From: Gammaproteobacteria bacterium
Lineage (GTDB): Bacteria; Pseudomonadota; Gammaproteobacteria; PS1; Pseudothioglobaceae
NCBI GenBank assembly: GCA_016845205.1
Contig: JAERTA010000068.1
Coordinates: 1 to 56,321 of the forward strand
Length of the DNA stretch: 56,321 nucleotides
Reading direction: 5' to 3'
The notes beneath the pieces were generated by a model. That model saw only the letters and a program-made list of their open reading frames with translations. It did not search any database and was not told the DNA's origin. Numbering within the stretch: the stretch's first letter is position 1; every line of letters begins with the position of its first letter. This document shows positions 1 through 56,321 of this stretch, piece after piece. A program made the position numbers and the translations under genes.

Positions 1-381
1 GTGAGCAACATCCAACCAACTGACGAGCAACTAGATGATTTAATGTTTGCTTGGAAAGTAGCCAAAACCGTTAAATCTAATGCGATTGTCTATGTGAAAA
101 ATCAAATGACCATTGGTGTTGGCGCTGGGCAAATGTCTCGCGTCTACTCAGCTAAAATCGCTGGCATTAAAGCCGCTGATGAAAATCTAGTAGTTGAAGG
201 TTCAGTGATGGCGTCAGATGCATTCTTCCCATTCCGTGATGGTATTGATGCAGCGGCTGAAGCTGGTATTAAAGCCATTATCCAACCAGGCGGTTCAATG
301 CGTGATAATGAGGTAATTGAAGCGGCGAACGAGCATGGGATTGCAATGATATTCACAAGTATGCGTCATTTTAAGCATTGA
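1..381 (+). CDS. purH: PurH (AICAR transformylase/IMP cyclohydrolase), C-terminal fragment; 5' end lies outside the window
   Basis: ORF is open at the window edge. Contains PurH C-terminal motifs [23 protein letters not shown] and [10 protein letters not shown]. Confidence 0.85.
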
Positions 382-1579
382 AGATTTCTTGAAAAATTAA
401 CTTAAGACCTTTCCTTAAAATTATTTCATCTTTCGCATAGTTGATACGAATGCATTGATGCTGGTGTGGCCAGTCGTCATCCATGCCGATAAAAAAGTTG
501 TGCCCAGGAATGATGTAAACCCCTTTGGCTTTGAGTTGTTGATACAGCTCTTCTGAAGTGATTTTTAAATCTGGAAACCATAACCACATAAAAAATGCAC
601 CTTCGAGCTTATGAAGTTTAGCGCTGGTATTGCCAAATATTTCATTGAATAATTTAACGGCAATATCTGCCTTAGATTGATAATACGGCTTAACGATATT
701 GCTGGCTAATGGTATTAGCTCATTGTTTTTTACCATTCTAGTTAAAAGATTAGGGCCGACACTGCTAGGGGCGAGTGTTAGTGTGCCGCTCATTCTGCTT
801 ATCGCCTCAACGGTTTCATGATTAGCAATCACAACACCAGTTCTAACACCTGGTAAGCCGAGCTTGGATAATGATAAACACAAAATGGTATTTTCATTCC
901 AGCTGAGTGTCGCCTCGGTATAAATCGCACCCGGAAAAGGATTGCCATAAGCATTATCAACGATTAGTGGAATATTATTGGCTTGGGCGATTGCATCCAG
1001 CTGAGACAGCTCATCATCGGTAATCACATTGCCAGTTGGATTGGTGGGGCGTGATACACAAATAACACCAATATTTTCTTGTTTGAGTATTTGGGTTAAC
1101 TGTTTAAAATCAATTTGGTATTTAAATTGCTGATGGTCACACTCTTGAATTTTAGGCTTGCCGGCCACCAACATATCTTCTGATAAACCTTGATCTGCAT
1201 AGCCGATGTATTCAGGCGCTAAAGGCAATAAAATCTTATTTTTTGTACCGTCTGACATCTCGCCAGCGAATAGATTAAACAACGAAAAGAAACTGGCTTG
1301 TGAGCCATTGGTAATGGCAATATTACCTATATCTAGGCTCCAGCTATAATGATCATTTAGCATGTTAACCAAAGCATCGATAAAGGCTTCTGATCCCTGC
1401 GGACCATCATAATGACTGAGCATTTGATCCACACCCGCATTGTTAATTAACTGGGTTAACTCATCTACAAAAATAGCATGCGCCTCAGGAACGAGTGCCG
1501 GATTACCTCCACCGAGCATAATGATGTTTTCATCATTACTATGATTAGCTTTGCCAAGATCATCCATTAACCGAGTCAT
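371..1579 (-). CDS. avtA: Class I/II PLP aminotransferase, valine-pyruvate transaminase (AvtA)-like
   Basis: 402 aa. Motifs [18 protein letters not shown] and [13 protein letters not shown] (PLP-Lys region) resemble AvtA. An in-frame stop lies just upstream of the ATG. Confidence 0.7.
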
Positions 1580-1724
1580 GCACGATTAGCGGGTGAATTT
1601 TTGGCCGAATTTTGAATAGTTTTGATTCACGGGTTTATTCTATAGCAAATACAATTGGGTTTTATATTAACTCAGTAGGCTTAACTATAGATTAAAATGA
1701 CGCATCACTACAAACTTTCTTAAC

Positions 1725-2138
1725 ATGAGTACAGAAAAAATCACTGCCTATCCGGAAATTACTGAAACCATCATTGAAGGTGATGACGTTGTTTCTGTTA
1801 CCCAAGGAAACTATGACCTTGATAAAGTCATAGCACATGTAAATGAAAGCATCGCAATGGTTAAAAAGTACGAAGAGATGGGTTATTACACTTTAGCCAA
1901 ACCTGAATTTGTATCTGAAGTTATCACCACTTTTACCGATTTAGAAGTGAGCAAAAAAGAGGTTATTCGCGCAAATAACTTTATGGATGTTCAAGGCTAC
2001 CAAGAGTGTAATCGTGTTTGGCAACTGCCTGATGAAATGAAAGTGCAAGTCTCACAAATGCTTTACGGCTTCTACATTACTTTTGATAGCGAAAACTGGG
2101 AAGACTTTAATGTCGAGCCCATTGAAGAATCAAACTAA
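1725..2138 (+). CDS. Hypothetical acidic protein (137 aa)
   Basis: Clean ORF in an otherwise empty interval. No family recognised. Its stop overlaps the dbpA stop by 4 nt (convergent). Confidence 0.5.
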   Translation: MSTEKITAYPEITETIIEGDDVVSVTQGNYDLDKVIAHVNESIAMVKKYEEMGYYTLAKPEFVSEVITTFTDLEVSKKEVIRANNFMDVQGYQECNRVWQLPDEMKVQVSQMLYGFYITFDSENWEDFNVEPIEESN

Positions 2139-3520
2139 GAGAGAATTCTCACTCTAAACGATCTACCTTTAAGTTTATCTTGGCTGATTTTCTTCAGCGC
2201 TGGTTTAATCAGCTCTGAACTCACCGCCACATAAGACCAGTTGCTCGCCACATTAATCTTGCCAATTTTGTCACCCGGAATACCGCCCTTGCCTGTGAGC
2301 CCACCGACAATATCGCCAGGGCGGAGTTTTTGTTTTTTACCACCATCAATTTTGAGTGTGGTCATTGAAGGCTTTTTCACTGGCTTATCTAGGTAGCTGT
2401 CACTCGGCAGTGGATCAGCAAATTGTTCAGCATCAATACCAAGCTCTAGTGCATCAAGCTTATGCATTTCACGCTCACCATACAAGGTGCAAGCAATACC
2501 GCTACGCCCCGCTCTACCGGTACGACCAATGCGGTGCACATGTACTTCTGGATCGTGCGCAATATTAAAGTTGATCACCATATCAAGCGCATCAATATCT
2601 AAGCCTCTAGCGGCTACATCTGTTGCCACTAAGACCGACACACTTTTATTCGAAAAACGAATCAAAGCTTGGTCACGCTCACGCTGATCCAAATCGCCAT
2701 GAATGGCAAGTGCATAAAAACCATAATAAACCAGCTCATCGGCCACATCCTGCGTATCACTTTTGGTATTGCAAAACACCAAAGCCGAAGTTGGTTTGTG
2801 TTTGGCTAGTAATAATCTTAAAGCCGTCATGCGATCATCGGCACTATTGGCTTTATGAAAGTATTGTTTAATAGTGCTTTCTTCATGAACGGCAGGCGCC
2901 TCAACCATAGTAGGATTTTGCATCACTCGATTGGCAATACTGGCGATTTCATCAGGATAAGTAGCACTAAATAACAAGGTTTGGCGCTTGGTAGGAATTT
3001 TTTCAATAATCTCATCAATCGCATCTTGAAAGCCCATGTCTAACATGCGATCAGCCTCATCCAATACCAATGTTTTAATATGATCTAACTTAAGCGTGCC
3101 TTTGCGCAAATGCTCCTCAATGCGCCCGGGTGTACCAACCACAATATGCACACCATGCGCTAGCGAACCAATCTGTGGGCCGAAAGGCGCTCCGCCACAA
3201 AGCGTTAATACTTTAATGTTATGAATCGCTCTAGCAAGTTTGCGGATTTCGCTGGCGACTTGGTCAGCCAACTCACGCGTTGGACACAAGACAATAGATT
3301 GCGCTTTAAAAGATTTGACATCAAGTTTTTGCAACAAGCCCAAACCAAACGCTGCGGTTTTACCCGAGCCAGTTTTGCCTTGGCCAATCACATCCTTGTT
3401 GGATAAGATAGCTGGCAAACTTAGCTGTTGAATCGGTGTCATTGATTCATAACCCAATGAACTCAGATTTTTTAATAAGTCAGGATGTAAGTCTAGCGAC
3501 GAAAAATCAGCAGAAGACAA
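2135..3520 (-). CDS. dbpA: ATP-dependent DEAD-box RNA helicase DbpA
   Basis: Motifs AKTGSGKTAAF, PTRELA, DEAD, SAT and HRIGRTGRAG, plus a DbpA-type C-terminal RNA-binding domain (IDGGKKQKLRPGDIVGGLTG). Collinear with E. coli DbpA. Apparent TTG start. Confidence 0.9.
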   Translation of the reverse strand: MSSADFSSLDLHPDLLKNLSSLGYESMTPIQQLSLPAILSNKDVIGQGKTGSGKTAAFGLGLLQKLDVKSFKAQSIVLCPTRELADQVASEIRKLARAIHNIKVLTLCGGAPFGPQIGSLAHGVHIVVGTPGRIEEHLRKGTLKLDHIKTLVLDEADRMLDMGFQDAIDEIIEKIPTKRQTLLFSATYPDEIASIANRVMQNPTMVEAPAVHEESTIKQYFHKANSADDRMTALRLLLAKHKPTSALVFCNTKSDTQDVADELVYYGFYALAIHGDLDQRERDQALIRFSNKSVSVLVATDVAARGLDIDALDMVINFNIAHDPEVHVHRIGRTGRAGRSGIACTLYGEREMHKLDALELGIDAEQFADPLPSDSYLDKPVKKPSMTTLKIDGGKKQKLRPGDIVGGLTGKGGIPGDKIGKINVASNWSYVAVSSELIKPALKKISQDKLKGRSFRVRILS

Positions 3521-3557
3521 GGTAAATACTCGATATTAAGATAAGGTGAATTTTACC

Positions 3558-4592
3558 CTAATCTACAATATTGATATCAATGCCCTGATCGAGTAACTCT
3601 TGCTGGCGAACATTAAGATAATCACCAAATCGTGGATACGTATCATAGTGCTTGCCACTCACATAACGCAGTACGGTGTTGAAATGAAAACTGTAAAGTT
3701 TGCCATCAATTTTAGTAATATTTTTACCCTCATTAAACAGCAAAATACCGGGGCGGTAATTAAGGTCATGGTCCTTCACCAGTTGCCTTGGTGAGGTTGC
3801 ATTGCCTTCAAAATCAATGATTTTTTGATCAGAATAGGCATCAAAACGAATGAATAAATACTTATCTAGCTCGGCTTTTACATCAGCTCTGTTGATTAAG
3901 TTGTGATGAAAATCTTCGCAAGCAAGACAATCTTTGTCTTCAAATAGGATAGCCACTGGTTGGTTGTACCCTTGCAAATAATTCACTTTTTCTAAACCTG
4001 GATAATCAATAAAAGTATAGCCTGTCGCTGTTTTCTGCTTTGATTCTACATAATTAGACAGTGTTGTATTTTTGTACGATTGGCTTGCCACATATTCTAA
4101 AACTTGTCTGAAAGCCTTTGGTGTACGATAGCCGTTGGTTCGAAAGGCTGGTTTGCCGTCTTCGCCCATAAAAATAATGGTCGGCGTGTATTGTACTTTT
4201 AGATTTTGACTGAGCTCTTTTTCTAACAAAGCCTCGCCTTCATTTAAAGTAATCTCGCGATCACCTTTGATATTAACTGAAATAACTGAAAAATGGGTTT
4301 TGATAAAGTCTAGATTGTCGCCCGATTTAAAGTTTTGATCTAGCATCGCACTACAATAAGGGCAACCATCTAAATGAAAATATAATAAAACTTGTTTATT
4401 GTTATCTGTCGCTTCTTCAACATCCTCGCTAATTTCTAAGAAACTATCGGTAAACCAAGCGGGTATTTCATAAGTAGCGCCGCCAGTAACTTTGCCAATT
4501 TTTTGTTCTTCTGCGTTTGAGTAAACACTAAAAAACACCAAGGACAAAACGGCAATTAAACGCAAAAAATAAAATGAATATCTAACACTCAT
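3558..4592 (-). CDS. Secreted protein with two thioredoxin-like modules (CPYC and CLAC motifs)
   Basis: Start moved to the internal ATG at 4592, which gives a signal-peptide-like N-terminus (MSVRYSFYFLRLIAVLSLVFFSVYSNA). The track's TTG start at 4757 would run through the 6S RNA gene. Two CxxC motifs are present. Confidence 0.7.
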   Translation of the reverse strand: MSVRYSFYFLRLIAVLSLVFFSVYSNAEEQKIGKVTGGATYEIPAWFTDSFLEISEDVEEATDNNKQVLLYFHLDGCPYCSAMLDQNFKSGDNLDFIKTHFSVISVNIKGDREITLNEGEALLEKELSQNLKVQYTPTIIFMGEDGKPAFRTNGYRTPKAFRQVLEYVASQSYKNTTLSNYVESKQKTATGYTFIDYPGLEKVNYLQGYNQPVAILFEDKDCLACEDFHHNLINRADVKAELDKYLFIRFDAYSDQKIIDFEGNATSPRQLVKDHDLNYRPGILLFNEGKNITKIDGKLYSFHFNTVLRYVSGKHYDTYPRFGDYLNVRQQELLDQGIDINIVD

Positions 4593-4636
4593 AACACTTT
4601 TAGTTAATCTAAACTTTTTTAATAATACTCTTATTA

Positions 4637-4664
4637 TTGACAAATATATTACTTTATTTATACA
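4637..4664 (+). promoter_or_regulatory. Candidate sigma70 promoter for 6S RNA (TTGACA - 16 nt - TATACA)
   Basis: TTGACA at 4637-4642 and TATACA at 4659-4664, about 40 nt upstream of the predicted mature 6S 5' end. Confidence 0.35.
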
Positions 4665-4702
4665 AAAAAGTTGGATAACCGTTGTGCAAACGGTGATAAT
4701 AA

Positions 4703-4886
4703 TAATTGTCTGTTGTGTTTGTAGTTGACTATATCCCCTGAGCCGATAAATAAACAACTAAGGAGATGAGATAGCTTACTATTGAGCAAGCCCGTCATGA
4801 AACGGGAAGCCTGCGGTAATCTTCGAACTTCCGCCTTGAGCCTTCTTGGTTCAGGTTTCTTTCAACGCGACACAATGGATCACTCT
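4703..4886 (+). ncRNA. ssrS: 6S RNA (RNA polymerase-sigma70 regulator); ends approximate
   Basis: CCCCTGAGCCGATAAATAAAC closely matches E. coli 6S CCCCUGAGCCGAUAUUUCAUAC. A 3' GGTTCAGG segment pairs back to CCTGAGCC with one G-U. The GAGCA...GAAGCC central segment is conserved. Distal 5'/3' arms are complementary (TTGTGT with ACACAA). The gene sits directly upstream of the 5-formyl-THF cyclo-ligase gene, as ssrS-ygfA does in E. coli. Confidence 0.75.
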
Positions 4887-4917
4887 TATTTTTAGCACTT
4901 CAGTTATAATCCTTACT

Positions 4918-5472
4918 ATGAAGACGCTTAGACAATCCATCCGCATTCAAAGACGATCAGTTCCAGCATCTGAGCGAGAGAAGTTTGCTAAACGATTATT
5001 ACTTCAAGTACAAAAATTAGCAAATTTTAAGAATGGGCAAAAAATTGCGCTTTATTTGCCAAATGATGGTGAAATTAACACTAAATACATACAAAACTTC
5101 TTAAAAAGTAAGGGTATTAGCATATATTTGCCGATATTAGTCGGTAAAAGTCTTAAATTTGCAAAAGTTGGTAAAAATTTCAGAAAAAATCGATATGGCA
5201 TTGATGAGCCCATTTCTACCCAAATTTTAAATGCAAATCAGCTTAATATTATCTTTATGCCGTTGGTGGGTTTTGATCAGTTTAAAAATCGCATTGGTAT
5301 GGGTGGTGGTTTTTATGACCGTACCTTGAGCTTTAAAAATCGACAACAAAATTATAAAAGTCCCAAACTTTATGGTTTGGCTTTTGATTGTCAAGAAGTG
5401 GCTGAGCTCAATGTTAAGCCATGGGATGTGCCACTAGACGCAGTGGTAACGCCGACTACAATTTACCAGTAG
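4918..5472 (+). CDS. ygfA: 5-formyltetrahydrofolate cyclo-ligase
   Basis: Start moved to the ATG at 4918 (MKTLRQSIR...), because the track start at 4846 lies inside the 6S RNA. The GMGGGFYDR motif is typical of 5-FCL. Synteny with ssrS supports the call. Confidence 0.85.
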   Translation: MKTLRQSIRIQRRSVPASEREKFAKRLLLQVQKLANFKNGQKIALYLPNDGEINTKYIQNFLKSKGISIYLPILVGKSLKFAKVGKNFRKNRYGIDEPISTQILNANQLNIIFMPLVGFDQFKNRIGMGGGFYDRTLSFKNRQQNYKSPKLYGLAFDCQEVAELNVKPWDVPLDAVVTPTTIYQ

Positions 5473-6613
5473 CGTGTTTTTGAAAAAATGATTTAAGCGT
5501 CGGATTTTCATTAATCAGATTCATACCAAAACCACGCAACCAACGAAGTGGTTCGTTATTTTCTTTATAAATCCAGTTTAAACCGGTCATGGTTTTTGCC
5601 ATTAGTTCATTATCAAGTCGACGCGCTCTGGCATAAGAACGCAATACACCATAATCACCCAAGGGTTTAGTGCTACTTTGTAATTGATTAGAAAGCTCTT
5701 CAACGTCAGCAAAACCTAAGTTAACGCCTTGCCCTGCAAGCGGGTGAATGTTGTGCGCCGCATCGCCAATCAGCGCCATGTTTTCTTTTACGTAATCTTT
5801 GGCACTGCGCTCAATCAGTGGGAATGCTTGGGCTTTGTTTAGCGCTTTAAACTGGCTAAAACGATACTCAACACCAGCTGATAATCGATCGGCAAAGTCT
5901 TGTGGAGATAACGCCAACAACTCATCGGCCAGAGCGTTTTCAGCTGACCAAACGATTGAGGCTTCATTGTTACTCAGTGGTAACAAGGCGATAATGCTAT
6001 CGGATAAAAAACGTTGCCAAGTGGTGTCTTCAAAACCTTTGTCAGAGTGGATATTACAAATAATGGCTTTTTGCCCATAATTGGTTTCAGTGAACTCAAT
6101 TTGAGCTAAATCACGAATACGTGAACGTGCGCCATCAGCACCAATTAACAAGTGACAAGACAACTGCTGATCATTATCAAGCTGTAATTGGTAGCCCTCA
6201 TCAACCTTATTAATATTATCAAGTTTGGCCTTAATAAACTCAACCTTGGTATCGCTTAACGCTGTAAATATTGCTGACTGAATGGCATCATTTTCAATGA
6301 TATGACCTAAGTGATTAAGTTCATCATCGACAGCATTAAAATCTAAATTGCCATGTGAATTTTGATCCCAAACTTTGGTTTGAGTAAAAGCATGCTTGCG
6401 TTTGATTAAATCCCAAACGCCAAGTCTGGTTAAAAAAGCTTCAGACGTTGGCGTAATAGCACTAACGCGTGCATGAAAATCTTTTTCCAACTTTGGGCTA
6501 GGGTTGTTTGGCTCAATAATGGCAATCGATGCGTTGGTTTTTTGTGCCATACTCAAAGCAAAAGCTTGCCCCACCATGCCGCCGCCGACAACAATAATAT
6601 CAAACTGATTCAT
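5456..6613 (-). CDS. FAD-dependent ubiquinone-biosynthesis hydroxylase, UbiH/UbiI/UbiF family
   Basis: N-terminal FAD-binding GxGxxG motif (IIVVGGGMVGQA) and GDAAHNIHPLAGQGVNLG motif. Confidence 0.85.
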   Translation of the reverse strand: MNQFDIIVVGGGMVGQAFALSMAQKTNASIAIIEPNNPSPKLEKDFHARVSAITPTSEAFLTRLGVWDLIKRKHAFTQTKVWDQNSHGNLDFNAVDDELNHLGHIIENDAIQSAIFTALSDTKVEFIKAKLDNINKVDEGYQLQLDNDQQLSCHLLIGADGARSRIRDLAQIEFTETNYGQKAIICNIHSDKGFEDTTWQRFLSDSIIALLPLSNNEASIVWSAENALADELLALSPQDFADRLSAGVEYRFSQFKALNKAQAFPLIERSAKDYVKENMALIGDAAHNIHPLAGQGVNLGFADVEELSNQLQSSTKPLGDYGVLRSYARARRLDNELMAKTMTGLNWIYKENNEPLRWLRGFGMNLINENPTLKSFFQKHATGKL

Positions 6614-7926
6614 GACTCCCCTGCAATAGTCATTTGATTAATCAATACTGAGCCCACTTTTAGATTACTACGTTGGTCAACATCCCTACCAACATACTCA
6701 ATACCCAGCAACATGTCTTTTAAATTGCCAGCAATAGTCAGGCCAGAAACAGGGTATTGGATCTCGCCATTTTCTACCCAAAATCCGAGTGCGCCTCGTG
6801 AATAATCACCCGTTGTGGCATTTACCCCTTGACCCATAAGCTCGGTTACTACCAAACCTTTATCCATGGTTTTTATCATCTCGTCTAAGCCGCCATCAAA
6901 ATTAGCGGCGACATTAACATTGTTGGTACCACCTGCATTAGCCGTAGTTTTAAGGCCAAGTTGATTGGCTGAATATTGCCCCATTACATAGCTTTTCACT
7001 CGCCCATTTTCAACAAAGCATTGCTCACGTTTGAGCACGCCATCACGATCAAAAGCTTTGGCGCCGAGTGTCTTTTTTGCAAAAGGCTGTTCAAACAAAC
7101 TCAAGCTTTCTGGGATAACAATTTGGTCAAGGCTATTTAATAAAAAGGTTGATTTTTTGTATTGTCTTGAACCACCCAAAGCGCCTAATAACTGAGCAAA
7201 TAATCCACCTGATAAACGCGAAGTAAAAATTACTGGGCATTTTTGTGATGCGAGTGATTTTGCACCTAATTTTTGCTGAGCTAACAAGGCTGCCTTTGTA
7301 CCCACTTGCTCTGGTGATTCCATGTCATTTGCATCAAGCGCCGTGGTGTATTCGTAGGCAGTTTGCATATCATCATCACGCTTGGCAATTAACGCACAAT
7401 TAAGTGAATGGCGAGTACTACTTTGTGAGGCAATCAGTCCATTGGAGTTAGCATACAAACCCTCACCTTGAAAACTAGAAACCTCTGCGCCTTCCGAATT
7501 ATCAATTTCATTTTGCTCAAGCGCAATAGCTTCACAAGCTTTGGCTAGATCAATACTGTGTTTTGCGTCTAAATCCCAAGGATGATAGAGATCTAAATCA
7601 GGCACATCAAATGCCATTAAGTCTTTTGGTGCTAATCCATTAAATGGATCTTCTTGAGTGTATTTTGCAATCAAACAGGCAGATTCAATGGTTTTGTTTA
7701 AGCTGTCTTTACTCAAATCAACGCTTGAAGCATGGCCTTTCTTTTGCCCCATGTAAACATTAATTTCAAAATTTTTGTCTAAATGATATTGTAGTGTTTC
7801 TACCTCGCCGAGTCTAACTGCAGTTGAAACACCAGAACTTGATCCAAGCGATATTTCATAGTCACTAACCTTGTATTGCTTTAACAAGTCAATGGCTAAT
7901 TGGGCAGTTTGCTCTAAAGATGGCAT
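6610..7926 (-). CDS. pmbA: PmbA/TldE metalloprotease-family protein
   Basis: 438 aa, PmbA_TldD-like throughout. Overlaps the downstream gene by 4 nt. Confidence 0.8.
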   Translation of the reverse strand: MPSLEQTAQLAIDLLKQYKVSDYEISLGSSSGVSTAVRLGEVETLQYHLDKNFEINVYMGQKKGHASSVDLSKDSLNKTIESACLIAKYTQEDPFNGLAPKDLMAFDVPDLDLYHPWDLDAKHSIDLAKACEAIALEQNEIDNSEGAEVSSFQGEGLYANSNGLIASQSSTRHSLNCALIAKRDDDMQTAYEYTTALDANDMESPEQVGTKAALLAQQKLGAKSLASQKCPVIFTSRLSGGLFAQLLGALGGSRQYKKSTFLLNSLDQIVIPESLSLFEQPFAKKTLGAKAFDRDGVLKREQCFVENGRVKSYVMGQYSANQLGLKTTANAGGTNNVNVAANFDGGLDEMIKTMDKGLVVTELMGQGVNATTGDYSRGALGFWVENGEIQYPVSGLTIAGNLKDMLLGIEYVGRDVDQRSNLKVGSVLINQMTIAGES

Positions 7927-7934
7927 GGGTAGAA

Positions 7935-8684
7935 TTATACTAAGTAATCCAAATCAGTTGGCTGTGGAACTTCAATTACGTGGTGCGAATGTTGAAGATC
8001 GAGTATTAATGATTTAGCTGGCATCCATAAAGCTAAAATACCCAAAGCAATAATCAACGCGCCAGAGAATTTTCTCACTAAAGGTTTTTTAATGGCCTCA
8101 CTTAGCTTTGAAGAAAACCCTGCCATTAACAACAAGCTAGGCAGCGTACCTAACCCAAAAGCCAACATAATCAGCCCACCTTGAACAGCAGAGCCTGACA
8201 ATACAGCGAAACTGAGCGCACCATAAACCAGCCCACAAGGAATACCACCCCAAAGTAGGCCAACCAAAAAAGCACTTTTTAAACTGGTGACTGGTAAAAA
8301 TCTTTGGCTAATGGGTTGTAATTTTGCCCACAATTTGGCGCCAAATCTCTCTAATATTTGTATGCCTGCATACCAATTAGCGATATATAAGCCCACCAGT
8401 ACCATCAACAAACCCGAGAATATTCTCAATACATAATCAAGTGTACTCATCTTAAGCATGTTCGAGAGCAACTCTCCAGCTAAGCCAAACACTACACCCA
8501 TTAAGATGTAACTCAAAATTCGACCCGTGTTGTAATTTAGATGATACAACGAAGTCTTTTTGGGGTTAGCTCTAAGCGATTCTGGCAAGGCTGACGTTAA
8601 TAAAGCAACCACACCGCCGCACATACCTAGACAGTGAACACCACCCAATAAACCCATTAAAAAAACAATGATTAGCGTATCCAT
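7935..8684 (-). CDS. Polytopic membrane protein with HCLGMCGG motif (DsbD_2/TauE-like)
   Basis: 249 aa with multiple hydrophobic helices and an N-terminal GGVHCLGMCGG motif. Family assignment is tentative. Confidence 0.55.
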   Translation of the reverse strand: MDTLIIVFLMGLLGGVHCLGMCGGVVALLTSALPESLRANPKKTSLYHLNYNTGRILSYILMGVVFGLAGELLSNMLKMSTLDYVLRIFSGLLMVLVGLYIANWYAGIQILERFGAKLWAKLQPISQRFLPVTSLKSAFLVGLLWGGIPCGLVYGALSFAVLSGSAVQGGLIMLAFGLGTLPSLLLMAGFSSKLSEAIKKPLVRKFSGALIIALGILALWMPAKSLILDLQHSHHVIEVPQPTDLDYLV

Positions 8685-9523
8685 TACTTATTATTGATCT
8701 TAGTGACTTCTAATAAATGCAGTCTACGAGAGTCGGTTTTTAATACTTTAAAATTAAACCCTTGCAAGTCAATTTGACTCATTTGTTCAGGCAAATAAGT
8801 AAAACCAGCAACCACAAAGCCAGCAACAGTATCAATATCGTCTACCTTTAAGTCGGCTTCAAAAAATTCGTTAAATTCTTCTAGTGGTGTATTGGCTTTT
8901 AATAAGTACCGGCCTTCACCAAAGTCAATGATATTGTCTTCTTCAAAATCATGCTCATCTTCAATCTCACCAACAATTTGCTCAAGCACGTCTTCTAACG
9001 TCACCAAGCCGGCAATCTCGCCATATTCATCCATTACTACTGCCATGTGTGAATGTTTCTGCTGGAAATCTCTAAGTAAGCCACCCAAAGTTTTACTCTC
9101 TGGTACCAAGACTGCAGGACGCAAATATTCCTTATAGCTAAATTCTTTTTTCTGGTTAACAGCTAAATGTCCCAGTAAATCTTTCGCCAGAATAATACCT
9201 TGGATTCTATCCTCTTGCGCATTTAACACTGGGAATCGAGAATGTGCTGATTTAACCATTATTTCAAGTAAATCTTTAACAGGAGCTTTGTTTTTTATTA
9301 GCACCATCTTCGACTTTGGCACCATGACATCACGCACTTCAAGATTTTCAAGCTGCATCGTACCCTCGATGATAGATCGAGAGTGTGAATCAATAATATG
9401 ACTTTCTTCCGCTTCTTTTAAAGCCTGTAATAGTTCATCACTAGATTTTAGTGGCGAGTGGAAAAATTGTTTTTTTAGTCTTTGTAAAAAAGACAATGTC
9501 GAGGGAGGGTGTTCTTCGTTCAT
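8684..9523 (-). CDS. corC: CorC/HlyC-family CBS-domain divalent-cation efflux protein
   Basis: Tandem CBS region plus a CorC_HlyC C-terminal domain (VMDEYGEIAGLVTLEDVLEQIVGEIEDEHD). Confidence 0.85.
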   Translation of the reverse strand: MNEEHPPSTLSFLQRLKKQFFHSPLKSSDELLQALKEAEESHIIDSHSRSIIEGTMQLENLEVRDVMVPKSKMVLIKNKAPVKDLLEIMVKSAHSRFPVLNAQEDRIQGIILAKDLLGHLAVNQKKEFSYKEYLRPAVLVPESKTLGGLLRDFQQKHSHMAVVMDEYGEIAGLVTLEDVLEQIVGEIEDEHDFEEDNIIDFGEGRYLLKANTPLEEFNEFFEADLKVDDIDTVAGFVVAGFTYLPEQMSQIDLQGFNFKVLKTDSRRLHLLEVTKINNK

Positions 9524-9563
9524 CTAATGTTAAATAGCGATTAGGCGTTTATTATAGCAAAAA

Positions 9564-9860
9564 TTAGCTTTTTTTACCACTACGCATGACTTTGCCTTTT
9601 GCCGCACGCTCTTTTCGCACTTGTTTTGGGTCGGCAATTAGTGGGCGATAGATTTCTACGCGGTCTTTTTCGCGTAATACAGTGTCTAATTTTGCAATTT
9701 TTCCAAAAATTCCGGTTTTATCTTTGGTTAGGTCAATTTGAGGATAGGTGTCAATAATGCCAGAGCGTTCAATGGCTTGCTTGAGTGTTGTACCCTCATC
9801 TACCTCTAGCTCAAGTAGGGTTTGTTTTTTCTCAAGTGCGTAGGCGACTTCAACTAGCAT
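9564..9860 (-). CDS. rnfH: RnfH-family ubiquitin-like protein
   Basis: [13 protein letters not shown]...[12 protein letters not shown] is collinear with E. coli RnfH. Start taken at the ATG at 9860 rather than the track start at 9884. Confidence 0.8.
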
Positions 9861-10581
9861 CACACAATTGTTGCGCCTTAGCAAAATCTAGGGTGCCTTC
9901 GTAGATTGCACGCCCGGTAATTGCACCCATAATACCGTGGTGTGCTTCAACCAATAAATTAGAAATATCGTCCATATTGGTAATGCCGCCAGAAGCAATA
10001 ATATCAATAGAAGTTTGTTTGGCCAAATCAGCCGTTGCCTCAACATTCACCCCTTGCATCATGCCATCTCTAGCGATGTCGGTATAAACAATCGAGCTCA
10101 CGCCATCTTGCTCGAACTTTTTGGATAACTCTACCACATGCAGATCAGTTTGCTTGGCCCAACCCTCAGTTGCCACCAAACCATTATTAGCATCTAAACC
10201 AACAATAATCTTGCCGGGAAACTCTCGACATAGCTCAGATACAAACTCAGGGTGTGTGACTGCCATGGTGCCAATAATTAAATAACTAATGCCCGCTTCA
10301 ACATAAGTATTGGCAATCTCCATATTACGAATACCGCCACCAATCTGTACCGGTAAGTCTGGAAAAGCTTTGGTGATTTCTGTCACGCTAGCTGCGTTAA
10401 TTGGCTTACCCTCAAAGGCGCCGTTTAAGTCGACCAAATGTAGGCGCTTTGCACCTTGATCTACCCATTGTGCCGCCATCTCGGTCGGGTTATCAGAAAA
10501 CACCGTAGTGTCATCCATTAAGCCTTGTCTTAGGCGTACACACTGTCCATCTTTTAAATCAATTGCGGGAATAATAATCAT
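9850..10581 (-). CDS. hisA: HisA (ProFAR isomerase)
   Basis: [21 protein letters not shown]-terminus and (beta/alpha)8 HisA pattern. 243 aa. Confidence 0.9.
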
Positions 10582-10587
10582 ATTTTT

Positions 10588-12096
10588 TTATGCGTTGTTA
10601 TGACGACGATAACCAATAGCTTCAACTAAATGCTGCTTATCAACCATTTCACTATTATCTATATCAGCAATGGTTCTAGCAACTTTAAGTATTCGGTGAT
10701 AAGCTCGTGCTGAAAGTTGTAATTTATCAATGACAGATTCTAGCAACTGCGTATTTTCTTTATCTAACGGCACCATTTTTTCTACTTCATCAGGGGTGAG
10801 TAAATCGTTCGATTTGCTCTGCCTGTCCAGCTGCCTATTATAAGCACTTAGCACTCTATCGCGTATGCTTTCACTATTTTCAATCGACTCTTGAGATTGA
10901 CTCAGTAACACTTCTTTAGGTAATGGTGGCACATCTAGCACCATGTCAATACGGTCTAATAATGGGCCTGATATTTTTGAATGGTACTTATCAATTTGGT
11001 CTTCCGTGCAATGACACTTAGCCGTACCATCACCAAAATGGCCACAAGGACAAGGATTCATCGCACCAATGAGTTGGAAGTTTGCTGGAAAGGTGGTTTG
11101 TTGTGCTGCACGGGATAAATGCACTTCACCATTTTCTAAAGGTTGTCTTAATACTTCTAATACATGGCGAGGAAACTCAGGGAGTTCATCTAAAAATAAT
11201 ACGCCCTCATGTGCCAACGATATCTCGCCTGGTTTGGGGTTAGCGCCACCGCCCACTAAAGCCACTGCAGAGGATGAGTGGTGGGGTGATCTAAATGGTC
11301 GAGTTTGTAAATCGTCCAAGCCTAATGGTTTGTTTGCAACTGAATAAATCGAAGCGCGCTCTAATGCTTTATCGGTCGTTAATGGCGGCATGATCGACGG
11401 CAGCCTTTCTGAGAGCATGGTTTTGCCAGAGCCCGGAGGACCAATTAGTAGGATATTATGCCCGCCAGCGGCAGCAATTTCCAATGCACGCTTAGCATGG
11501 TATTGGCCTTTAACCTGAGAGAAGTCTTTGTTATATACAGCGGTTTTCTGTGTACTGATATCGGGCTTTTGTATCTTGGAAACACCTTGCAAAAATCCAC
11601 AAACTTCTAGTAAATGCTGGCCTGGATAAATCGATGCATTTTCAACTAACGCACCTTGATCGTAATTGTCTTTTGGGATGATAATGGCGTGCTGATTGTT
11701 TGTTGCTTCAACAATTGCAGGCAACAATCCTTCTGTTGGTCTGAGCAAACCATCAAGCCCTAATTCACCAAAAAATTCAAACTTTGTTATCTCAAGTTTA
11801 GGCTTAAGTTGCCCCGATGCAAGCAGCAAACCTAGGGCAATTGGCAAATCATAACGGCCGCCACTCTTAGGTAAATTGGCTGGCGCCAAACTCACGGTAA
11901 TTCGCTGGTTTGGGAATTTAAACTGTGAATTCATTAATGCACTACGTACACGATCTTTAGATTCTTTAACTGCACCTTCGGGCAAACCAACAATGGCAAA
12001 ACTTGGTAACCCACCAGAGATGTGAACTTCGATTGTCACTAAAGGCGCCTCTAAACCTGAGGATGCTCGAGTAAAGATCTTAGCTAATTGACTCAT
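10588..12096 (-). CDS. yifB: YifB/ComM-family Mg-chelatase-like AAA+ ATPase
   Basis: Lon-like N-terminal domain, Walker [10 protein letters not shown], and a C-terminal Mg-chelatase subunit ChlI-like region. Confidence 0.9.
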
Positions 12097-13115
12097 ACAG
12101 CTTCCAACTCCTCAAGACTCCATCTTGGCTTAACGATAATCTCACTACCTACTGATGCTTGACCTTTGGTTAGTCTTAAATGCCCTGCCAAAGCGATCAT
12201 CGCACCATTGTCTGTACAAAATTCTTGACGTGGATAAAACACGTTAGCTTCTAATTTTTTGCCCATTTTGTCTAAAACTTGTCGCAACGATTGATTGGCA
12301 CTCACGCCACCTGCCACCACCAAGGTTGAGTAATGGGTTTGCTCTAATGCGCGTCGGCACTTAATCATTAACGTTTGTGTCGCTGCCACTTCGAAAGCCT
12401 TGGCAATGTCGGCCTTTTGCTCTGGGTGGTTGGCAAAAGTATTGCGCGCAAACGTTTTAAGCCCACTAAAACTAAAATCTAATCCTGGTCGATCCGTCAT
12501 CGGTCTGGGAAATTTAAACTGTGTTTCATCGCCTTGTTCAGCCAATGCTGCGAGCGCGGGACCACCTGGATAACCCAAGCCTAAAATTTTGGCAGTCTTA
12601 TCAAATGCTTCGCCCACGGCATCGTCTAAAGATTCACCCAATATTTGATAATCGCCAATGCCTTTAACATCGACTAACATCGTGTGCCCACCTGATACCA
12701 AGAGCGCCACAAATGGAAACTGTGGTTGTGTGTCTTCAAGTAATGGTGCCAACAAATGACCTTCCATATGATGCACTGCCAAGGCAGGAATGCTTAAACT
12801 CCAAGCCAAACTTTTAGCAACTGACGAGCCCACCAACAAAGCCCCTGCCAAACCTGGACCGGCCGTATAAGCAATACCACTAATATCTTCTAGTTGCATG
12901 TCAGCTTCAGATAAAACCACTTTGATCAAAGGAATGGTGCGCTGAATATGATCACGCGAAGCTAACTCTGGTACCACCCCACCATATTCAGCGTGCATCT
13001 CCACTTGAGAAAATAATTGATGGGCAATTAAGCCTTGATCTGATGAATATAGACCGATACCGGTTTCATCACAAGAGCTTTCAATACCTAGTGTAACAAA
13101 GGGTTTAGTGTTCAC
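12093..13115 (-). CDS. tsaD: tRNA N6-adenosine threonylcarbamoyltransferase TsaD
   Basis: Motifs [16 protein letters not shown] and VSGGHT, and a Kae1/TsaD C-terminus (CTDNGAMIA). Confidence 0.95.
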
Positions 13116-13839
13116 TACTTGATTCGCCTAAATAGACTTTTTTCACATCCTCGTGAGATAAAATTTCTGCTTTATTGCCTTTGGCAATAATTGCCCCATC
13201 ATGGAGCACGTAAGAGTGATCACAAGTATCTAGCATTTCACGATAATTGTGGTCAGTAATCAACACGCCAATGCCTTTGTCACGAAGATGATAAATAATT
13301 TGTTGAATATCGCCTACTGAGATTGGATCAACACCAGCGAAAGGCTCGTCTAACAAAACAAATTTTGGATTCATTGCCAATGCTCTGGCAATCTCAACAC
13401 GTCTACGTTCGCCACCCGAAAGACTTAAACCATCAATATGACGAATATGTTCAATGTTGAATTCAGCTAATAACTCTTCTAATCGGTGCTGTCTTTGTTG
13501 TTTGTCTAGCTGAGAATTAAGCTCTAAAACCGCCATAATATTGTCTTCAACAGATAGCTTTCTAAAAATTGATGGCTCTTGTGGCAAATAACCCAGACCT
13601 AGTTTTGCGCGTTTATGCATGGGCAATTTACTGACTTTATGTTGATCAATAAACACTTGACCTTTGTCTGCTCTTACCAATCCACAAGCAATGTAAAAAC
13701 ACGTCGTCTTTCCGGCACCATTTGGGCCTAATAAACCAACAATTTCGCCAGCCTTAACTTCAAAAGAAACATCGCTCACGACCTCGCGTCGGGCGTATTT
13801 TTTTCGGATATTTTGAACAGTTAATGTGTTTTCTTGCAT
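13105..13839 (-). CDS. lptB: LPS export ABC transporter ATP-binding protein LptB
   Basis: Walker [13 protein letters not shown] signature LSGGERRR, Walker B LLDEPFAG. LptB-sized (244 aa). Confidence 0.85.
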
Positions 13840-13877
13840 AAATTAACAAAGCATTGTTTTGAGTGCTTAATCTTACC

Positions 13878-14657
13878 CTAAATTAGACGAATTTGTTCGG
13901 AGCTATAAGCCTCAATCATTGAGCCACCTACATCAATCATCAGTGCGCCTTGTGCATTAATTCCACTTGCGATACCAATGGTTTTTTTATCTTGATAATT
14001 AAGCTCTAGTCGTTTGCCTAATAGGTAGTCATGTTTAGCCCATTGGGATTGAAAATTATCAAGTCCTCGCTGCTCAAAATACTGGCAATAATATAATAAA
14101 TTTTTTATTATCTTGCCTTGTAATTCAACAAGGTTAACCATTTTTCCTGTAATTTTAAATAGATCTACCCAAGGTGTTTCACACTCAAAATCATCACTTA
14201 AGTAGTGATTTAGCCCTAATCCAATAACAACAGATTGGGTATTCTTTTGCACGCTATTTTCAATCAAAATACCAGCCAGTTTTTTGTTGTCAAAAAAAAC
14301 ATCATTTGGCCATTTAAGCTTTAAATGATCAATGCCATAATCGTTTTTCAAAACATCAATGACAGACAGGCCAGCGATTAAACTTAAGCCGTTAAGATTA
14401 GTGTCTATTGAAAATGGATATCGCAATGACAGCAAAATACTGCTGTCTTTTTTACTTAACCAGGCTCGCTGGTACTGACCTTTTCCGGCTGTTTGCTCTC
14501 TAGCAATGCAAACCTTAACATCTTTAGAAAAAGGTAATTTAGCTAAATAGTCGTTAGTGCTAGTTGTCGACTCTAAAACAAAACACTCAACACCATCGGG
14601 TAGCTCTAAAGCAGAATAGTCAACCACGTAACAACTACCAACATTAATGACAACCAC
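13878..14657 (-). CDS. birA: Biotin-[acetyl-CoA-carboxylase] ligase BirA, without an N-terminal HTH domain
   Basis: Motifs EQTAGKGQYQRAW and KWPNDV. The start is uncertain: GTG at 14657 overlaps dgkA by 52 nt, while an alternative GTG at 14617 overlaps by 12 nt. Confidence 0.8.
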   Translation of the reverse strand: MVVINVGSCYVVDYSALELPDGVECFVLESTTSTNDYLAKLPFSKDVKVCIAREQTAGKGQYQRAWLSKKDSSILLSLRYPFSIDTNLNGLSLIAGLSVIDVLKNDYGIDHLKLKWPNDVFFDNKKLAGILIENSVQKNTQSVVIGLGLNHYLSDDFECETPWVDLFKITGKMVNLVELQGKIIKNLLYYCQYFEQRGLDNFQSQWAKHDYLLGKRLELNYQDKKTIGIASGINAQGALMIDVGGSMIEAYSSEQIRLI

Positions 14658-14962
14658 ACAGCAGCAGAGCCCATATCTTTTGCTACACCCGAAAGCACGT
14701 GATACTCATCGCCAATTCGATCAACCACTGACTCAATTGCTGAGTTTAAAACTTCAACAATTAAAACTAATACAACCGGGAGGATTAATAACACTTGCTC
14801 AATAGGCGAATCACTAAGCCAAAAAACTGAGGGTATTAATATGATACTAAGCCAAACCTCTTGTCTAAAAGCATCCTCTGATTGGTAACATGATTTTAAT
14901 CCTTGCATAGAAAACCTGTACGCACTAACGATTCTACTAAATCCTTTTGCCTCATTTTTCAT
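14606..14962 (-). CDS. dgkA: Diacylglycerol kinase
   Basis: 118 aa, three TM helices, and a DgkA-like N-terminus (GFSRIVSAYRFSMQGLK...AFRQE). Confidence 0.85.
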   Translation of the reverse strand: MKNEAKGFSRIVSAYRFSMQGLKSCYQSEDAFRQEVWLSIILIPSVFWLSDSPIEQVLLILPVVLVLIVEVLNSAIESVVDRIGDEYHVLSGVAKDMGSAAVWLSLMLVVVTWLTILL

Positions 14963-15035
14963 GTTCTTGTTCTATGCTCCAAGCGTATAAAATAGCTAAA
15001 TTGATTTTACATTAATTAAGGTTACTTAGAGATTT

Positions 15036-15779
15036 ATGAAATTAGCACTCGGTGTTGAATATTTGGGCACAGACTTCCATGGTTGGCAGCTGCAAAAATC
15101 TGGTATTCGCACAGTTCAACAGGTGGTCGAAGAGGCGCTCTCTAGTATTGCTGATGAACCAGTTCGCGTGTTTTGCTCAGGCAGAACTGATGCGGGTGTG
15201 CACGCCATTGAGCAAATAATTCACTTCGAAACCAATGTAAAACGTGAAGATAAAGCCTGGCTATTTGGTGGTAATGTTAACCTGCCTCATGATGTAAATT
15301 TTAAATGGGTTAAACAAGTTAATGATGATTTTCATGCACGTTTTAATGCCTATGCCAGGCAGTATCATTACAAAATTCACAACACACCGGTACGCTCTGC
15401 ACTAATAGGCACTCATTCGCTTTGGGAACCAAGGGAATTAGACATAGCAGCCATGAGTACGGCAGCCGAATATTTGCTTGGTGAGCATGATTTCTCTAGT
15501 TTTAGAGGGAGTCTGTGTCAGGCGAAATCGCCAATTAAAACCATTGAGTTTATTCGGTTAACTCAGACTGGTGATGAAATCTTACTAGACATTAAGGCCA
15601 ACGCATTTTTGCACCACATGGTGCGCAATATTGTGGGCACTTTACTCAAGGTTGGTAGAGGTGAAAAGCCAATTGAATGGGTTAAAGAAGTATTGGAAGC
15701 AAAAGACAGGAAACGTGCTGGTGCTACAGCACCACCACAAGGGCTGTATTTCTTGAAAGCTTTTTACAATAGCCTTTAA
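15036..15779 (+). CDS. truA: tRNA pseudouridine(38-40) synthase TruA
   Basis: Catalytic motif GRTDAGVHA and the HHMVRNIVG motif. Confidence 0.95.
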   Translation: MKLALGVEYLGTDFHGWQLQKSGIRTVQQVVEEALSSIADEPVRVFCSGRTDAGVHAIEQIIHFETNVKREDKAWLFGGNVNLPHDVNFKWVKQVNDDFHARFNAYARQYHYKIHNTPVRSALIGTHSLWEPRELDIAAMSTAAEYLLGEHDFSSFRGSLCQAKSPIKTIEFIRLTQTGDEILLDIKANAFLHHMVRNIVGTLLKVGRGEKPIEWVKEVLEAKDRKRAGATAPPQGLYFLKAFYNSL

Positions 15780-15793
15780 TATTTTTTTCAGTC

Positions 15794-17737
15794 TTAGAAA
15801 ATAAGACTCATCATTGTCATCATTACAACAATAAATAAAATTGTCATGATGCCACCTGCCTTAATAAAGTCGGCCACTTTGTAGCCTCCAGGACCCATAA
15901 TTAACGCATTGACTTGATGTGTTGGAATCAAAAATGAATTTGAAGTGGCAATTGCAACAGTCAAGGCGTATACCGCTGGATCTGCACCAACCTGAATTGC
16001 AATATTAACTGCAATAGGAACCAATAAAATTGTTGCGCCAACATTAGACATAACCAACGTGAAGAATGTTGCCAAGACGGCAATAGACGTTAAAATAATC
16101 CATGGGGCCATATCACCAACAACTTTAACTGTTTCTTGCGCAACCCAAAGAGCGGTACCAGTTTTAGAAACAGCAAGGCCTAATGGGATTAAACTTGCAA
16201 GTAAAAATACTGTTTTCCAAGATACTGCTCGATAAGCTTCTTCAATCTTAAGAACGTTGGTTAGAATCATTCCTAACGCACCTGTCATCAAGGCAATTGA
16301 CAACTTGATATCTGTGAACAATATTAAAAATAAGGCGATACCAAAAAATACGCCTGCCCATTTAACTTTCTCAGGTCTTGATTCTTCTTGTCTTGGATAG
16401 TCAGAAGTTGCAATAATAAAATCTTTATTGTCTTGTAATCGATCAAGGTCTTCCCAACAAACATGGGCAACAATCGTGTCACCAGACTGAAATTCCATAT
16501 CTCGGATACCTTCTCCTTCTTTCAAGGTCTCTCCGTTTCTATGTAACGCCACCATAGCAATACCATAGGCCTTTCTAAGCCAAACGTCTCGTGCTGTTTT
16601 GCCAATCAAGCTGGAATTTGGTGGAATTACCACCTCTGCTGTACCGCAATTCTGAGTAGACAATAAATCGGTAAATTGTTCAATTTTGTCAGATAATTCT
16701 AGCTTAAACCCTTCAACGAAACTCTCAACATTAATACGCGACGTTAATACGCCAATCGTCGTGTTAGGCTGAATAGTTGTGTCTCTATCTACTGAATCAT
16801 GCCCAATAATGCCATTGCCTTTTTCATCCTGTAGGGCGACAACTCGAACTTTTGAAATAGTTTCTATCTCATCTAATTTAAGCCCAACAAGCTTACTGCC
16901 TTCAGGAACTCTAATTTCGTATAAATCATAATCAATCTGATAAACTTTCTGAAGATACTCAACCGCAGAAACGCTTTTATCTTCTTTCTCTTCTTGTTTT
17001 GGTAAGACAAATTTACCAGCAATAACAAAATAAATAATGCCCGTTGCAACTAACGCTACACCAATTGGCGTTACCGAAAACAAACCCCATGTCTCCATCT
17101 GATTTTCAGCTGATAAGCCTTGGTTGGTTGTTAGAATTAAATCGTTTAACAAAATCAATGGACTTGAGCCAACCATTGTCATCGTACCACCTAAAATGGC
17201 AGTAAAACCCATTGGCATCAATAATCTTGACATTGGAACGCCTGACTTTGATGAGATGCGACTCACAACTGGAATAAACAATGCAGCTGCACCAACGTTT
17301 TGCATAAATGATGATATAAAGCCAACTGTTGAAGAAACGATTGGAATAATTTTGGTCTCTGACGTACCGCCTTTCTTTACAATGAACGCCGCGACCTTCG
17401 TCATTAGGCCAGTTTTATCTAAACCTGCGCCAATAATCATAACAGCAATAATTGAAATAACAGCATTTGATGAAAAGCCATCGAATAATCTGTTGTTATC
17501 GACTAATCCCTCTTCTAAGCCCATCAATACATAAATTAATGGCAACGAAGTCAATCCTAAGATCACCATAATAGTAATGGCTGCCTCATCTACCTCGACA
17601 ACTTCAAATGCAAAAAGATAAATCGTCAACAGTAGAATAGCCAGCATCCAAGCAATTGGTGTTGTGGGCGCAACAGTTGACAAAAATAGAGTGAACGCGG
17701 CAAAAATAATGCCTGCAATGACTTTTACGTTAAGCAT
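15794..17737 (-). CDS. SLC13/DASS-like anion permease with two central TrkA-C (RCK_C) domains
   Basis: 647 aa. Two polytopic membrane halves flank two soluble repeats (YEIRVPEGSKLVGLKLDEI... and AEVVIPPNSSLIGKTARDV...) typical of TrkA-C. Same strand as the SulP gene and 55 nt downstream of it. Confidence 0.7.
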   Translation of the reverse strand: MLNVKVIAGIIFAAFTLFLSTVAPTTPIAWMLAILLLTIYLFAFEVVEVDEAAITIMVILGLTSLPLIYVLMGLEEGLVDNNRLFDGFSSNAVISIIAVMIIGAGLDKTGLMTKVAAFIVKKGGTSETKIIPIVSSTVGFISSFMQNVGAAALFIPVVSRISSKSGVPMSRLLMPMGFTAILGGTMTMVGSSPLILLNDLILTTNQGLSAENQMETWGLFSVTPIGVALVATGIIYFVIAGKFVLPKQEEKEDKSVSAVEYLQKVYQIDYDLYEIRVPEGSKLVGLKLDEIETISKVRVVALQDEKGNGIIGHDSVDRDTTIQPNTTIGVLTSRINVESFVEGFKLELSDKIEQFTDLLSTQNCGTAEVVIPPNSSLIGKTARDVWLRKAYGIAMVALHRNGETLKEGEGIRDMEFQSGDTIVAHVCWEDLDRLQDNKDFIIATSDYPRQEESRPEKVKWAGVFFGIALFLILFTDIKLSIALMTGALGMILTNVLKIEEAYRAVSWKTVFLLASLIPLGLAVSKTGTALWVAQETVKVVGDMAPWIILTSIAVLATFFTLVMSNVGATILLVPIAVNIAIQVGADPAVYALTVAIATSNSFLIPTHQVNALIMGPGGYKVADFIKAGGIMTILFIVVMMTMMSLIF

Positions 17738-17792
17738 AATAGCAAGATAGGATAAATTGAGCCTTATTTTAACCTAAAAAAATAAGTAACCT

Positions 17793-19550
17793 TTACGATA
17801 TTAAGTGTTTTAACGGGCTTTTTGATGCAGCTTCTTCATCACCCAACTCTCTCCAGGCAAAGCGCAATGCGTTAGTACGACGATTATAAAAACGGTTGTC
17901 GCCAAATCTATCCATGAAACCCGCTCTTTTCAATACTTTCTCAATACCTTCAGTACGGGCAAACAAGATTTCCACACCATTAGAAGAACAACGATCCAAT
18001 AAACGAGTAAGCATGTCCTCCCCACTAGCGTCAATCCAGTTAATCCCTGCCATATCAACAATAATATACCTTAGACATTTGTGTTTTTCTGCAATTAGTT
18101 TAAGTATCTTGTCTTCAAAATAACCTGCATTAGCAAAATACAGCGACCCCGAATATTTAACAATAGACACCACCTCACATCGTTCTAACTTATTTTCTAA
18201 AGCGTCAACAAACATGGTAGATCCGTCATGCGCAGATAATTCGGTAAATCTAGGCTCCATCGTACGGTAAAGAAACAAACCTAACGATAAAATTATGCCG
18301 ATCATAATACCATTTTCTAAACTCGGAGCAAAAACTAGCGTCAAAGCAAATGTAATGACTGCTACAAACGCATCATGTTTTTCAACTTTCCAGGCTTGCT
18401 TAATAGGCTCAATTTTAATCAGATTAAGAACGGCTGTCATAATAACGGCCGCAAGCGCCGCTTGCGGAATATGATAAAGCAGATCTGTTAACCATAATAG
18501 CGTAAATCCAACCAGTATAGCTGTAACAACCGATGAAAATCCAGTCACTGCTCCAGCAGAAATATTAACCGCAGAACGGGAAAATGACCCTGATATTGGG
18601 TACCCTTGAAACACACCTGAAACAAAATTTGCCAAACCTTGGCCCATCAGCTCTTGATTAATATCAAGACGCTGCTTTGTTTTAGCCTGCATAACTTTGG
18701 CAATGGCAATCGCTTCCATAAAACCAATCAATGCAATCGTGATGGCAATCACTACCATTTCGTTCATTGCTGAAAAGTCAACGTCTGGCATTATAAAATC
18801 AGGCAGCCCTTCTGGAATTTCACCAACTATCGCACCACCAAGCCCGCCTTCTTCAATAGGTTTACCAAAATCAATCAACCATGAAACAAAAGTGGCAGAA
18901 GCTACAGCAATCAACACGCCTGGTAATTTTGGCTGGTACCTTCTAATACCAATAATAATAATCGAAGCAACAATTGCAAAAACAAGGGTTATAAAATGGG
19001 TATTAGTTGCTGCATTAATAACCGTACCCCAAACCTGTTCATAACTGTATTCACCAGGCCCTTTGGCAACACCAAAAATCTTATTTAATTGTGAAGCAGC
19101 AATAATAATTGCTGCCGCATTAGTAAAGCCAATAACCACAGGATGGGATAAAAAATTTATCACAAAGCCTAGTTTCAGCGCTCCCATGGCGAATCGAAAA
19201 AATCCCACCATAAGTGCAAGTAACGAAGCGTAAGCTGCGTAGGTCACCATATCTGCTCCTTCAGGAACAACCGATGGTATAGCTGCAGCAGTTAGAAGGG
19301 ATACAATGGCAACAGGGCCCGTGCCTAATTGACGAGAAGAGCCCATCAAGGCTGCTATCATTACAGGCAAAAATGACGCATATAAACCGTATTGTGGCGC
19401 TAGCCCTGCTAGTTGTGCGTATGCCATTGATTGTGGCACCAAAACCAATGCAACCGTTAAACCTGCAACAATATCAGCTCTTAGAACTTTCTGATCTTTT
19501 AACTCGTGTATCCAAGCCAAGAAAGGAAAAAACTTTGCAAATTTATTCAT
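17793..19550 (-). CDS. SulP-family anion (sulfate/bicarbonate) transporter with C-terminal STAS domain
   Basis: SulP N-terminal signature (ADIVAGLTVALVLVPQSMAYAQLAGL) and a STAS-like C-terminus. Start taken at the ATG at 19550; the track uses TTG at 19568. Confidence 0.85.
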   Translation of the reverse strand: MNKFAKFFPFLAWIHELKDQKVLRADIVAGLTVALVLVPQSMAYAQLAGLAPQYGLYASFLPVMIAALMGSSRQLGTGPVAIVSLLTAAAIPSVVPEGADMVTYAAYASLLALMVGFFRFAMGALKLGFVINFLSHPVVIGFTNAAAIIIAASQLNKIFGVAKGPGEYSYEQVWGTVINAATNTHFITLVFAIVASIIIIGIRRYQPKLPGVLIAVASATFVSWLIDFGKPIEEGGLGGAIVGEIPEGLPDFIMPDVDFSAMNEMVVIAITIALIGFMEAIAIAKVMQAKTKQRLDINQELMGQGLANFVSGVFQGYPISGSFSRSAVNISAGAVTGFSSVVTAILVGFTLLWLTDLLYHIPQAALAAVIMTAVLNLIKIEPIKQAWKVEKHDAFVAVITFALTLVFAPSLENGIMIGIILSLGLFLYRTMEPRFTELSAHDGSTMFVDALENKLERCEVVSIVKYSGSLYFANAGYFEDKILKLIAEKHKCLRYIIVDMAGINWIDASGEDMLTRLLDRCSSNGVEILFARTEGIEKVLKRAGFMDRFGDNRFYNRRTNALRFAWRELGDEEAASKSPLKHLIS

Positions 19551-19731
19551 GAAATTAGCTACTTTCAAATATTACAAGAATGACTCTGTTTCTTACTACA
19601 GAGTGTGTTTAGAGATTTTAACTTAGCGATTGTAAAAAATAAAATCGCTTGTGCTTTTATATATTAGATAATTATAACATACTTATAGGCTAACCCTTCT
19701 CAGGATTGGCCTACACTACACTATATCAAAA

Positions 19732-20535
19732 CTAAGCAAAGAATGTGCCGACAGCCGCACCAAGTGTATCTCGCATATCCACATCATCCGTTAACGGCTC
19801 AACAAGTGCCATGTGACAAGCGTCTTCCGGACTAATACCTTTAGCAATCAGTTGGCCTGCATATATTAACAAACGAGTTGACATGCCTTCATCTAAACCA
19901 TGGCCTTTTAAGTTACGCGAACGTTGTGCAACTTGAACTAGCTTTTCTGCTGTTTCTTTATCAATACCAGTCTCATGTGAAACAATTTCCACTTCCATCT
20001 CACTAGGCGGGTAATCAAACGACATACCACCAAAACGCTGCTTTGTTGATTGCTTCAAATCTTTCATCATAGACTGATAGCCTGGATTATATGAAATTAC
20101 AATTTGAAAATCAGGGTGTGCATCAACTTGTTCACCTTTTTTCTCAAGTGGCAATTGACGACGATGATCAGTTAGTGGGTGAATAACTACTGTCGTATCT
20201 TGGCGAGCCTCTACTATTTCATCAAGGTAACAGATAGCACCTATACGAGCCGCAGTGGTTAGTGGCCCATCTTGCCATTTTGTGCCATTTGCATCAAGCA
20301 AGAAACGACCAACCAAGTCTGATGCTGTCATATCCTCATTACAAGCAACACTAATTAGAGGCTTTTGCAGCTTCCACGCCATATATTCAACAAATCTTGA
20401 TTTTCCACAACCTGTAGGTCCTTTTAATAAGACTGGCATACGGGCAGAATATGCCGCTTCATAGCGCTCAACCTCTTGACCAACCTTATGATAGTAAGGC
20501 TCTTCAGTTATCATGTATTGACTTGTATCTATCAT
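19732..20535 (-). CDS. cbbQ: CbbQ, MoxR-type AAA+ Rubisco activase subunit
   Basis: 267 aa, Walker A GPTGCGKS, Walker B YLDEIVEA. CbbQ/NirQ/NorQ-like throughout and adjacent to cbbO. Confidence 0.9.
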   Translation of the reverse strand: MIDTSQYMITEEPYYHKVGQEVERYEAAYSARMPVLLKGPTGCGKSRFVEYMAWKLQKPLISVACNEDMTASDLVGRFLLDANGTKWQDGPLTTAARIGAICYLDEIVEARQDTTVVIHPLTDHRRQLPLEKKGEQVDAHPDFQIVISYNPGYQSMMKDLKQSTKQRFGGMSFDYPPSEMEVEIVSHETGIDKETAEKLVQVAQRSRNLKGHGLDEGMSTRLLIYAGQLIAKGISPEDACHMALVEPLTDDVDMRDTLGAAVGTFFA

Positions 20536-20589
20536 CTTTTCCTTTGTATTTAGTTAATATTAATTTGAGAATGTATTTTACCTAATTAT

Positions 20590-23004
20590 TTATTTTGTTA
20601 ACGATAAATACAGCTCTGGCAACTTCTCAGGCAATCGCTCAACATTGTCAAGCACCAAAAAGTTTTGAGCGCCAAAAATCCTTGAAACGTACTCATCTGC
20701 ATGTGGATCAAGTGTCAAGCAAAATGTATTAATACCTTCTCTAGCCAACTCTTCAACAGCACGTTTTGTATCAAAACGCAGATATTGAGGGTCATTCTCA
20801 TCATTATCTGCCGGCTCACCATCGGTCAATAAAAATAGAATTTTTTTACTACTACCTCGTTCATTTAGCAATGAGCCCGCATGACGAACTGCTGCACCCA
20901 TCCTGGTCGATAGTTGGCCAGTCATACCTGCTAAATGCGCTTTAGCTTCATCGCCATATTCTTCATCAAAATCTTTGAATCGATAATATTCTACATCATG
21001 TCGTCCATTAGAATCAAAACCATGAATTGCAAATGGGTCGCCAATTTTATCCATAGCATCTGCCATAAGAGCGGCTGCCTCACGTGACAAATCTAGAATG
21101 GTAGGTTGGTTGTTTTCTTCGGACTCATCGTCATTGTTTTTATTTGCATTTGCCACAAGGTCAGATTTAGAAGATGGAAGCGGGTCATTTGTCGACTCCG
21201 ACAAGTCAACCAACAATATAACCGACAGATCTCTAATCTGAAGGGTTGTTCGAATACCTATTCGAGGATCAGGCTGCACACCGCGACGAATATCAATCAT
21301 CGCATTAATTGCCTCATTCAAATCAATTTCATCTCCATCTTCAACTTTTCTTTGTCTGATTAATCCTTGTGGCTGCACGGCCTCAATAAGATGTTTCAAT
21401 CGTCTTACAAGTGGCTTATGACGTTCTAAAATATCTTCAATAATATCTGTATCGCCAGATTTTGGTCGCTTCTCTAACAAAGTTACCCAGCTTGGTCTCT
21501 CTAGTTGAGTTTGGTAGTCCCACTCATGATAATGGACTGGCGAAGAGATAGGCTCTTTGCCCTCCATTTCATTCCATGAAACACCCTCATCTTCATAAGG
21601 AAATAATTCTGTACCGAGAACCCAAATTTCTTGCGCATCATCGCCAGCATTTGGAACTTCGACTTCATTAATCATTTCCATTAAACTGACATATTTACGA
21701 ACTTGTTGTATTTCACCCGGCAATAGCTCATGTCCTTCTTCAACATGATCTGGTGATTGCCACAAACATCGATTGTCATCTCGATAAACATTGCTGTATT
21801 TATCATGGCTTGAATTTAAAACAAGATCCGACTCTAGAATTTTTTGTGCAATATCTAAGCCAATTTCACGAGAGATTTCTGATTCTGATATACGATCTTT
21901 GCAAGCCGTGAATTGTTGACGAGCATCTACAACCAATGGGTGATCGTCTTGATACTCTTCATCTATCAAGGCTCTAGCCATTCTATCTAAAATAGGCTGA
22001 AGTGTATTATCAGGGCTCTTGTCTACTGGAAGCAAATTGATCCATAATTGCTTCATTCCTGGAAATTTTTCAACGGCTAAAAACTCCACACGCGCATCTT
22101 CGATTACGCCAATAATTAATCGCTGTAAATTACTTAACTCTTCTAAAGCATTCTCATCATATGGAGAAAAAACAATATGTGCTGCCGCATGCGCAGAACT
22201 GGCGCGATAAACATCCATACCCAAAACGATTGAATCCTCATCAGCGTCTTCTGATGGTTTATAGTCATCAAAAGCATCTGGCAGATGAATAAAATAATGT
22301 TCAATATACGGACGATAACCTTCACGCGTTTCATAGTCGCCAGAAGTTGGGCGAATAAAAAAATCACGCCCCCATAACGATCTAAGGTACATATTTAGTC
22401 TTCGTTGAATATTAACGAAAAGCACACCACGTTGCTCTTGTTTTAAGATTGCTTTAGCTTGCTCACTTTTTAAACTGAAGTATTCAGCTTGTGCCTCAAA
22501 ATCATCACGGTAAGCAGAGATACCCCAGGCCGTCCAGCGTCTAAGCCCACCCAATGTAAGCTGACCAAGCAAAACGTCTAGACTCTCTAAAAAAGGCCTA
22601 ATTGCTCTTGGTGCTTTTGCAACCAAGTTGTTCAATAAACTCAAGTAAGCCTTGAATAAGTCTATTTCTCCAAGTCTATTTGCCGCAATTGGCGCTGTTG
22701 AAAAAACCAATGCAATAACTTCCGAACTTGTTCTGGAATACATTTTGATTGCGATAGAATGCAAATCAGGCACTGCCTGTTCACCAATCTCTTTTGCAAC
22801 GATAGGCGCACTTTCAATGAATGAAATAACTAATTCGACGCCACGTCCAATTGATTTTAAACCCAGTGCAGCCTCTAAATAAGATTGTAGCCCTCTAGGG
22901 CTAAAGACACGTGTTGCTTCATGCCAGTTTGCTTCTAGAACCTCGCCGGACTGATCGCCCAACTCTTCAAGAAGATCTTCATAATCTGATAACTGAACTG
23001 ACAT
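20590..23004 (-). CDS. cbbO: CbbO, von Willebrand factor A-domain adaptor of the CbbQO Rubisco activase
   Basis: 804 aa. C-terminal vWA domain with a MIDAS-like DLSES motif (LLVDLSESTN) and LFLLTDGEPAD. Paired with cbbQ. Confidence 0.85.
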   Translation of the reverse strand: MSVQLSDYEDLLEELGDQSGEVLEANWHEATRVFSPRGLQSYLEAALGLKSIGRGVELVISFIESAPIVAKEIGEQAVPDLHSIAIKMYSRTSSEVIALVFSTAPIAANRLGEIDLFKAYLSLLNNLVAKAPRAIRPFLESLDVLLGQLTLGGLRRWTAWGISAYRDDFEAQAEYFSLKSEQAKAILKQEQRGVLFVNIQRRLNMYLRSLWGRDFFIRPTSGDYETREGYRPYIEHYFIHLPDAFDDYKPSEDADEDSIVLGMDVYRASSAHAAAHIVFSPYDENALEELSNLQRLIIGVIEDARVEFLAVEKFPGMKQLWINLLPVDKSPDNTLQPILDRMARALIDEEYQDDHPLVVDARQQFTACKDRISESEISREIGLDIAQKILESDLVLNSSHDKYSNVYRDDNRCLWQSPDHVEEGHELLPGEIQQVRKYVSLMEMINEVEVPNAGDDAQEIWVLGTELFPYEDEGVSWNEMEGKEPISSPVHYHEWDYQTQLERPSWVTLLEKRPKSGDTDIIEDILERHKPLVRRLKHLIEAVQPQGLIRQRKVEDGDEIDLNEAINAMIDIRRGVQPDPRIGIRTTLQIRDLSVILLVDLSESTNDPLPSSKSDLVANANKNNDDESEENNQPTILDLSREAAALMADAMDKIGDPFAIHGFDSNGRHDVEYYRFKDFDEEYGDEAKAHLAGMTGQLSTRMGAAVRHAGSLLNERGSSKKILFLLTDGEPADNDENDPQYLRFDTKRAVEELAREGINTFCLTLDPHADEYVSRIFGAQNFLVLDNVERLPEKLPELYLSLTK

Positions 23005-23031
23005 AAAAAAGGATAATATTTAAAAGTTGTT

Positions 23032-23271
23032 TTAATCAGGCCAAATACGTTTTGGATGGCTGATAGAGTTTGTTGCTAACTTCTTGACGACAGGCTTCTT
23101 AGTAACAGTCTTTTTAGTTACTTTTTTCTTAGCTACTGGCTTCTTAGCAGCAACTTTTTTAGCAACTGGTTTTTTAGCTGGACTTTTCTTAGCTATTGGC
23201 TTTTTAACAACGGGCTTATCCTGCTCTGGCTTGTTAATACTCTCAACTAACTTATCTTCTAATTTACTCAT
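23032..23271 (-). CDS. mcdB: Lys-rich 79-aa pentapeptide-repeat protein, copy 1 (McdB-like candidate carboxysome adaptor)
   Basis: Own SD (AAGGAG) upstream of the ATG. Nine consecutive xxxKK pentads and a C-terminal ...HPKRIWPD with a single Trp. Lies downstream of the ParA-like gene within the carboxysome cluster. The function is inferred. Confidence 0.55.
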   Translation of the reverse strand: MSKLEDKLVESINKPEQDKPVVKKPIAKKSPAKKPVAKKVAAKKPVAKKKVTKKTVTKKPVVKKLATNSISHPKRIWPD

Positions 23272-23306
23272 GCGGCACTCCTTAGTTTAATACTTAACAA
23301 AAACAA

Positions 23307-23546
23307 TCAATCAGGCCAAATACGTTTTGGATGGCTGATAGAGTTTGTTGCTAACTTCTTGACGACAGGCTTCTTAGTAACAGTCTTTTTAGTTACTTTT
23401 TTCTTGGCTACTGGCTTCTTAGCAGCAACTTTTTTAGCAACTGGTTTTTTAGCTGGACTTTTCTTAGCTATTGGCTTTTTAACAACAGGCTTATCCTGCT
23501 CTGGCTTGTTAATACTCTCAACTAACTTATCTTCTAATTTACTCAT
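23307..23546 (-). CDS. mcdB: Lys-rich 79-aa pentapeptide-repeat protein, copy 2 (McdB-like), protein identical to copy 1
   Basis: SD-like AAGGGGAG upstream, 14 nt after the ParA-like stop codon. Translation is identical to copy 1. Confidence 0.55.
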   Translation of the reverse strand: MSKLEDKLVESINKPEQDKPVVKKPIAKKSPAKKPVAKKVAAKKPVAKKKVTKKTVTKKPVVKKLATNSISHPKRIWPD

Positions 23547-23560
23547 TTTTCTCCCCTTGT

Positions 23561-24190
23561 TTACTTTTTAAAAACTTCTTTAATTACAGACTCAATATCA
23601 TTAACTGCTGTATCACCCCGTTTTCCAAACTGATAAACACTAATTCCTTCCAGTGCTGCCCAACGATATGACGCACGCCTTCCCAGTGAGCTTTTTAGAG
23701 CCGGCAAGCCACAAAATTCTATGGCTTGTCGCATCGCCTTTGAAAGTGCACTTCTGCTTTCTACTTGATTACGAACAAGATAGGACTTTAGTTTTTTATT
23801 GGTTTTTTGCGCCTCTTTAACAGCATCTACCATATGCACACTACTCCACAAATCTGGCGGCGAAGGCAAAACTGGTATTAACAACAAATCCACTAGATCA
23901 AGCACTTGTTTTGTATGCCCACTTTCTAAACTTGGTGGACAGTCAATCACTATATAGTCAAAATCACTTTCTGCTGATTTAATGGATTTTTTTATGTCTT
24001 CAGAAGCATTCACCACACTTGGCATGCCTTCAACTGAAGCTTTTAACCAGTGCTCTAACGTGCCTTGTGGGTCTGCATCAAGTAACGCTGATTTTCCTCT
24101 GGACATTAACCCTGAAGCTAAATTTAAAGACAGTGTAGACTTACCACATCCTCCTTTAAGGTTAGCAACTGCAATTCTTAACTTAGCCAT
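23561..24190 (-). CDS. mcdA: ParA/MinD-family ATPase, McdA-like (maintenance of carboxysome distribution)
   Basis: 209 aa. Deviant Walker A NLKGGCGKST with the signature Lys, plus LDADPQG and IVIDCPP motifs. No HTH and no parB nearby. Embedded in the carboxysome operon, with an 8-nt overlap with the upstream gene. Confidence 0.75.
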   Translation of the reverse strand: MAKLRIAVANLKGGCGKSTLSLNLASGLMSRGKSALLDADPQGTLEHWLKASVEGMPSVVNASEDIKKSIKSAESDFDYIVIDCPPSLESGHTKQVLDLVDLLLIPVLPSPPDLWSSVHMVDAVKEAQKTNKKLKSYLVRNQVESRSALSKAMRQAIEFCGLPALKSSLGRRASYRWAALEGISVYQFGKRGDTAVNDIESVIKEVFKK

Positions 24191-24506
24191 TTTTCTCCCC
24201 CTCTACGACAGTTATTGAATCCTTACCTAAAGCATCAACTTGTGCTGCAAATGAAAAATCAACGTCAGTAAATTTTTCTTCATCTCTAGATTTAATAGAC
24301 ACGTTAACGTGCACGCGACTAAAAGTCAAATCTGGATAGTAGTCTTCTTTTTCAGACAAGTCTTGAAGCTCATCAAGAAAATCTCTCATGTCGTCATAGC
24401 TACTGTAATCATAACGCTTTGTCATTGTTAACGCACGTTTTTGTACCTTCCACCCAAGGCTGGTAACGTTTGCTATTCCTTTGTCTATTGAGTTGTTATT
24501 GCTCAT
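24183..24506 (-). CDS. Pterin-4a-carbinolamine-dehydratase-like protein (acRAF-type Rubisco assembly factor)
   Basis: 107 aa, PCD-fold-like. The catalytic HHP[DE] motif is replaced by YYPD (EKEDYYPDLTFSRVHVNVSI). This is the typical position in alpha-carboxysome loci. Confidence 0.7.
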   Translation of the reverse strand: MSNNNSIDKGIANVTSLGWKVQKRALTMTKRYDYSSYDDMRDFLDELQDLSEKEDYYPDLTFSRVHVNVSIKSRDEEKFTDVDFSFAAQVDALGKDSITVVEGEKNG

Positions 24507-24510
24507 TTTT

Positions 24511-24939
24511 TTAATTTAATTCAAGCATCCACTTTTCAATGGACTTTAGATGATGTTTCTCTTCTTCCAGTAGTGCGTTAAATAATTCATACCCATGAAT
24601 AAGGCCACTATTTAAACAATATTGGCTTGCGTCACTGTACAGTTCTACAACATCTTTTTCGAGTTGCCAATCTACAATCAATATCTCTTTCAATGTTCTT
24701 GTCTTTGGTATTGATTTTAATTGTGTAGTAGACGCTGTTAAACCCAACTTCAGCATGAAATTAATGAGTCTAGATGCATGGTCAAACTCTTCTTTTGCCT
24801 CTTCTTCAAACTTTGATGCTGCGGATTCTAAACCCCAAATTTTGCATAAATTAGATTGGGTCGTATAATACTGGATAGCTGACATTTCGTGCTCCAGCCC
24901 TCGCCTCAAATACCAACTAAGTTTTGAATTGGCCAACAT
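24511..24939 (-). CDS. Ferritin/bacterioferritin-like four-helix-bundle protein of the carboxysome operon
   Basis: Start moved to the ATG at 24939, 4 nt after the csoS4B stop; the track start would overlap csoS4B by 47 nt. Di-iron ligand pattern is E...ExxH twice (LEHE, EEFDH, LEKD, EEKHH). Confidence 0.7.
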   Translation of the reverse strand: MLANSKLSWYLRRGLEHEMSAIQYYTTQSNLCKIWGLESAASKFEEEAKEEFDHASRLINFMLKLGLTASTTQLKSIPKTRTLKEILIVDWQLEKDVVELYSDASQYCLNSGLIHGYELFNALLEEEKHHLKSIEKWMLELN

Positions 24940-24943
24940 AGAA

Positions 24944-25204
24944 TTATCTCTTTGGCTCTGGCCATTCCCATTGATCAATAATCCCAACAATTGTTAAATC
25001 AGTTGCTGAATCATAGCTTGGCATTGCCCATCTCGCAGCAGATCCACTTGCTGTTACAACCCATTTTCCAATGCCAACACCGACTGGGTCAGAAGCACAC
25101 CACACCTTCCCCTTTAGGTCTTTCATTACTCTTAACGAAATACCTTCTAATTGCTTAACAGACCGAGTGCAAACTAGATCTTCTTGGACTTGCATTATTT
25201 CCAT
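24944..25204 (-). CDS. csoS4B: Carboxysome pentameric vertex protein CsoS4B (EutN/CcmL family)
   Basis: 86 aa. MEIMQV...SAAR...DLTIVGIID pattern of EutN/CcmL. Second of two paralogs after csoSCA. Confidence 0.9.
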   Translation of the reverse strand: MEIMQVQEDLVCTRSVKQLEGISLRVMKDLKGKVWCASDPVGVGIGKWVVTASGSAARWAMPSYDSATDLTIVGIIDQWEWPEPKR

Positions 25205-25212
25205 GTAGACTT

Positions 25213-25473
25213 CTACCCTTTCTGATCTTTATCCCAATAATCGATAATACCGACTATTGTTAAATCACTTGGATAATCCTTGCTTCCGGCAGACTCTCGT
25301 GCTGCCGAACTTCCTACACAAATTACCCAATCACCTGGAATGCAGCCAACAGCATCAACTGCTACTAATGGCGTGCCGTTAGGCTTATCTCGTACAACAA
25401 GCAAAGGTCTTAAACCTAAATTTTTAATACGATTGGTTGAGACAAGAGTCTTTTCTACTTGCATTATTCTCAT
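25213..25473 (-). CDS. csoS4A: Carboxysome pentameric vertex protein CsoS4A (EutN/CcmL family)
   Basis: 86 aa (MRIMQVEKTLVSTNRI...SSAARES...DLTIVGIIDYW). The start overlaps the csoSCA stop (TAATG). Confidence 0.9.
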   Translation of the reverse strand: MRIMQVEKTLVSTNRIKNLGLRPLLVVRDKPNGTPLVAVDAVGCIPGDWVICVGSSAARESAGSKDYPSDLTIVGIIDYWDKDQKG

Positions 25474-27059
25474 TATGCTTCCTCACTTATAATTTCAAGA
25501 CTGCTGCCTAATGGTAGATCTTGAATGCTAATTTGAAAAAATAAATTATTATTTTCACCTAATGTTTTGTATCTATTTAATATCGCATTTTTAACACGAT
25601 AACATTTTTCTATCAACCTTTTCCTTGATCCAGGCACTTTAGAATCATAACGATAATGAATAGCAATAGGTGCTGGCAATCCTTTATTTAGATTTAATCC
25701 TGTAAAAATTTTAATACCAATATCTAAATCTGCCGAACCCTCTTCAACAGTATCTAAATGCGCAAAGTAGGCAATATTTCGCAATTGGATCTCTTGAAAA
25801 CCGTCGCCTACGCTAATATAACGTTCAGCGTGACCAATATCTGGATAGATACCACCGTATAAATCGGCAACATACTCAATCTGAGATAAATTATATTCAA
25901 GCAAGTTGGCAACAACTTTTCTCATGCCTTCATGAGGCCTTCCATCGCCTTGTGCCCAGCCAGATGAATCACTACAAATATCAATAGCGTTATATAATTT
26001 AACTCTTGCCTGATCAATGCTCATTGACAATGTTTCGTTATATAATTGAGATGTATCGACATATCGATGCACACTTATATTGCCAGCTGAATCAGGCACA
26101 TGTACACGAATAGAATCATTATCAGTATCAACACCAATCAATAAAATATCAATTGCAGATCCACAACAATAGGTATTTTCGATTGCTTCACGAAACTCTG
26201 TTAACTTCTCTAAGCCGGCTTCAGCAGATACTTTATCATTACTGCCATGAGCAGCACATCCTTGATGCGAAGGGTCAGAACCACTTCTATGATAGACAAC
26301 AATCTTTAAATAACTATTTCCATCGTCAAGAACTTTACCATTTCTTAACCTGTCTAGCTCAATTTTCTCCCAATCGCGCACATTGGACTCAACATTAAAT
26401 AATGCCCCAGCATAAGAATTACGAACAGTAATTGCCGATAAAGGTAAACGTAAAATATACTTAGCAAGCCCTTTCAAACGACCATCAGAGCAAGGTGTAA
26501 TATCAACACTGTGATAGCCACAGTCCAAAAAGAAACTGCCAGCGTCTACTCTTAAATCTTCATTTCTCCCTAAATCATCTGAGAACTGAGCGACCGAACT
26601 ATTTAACGCATTAAAAACAGCTTTAGCATATAAAGCTTTCATGTCTAAACCATCAACCCAGGCAGTTTCTAACAATTCAGTTGGAAAGTTAAAACCAAGC
26701 TCTTTTGAGGTGATAGAATTTGCCTTAGAAACAAAATCATTCTCATGTTGTAAATTTGCAAGTTTTTTTAAAGTTGGTGTAATCGAATCAAAGCGAACTT
26801 TAATGGATTCCTCACACCTGGCTAAATGAGCATTCTGCCTCATATTTGTCAAAGGATGTCTACACGAGCGTTCTGGCATAGTGTCACACACCGTATTTAA
26901 ATCCATTGGAGTTTTAGCACCAATATCGTAATCTTGTTTAGAGGAATAAGAACTTTTGGCTTGTGGGAGTGCACTTGATTGTGCCATCCCAACTGGTGCT
27001 TTGTTTAAAGGACTAGAAACACGAGAGGCTCTAATCTTGTAAGCATTCCTGGTATTCAT
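25473..27059 (-). CDS. csoSCA: Carboxysome shell carbonic anhydrase CsoSCA (CsoS3)
   Basis: 528 aa. Beta-CA-like zinc/catalytic motifs CSDGR (DITPCSDGRLKG) and HQGC (SHQGCAAHGS). Canonical position after csoS2. Confidence 0.9.
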   Translation of the reverse strand: MNTRNAYKIRASRVSSPLNKAPVGMAQSSALPQAKSSYSSKQDYDIGAKTPMDLNTVCDTMPERSCRHPLTNMRQNAHLARCEESIKVRFDSITPTLKKLANLQHENDFVSKANSITSKELGFNFPTELLETAWVDGLDMKALYAKAVFNALNSSVAQFSDDLGRNEDLRVDAGSFFLDCGYHSVDITPCSDGRLKGLAKYILRLPLSAITVRNSYAGALFNVESNVRDWEKIELDRLRNGKVLDDGNSYLKIVVYHRSGSDPSHQGCAAHGSNDKVSAEAGLEKLTEFREAIENTYCCGSAIDILLIGVDTDNDSIRVHVPDSAGNISVHRYVDTSQLYNETLSMSIDQARVKLYNAIDICSDSSGWAQGDGRPHEGMRKVVANLLEYNLSQIEYVADLYGGIYPDIGHAERYISVGDGFQEIQLRNIAYFAHLDTVEEGSADLDIGIKIFTGLNLNKGLPAPIAIHYRYDSKVPGSRKRLIEKCYRVKNAILNRYKTLGENNNLFFQISIQDLPLGSSLEIISEEA

Positions 27060-27068
27060 GATGCGAAA

Positions 27069-29528
27069 TTAACCGCGTGCGCCGCCAGATAAAGTTACTC
27101 TTGAAGAGCCACCATCTGTACCATTTCCACCACCGCTACCATTAGTAATCTTAGGGCCTTCAACAATAGTCACTTCTCGATCCTTAAGTGCATGAGCACC
27201 AACTTTATGATCGTGATTTGGATTGCCTTTTTGCGTATCATTTCGATTAGAAGAGAACATACCTTCAGTGCCAGTAATTTGTCCACCACGGGACCAATTA
27301 TCACCTGTGACATCTGAACCGATTTCGTTGCCTTCGCCAGTCACAACTTTTGTCGGCTCTGAAGAAATAGCAACCTCCTGTTGAGATGCTTCATACGGAT
27401 GTCTAAATTCTGGTGTGCCTGTCATTACACCTTGCGCTTTAGCAACTGGGCCGGTAATTCTTGCATTGGTTCCAAAAACACTGTCATGGACTCTTTCAGA
27501 TCTACTCTGAAATGCCACACGAGCAGGCGACTGAACCGAAAAGTTTGCGTCATATTGCTCAGCTTGGCCTTCATTCTTGAGATAAGGTGTGCCACTAATT
27601 GACTGATCAAAACCCTTATTAAAATTACCAGAGAAACGTTGATCTTCTGTTGGTACCGTGCCACTTACCTCTTGCATTGTATGTGTTTTTCTCATTCTTT
27701 GCTCACTTTCAGCTACTGCTGACGTATCACAAAACTGACTCATCTCATCTCTAGATCTATAGCTGCTTCCAGAAATAGGACTACAACCACCAACTTCGTC
27801 ACCAGTCACTATCTCAGATTGACTAACTTGCGACCCAGAAACTTGTTGATCGTTCCATGTGTGACTTACTGTGTCTTTAAACTGTGCTGCCATCGGTACA
27901 AAAGAACATCTTTGCTCAAAACTTTCCTTACTAACATATTCGTTTCCGGTGACACCCAGGCACATGCCATAGTTGTCACCCGTTAGCTTTGGGGAGCCAT
28001 TAACCTCACTACCAGAAACACGATTACCAGTAATAGTATGTGTTTGATTTACTTTATCCGAACGCTGGTCGCACAAGCCTTTATTCGCAGAACTGTCATA
28101 TTGACTCCCAGTTAAACGCTGGCATGTTCCAGGCTCATTGCCAGTTACTTTCTCATCTCTATCCATCATGTTACCTGTAACACCCATACCCTTACGAGTG
28201 CTATCAACAGAAACCTTATTTGGTGTCAATGGGGCTTGAGTTCCACAATTAGCAATATATCTTTCATTAGAGACATATTCGGTGCCAGTCACTCTTTCAC
28301 ATGAGTCTTGAGCATCGCCTGTAACGGCTAGTGGTGATGATAATTCGCCACCTGATATTACAGAGCCATTATTTGTATGATTCACATCAACCTTAGTCGC
28401 ACCAACATTTGAACGACTAAAAGGGGCAGTTGAATAGTCAGAACCAGTAATTGCATGGCCGGCACCTGACTCAGAACCGGTTGTTGCATTTGCTCTAGCC
28501 TCATCTGCTCCAGTTATTGCTAAATTTTTTTTTGACGGTGTTGACATTACCTTGTGATGCGATGAAACAGCATCTGTATTAGAACATGCATTTGAATAAT
28601 GATCATAGCCCAAGTATTCATTACCTGTAATTACATTGCATGAACCAGGTTCGGTGCCAGTAATTTTAGAAGTAGACTCGACCAAAGTACCCGTCATTGT
28701 CTGACCTTTAGTTGTTTGAGTTTCACCAACCTTGGGTTCGTTTGCCTGAGGTGTTGTTGAGCATAATTGTGAAAATTGCTCAGCGCCTAAATACTCAGTG
28801 CCTGTAATTCCCTTACAACCGCCGGCTTCACTACCTGTAATCTTTTGTGTTTGTTCAACTTGAGTTCCACTAACTGTTTGACCTGCTAGTGTAGTACCTA
28901 GTTCAACTTTAGATGGAGCAGAACCTGGTCTAACTCTACCGCTTGGACGACAAGCTTCTTTATTGCCACGGCCAACTGTGCATCTTTCTTCACGCTTAAT
29001 TTTGGCTAGATCACGACCCGACATAGAGTTTTTATTATTATTAACTCTAGATCTTCTTGCTTCTCTACCAACTTTGCCTGGTAATGCTTGTTTGCCAGTT
29101 TTTGACATTTGTCTGCGTCTATCTCTACAGAAAGCTCTAACAGATGAACTAGCATTTGATTGACCAGCATCAACTAGCTCACAAATTGCATCTATTTTTA
29201 CATCGCCTTCTTGCGTAGATTGTTTATCATTGCAAGGAGAGCATGTTTCTTTCAAACCCTTTTCCTTGCAATCATCACAACAATACTCAAAGTTATCGTT
29301 TTCTACTGCTTGAGTATTGTTGTTTAATTCGTTATCTGTAGTGTTGTCTACAGTAGTATTTGACTGAACTTCTTGACCAATATTTGGGTTTGCTACTACA
29401 GCTGATTGTCTTCCTCTAGGGTTTACTCGACCAGTTTTTTTCATACCGGCAGAACCTGTTTTAGACATTTGCTGACGTCTGAGCATTGACCTCTCGCGTC
29501 CAGAAAGTTTTTCTGTTGAATTTGTCAT
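27069..29528 (-). CDS. csoS2: CsoS2 carboxysome scaffold protein
   Basis: 819 aa of low complexity. Three basic N-terminal motifs (RRQQMSKTG, RDRRRQMSKTGK, AKIKREERCTVGRG), seven middle repeats carrying [VI][TS]G triplets and paired Cys, and a C-terminal region with VTG/ITG motifs and a Gly-rich tail. Confidence 0.9.
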   Translation of the reverse strand: MTNSTEKLSGRERSMLRRQQMSKTGSAGMKKTGRVNPRGRQSAVVANPNIGQEVQSNTTVDNTTDNELNNNTQAVENDNFEYCCDDCKEKGLKETCSPCNDKQSTQEGDVKIDAICELVDAGQSNASSSVRAFCRDRRRQMSKTGKQALPGKVGREARRSRVNNNKNSMSGRDLAKIKREERCTVGRGNKEACRPSGRVRPGSAPSKVELGTTLAGQTVSGTQVEQTQKITGSEAGGCKGITGTEYLGAEQFSQLCSTTPQANEPKVGETQTTKGQTMTGTLVESTSKITGTEPGSCNVITGNEYLGYDHYSNACSNTDAVSSHHKVMSTPSKKNLAITGADEARANATTGSESGAGHAITGSDYSTAPFSRSNVGATKVDVNHTNNGSVISGGELSSPLAVTGDAQDSCERVTGTEYVSNERYIANCGTQAPLTPNKVSVDSTRKGMGVTGNMMDRDEKVTGNEPGTCQRLTGSQYDSSANKGLCDQRSDKVNQTHTITGNRVSGSEVNGSPKLTGDNYGMCLGVTGNEYVSKESFEQRCSFVPMAAQFKDTVSHTWNDQQVSGSQVSQSEIVTGDEVGGCSPISGSSYRSRDEMSQFCDTSAVAESEQRMRKTHTMQEVSGTVPTEDQRFSGNFNKGFDQSISGTPYLKNEGQAEQYDANFSVQSPARVAFQSRSERVHDSVFGTNARITGPVAKAQGVMTGTPEFRHPYEASQQEVAISSEPTKVVTGEGNEIGSDVTGDNWSRGGQITGTEGMFSSNRNDTQKGNPNHDHKVGAHALKDREVTIVEGPKITNGSGGGNGTDGGSSRVTLSGGARG

Positions 29529-29617
29529 ATTAAATTCCGTTTATAAGTACTTAAATATTTTTGCTAATGTTTATTAATAAACCATTAACAAATTTAAGTT
29601 TTATATAATCATTTCTA

Positions 29618-29643
29618 GGCGAATAACACAAAAGTTATTCACC
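29618..29643 (-). other. Stem-loop in the 129-nt csoS1-csoS2 spacer
   Basis: Minus-strand RNA GGUGAAUAAC-UUUUGU-GUUAUUCGCC forms a 10-bp stem with one G-U, starting 14 nt after the csoS1 stop. No adjacent U-tract, so it is not a canonical terminator. Confidence 0.4.
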
Positions 29644-29657
29644 TAAAAAATGACTGA

Positions 29658-29954
29658 TTAAACTTCAGCCGCTGAAGGCAGAATGTTTTCAACTTCGCCG
29701 TGAACACGCGCAATAATGTGGGCTGCTACCAGACCATCACCTACACGCTCACATGCGTCAGCGCCAGCACGTACTGCTGCGTTTACCGCACCAGTTTCAC
29801 CACGTACTAATACTGTTACATAACCGCCACCAACGAACTGACGACCAACTAAACGAACTTCTGCCGCTTTGGTCATAGCATCGGCCGCTTCAATAGCAGG
29901 AACAAGACCTCTAGTCTCGATCATGCCCAATGCGATTCCTGTTACATCACTCAT
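29658..29954 (-). CDS. csoS1: Carboxysome major shell protein CsoS1 (BMC-H hexamer)
   Basis: 98 aa. [32 protein letters not shown]...[23 protein letters not shown] is the canonical BMC-domain sequence. Confidence 0.95.
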
Positions 29955-29977
29955 AGTATTTCTCCTATATTTTTATA

Positions 29978-30307
29978 TTAGCCGCGATAAACAACGAAGT
30001 TCATACCTTGACTTTGTGAATAATTATCATAACCAAGCAAACGAACGTGGTGGTTAGGATACTCTCTATGACAAGCTTCTAGCTCTGCTAGAACTACATC
30101 AACTGATTGCTCACCAAACATTGGCAATTTCCACATGTACCAGTAATAAGTCATAGAACGCGCTGGCTCTACATGCTCAATTGCTGGATTCCATCCATTG
30201 TTAATGATGAACTGAATGTGTTGTCTTGTTTGATCAGGTGTCATCTGTGGTAAGTATGAAAAAGTTTCAAACTTAGGTCCAGATTTATAATCTTGCATTT
30301 CACTCAT
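29978..30307 (-). CDS. cbbS: RuBisCO small subunit (form IA)
   Basis: 109 aa (ETFSYLP...WNPAIEH...[11 protein letters not shown]). Lies immediately downstream of cbbL. Confidence 0.95.
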
Positions 30308-30336
30308 AATAATTCCTCTTCTTTAAATTAAACCAA

Positions 30337-31755
30337 TTAACGGTTTTGACCGTCTAGTTTATCAACTGTGTCAAACTCAAACTTAATTTCTTTCCATGTT
30401 TCCATAGCAATCTTAAGTTCTGGACTATGTGCAGCAGCACTCTCCATTACAGCTTTACCTTCACGCTCTACATCAATACCGCGGTTACGCGCATCAACAC
30501 AAGCTTCAAGTGCAACACGGTTTGCAGCAGCACCTGCGGCATTACCCCATGGGTGACCTAACGTACCACCACCAAACTGTAGTACAGAATCGTCACCAAA
30601 GATTGCAACTAGTGCAGGCATATGCCATACATGAATACCACCCGATGCAACAGGCATTGTGCCTGGCATTGAACCGAAATCTTGGTCAAAGAAAATACCA
30701 CGACTACGATCTTCAGGAACAAATGATTCACGCATTAAGTCAATCCAACCTAATGTTGCTTCACGATCACCTTCTAGCTTACCTACAACAGTACCAGAGT
30801 GCATATGATCACCACCAGATAAACGTAAAGTTTTCGCTAATACTCTGAAGTGAATACCATGATGTGGGTTACGATCAACTACAGCGTGCATTGCACGGTG
30901 AATGTGTAACAATACACCGTTCTTAGCACACCAGCGCGCTAAACCTGTGTTTGCACAAAAACCACCAGTAAAGAAGTCATGCATAATAATTGGTGACTTA
31001 ATTTCTTTTGCAAATTCTGCACGTTCATACATTTCTTCCGGAGAAGCTGCTGTTACGTTTAAGTAGTGACCCTTACGCTCACCTGTTTCTTGTTCTGCAG
31101 TTTCAATTGCATCCTGACAGAATAAGAAACGATCACGCCAGCGCATAAACGGTTGAGAGTTTACGTTCTCATCATCCTTTGTAAAGTCTAAACCACCACG
31201 CAAACATTCGTATACCGCACGACCATAGTTCTTAGCTGATAAACCAAGTTTTGGCTTAATTGTACAACCTAACATTGGGCGACCGTATTTATTCATCTTG
31301 TCACGCTCTACTTGGATACCATGCGGAGGACCATTACAAGTCTTAACATATGCAAGAGAGAATCTAATGTCTTCTAAACGAAGGGCTCGTACTGCCTTAA
31401 ATCCAAATACGTTACCAACTAGTGAAGTTAGTACGTTTACAATTGATCCTTCTTCAAATAAGTCAATTGGGTAAGCAATAAATGCATAGTAACAACTATC
31501 ATCACCTGGTACATCTTCAATACGGTAACAACGGCCACGGTAGTAATCCATGTCTGTTAGTAAGTCTGTCCATACTGTAGTCCAAGTACCTGTTGAAGAT
31601 TCAGCAGCAACCGCAGCAGCAGCTTCTTCACGATCAATACCTGGTTGTGGTGTGATCTTAAAACAAGCCAATAAGTCCGAATCTAACGGAACATAATCAG
31701 GTTGCCAGTAAGTTTCGCGGTAATCCTTTACACCCGCTTCGTATTTTTTGGCCAT
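30337..31755 (-). CDS. cbbL: RuBisCO large subunit (form I, green-type IA)
   Basis: 472 aa. [10 protein letters not shown] (carbamylated-Lys motif), [11 protein letters not shown] and [13 protein letters not shown] strong SD (AAGGAGG) lies 5 nt upstream. Confidence 0.97.
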
Positions 31756-31972
31756 TAAGCCCTCCTTTCTTTATAAATTTAATAAAAATTCAAAATGCCT
31801 GGCAATCATACAATATTATATTCATAGAGTAAAATAATATTTTTTTAAAAAATAATAATTTTAACTTATGATTATTTTTGCATTGTTCTATCGCACCTTG
31901 TTACCATAACGCTTTACAAGTTTTGTGATTTAGAGAGTACTTATAATTAACAAGCATGATAAATTTTATTTT
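31756..31972 (-). promoter_or_regulatory. cbbL upstream region (SD and candidate promoter elements)
   Basis: 217-nt AT-rich spacer between rimM and cbbL. SD AAGGAGG at 31761-31767. A perfect TATAAT on the minus strand at 31815-31820, but no convincing -35 element. Confidence 0.35.
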
Positions 31973-32482
31973 TTAAAATTTTTCATCCCAATCAACTTCT
32001 ATTACTCCTTTATCTAGATTAACAGATATTAAATACGGCTCAATAAAAGGCACCCAGTGCTCTTTTCTGTCCTTGCTTGACAAGGGTTCTTTTTCGCCAT
32101 TAATCACTAAGACAGTGTTAGCCCCTGTATCAACCAAATTATCAACACTTCCAAGGATAATGTTTTTTTGATTAACAACTTTTAGACCAATCAAATCTTC
32201 CCAATAGTACTCCCCTTTGGACAACATTGGTAATTGTGACTTTAAGATAAATAAATCAACACCAATCATAGATCGCGCTTGTTCACGATCATTAATATCT
32301 TTAAGTTGGGCAACAATGGTTTTTCCTTGTTCTCTTCCTTTGACAATATCTAATGTTTGCCACTGACCATCTACCTGAATATACCAAGGCTGGTAAGACA
32401 AAATATTTTTACGAGGTTGTGTGTGTGAAAATATTTTCACCCAGCCCTGAACGCCAAAAAGGCCATTGATCTTACCGACCAA
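31973..32482 (-). CDS. rimM: 16S rRNA processing protein RimM
   Basis: VGKINGLFGVQGWVKIFSHT N-terminus and a PRC-barrel C-terminus. Follows rpsP as in the trmD operon. TTG start. Confidence 0.85.
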   Translation of the reverse strand: MVGKINGLFGVQGWVKIFSHTQPRKNILSYQPWYIQVDGQWQTLDIVKGREQGKTIVAQLKDINDREQARSMIGVDLFILKSQLPMLSKGEYYWEDLIGLKVVNQKNIILGSVDNLVDTGANTVLVINGEKEPLSSKDRKEHWVPFIEPYLISVNLDKGVIEVDWDEKF

Positions 32483-32516
32483 TAGCCTTTTTTGATTAGG
32501 TGAAGAAGGTGCTAAA

Positions 32517-32996
32517 TTACTCAGCAGCCTCTTCCTCTGATGACGCTTCTTCTGCAGGTGTTTCTGCTTCAGATTCTGCTGCCGCAGCTGCTTCGGCTTC
32601 GGCTGCTGCCTTAGCTTCTGCTTGTTCTGCTGCTTTTGCTTCAGCTTCAGCTTTTGCCTCTTCGTCCGCTTTTGCTTTAGCTTCAGCTGCTAATTTAGCT
32701 GCTACTGCCGCTGCTCTAGCTTCTTGCGCTGCAACACGTTTTTCACGAATTGAAGGGTCTTTAAACTCTTTGACAAGTTGCTTAACACGATCAGAGATTT
32801 GTGCACCTTTTGATGCCCAGTAATCTAATCTATCTTCTTCGATGGTAAGCCTAACTTCTTGTCCACGAGCTACTGGATTAAAATATCCAATACGCTCAAT
32901 GTAACCACTATCTCTACGTTTTCTAGAGTCTGTTGCTACAATTGAATAAAAAGGTTTTTTCTTGGCTCCACCTCGGGCTAATCTAATTTTAACCAT
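32517..32996 (-). CDS. rpsP: 30S ribosomal protein S16 with an approximately 75-aa Ala/Glu/Lys-rich C-terminal extension
   Basis: [41 protein letters not shown] is the canonical S16 core (about 82 aa). It is followed by a low-complexity [19 protein letters not shown]... tail. Confidence 0.9.
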
Positions 32997-33054
32997 GGGT
33001 TTTTTGCTCCTTTTATATTTGTAATACTTACGCCAAAAGACATAAGACGCGAAA

Positions 33055-34464
<1,410 letters not shown>

Positions 34465-34497
34465 TTATACGCTTTATATGATTCACTTATCAAACAG

Positions 34498-37056
34498 ATG
34501 AAAACAGCCTATTTAGCTCATACTAACGAGCGCGCCCAAAACAATTTACCGCCATTAGCACTGAGTGCAGAACAAACAAAATCTGTTGTTGAAAACCTAA
34601 TCAAAGGCAATGACGAAGATTTTTATCTTGATTTGTTGACACACCGTGTTCCGCCTGGTGTAGATGAAGCCGCTTATGTTAAAGCAAGTTTTTTAACCAG
34701 TGTCGCCAAGGGCGAACAAGCCTGTCATGCTATAGATCAAAAACACGCTACGTTTTTACTCGGCACAATGATGGGAGGCTATAACATTGAGCCACTGATT
34801 GATTTATTAGACATTGATGCGACAGCAAAAACTGCTAAAGACGCATTAGCAAAAACCCTGCTCATTTACGAAGCTTATCAGACCGTATTAGAAAAATCAG
34901 CCAGCAATACTTTTGCCAAGCAGGTGATTGATGCTTGGGCGAACGCCGATTGGTTTACCACTAGAGAAGCACTACCAAAAGAAATCAAGCTAACGGTTTT
35001 CCGCGTTGAAGGTGAAATCAATACTGATGACCTTTCGCCTGCGACTGAGGCTTGGTCGCGACCTGATATTCCACTACATGCACAATCAATGTTGGTTAAA
35101 AAAATGCAGAGCCCATTGGAAACCATCGCACAACTTAAAGAAAAAGGCTTGCCACTAGCTTTTGTAGGTGATGTGGTTGGCACTGGTTCTTCACGTAAAT
35201 CAGCCATCAACTCTGTGCTTTGGCACATGGGCAACGATGTTGATTACATTCCTAACAAACGGGGTGGTGGTGTGGTGCTTGGTGGCAACATTGCTCCGAT
35301 TTTTTTCAACACGGCACAAGATTCAGGCGCATTGCCGATTGAATGTGATGTAACAAAATTAAACATGGGCGATGAAATTACCATTTACCCCTATGAAGGG
35401 AAAATCACCAATACTAGTGGTGAGGTAGTATCTACTTTTGAGCTAACCCCAACCACCATGCCAGATGAAATTCGTGCAGGTGGTCGTATTCCTTTGATTA
35501 TTGGTAGAGGCCTTACAGACAAAACCCGCCAAGATTTAGATCTTCCAGTCAGTGAACTTTTCTTACGCCCACATGATGCTAGAAATAGTGACACGGGCTA
35601 CACGCTAGCGCAAAAAATCGTTGGTAAAGCATGTGGTGTTAAAGGTGTGCGTCCTGGTACTTATTGTGAACCGCGCATGACCACAGTTGGCTCCCAAGAC
35701 ACCACCGGCGCCATGACTCGTGACGAGTTAAAAGAATTGGCGTGTTTAGGTTTCTCGGCAGATTTGGTAATGCAAAGCTTTTGCCATACCGCCGCTTACC
35801 CTAAACCGGTAGACATAGAATTACAACACTCACTGCCTGACTTTATGCAATCTCGTGGTGGTGTCGCACTGAAGCCCGGCGATGGTATTATTCACTCATG
35901 GCTTAATCGCATGTTATTACCCGATACAGTAGGCACAGGTGGTGACTCGCACACACGTTTTCCAATTGGCATTAGTTTTCCAGCTGGCTCTGGTTTAGTT
36001 GCCTTTGGCGCATCCATTGGTGTGTTGCCACTTGATATGCCTGAATCTGTTTTGGTGCGTTTTTCTGGCACCATGCAAGAAGGCATTACTCTACGTGATT
36101 TGGTTAATGCCATTCCTTATGCAGCAATTCAACAAGGCTTATTAACGGTTGAAAAATCGAATAAAAAGAATATTTTCTCGGGAAGAATTTTAGAAATTGA
36201 AGGCCTAGGCGACCTTAAAATTGAACAGGCTTTTGAACTTACCGATGCTTCTGCTGAGCGTTCAGCTAATGGCTGTACTATAAAGCTCAACAAAGAGCCT
36301 GTAGCAGAATACTTGCAGTCAAATATTGCCTTATTGTCTTCAATGATAGAAATGGATTATGAAGACAAAAAAACCATTGCGCGTCGCATCCAGGCCATGC
36401 AAAAGTGGCTAGATTCGCCTGAATTACTTGAAGCTGACTCCAATTGTAAATATGCTGCCACTATTGACATTAACCTTGATGAAATCAAAGAGCCGATCTT
36501 GGCTTGTCCGAATGATCCAGATGATGTTAAAACACTATCAGACGTTGCCAATACTAAAATTGACGAAGTCTTTATCGGCTCGTGCATGACTAACATAGGC
36601 CATTTTAGAGCCGCTGCACAACTATTAAAAGATCAGTCAGATTTACCAACTGAGCTCTGGGTGGCACCACCTACGCGTATGGATGAGTCACAGCTTAAAA
36701 AAGAAGGTATTTACGAGACTTTTAATACCATTACTAAACACACAGAAACACCGGGCTGTTCGCTATGTATGGGCAACCAAGCGCGCGTTGAGAACAATGC
36801 CACTGTGGTTTCAACCTCAACTCGTAATTTTCCAAATCGTTTAGGCGATGGTGCTGATGTTTATTTATCTTCTGCTGAAGTAGCAGCAATTACTGCTAAA
36901 TTAGGCCACATCCCTACCCATGAAGAATATCTCAATGCGATGAAAGAAATACAGCCTATGTCTGATGACATTTATCAATATTTAAACTTTGACCAAATCT
37001 CTGAATACCAGGAAGCAATCGGACACATTGCACTTGACACAATTCTTGAAGAGTAA
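34498..37056 (+). CDS. acnB: Aconitate hydratase B / 2-methylisocitrate dehydratase
   Basis: Collinear with E. coli AcnB ([52 protein letters not shown]). Start taken at the ATG at 34498, by alignment with the E. coli N-terminus. Confidence 0.95.
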
Positions 37057-37074
37057 TATTTACCAGCAGACGAT

Positions 37075-37108
37075 AAAAAAGCCGCTATCTAAGATAAGCG
37101 GCTTTTTT
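37075..37108. terminator. Bidirectional intrinsic terminator between acnB and rpmG
   Basis: AAAAAA-GCCGCT-loop-AGCGGC-TTTTTT. The GC stem is flanked by an A-run and a T-run and sits between convergent genes. Confidence 0.7.
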
Positions 37109-37129
37109 ATTAAAATCTCTTGAAGCGAA

Positions 37130-37285
37130 TTATTTAATTTTTGCTTCCTTATACATCACGTGCTTTCTTACAACAGGATCAAACTTTTTTACCTCTACCT
37201 TTTCTGGGTGAAGACGCTTGTTTTTAGTTGCAGTGTAAAAATGGCCAGTTTTGGCTGATGATACTAATTTAATTTTTTCTCTCAT
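37130..37285 (-). CDS. rpmG: 50S ribosomal protein L33 (not in the ORF track; 51 aa)
   Basis: Manual translation gives [51 protein letters not shown]. Lies directly downstream of rpmB. Confidence 0.9.
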
Positions 37286-37294
37286 GTTTTACTC

Positions 37295-37531
37295 CTAAAC
37301 CTTTTCGCCACGTGCACGAATTTCTGAAAGTACGGTATCGATGCCTTTTTTATCAACAATACGCAAACCTTTTGCAGATAATTTTAGCTTTACAAAACGA
37401 TTTTCACTCTCCACCCAAAAACGATGTGTGTGTAAATTTGGGTAAAAACGACGACGCGTTCTATTGTTCGCGTGAGAAACATTATTACCACTAACTGGGC
37501 GTTTACCGGTTACTTGACATACCTTTGCCAT
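37295..37531 (-). CDS. rpmB: 50S ribosomal protein L28
   Basis: [29 protein letters not shown] is the canonical L28 N-terminus. Start taken at the ATG at 37531. Confidence 0.9.
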
Positions 37532-37614
37532 AACTAAACTCATCAAAAATCTAAAAGAAAGGAATTATACTTAAAAAATCGCTAATTTCAAAGCGAATTT
37601 ATATAAATATTCTA

Positions 37615-37643
37615 TTTACTATTAGTTCAACAGACTGTATGAT
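37615..37643 (+). promoter_or_regulatory. Candidate sigma70 promoter for tRNA-Ser (TTTACT - 17 nt - TATGAT)
   Basis: Hexamers at 37615-37620 and 37638-37643. The -10 element ends about 11 nt before the tRNA 5' end. Confidence 0.3.
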
Positions 37644-37654
37644 ATCCACACATT

Positions 37655-37744
37655 GGAGGGATGGCAGAGCGGCTGAATGCACCGGTCTTGAAAACCGGCA
37701 AGGGTTAATCCCCTTCTAGGGTTCAAATCCCTATCCCTCCACCA
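37655..37744 (+). tRNA. tRNA-Ser (anticodon UGA), CCA encoded
   Basis: 7-bp acceptor stem GGAGGGA/TCCCTCC, anticodon loop CTTGAAA, long variable arm (CAAGGGTTAATCCCCTTC), T-arm GGTTCAAATCC, and a 3' ACCA end. Confidence 0.9.
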
Positions 37745-37764
37745 TTATTTTATTAAGGAAAATA

Positions 37765-38037
37765 ATGCCAACAACGCGCTACACCATTTCAGGCATCACC
37801 GAAGACGGACAAAAATTCAGGCCCAGCGACTGGACTGAAAGACTGGTCTGTATCCAACCCGAGCAATTAAAACGCTATAACGGCCACCTGAAAATTAGAA
37901 AAATTGATGGCGTTAAATCTATTGTGTTTGACGATGATCTCAAATACGCTTGTGAGTTTACCCATGAACGCATTCTTTCTTTTGCCAAAACTAATCACTT
38001 AAACGTTACTCAAGAAATAATTGAAGACACTAAATAG
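37765..38037 (+). CDS. Small conserved-looking hypothetical protein (90 aa)
   Basis: Clean ORF with an AGGA-like SD upstream. No family confidently recognised. Confidence 0.5.
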   Translation: MPTTRYTISGITEDGQKFRPSDWTERLVCIQPEQLKRYNGHLKIRKIDGVKSIVFDDDLKYACEFTHERILSFAKTNHLNVTQEIIEDTK

Positions 38038-38043
38038 CTCGCA

Positions 38044-38802
38044 CTAATCAACATAGGGGCCGTGCTGATAGATCGGCTGATGATGTGGCAAACCGCAACA
38101 AAACATAAATTCACTGTCTGTCTTTGCTTGGATAGATAAATTCTGTTCTTCATCGACTTTAATCAGTAACGATTCAGTTGGTCTAAGTGCCTCGCCTGCC
38201 AAAACAATATCACCTGATAGCACATAAATAACCGCATTAAGTCCTTGGTTAATGTGGATTTGGTACTGTTTATTTTGTTCAATTTTTACATGCTGATAAG
38301 TCATATCTGTATGTAGCTTAATCGGCGACCCTTCACCAACAATCGTTTGATAACTGCCACCCTCAAAGTGAATTGTAGGTAAATTTTCACTTAAAATCTG
38401 TTGGTAACTTGGCCTGATTGTTTTTAAATGCTTAGGCAAATTAATCCACAATTGAATGCCGACACTTTGACCCTCTTCTGCCGGCATTTCTGAGTGAACT
38501 ATGCCCTTTCCTGCACAAAACACCTGGGCTCCGCCTTTATTAACAAAGGCATCATTGCCTAAATTATCTTTATGGTGCATACCGCCAGTTAACATATAGG
38601 TAATTGCTTCAAACCCACGATGCGGATGATCTGGAAAACCATGCCCAGCAGCAATATTAAAATGATCCCATAAGACAAACGGATCAAAATTCTTACGTTG
38701 TGATATTGGAAATAGTCGATTAACAACTACGCCATCACCCTCGATTGTCTCTTGCGGATAGGCCCTAGTAAACATATCAATACTTTCTTGCAAGTTGTTC
38801 AT
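38044..38802 (-). CDS. Pirin-family bicupin protein
   Basis: Pirin metal-binding motif GFPDHPHRGFEAITYML plus a second cupin half. Confidence 0.85.
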   Translation of the reverse strand: MNNLQESIDMFTRAYPQETIEGDGVVVNRLFPISQRKNFDPFVLWDHFNIAAGHGFPDHPHRGFEAITYMLTGGMHHKDNLGNDAFVNKGGAQVFCAGKGIVHSEMPAEEGQSVGIQLWINLPKHLKTIRPSYQQILSENLPTIHFEGGSYQTIVGEGSPIKLHTDMTYQHVKIEQNKQYQIHINQGLNAVIYVLSGDIVLAGEALRPTESLLIKVDEEQNLSIQAKTDSEFMFCCGLPHHQPIYQHGPYVD

Positions 38803-38823
38803 TATTCATACTACAATATTATC

Positions 38824-39933
38824 ATGATTATTGGCATACCAAAAGAAATTAAAATACACGAGTATCGCGTCGGTCTAACACCACAAGGCGCTAAGATACT
38901 AACTACATCTGGACATAAAGTCATTATTGAAACTCATGCAGGTGATGCGATTGGATTTACTGATCAAGATTATCAAAACTCAGGTGCTGAAATTATCCAG
39001 AATGGCAAAAATATCTTTGAACAGGCAGAACTGGTTATTAAGGTCAAAGAACCCCAAGAGATTGAATGCAAAATGTTGTCTAAAGATCAAGTCTTGTTTA
39101 CTTATCTTCACCTAGCTGCTGATCCTAAACAAACTGAACTGCTGCTGGCATCTGGCGCTACTTGTATCGCATATGAAACTATTACCAATAACAATGGACG
39201 TCTGCCCCTGCTCCAGCCCATGAGTGAAATCGCAGGCCGAATGTCGATTCAATCTGGTGCTCACCATCTAGAAAAAACCCAAGGTGGGTCTGGCGTGCTA
39301 CTCAGTGGTGCCACAGGGGTAGAGTTTGCACAGGTATTGATACTCGGTGGTGGCATTGTGGGCATGAATGCTGCCAAGGTGGCACTTGGTATGGGAGCAC
39401 AAGTCAATATTCTTAATCGATCTCTCTCTAAACGACTAACTGATTTTCAGCAAAAATACGGATCGCAACTGTCTGTTGATTTGTCTAACCAAACCAATAT
39501 CGAACAACAACTAAAAACAGCCGATTTAGTGATTGGCGCGGCATTGGTTGCCGGCGCCTCAGCACCAAAACTGATCACTCAGGACATGCTCAAGCTAATG
39601 AAAAAAGGCTCTGTACTAGTGGATGTTTCTATCGATCAAGGCGGTTGTTTCGAGACTTCCAAAGTCACCACACATGATCAGCCAACTTATGTGGTTGATG
39701 GCATTATTCATTATTGTGTGGGCAATATGCCGGGTGCAGTTGCACAAACGGCGACTTTGGCGCTAACGAATGCGACACTGCCTTATATTATTGAACTTGC
39801 TAATAAAGGCGCTCAACAGGCCATGCTTGATAATACAAACTTAAAAAATGGATTGAATATTTACCAAGGAAAGGTCACACACCAAGCAGTAGCTGAAAGC
39901 TTAAACCACCCCTTCAACTCAGTTAACTTCTAA
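38824..39933 (+). CDS. ald: Alanine dehydrogenase
   Basis: [21 protein letters not shown]-terminus and NAD-binding motif [11 protein letters not shown]. Start moved to the ATG at 38824, because the track start overlaps the pirin gene. Confidence 0.9.
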
Positions 39934-40568
39934 ACACCGTACTGATCTCGATAAGCTTCAATACGCTCGATTAATACTTGATCATCGCCTTGTTTCAAAT
40001 AATCAATCAAATGACCGAGATTGATAATACTGAGCACAGTAATGCCAAAATTTTCTTCCACTTCTTGAATGGCTGATTTATCGCCCTTGCCTTTTTCTTG
40101 ACGATCAACGGCCACAATAACACCTTTGGCTTTAGCACCATTTGCATCAATAATATCCATGGCTTCACGAATGGCTGTACCAGCTGTGATGACATCATCA
40201 ATAATCAGTACATCGCCCTGTAATGCATGACCAACAATATCGCCACCTTCACCATGCGTTTTGGCTTCTTTGCGATTAAAACTATAAGGCACATTTTTAT
40301 TAAACGAATCATTCAGCGCCATTGCACATGCAGTAGCCAACGGAATACCTTTATAAGCAGGACCAAACAATACATCAAACCCTAATCCACTCTCGGTGAT
40401 GGTTTGGGCGTAGAATTTGCCTAATTTTGATAAATGTTCACCAGTGTTAAACGAGCCAGCATTAAAGAAATAAGGGCTAACGCGACCAGATTTAAGCGTA
40501 AATTCACCAAATTTAAGTGCGCCAATTTCCAACATAAAATCCACAAATTCTTTTTGATACTGTTGCAT
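39930..40568 (-). CDS. pyrE: Orotate phosphoribosyltransferase
   Basis: [36 protein letters not shown] and PRPP-binding motif [13 protein letters not shown]. Start moved to the ATG at 40568. Confidence 0.9.
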
Positions 40569-40590
40569 ACATTCCTCTAAAATATTTCCA

Positions 40591-41358
40591 ATGAAGAGAA
40601 TTATAACGGCTAACGTCAACGGAATTCGAGCAGCTGAGAGAAAAGGTTTTTTTACTTGGATGAAAAACCAAAATGCAGATGTAGTTTGTGTGCAAGAAAT
40701 CAAAGCGCAAGAAGACCAATTGGATGAAAAATTTTATCCAAAAGACATGCACACCTTTTATAAACCAGCAGAACGAAAAGGTTATAGCGGCACTGGTATC
40801 TATTGTAAACAAAAGCCAGATCAGGTGATTTTTAGCCCTTGGGAAGACTTTGATTTTGAGGGGCGTTTTATTCAGGCCGATTTTGGCAATCTTAGCGTTA
40901 TTTCCATTTACATCCCTTCTGGCTCCGCCAAAGAAGAGCGACAGAAGTACAAAATGGATTTTATGGTTGAACGTTTTATGCCTTACCTTAACGAATTACA
41001 AAAAGATGGGCGTGAATACATCATTTGTGGTGATATTAATATTGTGCATAAAAAAATTGATATCAAAAATTTCAACGGTAATAAAAATCGTTCAGGCTGT
41101 CTACCAGAAGAACGTGCTTGGCTAGATCAACTCTTTGGCGAAGCCGGATTTATTGATGCTTTTCGTGAAATAAACCAAGAGGCTGAGCAGTACACTTGGT
41201 GGTCTAATCGAGGGCAAGCTTGGGCCAACAACACTGGCTGGCGCATTGACTACCACATCCTTAGTGCCAACCTAAAAGGCACACCACGACGTGTTGAGAT
41301 TTATAAAGATGAACGATTTTCAGATCACTCGCCTTTGATTATTGACTACGATTTCTAA
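40591..41358 (+). CDS. xthA: Exodeoxyribonuclease III
   Basis: [15 protein letters not shown] and the C-terminal SDHSPL motif of the ExoIII/APE family. Confidence 0.9.
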
Positions 41359-42038
41359 TGGAAAAAACCATACGAAAAATTCAAAGTTTTGTTAGGCGCT
41401 CAGGTCGATTAACTGAAGGACAAAAATCTGGGTTAAACGAGTTGTGGTCAGATTTTGGTGTTGATTTGCCTGAAGGGAAAATTGATTTAACTTCACTATT
41501 CGCCAAACAACAGCCAGCTGTTTTAGAAATTGGCTTTGGCAATGGTGATAGTCTGCTTGAGATGGCAATCAATACACCTAATAAAAATTTTTTAGGCATC
41601 GAGGTTTATGAAGCTGGCGTTGGCAGGCTTATTAATGAAGCTAATAAACACCAACTCACCAACCTAAAAATCATTAAAGATGATGCGGTTGAAGTGCTAA
41701 AACATCATATTGAAGACGATAGTTTTGAGACATTTCAGCTGTTTTTTCCCGATCCATGGCATAAGAAAAAACACCATAAACGTCGCATTGTGCAGACAGA
41801 TTTTTTAAATTTGATTTCTAGCAAACTACAAAATAATGGCACAATACACATGGCAACAGATTGGGAAAATTATGCGCAACATATGATGGAAACACTAAAA
41901 AATCACCCGCACTTTAAAAACACCATGGGTGCCCATAACTATTCATTAAGACCTAAACATCGACCAATTACCAAGTTTGAACGTCGAGGCGAAAGACTTG
42001 GGCACGACGTTTGGGATTTAATTTTTATTAAGGAGTAA
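41358..42038 (+). CDS. trmB: tRNA (guanine46-N7)-methyltransferase
   Basis: LEIGFGNGDSL SAM motif and FPDPWHKKKHHKRR. Confidence 0.9.
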   Translation: MEKTIRKIQSFVRRSGRLTEGQKSGLNELWSDFGVDLPEGKIDLTSLFAKQQPAVLEIGFGNGDSLLEMAINTPNKNFLGIEVYEAGVGRLINEANKHQLTNLKIIKDDAVEVLKHHIEDDSFETFQLFFPDPWHKKKHHKRRIVQTDFLNLISSKLQNNGTIHMATDWENYAQHMMETLKNHPHFKNTMGAHNYSLRPKHRPITKFERRGERLGHDVWDLIFIKE

Positions 42039-42040
42039 TT

Positions 42041-42493
42041 ATGTTGTTTCCCTTATTTGTTGTTGTAACACTACTTGAAATCTACGTATTGGTATCCGTG
42101 GGTGAATCAATTGGCGGTTTTTCAACTGTTCTATTAGTTGTCATTACTGCACTGATTGGATCAACCTTGCTTAAGCAACAAGGTTGGTCAACCATGGCCA
42201 AAGCGCAAAACTCTATGGCTAACGGGCAAACGCCAGCCTTTGAGATGATGGAAGGTGTGGTGATTTTAATATCAGGTGTCCTGTTGCTGACCCCTGGATT
42301 TCTAACTGACATTCTTGGTCTATTAGGCCTTATGCCCTGGTCAAGAACTTATTTTATTGACAGAATTTTGACAAAAAATGCCGAAAAGGTATTTGCCCAA
42401 AGAAACACGGTTTTTATTCACAAATCCCGTTCCAGCGAAGATAAAAAACCTAAAAAAAATGACACCATTGAAGGTGAATTTTGGGAAGATTAA
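42041..42493 (+). CDS. fxsA: FxsA-family membrane protein
   Basis: N-terminal LLEIYVLVSVGESIG and LLLTPGFLTD motifs. Confidence 0.8.
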   Translation: MLFPLFVVVTLLEIYVLVSVGESIGGFSTVLLVVITALIGSTLLKQQGWSTMAKAQNSMANGQTPAFEMMEGVVILISGVLLLTPGFLTDILGLLGLMPWSRTYFIDRILTKNAEKVFAQRNTVFIHKSRSSEDKKPKKNDTIEGEFWED

Positions 42494-43677
42494 AAACCCT
42501 AAACGAATGGCTTAACTGGCAAGAGAGTTTGCACACCCAAGAGATTGATCTTGGGCTGGAGCGCATAGGGCGCGTTTATAAAAAACTATTTCCCAATGGC
42601 GTTCCTTTTCAAGTCATTACTGTTGCGGGCACAAATGGCAAAGGTTCTACCATTGCTTTTATTGATAGTATTTATCAACGATCAAACTTTAAAGTAGGCG
42701 CCTTTACTTCACCACACCTTGTTCAATACAATGAACGATTTACCATCAATGGAAAAATGGTGAACGATCAATCTGTTTGCCAAGCATTTGAGAAAATTGA
42801 AGCCTATCGATCCGATACTTCACTCACCTATTTTGAATTCTCCACCTTGGCGGCACTACTTATCTTTGCTAATGAGAAAGTCGATGTTGCTGTTTTGGAG
42901 ATTGGCTTAGGCGGTCGACTCGACTCAGTGAATATAGTGGATCCTAATGTCAGTGTCATTACCAATATTGCCATTGATCATACTGATTATTTAGGCGACA
43001 CCCGTGAAGCTATCGGCTTTGAAAAAGCCGGTATTATGAGAGAGAACACGCCTTGTGTTTGTGGCGATCAAAACCCGCCCGCCTCTATTCAAAAACAAGC
43101 CGATAATATTAACGCTAGACTCACTTTTATTAATAAACCTTATCAAGGTTCCATCGTTCTTAAAGGTAAACACCAACAACATAACGCAGCACTTGCAGTC
43201 GCAGCAGTTAATCAACTGCAATCAGTGCTTCCCATTAATAGGGCTCAATTATCTCAAGGCCTAAAAAAAGCGGATATCTCTGGGCGTTTTCAAACCATAA
43301 CCATTAACAACAAAACCATCGTTTTAGATGTGGCACATAACGAGGCAGCAATCAAAGTTTTAGCTAGCACTTTAAAAACAGATAAAACACCAACATTAGC
43401 AATTTTCTCGGCGCTTAAGGACAAGAACATTGAGCTTATGATTAATGCAATTGAGCCTTGTATTGATGAATGGTTGGTTGTGCCACTTTCGGTTAATCGA
43501 GCAATTAACACACAAGATCTAGTTAAAAAATTCAGCTTATCAAGCAAAATTACCGCTTGTAAGAATATGACATCTGCCATCCATCGGGCACTCAACACGC
43601 AACAATACCAACGTATTGTTATTTTTGGCTCATTTCATACCGTTGCTGATGCCATGAGAATCCTGGATAAATATTAA
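42481..43677 (+). CDS. folC: Dihydrofolate synthase / folylpolyglutamate synthase
   Basis: VAGTNGKGST P-loop and Mur-ligase-like organisation. TTG start overlaps the fxsA end. folC-cvpA-purF synteny supports the call. Confidence 0.85.
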   Translation: MGRLKTLNEWLNWQESLHTQEIDLGLERIGRVYKKLFPNGVPFQVITVAGTNGKGSTIAFIDSIYQRSNFKVGAFTSPHLVQYNERFTINGKMVNDQSVCQAFEKIEAYRSDTSLTYFEFSTLAALLIFANEKVDVAVLEIGLGGRLDSVNIVDPNVSVITNIAIDHTDYLGDTREAIGFEKAGIMRENTPCVCGDQNPPASIQKQADNINARLTFINKPYQGSIVLKGKHQQHNAALAVAAVNQLQSVLPINRAQLSQGLKKADISGRFQTITINNKTIVLDVAHNEAAIKVLASTLKTDKTPTLAIFSALKDKNIELMINAIEPCIDEWLVVPLSVNRAINTQDLVKKFSLSSKITACKNMTSAIHRALNTQQYQRIVIFGSFHTVADAMRILDKY

Positions 43678-43740
43678 ACCTTCATGGCCTACGCACAGCG
43701 ATATAATCTTGTAAAATTAGCGATTAACTAGGGAGCACTA

Positions 43741-44589
43741 ATGAGTGATTTTTTTGCAAATATTTGGGAAGCAATTGGCCTGCTGGTATGGTCTGACTGG
43801 CTAACCATCGCTATCTTAATTGGTTTTCTTGTGCTTGGCATTAAGCGTGGACTTGCTAAAGAGTTAATCAACCTAGCATTTTTAATACTGGCTATTATTA
43901 TCGCTTGGCTATTTTATCAATGGCTTGCTGGCACAGTGATGATTACCTGGCTAACACTCTCCCATCAGTCACATTTGGCGATTGCTTTTGGCGCTATCTT
44001 TATTGGTGTTTTATTAATAAAAAAAGCCCTATACAAACTCACAGAGGTTTCATCAAGTATTAGCAATCCTTGTGCGCTCAACCGTATCTTTGCCTTACTT
44101 GTATTTTTTATAGCCACGGCAGTTGCAAGTTGGCACTATTTAGATGGTGTTGCTGGATTGGGTATCATGGAGATTGTAGTTACCAACGAGTCACTTCGAA
44201 TTGGATTATCATTTGCTATTGTCTTCGCCATTATTGTTGGCGTGTGTTCTGCCATCTCAAATGCACTGAATATTTCAATTGGTTCAAGCAAGCCCTGTTT
44301 GTTTGAGTCATTCTTTCAAAAGATCTTAAGCGGCCTTCACGGTGCAGACTCAGCTCTCAATGCGCGCAATGTTAACAGTACAAAAAACAAGCTACTAGGT
44401 GGCCTAATCGGCCTTATCAAGGGCTCTTTAGCAATTCTCATTATGGTGTTAGTTCTACAAAGTGTCGAGTGGATTTCTCAACAATATTATTGGGTTGAGA
44501 CCAAAGGTGCACTTAGAACCTTCCAAGATATAGCCTCAGATGTTAAACCTGAGTTGTCACAACATTTATTGTTTATCGAAAACGAATAA
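43741..44589 (+). CDS. cvpA: CvpA-family membrane protein (longer than E. coli CvpA)
   Basis: Polytopic membrane protein with a CvpA-like N-terminus (GIKRGLAKELINL), located immediately upstream of purF as in enterics. Confidence 0.6.
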   Translation: MSDFFANIWEAIGLLVWSDWLTIAILIGFLVLGIKRGLAKELINLAFLILAIIIAWLFYQWLAGTVMITWLTLSHQSHLAIAFGAIFIGVLLIKKALYKLTEVSSSISNPCALNRIFALLVFFIATAVASWHYLDGVAGLGIMEIVVTNESLRIGLSFAIVFAIIVGVCSAISNALNISIGSSKPCLFESFFQKILSGLHGADSALNARNVNSTKNKLLGGLIGLIKGSLAILIMVLVLQSVEWISQQYYWVETKGALRTFQDIASDVKPELSQHLLFIENE

Positions 44590-44600
44590 GGACCTAATTT

Positions 44601-46118
44601 ATGTGCGGGATCGTTGGTATTTTATCTACAACCAAAAAAGACACAGCTGTTTATATCTATGACGCATTAACAATTTTGCAGCATCGTGGCCAAGATGCAG
44701 CAGGTATTGTTACTGCACACAAAGGCCGTTTTTATATGCGCAAATCAAACGGCTTGGTTAAGAACGCTTTCAGAACCAAACACATGACCAAACTCTTGGG
44801 CGATATGGGTATTGGTCATGTGCGCTACCCTACCGCTGGCACCTCTTCAGGGGCAGAGGCACAGCCCTTTTATGTTAATTCACCTTATGGTATTGCTTTT
44901 GCTCATAATGGCAACTTAACCAATACCAAACAACTTGAAAAAGAACTGTTCGAACAAGACCTTCGTCACATCAACACAAATTCAGATTCCGAAATTTTGC
45001 TTAATGTGTTTGCCAGTGAATTGGCTAAATTACAAAAACACCGTATTAATGAAAAAGACATCTTTGATTCAGTCACTCAAGTACACAAGCGTGTGCGTGG
45101 TGCTTATGCTGCGATTGGCATGATTCCAGGTTATGGTATTTTTGGTTTTCGTGATCCAAATGGTATTCGCCCACTGATTTTAGGTAAGCGCACCACCAAA
45201 GGTGGCACTAAATATATGCTGGCTTCTGAGAGTGTTGCATTAACTGCGTTGGGTTATGAAATTACGCGCGATATCAAACCTGGAGAAGGTGTGGTAATTG
45301 ACCGAGAAGGCAATGTCTTTACGCAACAATGTGCGGATAATGCCAAATACTCGCCTTGTATTTTCGAATTTGTTTATTTTGCTCGACCAGATTCAGTGAT
45401 TGACAATATCTCAGTTTACAAATCACGCCTTAGAATGGGTGAGCGCCTAGCAGCCAAAATCCACAAAGAATGGAATGATGAAAAAATTGATGTTGTCATT
45501 CCAATTCCTGATACGTCACGCGTCTCAGCATTACAGTTAGCACATAAGCTAGAAGTTAAATATTCAGAAGGCCTAATTAAGAACCGCTATATTGCACGTA
45601 CATTTATCATGCCTGGACAAAAACAACGCAAAAAATCTGTACGTCAAAAACTCAGTGCCATTGAGCTAGAATTCAAAGGCAAAAATGTTTTATTGGTAGA
45701 CGATTCCATTGTGCGTGGCACTACAAGTGAACAAATTGTACAAATGGCACGTGATGCTGGCGCCAACAAAGTATTTTTTGCCTCAGCTGCACCACCGGTA
45801 CGACATCCAAATGTGTATGGTATTGACATGGCTAGTGAAAAAGAATTTATTGCGCACGATAAAGATGTTGATCAAATTTGCCAATCCATTGGTGCTGATA
45901 AATTGGTGTATCAAGATTTGGACGACCTTATTTGGTGCGTACAACAAGGCAACCCAGACATTACTGAGTTTGACTGTTCTTGTTTTAATGGCGAATATGT
46001 CACCCAAGATATTGATAAAAACTACCTTGATCAAATCGAATCTCTACGCTCTGACTCTGCTAAGCAAAAAAATAACACCCTTGATACTTCTGAATTGATT
46101 TGTAATGATGTAGAATAA
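44601..46118 (+). CDS. purF: Amidophosphoribosyltransferase
   Basis: MCGIVGI Ntn-Cys start and PRPP motif [13 protein letters not shown]. Confidence 0.95.
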
Positions 46119-46145
46119 GCGTTATTTGACGATTATTACCCGGAT

Positions 46146-47309
46146 ATGAAAGACTTACAATTCGATACCAAAGCCATACGCGAAGGCTATCGAACCACAC
46201 AAGAACAAGAGCATTCAGAGGCTATTTTTCTTACCTCAAGTTTTGTTTATGATTCTGCCGAACAAGCGGCCAATCGGTTTTCTAAAGAAGAGCCGGGTAA
46301 TATCTATGCGCGCTTTACCAACCCAACGGTTGATGCTTTTGAGAATAAACTAGCTGCCCTTGAGGGTGCTAATGCCTGTGTTGCGACATCAAGCGGCATG
46401 GCAGCAATCTTTGCTAGTATTATGGCTTTGGTTGAGTCAGGTGATCATATCGTTGCTTCGCGTAATATGTTTGGCACTTCTATTGTCTTGTTAAACACCA
46501 TTGTTAGCAAATTTAATATTGATATCAGTTACGTTGATTTAGGTGATTTGTCTCAATGGAAAAACGCCATTCAAGACAATACAAAATTATTTTTATTAGA
46601 AACGCCATCTAACCCGCTAGGCGAGGTGGGTGACATTGCTGCGCTTAGCAAAATCAGCCAAGCCAATGATATTTTGCTAGCAGTTGATAATGCTATTTTG
46701 TCTCCAGCATTACAAAACCCAATTAAATTGGGTGCAGATATTGTGATTCATTCAGCCACTAAGTACATTGATGGCCAAGGCCGTTGTTTAGCAGGCGCAG
46801 TGTTAGGCAGTGAAACCATTATCGAACAAGTCAGTGCCTTTACTCGCGCAACAGGGCCTAGCTTGAGCGCCTTTAACGCTTGGATTGTACTTAAAGGTTT
46901 AGATACACTCAGCCTAAGAATGAAAGCACATTGCGACAATGCGCTCAAATTGGCGACTTGGCTACAAAACAAAGACCAAGTTGAAAAAGTATATTATTTA
47001 GGTTTAGAGTCTCATCCAGATCACGCCTTAGCTAACACTCAGCAATCTGGTTTTGGTGGTATCGTCTCGTTTGAAGTTAAAGGTGGCCGTGAGGCGGCAT
47101 TTAAAGTCATTAACGCAACTGAAATACTCTCCATTACCGCAAATTTAGGTGACACTAAAACCACGATTACTCATCCAGCAAGCACCACACATGGGCGACT
47201 AACGGATGATGAAAAACAACAAGCTCATATCACCGAGGGCCTCATTAGAATCTCAGTTGGCTTAGAAAACGTAGACGATGTGATAAATGACATTAGCAAA
47301 GGGCTTTGA
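46146..47309 (+). CDS. metZ: O-succinylhomoserine sulfhydrylase (Cys/Met-metabolism PLP enzyme)
   Basis: HSATKYIDGQGR PLP-Lys motif; MetZ-like N- and C-termini. Confidence 0.8.
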   Translation: MKDLQFDTKAIREGYRTTQEQEHSEAIFLTSSFVYDSAEQAANRFSKEEPGNIYARFTNPTVDAFENKLAALEGANACVATSSGMAAIFASIMALVESGDHIVASRNMFGTSIVLLNTIVSKFNIDISYVDLGDLSQWKNAIQDNTKLFLLETPSNPLGEVGDIAALSKISQANDILLAVDNAILSPALQNPIKLGADIVIHSATKYIDGQGRCLAGAVLGSETIIEQVSAFTRATGPSLSAFNAWIVLKGLDTLSLRMKAHCDNALKLATWLQNKDQVEKVYYLGLESHPDHALANTQQSGFGGIVSFEVKGGREAAFKVINATEILSITANLGDTKTTITHPASTTHGRLTDDEKQQAHITEGLIRISVGLENVDDVINDISKGL

Positions 47310-47348
47310 AGTATAATTTTCGGTAACTATAGATACAAGGACTGATTA

Positions 47349-47858
47349 ATGCAAAACTCTTATTCATACGAAGAATTAATCAAATGCGGTAACGGCGATT
47401 TATTTGGCCCTGGTAACGCGCAACTACCACAACCGCCGATGTTAATGTTAGATCGAATTACGCATATTTCTCAAGAAGGTGGCGAATACGGCAAAGGTGA
47501 AATTATTGCAGAATTAGACATTAAGCCTGATTTGTGGTTTTTTGATTGTCACTTCAATGAAGATCCTGTAATGCCAGGTTGCCTAGGTGTTGATGCTATG
47601 TGGCAACTGATTGGATTTTACTTAGGCTGGCTAGGCGGCCCTGGTCGAGGTCGCGCACTAGGCGCTGGCAATATTAAATTTACTGGTCAAGTTTTGCCAA
47701 CAGCTAAAAAAGTCACTTACAGAATCAGCTTATCACGCGTTATTGCACGAAAACTCTATATGGGTATTGGCGATGCTGTTATGGAAGTTGATGGCAAAGT
47801 CATTTATGAAGCCACCAATTTAAAAGTAGGCTTGTTTACAGACACGAGTAATTTCTAA
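47349..47858 (+). CDS. fabA: 3-hydroxydecanoyl-ACP dehydratase/isomerase
   Basis: [24 protein letters not shown] active-site region. Confidence 0.95.
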
Positions 47859-49075
47859 TGCAAAGAGTTGTTGTTACTGGCATGGGTATTGTTTCTAGCT
47901 TAGGTGCTAATTGCAATGAGGTATTAGAATCTTTAAAAACTGCCAAATCAGGCATTAAGTTTGATGAATCCTATGAAGAAATGGGGCTTAGATCTCATGT
48001 TTCTGGTCAATTACCTGAAATTGACTCAAGCGAAATTATTGACCGTAAAATGAAACGTTTTATGGCTGATGCAGCTATCTATAACGCGCTTGCCCTTGAC
48101 GAAGCCATTAAGCAATCTGGCTTAACCGAAGATCAAATCTCTAATCCTCGCACGGGTCTTATTATGGGTTCTGGCGGTGCATCTAACCAAAACGTGGTCG
48201 AGGCGGCAGATATTCTAAGAGAGAAAGGCATTAAACGTGTTGGTCCTTATCGTGTGCCGCGCGCCATGGGCTCAACCACATCAGCTTGCCTCTCTACCAT
48301 GTTTAAAATTAAAGGCATTAACTACTCAATTAGTTCTGCTTGTTCAACCTCAGCGCACTGTATCGGTAATGCTATGGAACAAATCCAACTAGGCAAACAA
48401 GATGTGGTTTTTGCTGGCGGTGGCGAAGAGCTCGATTGGTCATTAACCATGTTGTTTGATGCCATGGGCGCCTTGTCCTCAAAATACAACGAAACACCAG
48501 AAAAAGCTTCTCGTGCTTATGATGCAGATCGTGATGGTTTTGTGATCTCTGGCGGTGGCGGCGCTTTAGTGTTGGAATCTTTAGAACATGCACAGGCACG
48601 TGGTGCAACAATTTTAGCTGAGCTTACTGGTTATGGCGCGACTTCTGATGGTTACGATATGGTAGCCCCAAGCGGTGAAGGTGCAAAACGTTGCATGGAA
48701 TTAGCTATCTCAACCGTTGATGGTCCGATTGATTACATTAATGCGCATGGCACTTCAACACCGGTTGGTGATGTAAAAGAACTTGATGCTATTAAAGAAG
48801 TATTTGGCAGCAATATTCCTAATGTTGGGTCAACCAAATCACTCTCAGGCCACGCATTAGGTGCGGCCGGTGTTAATGAGTCTATTTACTCATTACTCAT
48901 GCTCCAAAATGATTTTATGGCAGAGTCTGTTAATATTGAAAGCCTTGATGAAGCGGCAGAAGGAATGCCAATTGTACAAGCAACAACGATTCAGTCACTT
49001 AACCGTGTAATGTCAAACAGCTTTGGCTTTGGCGGTACCAACGCTTGTCTGGTCTTCGAAAAGTTCAAAGCCTAG
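47858..49075 (+). CDS. fabB: Beta-ketoacyl-ACP synthase I
   Basis: Active-site Cys region [21 protein letters not shown] and [11 protein letters not shown]. Coupled to fabA (ATG overlaps the TAA). Confidence 0.95.
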
Positions 49076-49243
49076 TTTCGTCCATTTTTTAGATTTTAAA
49101 AAATCAACTTACAACTAACAACACCTTAACGAGTATTTTGTTCTTATGTAAGGCGGATTTTAAAAAATACGAGAGAGCATATATTTTAATATGTGACCGA
49201 GAATTTTTTGCAATCTAACACAACAAAAGGGCAAAAGACGAAG

Positions 49244-50164
49244 TTAAGGTCTAGCGTCAATCTCTTTCTCTTCCTTCTCCGATGGTAGCATATCTTCCTT
49301 GCTAATGCCTAGCGCCAGGATCATAGAGCTAGCCACATAGATGGAAGAATAAGTACCAATCACCACACCAATCAGCAAGGCCAATGCAAAACCGTGAATA
49401 ATCTCACCGCCTAGGAAGAACAAAGCAAACAACACCAATAGTGTTGTAACTGAGGTCATAATCGTTCTAGAAAGGGTTTGATTTAGTGCGCCATTAACAA
49501 TCTTAGCCGGGTCTACATGACGAGTTGATAAAAAGTTTTCACGAATACGATCAAATACGACAATCGTATCATTGAGTGAGTAGCCAATCACTGCCAAAAT
49601 TGCTGCTAATACGGTTAAATCAAACTCTATTTGTAATAATGAAAATACACCTAAAGTAATAATCACATCGTGAATTAACGCCGATATCGACCCCAACGCA
49701 AAGCGATACTCAAAACGGAAGGCCACATAAATCAAGATACCGATGAGTGCGTATAACATAGCTAAACCACCATCATTGGTCAGCTCTTCGCCCACTTTAG
49801 GCCCAACAAATTCAACACGACGAATATCAACATCATCGCCCAATAAGTGAATAATTTTTGAACTAAGCTTGGCGCTAGAAATCGCTTGCGGCTCAAGGCG
49901 AATTAAGATTTCATGAGTAGAGCCAAAGTATTGAACATTTGCTCCTTTAAATTTGGCTTCATTCAATGTGTTTCTCACTGATGATAAATCAACACTCTGC
50001 TCATAACCCACTTCAATCAAAGTACCGCCGGTAAAATCAATACCAAACTTTAAACCTTGTGTTGATAATGAAAATATTGAGGTTGTAATCAGTATTAATG
50101 AGGCAATAATTGCATACGTGCGCTTGCCAACAAAATCGATTGTAGGAATGTTTAACGCCTTCAT
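49244..50164 (-). CDS. secF: Protein translocase subunit SecF
   Basis: 306 aa. FGIDFTGGT and RTIMTS motifs. Overlaps the secD stop. Confidence 0.9.
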   Translation of the reverse strand: MKALNIPTIDFVGKRTYAIIASLILITTSIFSLSTQGLKFGIDFTGGTLIEVGYEQSVDLSSVRNTLNEAKFKGANVQYFGSTHEILIRLEPQAISSAKLSSKIIHLLGDDVDIRRVEFVGPKVGEELTNDGGLAMLYALIGILIYVAFRFEYRFALGSISALIHDVIITLGVFSLLQIEFDLTVLAAILAVIGYSLNDTIVVFDRIRENFLSTRHVDPAKIVNGALNQTLSRTIMTSVTTLLVLFALFFLGGEIIHGFALALLIGVVIGTYSSIYVASSMILALGISKEDMLPSEKEEKEIDARP

Positions 50165-52014
50165 ATCGACAACTCCTCTAGCTTCTTACCGCCATAAATT
50201 TTATTAACAATCGCTCTAGATACAATAATAGCCGTAAACATTGAAGTGACGATGCCGATTGATAGCGTAATGGCAAAGCCTTTAATCGGGCCTGTGCCAA
50301 AGCTAAACAACACCAAGGCTGCAATTAGCGTGGTAATGTTCGCATCTGCAATCGTCAGTATTGCTTTATCATAACCACTTGAAATGGCTTTTTGAATATT
50401 GCTATTTGTATTCAACTCTTCTTTAATACGCTCAAAAATCAGTACATTAGCATCAACTGCCATACCAACCGTTAATACAATACCGGCAATACCTGGCAAC
50501 GTCAATGTGGCTTGTAGGAGTGACAACACGGCCACAATCATTACCAAATTAAGCGTTAAAGCAACATTAGCCACCATGCCAAATACTCGATAACGTACCA
50601 CCATAAATATCAATACCAAAACAAAACCAGCAATTACTGACAATACACCTTTTTCAATATTGTCTGCGCCCAGACTAGGGCCAATGGTGCGCTCCTCAAT
50701 AATCTCAATCGGTGCTGATAATGAACCCGCTCTAAGTAGTAGTGCTAAGTTACGCGCTTCACGTGCGCTGTCAATACCGGTAATCTGAAAACGCGATGAG
50801 AAAGTGCCTTGAATCGTCGCAGCATTAATAATGTCTTTCGTGGTTGAGCGTTTTTTAACAATCTTGCCGTCAACAAGCGAACTCTCGACCTTATTCTCAA
50901 TAAATACGACCGCCATACGATGGTGCAAATACTTTTTGGTAGTATCTAACATTGCACGACCACCTGAATTGTCTAAAGTAATGTTCACCATTGGAATGTT
51001 GTTTTCTTGGTCAATGCCCGAAGCAGCGCCAGTAATATTTTCACCTGTGGCAATCACACGAGTTTTTAGTAATAAAGGTCGCCCATCTTTAAAATAATAA
51101 AGCTTTGAGCCAATCGGCGTTCTGCCAGATTGGATTGCTGTTTGAGGGTCATTTTTTTCATCGACCAGTCTAAATTCTAACGTTGCCACTGCGCCTAAAA
51201 TCTCTTTAGCTCTAGCAGTATCTTGCACACCTGGTAGTTGTACTACAATACGCTCTAGACCTTGTTGTTGAATAATTGGCTCAGCCACACCCAGCTCATT
51301 TACTCGATTTCTCAACGTGGTAATATTTTGTTTTAATGCGCTTGTTTTAGCCACTTTTTTAGCTTCATCGCTAATACCTACTTGAATCAATAATGCATCT
51401 TGACTATCTGTTTCTAAAACAACCAAATCAGTTAAATCTGACTTAATAATTTCCAATACCTTGTCTTTTGATTCAGCCGTTTTAAGATAAATAGCAATAC
51501 TCTCGCCTTCTTTCTTAATACTCTTATACAAGCGGTCTTTACGCAACAAAGTACGCAACTCGTTATAATATTTATCAACAGACATTGATAACACTGCCTG
51601 CATGTCCACTTCTAATAAGAAATGCACACCGCCCCTAAGATCCAAACCAAGCGACATGGCTTTACCACCTAAGTCCGATAACCACAATGGAATTGCAGGT
51701 GCTAGATTAAGTGCCACTACATAGTTACGACCCAACTCTGCTTTTAATAAATCTTTCGCCGATAACTGAGACTCATTATTATCAAAACGCACCAAAATTC
51801 GACGATTTGATAATCCAGCCGACTTATATTGAATATTTTTTGCTTTTAGCGTGTCTGTGATTTTGGTTAAATCAGTTTGCTCAATAGCCGAATCACCAGC
51901 ACTAGAAACTTGCACCGCCAAATCTGAACCAAAAATATTTGGCAAGGCATAAAGCGCTGATAATAACAAGAAAAAGGCGATTAACGCATTTCTCAAACCT
52001 GAGTAATGATTCAT
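50161..52014 (-). CDS. secD: Protein translocase subunit SecD
   Basis: 617 aa. LGLDLRGG motif, a large periplasmic domain, and an RND-like C-terminal TM bundle. Confidence 0.9.
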   Translation of the reverse strand: MNHYSGLRNALIAFFLLLSALYALPNIFGSDLAVQVSSAGDSAIEQTDLTKITDTLKAKNIQYKSAGLSNRRILVRFDNNESQLSAKDLLKAELGRNYVVALNLAPAIPLWLSDLGGKAMSLGLDLRGGVHFLLEVDMQAVLSMSVDKYYNELRTLLRKDRLYKSIKKEGESIAIYLKTAESKDKVLEIIKSDLTDLVVLETDSQDALLIQVGISDEAKKVAKTSALKQNITTLRNRVNELGVAEPIIQQQGLERIVVQLPGVQDTARAKEILGAVATLEFRLVDEKNDPQTAIQSGRTPIGSKLYYFKDGRPLLLKTRVIATGENITGAASGIDQENNIPMVNITLDNSGGRAMLDTTKKYLHHRMAVVFIENKVESSLVDGKIVKKRSTTKDIINAATIQGTFSSRFQITGIDSAREARNLALLLRAGSLSAPIEIIEERTIGPSLGADNIEKGVLSVIAGFVLVLIFMVVRYRVFGMVANVALTLNLVMIVAVLSLLQATLTLPGIAGIVLTVGMAVDANVLIFERIKEELNTNSNIQKAISSGYDKAILTIADANITTLIAALVLFSFGTGPIKGFAITLSIGIVTSMFTAIIVSRAIVNKIYGGKKLEELSI

Positions 52015-52035
52015 GGGTTTATTTATACCTGAAAG

Positions 52036-52377
52036 TTAAATCTTAACACTACCTTTTGGCAGCTTTTGATTAATGCCTTGCTTTTGTACTTTAATGATCA
52101 CACCATCAGCAATCTCAGCGGTTGCAAAAGACTCATCAACTGAGATCACCTTGGCAACAACGCCGCCATTCGTCACCACTTCATCGCCCGCCTTTAATGC
52201 TGCTAAAAGCGCCTTATGATCTTTGGCGCGTTTTTGCTGAGGTCTGATTAATAAAAAGTAAAAAATTACAAACAATAGCACCATAGGTATAAGTTCGCCC
52301 AAACCAGAGCCTGAAATGGTTGATGTCGCGTCGCCTTCGGCAAATGCAGGTGGTATGATTAAGTCTAATAAGTTCAT
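52036..52377 (-). CDS. yajC: Preprotein translocase subunit YajC
   Basis: FYFLLIRPQQKR motif. Lies upstream of secDF. Confidence 0.9.
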   Translation of the reverse strand: MNLLDLIIPPAFAEGDATSTISGSGLGELIPMVLLFVIFYFLLIRPQQKRAKDHKALLAALKAGDEVVTNGGVVAKVISVDESFATAEIADGVIIKVQKQGINQKLPKGSVKI

Positions 52378-52408
52378 TGTTTTCTCCTAATAAAAGATAA
52401 ATAGATAA

Positions 52409-53716
<1,308 letters not shown>

Positions 53717-53779
53717 TTATATAGATTGAATACCGATTAATAACCGTATTCACTTAAAAACTTATTAAGGGATTATACT

Positions 53780-54067
53780 ATGTTCAATTCATTTTCAGGA
53801 AACGATGCTTGCAAACTATTGGCCGAAGGCGCGCAATTGGTTGATGTTCGTTCGTCTGCTGAATTTGCACGTGGTGCATTACCCGATGCTATCAACTTAC
53901 CGTTGCAATCAATCATGAGTGCCAAGAATATCCTTGACGAAGACAAGGCGATTATATTGTATTGTGTTACAGGTGCTCGTTCATCAACGGCTAAAAACTA
54001 TTTAGTGCAAATGGGCTTTGACAACGTCAACGATTTAGGCTCTTTCAGAAACTACAACTGCGAGTAA
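53780..54067 (+). CDS. Single-domain rhodanese (sulfurtransferase)
   Basis: 95 aa. Active-site loop YCVTGARS and a typical DVRS..EF N-terminal motif. Confidence 0.8.
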   Translation: MFNSFSGNDACKLLAEGAQLVDVRSSAEFARGALPDAINLPLQSIMSAKNILDEDKAIILYCVTGARSSTAKNYLVQMGFDNVNDLGSFRNYNCE

Positions 54068-54091
54068 ACCACTAAGTGATAAAATTAACTT

Positions 54092-54757
54092 GTGAGAGTT
54101 AAAAGCAAGTGGCATAAAACCCAAGTTAAAACCATTGAAGATATCGGTGGCGCGATGGCGTTTATTTGCTGGCGTATTACCAAAAACCATCTTGAAGATT
54201 TGATTAACGAAGGCTTTGTGATTGAAAAAGAACAAGTCTTTGATGTGATCGCTGAATACTTGTGCTTTCTTATCCAATCTATTGATCGCCTTGTTTTTAA
54301 AACACTGAGTGCTGAACAACGACAAGAGTTGATCAACAAACTCGCCAAACAATCTGCCTTTTATTACCAAGAAAACAAAGAAGACCGTATCGGAAAAGGC
54401 AACCATTGGAAGGCATTTGTTAATACCTACAATCAGCGCTCACAAGATTATTCAGATTATGACTTTGTTGGCGCTGAGCCTGATTATCATTTTTTAAGAT
54501 ATTTTGCTGAAAAGGTCAAATTAGCAATGACCGATGTCGATGAAAAATGGATCGTACAACAAATGATTGAAATTCAAGCACCAAAAGCCTTTAAAAAAAT
54601 TAGCGAAAGTGTTGATGATTTGGTTAATGTTAAGAGCATTATCAGCAAAGAGGAACAAATCAAACGCAAAAAAGAAAAAATCCCGCGTTCAAAACGAAAA
54701 TCAACACGACAAAATACCATTATCAAAAACGAATCTTCTAGCGATCATATTACCTGA
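54092..54757 (+). CDS. Hypothetical protein with a basic C-terminal tail
   Basis: ORF between the rhodanese gene and trxC. Start ambiguous (GTG at 54092 or ATG at 54155). No family recognised. Confidence 0.45.
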   Translation: MRVKSKWHKTQVKTIEDIGGAMAFICWRITKNHLEDLINEGFVIEKEQVFDVIAEYLCFLIQSIDRLVFKTLSAEQRQELINKLAKQSAFYYQENKEDRIGKGNHWKAFVNTYNQRSQDYSDYDFVGAEPDYHFLRYFAEKVKLAMTDVDEKWIVQQMIEIQAPKAFKKISESVDDLVNVKSIISKEEQIKRKKEKIPRSKRKSTRQNTIIKNESSSDHIT

Positions 54758-54820
54758 CTTGTAATCCATGCAACAAGTCCATAAATACCTCTTATAGTTA
54801 ATAAATAATTAGGAGATATT

Positions 54821-55243
54821 ATGATTACCATGTGTACGAGTTGCGGTGGACTTAACAAAATCCCTGCTGATAAATTAAAAAACAATCCAAACTGTGGAAA
54901 ATGCAAAAACCCGCTCTATAAGGGTGAACCAATCTCTATGACTGGCGTTCAACTGTCGCGCGCTATCGAAAAAACTGACGAACTATTAGTGGTAGATTTT
55001 TGGGCAACTTGGTGTGGCCCTTGTCAGCAATTTGCCCCAACTTTTAAACAAGCCGCCAATCAGTTGGAACCAAAAGCTCGATTTATTAAAATTGAAACTG
55101 AAGCTGAACAAGCCATTTCTGCTAAATACAATATTCGCTCAATTCCAACCTTAGTGATGTTTAAAAATGGCAAGGAAATTGATCGTGTATCGGGCGCATT
55201 AGCTCCGCAAGATTTTACTAATTGGGTTAATCAGCATACTTAA
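54821..55243 (+). CDS. trxC: Thioredoxin 2 (zinc-finger thioredoxin)
   Basis: N-terminal CxxC...CxxC zinc finger (CTSCGG...CGKCKN) followed by the WCGPC active site. Confidence 0.85.
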   Translation: MITMCTSCGGLNKIPADKLKNNPNCGKCKNPLYKGEPISMTGVQLSRAIEKTDELLVVDFWATWCGPCQQFAPTFKQAANQLEPKARFIKIETEAEQAISAKYNIRSIPTLVMFKNGKEIDRVSGALAPQDFTNWVNQHT

Positions 55244-55445
55244 AACTCAAAAATATAGTCATTCGTAAAATTTGCTAATTTTTTACAAATGTGGGAATAA
55301 ATTGCCATTTTTATAGAAAATATCATTTAAAAATGGTTGTTTTTGGCTGAATTTATGAGTTTTTAAAGGTCATTCGCATTATTTCTGAAATTTTTAACCA
55401 CTGAAATCCTCTTCAAAAATTTTCCAAATTTTTGCTTTAGGCTCT

Positions 55446-55475
55446 GATACTTTTCTACTTGTTTAGAAAAGTATC
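55446..55475. repeat. Perfect 12-bp inverted repeat with a 6-nt spacer
   Basis: GATACTTTTCTA-CTTGTT-TAGAAAAGTATC, read directly from the sequence in the 470-nt non-coding gap. Confidence 0.6.
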
Positions 55476-55624
55476 CAAAAGACAACACCCCTTACAAAAT
55501 TACCAATTCACACTGAATCTCATTCGTTGTATTTTCTAAACTCGTCATCTTTAATGACTCAAACACCGAAAATACCACCACTCATTTCAATAAGTGTTTA
55601 TTGATGAATTTTATAAAGGGTAAT

Positions 55625-55657
55625 AAAAACCCAAATAGGTTGTTCACTTGGGTTTTT
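55625..55657. terminator. Candidate bidirectional intrinsic terminator
   Basis: AAAAACCCAA-13 nt-TTGGGTTTTT, a stem flanked by an A-run and a T-run. Lies 58 nt downstream of the minus-strand ORF that ends at 55716. Confidence 0.5.
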
Positions 55658-55715
55658 GATAAAGCTAATTTAATGTACTATATCGAAATTAAAGGCAGTG
55701 TCACGGTTTATTTAT

Positions 55716-56006
55716 CTATCTTCGCTCAATTTTATAAAACCATTCTTTAGAACTATAAACATTAACCCCACGAGAGTAGTATGTAATTTTTTCACCCGGA
55801 TAAAGATCTTTTACATATCCAACGGCCAACTGATAATCTCCAGTATGATTAGAAGTGCACTTAATAGGGCTACCTTGTCCTTCAATATAAACCTTTAAGA
55901 TACGCCCATCATCTTCATAGTGTTTAAAAATTGCTTCAGTCGTAGATTCGGCGCTCCAGTTAACCGAACCACTGTTACTATTAATAGATTCTTTCATTCT
56001 AGACAT
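55716..56006 (-). CDS. Hypothetical small protein (96 aa)
   Basis: ORF only. Shares a C-terminal Y-[SP]-S-x-x-W-F motif with the upstream ORF. Confidence 0.4.
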   Translation of the reverse strand: MSRMKESINSNSGSVNWSAESTTEAIFKHYEDDGRILKVYIEGQGSPIKCTSNHTGDYQLAVGYVKDLYPGEKITYYSRGVNVYSSKEWFYKIERR

Positions 56007-56016
56007 AATTTTCTTC

Positions 56017-56321
56017 CTATTTTAAATATACGTTTGCAAACCATTGGTCACTTGGGTAGTTTCCCCACACATCAGTAACCACCTCTCTTCCAACAAGATT
56101 GTCAATAATTGATTTTCTCTTTTCAGCACCACTCCAATTATTTCTTACTGATGTTCCATCATCAAAATACAGAACAACGCCTTGAACAAGGCCTCTATTT
56201 TTAGTATGCATTTCTTGAAGCTCTACATTCATGAGAATTTTTCTAGGCCTTCTTGTAACAGCCTCGCCAGGTCTAGCCTGCTCTATCAACTCAGTTACTT
56301 TTGTTTCGAGCTTATTATTGT
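56017..56321 (-). CDS. Hypothetical protein, probably 5'-truncated by the window edge
   Basis: The reading frame stays open from the track's TTG (56289) to the last base of the window (upstream residues ...NNKLETKVTE). Confidence 0.4.
   Translation of the reverse strand, partial: NNKLETKVTELIEQARPGEAVTRRPRKILMNVELQEMHTKNRGLVQGVVLYFDDGTSVRNNWSGAEKRKSIIDNLVGREVVTDVWGNYPSDQWFANVYLK

Follow-up and report, generated by a model that had tools for sequence, protein, structure and literature searches.

The interval 23032-24190 on the minus strand of the analyzed DNA (56,321 nucleotides from a gammaproteobacterium of the Pseudothioglobaceae; hereafter the window) carries mcdA and two tandem mcdB genes inside an alpha-carboxysome (cso) cluster, as judged from ORFs and Pfam matches. 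With a probability of roughly 0.9, we regard these genes as a carboxysome-distribution system of the alpha-McdAB type in which the adaptor gene is duplicated. An McdA/McdB-like positioning module had been proposed in an initial annotation of this DNA, and the proposal was borne out by the alpha-McdB features of the small protein, by cso-specific residues of McdA (19 of 19) and by a conserved gene order. The function would be that of the Halothiobacillus neapolitanus proteins, from which it is transferred by homology. Neither a genome scan nor a protein search starting from the McdA of Halothiobacillus sp. DCM-1 returned a match named H. neapolitanus; a Halothiobacillus sp. congener (L015) served as its stand-in, and residue numbers were taken from the papers.

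The mcdA gene and its surroundings

The mcdA gene (23561..24190, minus strand; ORF, Pfam and NCBIfam) encodes a 209-aa alpha-McdA, a small ParF-like ATPase of the ParA/MinD type. All ATPase motifs reported initially are present, namely the deviant Walker A motif KGGCGKST at residues 12-19 with the signature lysine K12, DADPQG at residues 38-43 and the Walker B motif IVIDCPP at residues 80-86. The protein displays the motifs published for alpha-McdAs (PMC8359340). It matched AAA_31/CbiA in Pfam, its best NCBIfam model was ParA_partition ('ParA family partition ATPase'; 179.9 bits at a cut-off of 180) and the closest solved structure was ParF (4dzz, E 1.7e-22). Identity to the McdAs of 29 cso-linked loci ranged from 42 to 92% and was 43% for the Halothiobacillus congener. 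All loci with an McdA at least 42% identical to window McdA were cso-linked (29/29). We derived a set of 19 cso-specific residues, near-invariant in 25 cso-linked McdAs and found in at most 25% of 16 other ParAs, which includes H47, C84, Q142, E144, R171, R176, Y186-Q187 and R191. Window McdA contains all 19 and, in addition, W48; a central Trp is among the published conserved regions that set cso-linked McdAs apart from classical ParAs. ParA relatives outside cso clusters were at most 40% identical and lacked these residues.

The initial placement inside a carboxysome cluster was confirmed by Pfam on both sides of the interval. Upstream lie cbbL, cbbS, csoS1, csoS2, csoSCA, csoS4A, csoS4B and a ferritin-like gene (24511..31755, minus strand; Pfam and ORFs), which encode the cargo organelle. 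They are followed by a Pterin_4a/acRAF-like gene (24183..24506, minus strand; PF01329 and synteny), the 3′ end of which overlaps the start of mcdA by 8 nt, as had been noted. This gene is the first of an acRAF-mcdA-mcdB unit that occurs likewise in H. neapolitanus as Hn0913-0912-0911 (PMC8359340). Directly 3′ of the second mcdB copy we found cbbO (20590-23004, minus strand) and then cbbQ (19732-20535, minus strand), with matches to VWA, CbbQ_C and AAA_5 in the pair; both are Rubisco activase genes, and their position is kept in related loci. The order csoS1/bfr - acRAF - mcdA - mcdB - cbbO was observed in most of the 29 cso-linked loci with long enough contigs, and a pair of mcdA and a small ORF was found at this place in 26 cso clusters of Gamma- and Betaproteobacteria.

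The ATPase had also been described as lacking ParB and a plasmid context, which agrees with our results. By Pfam, no ParB/ParG-like partner gene follows mcdA, the next genes being the two mcdB copies and then cbbO; no second Walker-A ParA is present in the window. Centromere-like repeats were absent as well: the region 22800-24400 contains no inverted repeats and, apart from the mcdB duplication and a 22-nt match covering the ribosome binding site and start, no direct repeats either. A DNA partition system of the ParABS or ParFG type was rejected on the missing ParB/ParG neighbor and the missing inverted repeats. A promoter and terminator scan around the genes gave no signal above shuffled expectation, and the terminator scan revealed no terminator-like site between mcdA and cbbO. 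Two ORFs on the plus strand (23084-23290 and 23359-23571) are rich in Phe and Leu and represent antisense shadows of the Lys codons.

McdB: conserved ends and a lysine-rich linker

The first mcdB copy (23307..23546, minus strand, stop codon TGA) starts 14 nt past the mcdA stop codon. Its 79-aa product consists of MSKLEDKLVESINKPEQDK, nine consecutive xxxKK pentads (residues 20-64) and LATNSISHPKRIWPD, and it contains one Trp. The pentads and the single near-terminal Trp are as initially annotated. Codons 1-18 (MSKLEDKLVESINKPEQD; 23493..23546, minus strand) correspond to the putative McdA-interaction region with a predicted helix at residues 3-12 and the residues L4, K7, L8 and I12. The pentads (codons 20-64; 23355..23489, minus strand) form a polycationic linker predicted to be disordered, and codons 65-79 (23310..23354, minus strand) carry the C-terminal motif ...SHPKRIWPD, which includes the invariant Trp77 and by homology would bind the carboxysome. 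In H. neapolitanus McdB, the first 20 residues are both required and sufficient for McdA binding, K7 is critical and importance is predicted for L4, L8 and I12 (PMC12139897), while W94 is required for carboxysome association (PMC11321042).

Hallmarks of alpha-McdBs are a charged N-terminus, a V(I)WPD end, low hydrophobicity, a bias towards A/P/K/S/T, repeats and disorder (PMC8359340). Judged from its sequence, the small protein possesses every one of the published features. The N-terminus MSKLEDKLVESI (MSKLEDKL..SI) is charged, the GRAVY value is -0.87, and K (30.4%), P (11.4%), A (8.9%) and S+T (11.4%) account for 62% of the residues. The length of 79 aa lies inside the published range of 51-169. 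The initial annotation had suggested a disorder prediction; AlphaFold2, run with a 9-sequence alignment, predicted one short N-terminal helix (residues 3-12, pLDDT ~80) and coil elsewhere, with pLDDT values of 52-64 in the middle and a pTM of 0.19.

Both ends of the protein are conserved among homologues. A small ORF lies directly 3′ of mcdA in 26 related cso-linked loci, and most of these ORFs start with M[ST]KLEDKL, the N-terminal motif recurring throughout with occasional substitutions. In alignment A1, residues M1-L8, S11, I12, K14 and P15 are invariant. The C-terminal motif HP.R[VI]WPD was present in most of the 26 homologues and its core [VI]WPD in all of them. Nine metagenomic homologues, eight of them complete, kept both ends and varied in the middle; P0001-P0008 carry the N- and C-terminal motifs. 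Within the window, the two mcdB copies are the only ORFs ending in WPD, and the exact McdB sequence had no record in public assemblies.

A linker segment of 45 residues (residues 19-63) has a net charge of +19, and the lysine content of the whole protein is the highest of 27 alpha-McdBs compared. McdB of the Halothiobacillus congener has a net charge of +3, 9% Lys and an Ala/Pro-rich linker. At the DNA level, Tandem Repeats Finder detected the pentads as periods of 15, 30 and 45 nt with 69-79% match. Close relatives carry between about 2 and 12 pentads, a homologue of 57 aa contains only two KK pairs, and across homologues the net charge per residue lies between 0.04 and 0.33. The Lys fraction of the linker correlated strongly and inversely with the GC content of the locus (Spearman rho -0.85, p 3e-7, n=23), the low-GC loci belonging mostly to one clade and the correlation being computed over the loci as they stand, irrespective of kinship. 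Since net charge per residue of the linker also falls with GC content (rho -0.78), drift in composition is not the whole explanation. The Lys-rich repeat had been put forward as a new element. This claim did not hold, because A/P/K/S/T bias and repeats are published traits of alpha-McdBs and linker lysine follows GC content; the repeat lies at the far end of a trend in composition that is known and depends on GC content. The linker uses the Lys (AAR) codons favored by a genome of 39-40% GC and was probably lengthened by slippage of the 15-nt repeat.

The likeness to tails of histone H1, AlgP and PhaF, which had been pointed out as well, stands as a resemblance in composition and fails as homology. 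Scores for histone H1-like and Hc2 models remained below the cut-offs (PF07382, 39.6 versus 40; NF038052, 31.8 versus 135; NF038053, 27.2 versus 80), and the matches were confined to the low-complexity Lys-rich stretch. A histone H1/Hc2 identity of the small protein was rejected on these grounds. The nine-pentad middle is most readily interpreted as the linker that all alpha-McdBs possess, which is variable, disordered and positively charged, and not as a histone-derived domain. In one homologue (L005), McdB contains an inserted module with weak HhH-like similarity, which matched just two PDB chains of unclear function and gave no Pfam match even at E <=10.

Tandem duplication of mcdB

The initial annotation described one 79-aa protein downstream of the ATPase. 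The protein is as described, but the interval holds two tandem copies of its gene. The second copy (23032..23271, minus strand, stop codon TAA) encodes the identical 79-aa product and is separated from the first by a 35-nt spacer (23272..23306, minus strand). The copies, 275 nt apart from start to start, differ at 3 of 240 nucleotides, which amount to two synonymous changes and the stop codon. Identity between them extends exactly from the ATG to the stop codon, the flanks being unrelated on both sides. Both copies are preceded by a Shine-Dalgarno sequence of their own, GGGGAG located 4 nt 5′ of the ATG in copy 1 and AAGGAG, within the spacer, in copy 2.

The same two-copy layout was found in the related genome L001, where the spacer is orthologous and identical at 34 of 35 nt. 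Eleven substitutions that separate the window from L001 occur in both copies of each genome. At least two mcdB copies are present in L003. L086 and L087 carry tandem diverged paralogues of 57 aa and 79 aa, both with the N-terminal and WPD motifs; in L086, the difference between the paralogues is confined to the linker. All these loci, including the window, group within a single clade in the McdA tree. Both L001 and L003 are MAGs assembled from short reads, where an assembly consensus can produce identical repeats.

The sequence pattern shows a duplication under concerted evolution. It predates the split from the nearest relative, and gene conversion, limited to the coding sequence, keeps the copies near-identical in the window and L001. 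The ends of window mcdB resemble those of the short paralogue of L086 and its middle that of the long one, which is a suggestive but weak hint at a mosaic origin. Second alpha-McdB paralogues, termed 'special orphan', have been described in 12% of genomes (PMC8359340); a search for ORFs ending in WPD revealed none elsewhere in the window. Tandem or duplicated mcdB genes were found neither in the text of PMC8359340 nor in a wider literature search, a weak negative covering that article's text and the literature searched. A tandem full-length mcdB across one low-GC clade looks previously unreported.

Proposed function, alternative readings and known systems

By analogy with H. neapolitanus, where McdA shows ATP-dependent, non-specific DNA binding and is needed for carboxysome spacing (PMC13001409), ATP-bound McdA dimers would bind the nucleoid non-specifically, while the C-terminal ...RIWPD would anchor McdB on the carboxysome shell. 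The N-terminal helix of McdB (L4, K7, L8, I12) would contact the McdA dimer and favor its release from DNA. Local zones of McdA depletion would arise, and carboxysomes would climb the remaining McdA gradient in the manner of a Brownian ratchet. As an outcome, carboxysomes would be spaced evenly over the nucleoid and inherited by both daughter cells. The most likely effect of the duplicated mcdB would be a raised McdB:McdA dose.

Databases name homologues of the ATPase 'chromosome partitioning protein', and this, like ParF (a plasmid protein) as the nearest solved structure and the ParA_partition score just short of its cut-off, would suit a generic ParF-type partition ATPase beside an unrelated small basic nucleoid-associated protein (Hc2/H1-like), the two having come to lie among the cso genes by chance or being left from a mobile element. 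Such a coincidence is extremely improbable given the recurrence of the gene pair at the same spot in 26 cso clusters from two proteobacterial classes and the presence of the McdB-specific ends, which histone-like proteins lack. The low identity of non-cso ParA relatives, devoid of the 19 cso-specific residues, and the absence of both another Walker-A ParA in the window and a ParB/ParG-like gene after mcdA argue in the same direction. A true mcdB copy number of one, with the second copy being a collapsed or wrongly expanded repeat, is very improbable too. Runs of N coincide with the Lys-rich mcdB in L003, L085 and L088 and indicate that the region is hard to assemble. However, the two synonymous sites and the stop codon that differ, the unrelated flanks and the separate ribosome-binding sites speak for two genuine genes, as does the two-copy layout in the independent assemblies L001, L086 and L087 with an orthologous spacer.

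The linker invites a weightier objection. The pentad array could be a functional DNA-binding tail of the histone H1/AlgP/PhaF kind, by which McdB tethers carboxysomes to the nucleoid directly, besides McdA or partly in its place; the system would then be a hybrid of ParA-driven positioning and direct tethering. We consider this reading, which extends the direct DNA binding suggested in the initial annotation, unlikely. PhaM, PhaF and AlgP place PHB or polyP granules through non-specific DNA-binding, histone-like tails (PMC13052382, PMC9239181), and a charge of +19 over 45 residues is as dense as in true DNA-binding tails. The HC2 score of 39.6 bits at a cut-off of 40 and the HhH-like insert gained by the L005 homologue point the same way. 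H. neapolitanus McdB without McdA does not bind DNA (PMC12139897 Fig S3B; PMC13001409); with a lysine content at the top of 27 proteins here and a net charge of only +3 in the congener, that negative EMSA may not transfer. On the other hand, the H1-like matches are of low complexity and below every curated cut-off, pentad number and charge density vary even among close relatives, and GC content largely predicts lysine content. With the McdA-binding N-terminus intact and a full McdA kept, the ParA route is evidently operating, and a static DNA anchor would presumably oppose the mobility needed by a Brownian ratchet. It is quite unlikely that in the low-GC clade the linker is a genuine polycationic tail binding DNA or other polyanions, its dose doubled by the conversion-homogenized duplication, such that a ParA ratchet and a direct electrostatic tether comparable to PhaF and AlgP together hold carboxysomes on the nucleoid. 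If this were true, the short- and long-linker paralogues of the L086 lineage would represent a tuning of the balance between ratchet and tether.

As an McdAB system, the locus adds little to what is known: it is an ordinary copy, and the duplicated mcdB is its one unusual point. Alpha-McdAB was reported earlier in about 91% (McdA) and 100% (McdB) of 250 alpha-carboxysome proteobacteria. Public annotation of these genes still reads 'ParA family partition ATPase' and 'hypothetical protein', and re-annotation is possible by the signatures MSKLEDKL at the N-terminus and [VI]WPD at the C-terminus. The clade with tandem full-length mcdB amounts to a natural experiment in which a ParA ratchet varies in adaptor dosage and in linker length, with conversion-identical copies in some genomes and short- and long-linker forms in another lineage. 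The published second McdBs, which lack the N-terminus, do not address these two variables. The strong GC dependence of the linker also calls for caution in assigning function to 'histone-like' Lys-rich stretches in AT-rich genomes.

The closest known counterpart is the alpha-McdAB system found in H. neapolitanus (Hn0912/Hn0911; MacCready et al. 2021, PMC8359340). It shares the operon position (acRAF-mcdA-mcdB next to cbbO/cbbQ), a small ParA with the signature lysine and an McdB with an N-terminal helix (L4, K7, L8, I12), a disordered A/P/K/S/T middle and a C-terminal WPD, and its mechanism is presumed to be identical. The tandem full-length mcdB pair is a feature of the window, and the Halothiobacillus congener, with an McdA ~43% identical, has an Ala/Pro-rich linker (9% K, +3) in place of the Lys pentads (30% K, +19). 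'Special orphan' McdBs (PMC8359340) likewise represent a second mcdB per genome with disorder and a V(I)WPD end. In these, the charged N-terminus is missing and one member of the pair resides at a distant locus, whereas the window copies are adjacent, full-length and equipped with the McdA-binding N-terminus. PhaF, PhaM and AlgP (PMC13052382, PMC9239181) also contain a Lys/Ala/Pro-rich basic repeat in a protein linking an inclusion to nucleoid-based spacing. They bind DNA themselves and have no ParA ATPase; the window has a dedicated ParA and a basic segment located between two McdB-specific motifs, the likeness being compositional and not homologous. In the type Ib ParF/ParG system (TP228; PDB 4dzz), as in the window, a small ParA of ~206-209 aa without an N-terminal HTH is accompanied by a small partner whose flexible N-terminal region acts on the ATPase. 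The window partner, however, is no ribbon-helix-helix centromere binder, a centromere or plasmid context is missing and a protein organelle serves as cargo. Beta-McdAB (S. elongatus; Cyanothece McdA 6noo/6nop) follows the same logic of a nucleoid-bound ParA and an adaptor that is bound to the shell and carries an invariant C-terminal Trp. Similarity of beta-McdA to window McdA is weak (E about 1e-7) and restricted to the N-terminal region, and beta-McdBs form a coiled coil and oligomerize, unlike alpha-McdB, which is a monomer with about 95% disorder (PMC8359340).

An alpha-McdAB locus within the carboxysome cluster

The ParA-type ATPase McdA (209 aa) is encoded on the minus strand at 23561-24190. 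Inspection of the sequence located the motifs KGGCGKST, DADPQG and IVIDCPP in its product, and a scan of the ORFs in the window revealed no other deviant Walker A protein. The mcdA ORF overlaps the upstream 107-aa ORF (24183-24506, minus strand), assigned by Pfam to Pterin_4a (acRAF-like), by 8 nt. According to Pfam, the neighbours are, in order, CbbL, CbbS, CsoS1, CsoS2, CsoSCA, CsoS4A, CsoS4B, a ferritin-like protein, Pterin_4a, ParA, two small ORFs, CbbO (VWA domain) and CbbQ.

To compare related loci, one genome per species was scanned with the window ParA, which yielded 80 loci. All 29 loci with at least 42% McdA identity were linked to the alpha-carboxysome (cso) genes, and the order csoS1/bfr, acRAF, mcdA, small ORF, cbbO(-cbbQ) recurred wherever the contig extends that far. 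ParA matches at 40% identity or less had no cso genes in the 6 kb fetched per side. Three of the latter, from Tepidiphilus, Thiobacillus and Burkholderiales MAGs (L029, L030 and L031), are McdA-like (38-40% identity) and lack cso genes within 6 kb as well as any downstream ORF with a WPD end; these ATPases may act on another cargo or belong to a distant locus. A small ORF directly follows the ParA gene in 26 cso-linked loci. Most of its products start with M[ST]KLEDKL..S[IV] and most end with HP.R[VI]WPD, all of them with [VI]WPD, while the middle part varies greatly and the whole protein measures 54 to 208 aa. The same conserved ends and variable middle are seen in nine metagenomic homologues of the 79-aa protein (8 complete); where public sources name these, the label is 'hypothetical protein'.

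In H. neapolitanus, the ParA protein McdA (Hn0912) and the adjacent small protein McdB (Hn0911) distribute alpha-carboxysomes (MacCready et al. 2021, PMC8359340). Alpha-McdB proteins, found in 250 of 250 alpha-carboxysome proteobacterial genomes examined, combine a conserved charged N-terminus with an invariant C-terminal Trp, all ending in V(I)WPD, low hydrophobicity, an A/P/K/S/T-biased composition and intrinsic disorder (PMC8359340). In the H. neapolitanus protein, McdA binding requires the N-terminal 20 residues, which also suffice for it, with K7 critical and L4, L8 and I12 as predicted contacts (PMC12139897). Carboxysome association of this McdB depends on its C-terminal Trp (W94; PMC11321042). 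The window McdB contains L4, K7, L8, I12 and the terminal RIWPD, has a GRAVY of -0.87 and consists to 62% of K, A, P, S and T. Its disorder, which the initial annotation had proposed to examine, is supported by an AlphaFold2 prediction from a nine-sequence alignment, in which residues 3-12 form a helix and the remainder is coil. The window McdA, whose closest solved relative is ParF, carries all 19 residues that 25 cso-linked McdAs share almost without exception and that 16 other ParAs seldom have. Since these McdB residues, the composition, the predicted disorder and the McdA residues all fit, the locus is, judged from sequence, an ordinary and well-conserved alpha-McdAB; the McdA/McdB-like module initially proposed was correctly recognized, as every published sequence character was found.

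Several features of the surrounding cluster were recorded. The sole csoS1 (BMC-H) of the window lies between cbbS and csoS2 (29658-29954), and none is present between csoS4B and the ferritin-like gene (24944-24990), a position with one to four copies in the majority of relatives. The nearest relative (L001) shares this layout, and the related locus L003 has one csoS1 at each position. The mechanical 159-aa ferritin-like ORF (24511-24990) begins at a TTG within csoS4B. Since relatives measure 141-143 aa, translation probably begins instead at the ATG in position 24939, which gives 142 aa. Two transporter genes lie downstream of cbbQ in the same orientation, one of the SulP/STAS type (17793-19568) and one of the CitMHS/TrkA_C type (15794-17737); both are candidates for inorganic-carbon uptake appended to the cso cluster.

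The lysine-rich linker

Translation confirmed the nine xxxKK pentads described for the 79-aa protein, which reads MSKLEDKLVESINKPEQDK, pentads, LATNSISHPKRIWPD; the array is also periodic in the DNA at 15, 30 and 45 nt. Its presentation as a new element was overstated, as biased, repetitive A/P/K/S/T sequence is already published for alpha-McdB. Among the alpha-McdBs compared, KK pairs range from 0 to 12 (2 to 12 inside the clade of the window) and linker net charge per residue from 0.04 to 0.33; a closely related 57-aa McdB keeps both ends with only two KK pairs. The Lys fraction of the linker drops sharply as locus GC increases (Spearman rho -0.85, p 3e-7, n=23, without phylogenetic correction), and Arg and Ala+Pro+Gly rise, as expected for a hydrophilic linker that is under little constraint and exposed to mutational bias. 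Net charge declines with GC too, however, so compositional drift is not the full account. The window has a GC content of 39.8%. Matches to Hc2/H1-like models were limited to the low-complexity stretch and stayed under curated cut-offs. Together with the variable KK count and charge and the GC trend, this argues against a distinct histone-derived DNA-binding domain.

McdB of the model system frees McdA from DNA without binding DNA itself (PMC13001409, PMC12139897). This negative EMSA does not decide for the window McdB, because the latter has the highest Lys content among the 27 proteins compared (30.4% K, net +19), against a net charge of +3 in the protein of a Halothiobacillus congener, our stand-in for H. 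neapolitanus. Physiologically relevant, direct DNA binding by the window McdB seems rather unlikely.

A 208-aa McdB homologue from a Cocleimonas MAG (L005:2275-2901), with an MTKLEDKL N-terminus and an RVWPD C-terminus, carries an insertion of ~65 aa that looks like a folded module. Two PDB chains match this insertion: the C-terminal part of 'NADH:ubiquinone oxidoreductase 41 kD subunit' (9wqv_a, E 1e-14) and 'reaction center protein O' (8yy9_O, E 2.5e-13). It also bears a weak similarity of the HhH type to Dbh/Pol IV, and a Pfam search gave no match. By analogy, it may parallel the HhH domain of Caulobacter PhaH, which tethers PHB granules to DNA (PMC13052382).

Tandem mcdB copies

The ORF list confirmed the 79-aa product but not its single copy: two tandem minus-strand mcdB ORFs follow mcdA, a duplication that the initial annotation left out. 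Copy 1 (23307-23546) is preceded by the Shine-Dalgarno sequence GGGGAG and ends with TGA; copy 2 (23032-23271) has AAGGAG and TAA. A repeat finder detected a 238-nt direct repeat in this region with 99% identity and 275-nt spacing. Base-by-base comparison revealed 3 differences in 240 nt, two synonymous and one in the stop codon, and identity runs exactly from ATG to stop. As the copies differ at synonymous sites, stop codons and flanks, an assembly artefact is unlikely. Beyond these two copies no ORF of the window ends in WPD. The plus-strand ORFs 23084-23290 (68 aa) and 23359-23571 (70 aa) are Phe/Leu/Thr-rich antisense images of the Lys codons and were rejected as genes. The ribosome binding site and first codons of mcdA (24179-24200) match those of copy 1 (23535-23556) at 19 of 22 nt, with GGGGAGAAAAATG.. 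and M-A/S-K-L in common, which may equalise translation initiation.

The same two-copy layout exists in the nearest relative (L001, McdA 92% identical), and the 35-nt inter-copy spacer is orthologous, with identity at 34/35 nt; the duplication is therefore older than the divergence of the two genomes. Eleven substitutions distinguish window and relative, each common to both copies of each genome, but the two copies of one genome are no more than 2-3 sites apart. This substitution pattern is the hallmark of copies that evolve in concert through gene conversion, and it is confined to the mcdB coding sequence. Between 23032-23546 and L001:6645-7159, mcdB DNA is 95% identical (91% at third codon positions), and the adjoining mcdA is less conserved (86% and 68%). 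This is surprising, since otherwise no part of the locus varies as much as the McdB linker.

In an McdA neighbour-joining tree, single- and multi-copy loci (L001-L003, L081-L088 and the window) all fall into one clade. L002 and L081-L084 have one copy each. In L003, a complete copy is followed by a 25-nt spacer containing AGGAG and the beginning of a further copy; beyond an N gap lies one more complete copy. The tandem genes of L085-L088, a lineage with 90% McdA identity, have diverged into a 57-aa short-linker and a 79-aa Lys-rich long-linker form (L086:1593-2037, seen also in L087, L085 and L088), and both paralogues keep the McdA-binding N-terminal motif and RIWPD. N runs lie in or beside Lys-rich copies in three metagenome assemblies (L003:6820-6973, L085:~2740-2850, L088:~1770-1880), indicating a region hard to assemble from short reads, so that copy number is probably under-called in short-read MAGs.

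The likeliest consequence of the duplication would be a higher dose of the adaptor, with linkers that occasionally diverge in length. We found no description of a tandem full-length mcdB duplication in the literature. Second McdBs have been published for 12% of genomes; the N-terminus is missing from them, and one member of each pair is encoded at a distant locus (PMC8359340). In contrast, the copies of the window clade are arranged in tandem and keep the N-terminal motif.

Follow-up and report, generated by a model that had tools for sequence, protein, structure and literature searches.

A probable alpha-carboxysome island with csoS1 placed behind cbbS in a SUP05-clade gammaproteobacterium

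Whether a bacterium of the SUP05 clade can carry a complete carboxysome is the question raised by a metagenomic contig, which was analysed here as one stretch of 56 kb (56,321 nucleotides, the window). SUP05 is a lineage of marine sulfur oxidisers, and its studied genomes are described as being without carboxysomes and DIC transporters (PMC2642828; PMC10880623). The locus is read here as an intact alpha-carboxysome CO2-concentrating island of approximately 14 kb, with csoS1 relocated behind cbbS, and the sequence gives this reading a probability of roughly 0.85. It is a known cso-type system with standard gene content, and its unusual points are the host lineage and the csoS1 placement. The parts, i.e., cbbLS, csoS1, csoS2, csoSCA, csoS4AB, ferritin-like gene, acRAF, mcdA, two mcdB, cbbOQ, and SulP, are listed in Table 1 in gene order.

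Table 1. Features of the carboxysome island and its borders, with positions in the window.
Feature	Position	Strand	Basis or remark
Intergenic rimM/cbbL, 217 nt, AT-rich	31756..31972	(-)	presumed operon promoter (inferred only)
cbbL, form IA (carboxysome-type) RuBisCO large subunit, 472 aa	30337..31755	(-)	Pfam RuBisCO_large 7e-137
cbbS, RuBisCO small subunit, 109 aa	29978..30307	(-)	Pfam RuBisCO_small 1.2e-39
csoS1, BMC-H major shell hexamer protein, 98 aa	29658..29954	(-)	NCBIfam BMC_CsoS1 equivalog; Pfam BMC 2e-25
Conserved RNA hairpin, ~21 bp, 2 nt past csoS1 stop	29607..29655	(-)	candidate attenuator or 3'-stabiliser
csoS2, disordered scaffold CsoS2B, 819 aa	27069..29528	(-)	Pfam CsoS2_M 1e-146
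-1 slippery heptamer C CCA AAG, codons S512-P513-K514	27987..27993	(-)	in-frame in csoS2
Predicted stem-loop, candidate frameshift stimulator	27931..27986	(-)	core stem 6 nt past slippery site
csoSCA, carboxysomal carbonic anhydrase, 528 aa	25473..27059	(-)	three CsoSCA Pfam domains (CsoSCA_cat 2.5e-99)
csoS4A, BMC-P vertex pentamer, 86 aa	25213..25473	(-)	NCBIfam carboxysome_A 154 bits, cut-off 120; EutN_CcmL 5e-24
csoS4B, BMC-P vertex pentamer, 86 aa	24944..25204	(-)	NCBIfam carboxysome_B 119.5 bits, cut-off 88.9; EutN_CcmL 6e-20
Ferritin/bacterioferritin-like gene, 142 aa, ATG start	24511..24939	(-)	Pfam Ferritin 1e-19
acRAF-like (pterin-dehydratase-fold) RuBisCO assembly factor, 107 aa	24183..24506	(-)	PDB match 4LOW
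mcdA, ParA-type ATPase, carboxysome positioning, 209 aa	23561..24190	(-)	Pfam AAA_31 and CbiA
mcdB copy 1, 79 aa, Lys-rich, disordered, ends IWPD	23307..23546	(-)	translation
mcdB copy 2, protein identical to copy 1	23032..23271	(-)	275-nt tandem duplication, 99% nt identity
cbbO, VWA-domain adaptor of CbbQO RuBisCO activase, 804 aa	20590..23004	(-)	Pfam VWA; NorD-type PDB matches
cbbQ, AAA+ RuBisCO activase subunit, 267 aa	19732..20535	(-)	Pfam CbbQ_C 6e-35, AAA_5 7.5e-33
SulP/STAS anion transporter, candidate bicarbonate importer	17793..19550	(-)	Pfam Sulfate_transp 4e-106 and STAS
CitMHS/TrkA_C (SLC13) permease, 647 aa	15794-17737		native flanking gene, outside island

The first-pass annotation had described eight minus-strand genes from cbbL to the ferritin-like gene, and all ORFs were recovered with the same positions and lengths. 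The junctions measured, in that order, 29, 23, 129, 9, -1 (TAATG), 8, and 4 nt, which agrees exactly with the 1-nt overlap of csoSCA and csoS4A, the 129-nt spacer and the 4 nt between csoS4B and the ferritin-like gene that it had reported. The profile search it had proposed detected the RuBisCO, BMC, CsoS2, CsoSCA, and EutN_CcmL domains, all far beyond chance, and the top PDB match of CbbL was the H. neapolitanus carboxysomal RuBisCO (1SVD, E 4e-297). The assignment to a complete cso-type alpha-carboxysome operon of known family was supported on every testable point.

CsoSCA matched PDB entries 2FGY and 9G4T (E ~1e-168). The active site of the enzyme, in H. neapolitanus numbering, is formed by C173, D175, R177, H242, C253, H397, and E399 (PMC9164163 Table 2). 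The equivalents in the window, i.e., C190, D192, R194, H257, C268, H410, and E412, were all kept and were invariant in an 18-sequence alignment. The strings CSDGR and HQGC, earlier named as zinc-site motifs, were both present. Of the latter, C268 alone belongs to the active site; the His of the published list corresponds to H257, which lies in 'VYH'.

CsoS2 was composed of three N-repeats and seven M-repeats, six of the latter having Cys pairs, and its C-terminal domain ended in SGGARG. Over its entire length it aligned with CsoS2B of H. neapolitanus, down to the final SGGARG (E 6e-116), and it scored under the cut-off of the lineage-specific NCBIfam CsoS2 equivalogs. After the slippery heptamer, the -1 frame reads Ala-Asn-Gly-stop, so the predicted CsoS2A has 517 aa. 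The downstream stem-loop has a dG of -20.1 kcal/mol (z -2.6). The same heptamer with a three-codon -1 tail was found at the homologous SPK(L/M)TGD site in 58 of 72 full-length csoS2 genes, and the site in the window aligns with P566-K567 of H. neapolitanus CsoS2. CsoS2A of H. neapolitanus has 570 aa, three of them from the -1 frame (PMC5009743). With all these sequence hallmarks present, csoS2 carries a conserved signal for a predicted -1 programmed frameshift, placed where frameshifting has been validated in H. neapolitanus.

The csoS1 product scored 186 bits against the BMC_CsoS1 equivalog (cut-off 166) and was approximately 96% identical to H. neapolitanus CsoS1A. All 17 conserved residues of PMC9164163 Table 2 were found in it by reading (17/17). 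No second BMC-domain ORF was detected by hmmsearch in the whole window, and neither a CsoS1B gene nor a BMC-T (CsoS1D-type) gene was found in it; a BMC-T gene may be placed elsewhere in the genome. The order cbbL, cbbS, csoS2, csoSCA, csoS4AB, csoS1 is typical of cso loci, not defining (PMC9164163). The window departs from it: csoS1 sits between cbbS and csoS2, which bears out the earlier claim of an order unlike the Halothiobacillus type. The same placement was found in 6 of 80 surveyed loci, i.e., the closest ones (L001-L006), and in none of the 74 others. The independent assemblies L081-L088 and L094 likewise have csoS1 between cbbS and csoS2, and L003 has it at both sites, upstream of csoS2 and after csoS4B, as an intermediate.

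The claim of a single csoS1 held only in part. One BMC ORF is present in the window, but the true copy number may be higher: in the nearest relatives csoS1 occurs as tandem copies that are up to 100% identical, and the gene is where several contigs break. The number cannot be taken from an assembled contig. The chance is a little short of even that the single csoS1 is an assembly artefact, i.e., that at least two near-identical tandem copies between cbbS and csoS2 were collapsed by the short-read assembler. The complete 1.3-Mb chromosome L005 has three upstream csoS1 copies, with a 369-nt unit repeated 2.8 times at 100% identity. In L002 (a 96%-identical MAG) and L082, Ns interrupt a second copy, and contigs L084, L085, and L086 stop after the first 33 nt of one. 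L087 has a full copy between two partial ones; its copies differ at synonymous sites, and the protein of the full copy is exactly the CsoS1 of the window. Contig L001 begins where the repeat units join, immediately ahead of csoS1, and L003, L004, and L095 begin inside the gene. Against a collapse, the window, L081, L083, L088, and the 107-kb contig L094 read straight through one copy, the same assembler kept apart the two mcdB copies of the window, which are 99% identical, and copy number may simply differ among strains.

Structured RNA in the 129-nt spacer behind csoS1, like the csoS2 frameshift site, had been missed by the first-pass annotation. The hairpin (dG -23.9 kcal/mol, z -6.3) follows the last csoS1 in 10 of 10 relatives, and the stem sequences differ. 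The stem covaries, with both-side changes in 6 of 21 pairs, and 94% of cells were paired, compared with at most 49% in slid controls. It is not a textbook intrinsic terminator because a clean U-tract after the stem is absent. On its 3' side, a second AT-rich structured segment was found, and the last 20 nt ahead of csoS2 are conserved. In the nearest canonical loci, the spacer between cbbS and csoS2 is long and contains a strong hairpin directly after cbbS; csoS1 therefore appears to have joined the promoter-proximal RuBisCO module. The hairpin is a candidate boundary element between cbbLS-csoS1 and the genes from csoS2 onwards, and may act in attenuation, 3' stabilisation, or processing.

A full terminator, giving two operons (cbbL-cbbS-csoS1 and csoS2-...-cbbQ) with the second one driven by a promoter of its own in the distal, AT-rich half of the spacer, would fit the high stability of the hairpin, the structured segment and the conserved 20 nt. 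Transcript steps after cbbS, reportedly seen in H. neapolitanus, would point the same way. This arrangement is unlikely, as the stem is without a U-tract and the sense strand of the spacer gave no convincing -35/-10 pair; from sequence alone it is also indistinguishable from partial attenuation. In the 217-nt gap between rimM and cbbL, only consensus-level promoter-like hexamers were found, and the scan was not enriched compared with shuffles.

Downstream, the acRAF-like, McdAB-like, cbbOQ, and transporter genes listed earlier were located, i.e., a Pterin_4a-like gene, a ParA-type ATPase, two Lys-rich ORFs, cbbO, cbbQ, SulP, and CitMHS/TrkA_C. The ferritin-like protein scores under the cut-off of the bfr equivalog, and in the majority of the 80 loci of the survey its homolog is next to the carboxysome genes, as is cbbO. 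The acRAF-like protein had acRAF 4LOW as its top PDB match (E 7e-9; true PCD, 0.006). A true pterin dehydratase (PCD) was rejected for this gene, with all PCD equivalogs under cut-off and acRAF closer.

McdA was borderline against NCBIfam ParA_partition (179.9 bits, cut-off 180), and its deviant Walker A box, KGGCGKST, lies at residues 12-19 with the signature Lys visible. Alpha-McdB proteins are small and disordered, with biased composition, a charged N-terminus, and an invariant C-terminal V(I)WPD (PMC8359340). Both McdB copies start with MSKLEDKLVE, end with IWPD, and have Lys at 24 of 79 residues (30%). An alpha-McdAB pair is thus recognised from the Walker A box and Lys of McdA in a cso locus and from the termini and composition of McdB. 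Within one organism the two mcdB copies are nearly the same (3 nt apart in the window, 2 nt in L002), whereas the window and L002 are 12-13 nt apart from each other, a pattern indicative of concerted evolution.

An AAA+ CbbQ with CbbQ_C together with a VWA-domain CbbO identifies CbbQO. The SulP gene probably starts at ATG 19550, giving 585 aa, and its product passes the NCBIfam sulP subfamily cut-off. A BicA ortholog was rejected (equivalog 160.8 bits, cut-off 880; BicA 6KI1 only a distant PDB match), and among solved structures those of sulfate transporters come closest. Approximately 29 of 80 loci have a SulP gene no more than 10 kb away from the carboxysome genes, and it is from gene neighbourhood only that bicarbonate is suggested as the substrate.

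The island extends over approximately 17.8-32.0 kb of the window, between rimM and the native SLC13 permease gene. A supercluster of about 16 kb (15.8-31.8 kb) had been proposed; its downstream genes were as described, but it is one gene too long, because the CitMHS/TrkA_C permease gene also flanks the slot in carboxysome-less SUP05 genomes, where it is a conserved chromosomal neighbour. Ca. Thioglobus autotrophicus (CP137632) and the Bathymodiolus septemdierum symbiont (AP013042) are colinear with the window on both sides, in the order acnB-purB-rpsP-rimM-[beta-CA]-SLC13-truA-dagK-..., without cso genes. Identity to these two was 85-87% for PurB, 80-84% for the SLC13 permease, and 77-83% for TruA. 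Their rimM/SLC13 slot holds a beta-carbonic anhydrase gene instead of the 14-kb island, and that of the mussel symbiont AP013042 also a transposase and two unannotated ORFs. No beta-CA homolog was found in the window. The host was assigned to the SUP05 clade, i.e., the Ca. Ruthturnera/Thioglobus group: PurB proteins that cluster with that of the window at 90% identity or above bear the names Ca. Ruthia, Ruthturnera, or Thioglobus, and the top genome match was a Ca. Ruthturnera MAG (L002, 96%).

In such a host, the locus could be a decaying or non-organelle-forming relic with RuBisCO free in the cytoplasm. To our knowledge, Thiobacillus denitrificans gives a precedent, with cso genes present and no carboxysomes seen. 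The lack of carboxysomes and DIC transporters in the studied SUP05-clade genomes agrees with a relic, as do the absence of a BMC-T gene from the window and the presence of only one transporter candidate. However, all 15 genes (15/15) are intact with tight or overlapping junctions, each listed active-site or conserved residue is kept, and the frameshift signal and hairpin are maintained. The locus is also kept at 73-96% CsoSCA identity in at least six genomes and many metagenomes, and the csoS1 copies of L087 differ at synonymous sites. A relic is therefore very improbable.

The intact island shares with H. neapolitanus form IA RuBisCO, CsoS2, CsoSCA, CsoS4A/B, and CsoS1, then the ferritin-like protein, acRAF, McdA, McdB, CbbO, and CbbQ, with mcdA after acRAF. 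CsoSCA and CsoS2 align over full length, with the frameshift site at the homologous Pro-Lys. In H. neapolitanus, however, csoS1 follows csoS4B, and csoS1C/A/B plus csoS1D are present, compared with one BMC-H gene in the window. Its CsoS2 has 869 aa and four N-repeats, whereas that of the window has 819 aa and three by count. Tandem mcdB and the SulP gene are peculiar to the window in this comparison; no DAB genes were found in the window, whereas in H. neapolitanus they lie between cbbO and cbbQ.

In Prochlorococcus and marine Synechococcus, which have small streamlined marine genomes, the major shell gene csoS1 lies near the promoter together with cbbL and cbbS, and csoS2-csoSCA-csoS4AB come after them. 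There csoS1 precedes cbbL, whereas in the window it follows cbbS. These cyanobacteria are without McdAB (PMC8359340); the window has both McdA and McdB, and its CsoS2 keeps the frameshift signal. The nearest outgroup, L007-L020, consists of marine Thiotrichaceae/gammaproteobacterial MAGs with canonical order and 60-64% CsoSCA identity. They share the downstream ferritin-like gene, acRAF, mcdA, cbbO, cbbQ, and SulP, a Cys-rich CCxxC...CxxC insert in the N-terminal region of CsoS2, and the frameshift heptamer. They differ in having one to four csoS1 after csoS4B, a hairpin directly 3' of cbbS, and one more N-repeat in CsoS2.

From the known families, the SulP transporter would raise cytoplasmic bicarbonate, which would enter a shell of CsoS1 hexamers and CsoS4A/B pentamers. 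CsoSCA would convert it to CO2 beside form IA RuBisCO. CsoS2 would glue RuBisCO to the shell, in an 819-aa full-length form and a 517-aa form made by -1 frameshift at C CCA AAG. RuBisCO would be assembled and reactivated by acRAF and CbbQO, and the organelles spaced along the nucleoid by McdA and McdB. What is particular to this lineage is the operon layout: the csoS1 gene has moved from behind csoS4B to directly behind cbbS, upstream of a conserved hairpin like the one seen after cbbS in canonical loci. The three most abundant structural proteins would then share a promoter-proximal, hairpin-bounded segment, with csoS2 and the later genes behind the hairpin; in relatives, csoS1 is amplified at this place as a tandem array. 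We infer that the operon architecture may be tied to expression.

It is tempting, and at present rather doubtful, to go further and see a SUP05 subclade with a streamlined alpha-carboxysome. It would use one hexamer type, with stoichiometry set by csoS1 in the RuBisCO unit ahead of the hairpin and by a concertedly evolving tandem dose, and the island would have taken the chromosomal place of a cytoplasmic beta-carbonic anhydrase gene. From such an enzyme, a short circuit of CO2 concentration is to be expected.

The locus leaves the general picture of carboxysomes as it was; the system is of the textbook kind. For carboxysome engineering, it offers a compact natural design with a single type of hexamer gene, two pentamers, and a CsoS2 of reduced length, and the different gene order suggests a route to expression ratios via operon layout and gene dosage. 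The SUP05 bacteria, an abundant group of the ocean, contribute in a major way to dark carbon fixation, be it in oxygen-minimum zones, in hydrothermal plumes, or in symbioses with animals. A SUP05 subclade with a full carboxysome and a transporter would imply adaptation to low-CO2 or oxygenated water, and would therefore bear on the modelling of SUP05 carbon fixation.

The core operon was recognized by an ORF map, profile searches and residue comparison. The eight minus-strand genes of the first-pass annotation were recovered at identical positions and with identical junctions (Table), i.e., 29, 23, 129, 9, -1 (TAATG), 8, and 4 nt from cbbL to the ferritin-like gene. The domain profile check that it had proposed returned Pfam matches across the core genes, from 1e-19 to 1e-146. 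CsoS1, CsoS4A, and CsoS4B scored above the NCBIfam equivalog cut-offs, and CsoS1 shared approximately 96% identity with Halothiobacillus neapolitanus CsoS1A. The nearest match of CbbL was the carboxysomal enzyme of H. neapolitanus.

Table. Core genes of the alpha-carboxysome locus in the window
Gene	Position	Strand	Source
cbbL	30337-31755	minus	ORF map
cbbS	29978-30307	minus	ORF map
csoS1	29658-29954	minus	ORF map
csoS2	27069-29528	minus	ORF map
csoSCA	25473-27059	minus	ORF map
csoS4A	25213-25473	minus	ORF map
csoS4B	24944-25204	minus	ORF map
ferritin-like gene	ATG at 24939, 4 nt past csoS4B stop	minus	ORF map

CsoSCA matched 2FGY at approximately 1e-168. Seven active-site residues of this enzyme have been tabulated (PMC9164163), and their equivalents in the window protein, i.e., C190, D192, R194, H257, C268, H410, and E412, were invariant in 18 homologs. 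The motif HQGC had been read as a zinc site; its Cys is a listed active-site residue, but its His is not, the listed His being H257. In one relative, a Ca. Thioglobus MAG (L006), a 197-nt gap (5416-5612) was found where the ferritin-like gene was expected, and therefore this gene appears dispensable within the clade.

The position of csoS1 was compared in 80 genome loci pulled with the CsoSCA profile. Only the six loci closest to the window (L001-L006, 73-96% CsoSCA identity) had csoS1 between cbbS and csoS2. The gene was never placed there in the remaining 74, which had one to four copies after csoS4B where the contig was long enough. The typical cso gene order is stated in PMC9164163. The description of csoS1 between cbbS and csoS2, in an order other than that of Halothiobacillus, was thus upheld, and the same order was found in independent metagenome assemblies. 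Mis-assembly would be another source of such an odd order, but it was ruled out by the agreement of more than 10 independent assemblies. Because the nearest outgroups are canonical, the cbbS-csoS1-csoS2 arrangement is derived. Intermediates were also found. L003 carries csoS1 both ahead of csoS2 and after csoS4B, and L005 carries three copies upstream of csoS2.

No other BMC-domain ORF, BMC-T included, was found in the window, so the report of a single csoS1 holds for the window. It may not hold as a chromosomal copy number, as relatives show tandem arrays. In the complete 1.3-Mb chromosome of L005, a 369-nt csoS1 unit occurs in 2.8 tandem copies that are 100% identical. Among independent assemblies and relatives, a second copy is broken by Ns in L002 and L082, and the contigs of L084, L085, and L086 end 33 nt inside it. 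The L001 contig begins immediately ahead of csoS1, at the junction of the repeat, and L003, L004, and L095 begin within the gene. L087 has a partial-full-partial series whose copies differ at synonymous sites and are therefore real paralogs. One copy was read through in the window, L081, L083, L088, and L094. The single csoS1 of the window therefore either reflects the strain as it is or results from the collapse of a repeat.

The 129-nt spacer between csoS1 and csoS2 folds at -40.4 kcal/mol (z -7.4 against shuffled controls). It contains a hairpin of approximately 21 bp (29607-29655), which starts 2 nt past the csoS1 stop codon (dG -23.9, z -6.3). MAFFT and RNAalifold found no consensus for six divergent spacers, in which the hairpins were misaligned, and the hairpin was tested instead by per-sequence folding and by alignment of close relatives with explicit structure. 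The ten relatives examined all have a hairpin with a differing stem at this point, and L005 has one between its csoS1 copies as well. Five close sequences were aligned, and both sides were altered in 6 of the 21 pairs; 94% of cells were paired versus at most 49% with the partner slid. The closest canonical loci differ in having long cbbS-csoS2 spacers, with strong hairpins directly after cbbS. No U-tract was found after the stem in the spacer, and a promoter scan showed no informative enrichment, with 60 sites against 49 expected. The hairpin may act on the transcript as an attenuator, a terminator or a stabilizer. In this lineage, csoS1 would lie with cbbL and cbbS in a promoter-proximal segment ahead of the hairpin. 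We infer that the relocation of csoS1 may couple high expression of these three bulk components and lower that of csoS2 and the later genes, which would be a control of stoichiometry.

The alignment of CsoS2 with H. neapolitanus CsoS2B covered both proteins from end to end. Codons 512-514 (27993-27987) hold an in-frame C CCA AAG, past which the -1 frame has a tail of three codons closed by a stop. A stem-loop is predicted downstream, with its core stem 6 nt past the heptamer (z -2.6). The heptamer and the three-codon tail, at the homologous SPK(L/M)TGD, were present in 58 of 72 full-length csoS2 genes. The site aligned with P566-K567 of H. neapolitanus CsoS2, and it agrees with the end of the published CsoS2A, which is 570 aa long and takes its last three residues from the -1 frame (PMC5009743). 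With this putative frameshift, the gene is predicted to yield a 517-aa CsoS2A next to the 819-aa CsoS2B. The protein has three N-repeats, one fewer than its nearest canonical relatives, and seven M-repeats, six of which carry Cys pairs. Between the first and second N-repeats, a Cys-rich acidic insert, CCDDC-x8-CSPC ... ICELVD, was observed (residues 83-120, approximately 29170-29282). The insert is conserved in L001-L018, a clade of marine gammaproteobacteria, and is shortened to 'LCEIVE' elsewhere. It may act as an element sensitive to metals or redox state.

Genes resembling acRAF, McdAB and cbbOQ had been placed downstream of the operon, which was borne out by matches, motifs and domains. 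The Pterin_4a-like gene matches acRAF (4LOW, 7e-9) better than it matches a true dehydratase (0.006). In the ParA-type gene, the Walker A motif is of the deviant kind and includes the signature lysine. Two 79-aa ORFs encode identical proteins with an IWPD end, a charged N-terminus and 30% Lys, and both show the features published for alpha-McdB (PMC8359340). The cbbO (VWA domain) and cbbQ (CbbQ_C domain) genes come next.

The mcdB genes form a tandem duplication with a 275-nt unit in the window (23032-23546), and also in L002 (13514-14028) and L003 (6516-7243). Within the window the two copies are 3 nt apart, and within L002 they are 2 nt apart, against 12-13 nt between the two organisms; to judge from their sequences, they are evolving in concert. 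The two copies of L003 are identical, and L004-L006 and L094 have one copy. Contig ends fall inside mcdB in L092, L093, and L095. Published second mcdB genes are 'orphans' without the charged N-terminus (PMC8359340), whereas the window-type copies are full-length and identical.

The SulP/STAS gene after cbbQ, a putative DIC transporter, passed the SulP subfamily model and fell below the BicA equivalog cut-off, by which BicA orthology was ruled out. In L003-L005, sbtA (Sbt_1, 1.7e-114; L005 17225-18472) and a P-II-like sbtB were observed between cbbQ and SulP. The same interval is a mere spacer of approximately 160-190 nt in the window (19569-19731), L001, L002, and L094. The DIC-transporter complement is therefore variable within the clade.

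The flanking PurB clustered at 90% identity or above with proteins of Ca. Ruthia, Ruthturnera, Thioglobus, and 'hydrothermal vent metagenome'. The top genome match was a MAG of Ca. Ruthturnera, a genus within the SUP05 group (CsoSCA 96%). The complete SUP05 genomes of Ca. Thioglobus autotrophicus and the Bathymodiolus septemdierum symbiont lack carboxysome genes at this locus. Both have the order acnB-purB-rpsP-rimM-[beta-CA]-SLC13/TrkA_C permease-truA-dagK-lipoate/biotin-ligase-family gene-ABC-tsaD-comM, and the window flanks are colinear with it on either side. The acquired block is therefore the rimM-cbbL spacer to SulP, approximately 17.8-32.0 kb. The 647-aa CitMHS/TrkA_C gene had been included in the CCM supercluster, but synteny ruled this out. 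It shares 80-84% identity with its counterparts in both carboxysome-less relatives, where it is native flank, and is beside none of 74 non-SUP05 carboxysome loci. The splitting of an rpsP-rimM-trmD-rplS operon by the island was also ruled out. Beyond truA are dagK and the lipoate/biotin ligase-family gene, with no trmD or rplS, and the order is the same in relatives.

A beta-CA gene lies between rimM and the SLC13 permease in the carboxysome-less genomes (L089 3971-4564; L090 7113-7769), and the mussel symbiont has a transposase and two unannotated ORFs in this slot as well. No beta-CA homolog was found in the window. A CCM would not be expected to work alongside a cytoplasmic CA, and the replacement of beta-CA by the cso island may therefore be meaningful. 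The neighboring rpsP ORF (32517-32996, minus strand) encodes 159 aa, approximately twice the 62-position Ribosomal_S16 Pfam domain (residues 8-68), and its C-terminal extension differs among relatives (137-159 aa). The sole Rfam gathering-level matches in the whole window were 6S (SsrS) RNA (80.8 bits, 4704-4885, plus strand) and a tRNA (37655-37741, plus strand), none being inside the carboxysome locus.

Reviews describe vesicomyid symbionts as lacking carboxysomes (PMC2642828). This locus was not described in the carboxysome literature searched for SUP05, Thioglobus, Thioglobaceae, and Ruthia, a weak absence given an incomplete searchable library. GenBank MAGs already carry automatic annotations of its homologs. 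The gene identities are shown here, and the locus would most likely function as a standard alpha-carboxysome CCM with a lineage-specific operon layout. It is a known system in a lineage from which no earlier account of it was found, with a modest architectural variant, and is useful rather than surprising for the specialist.
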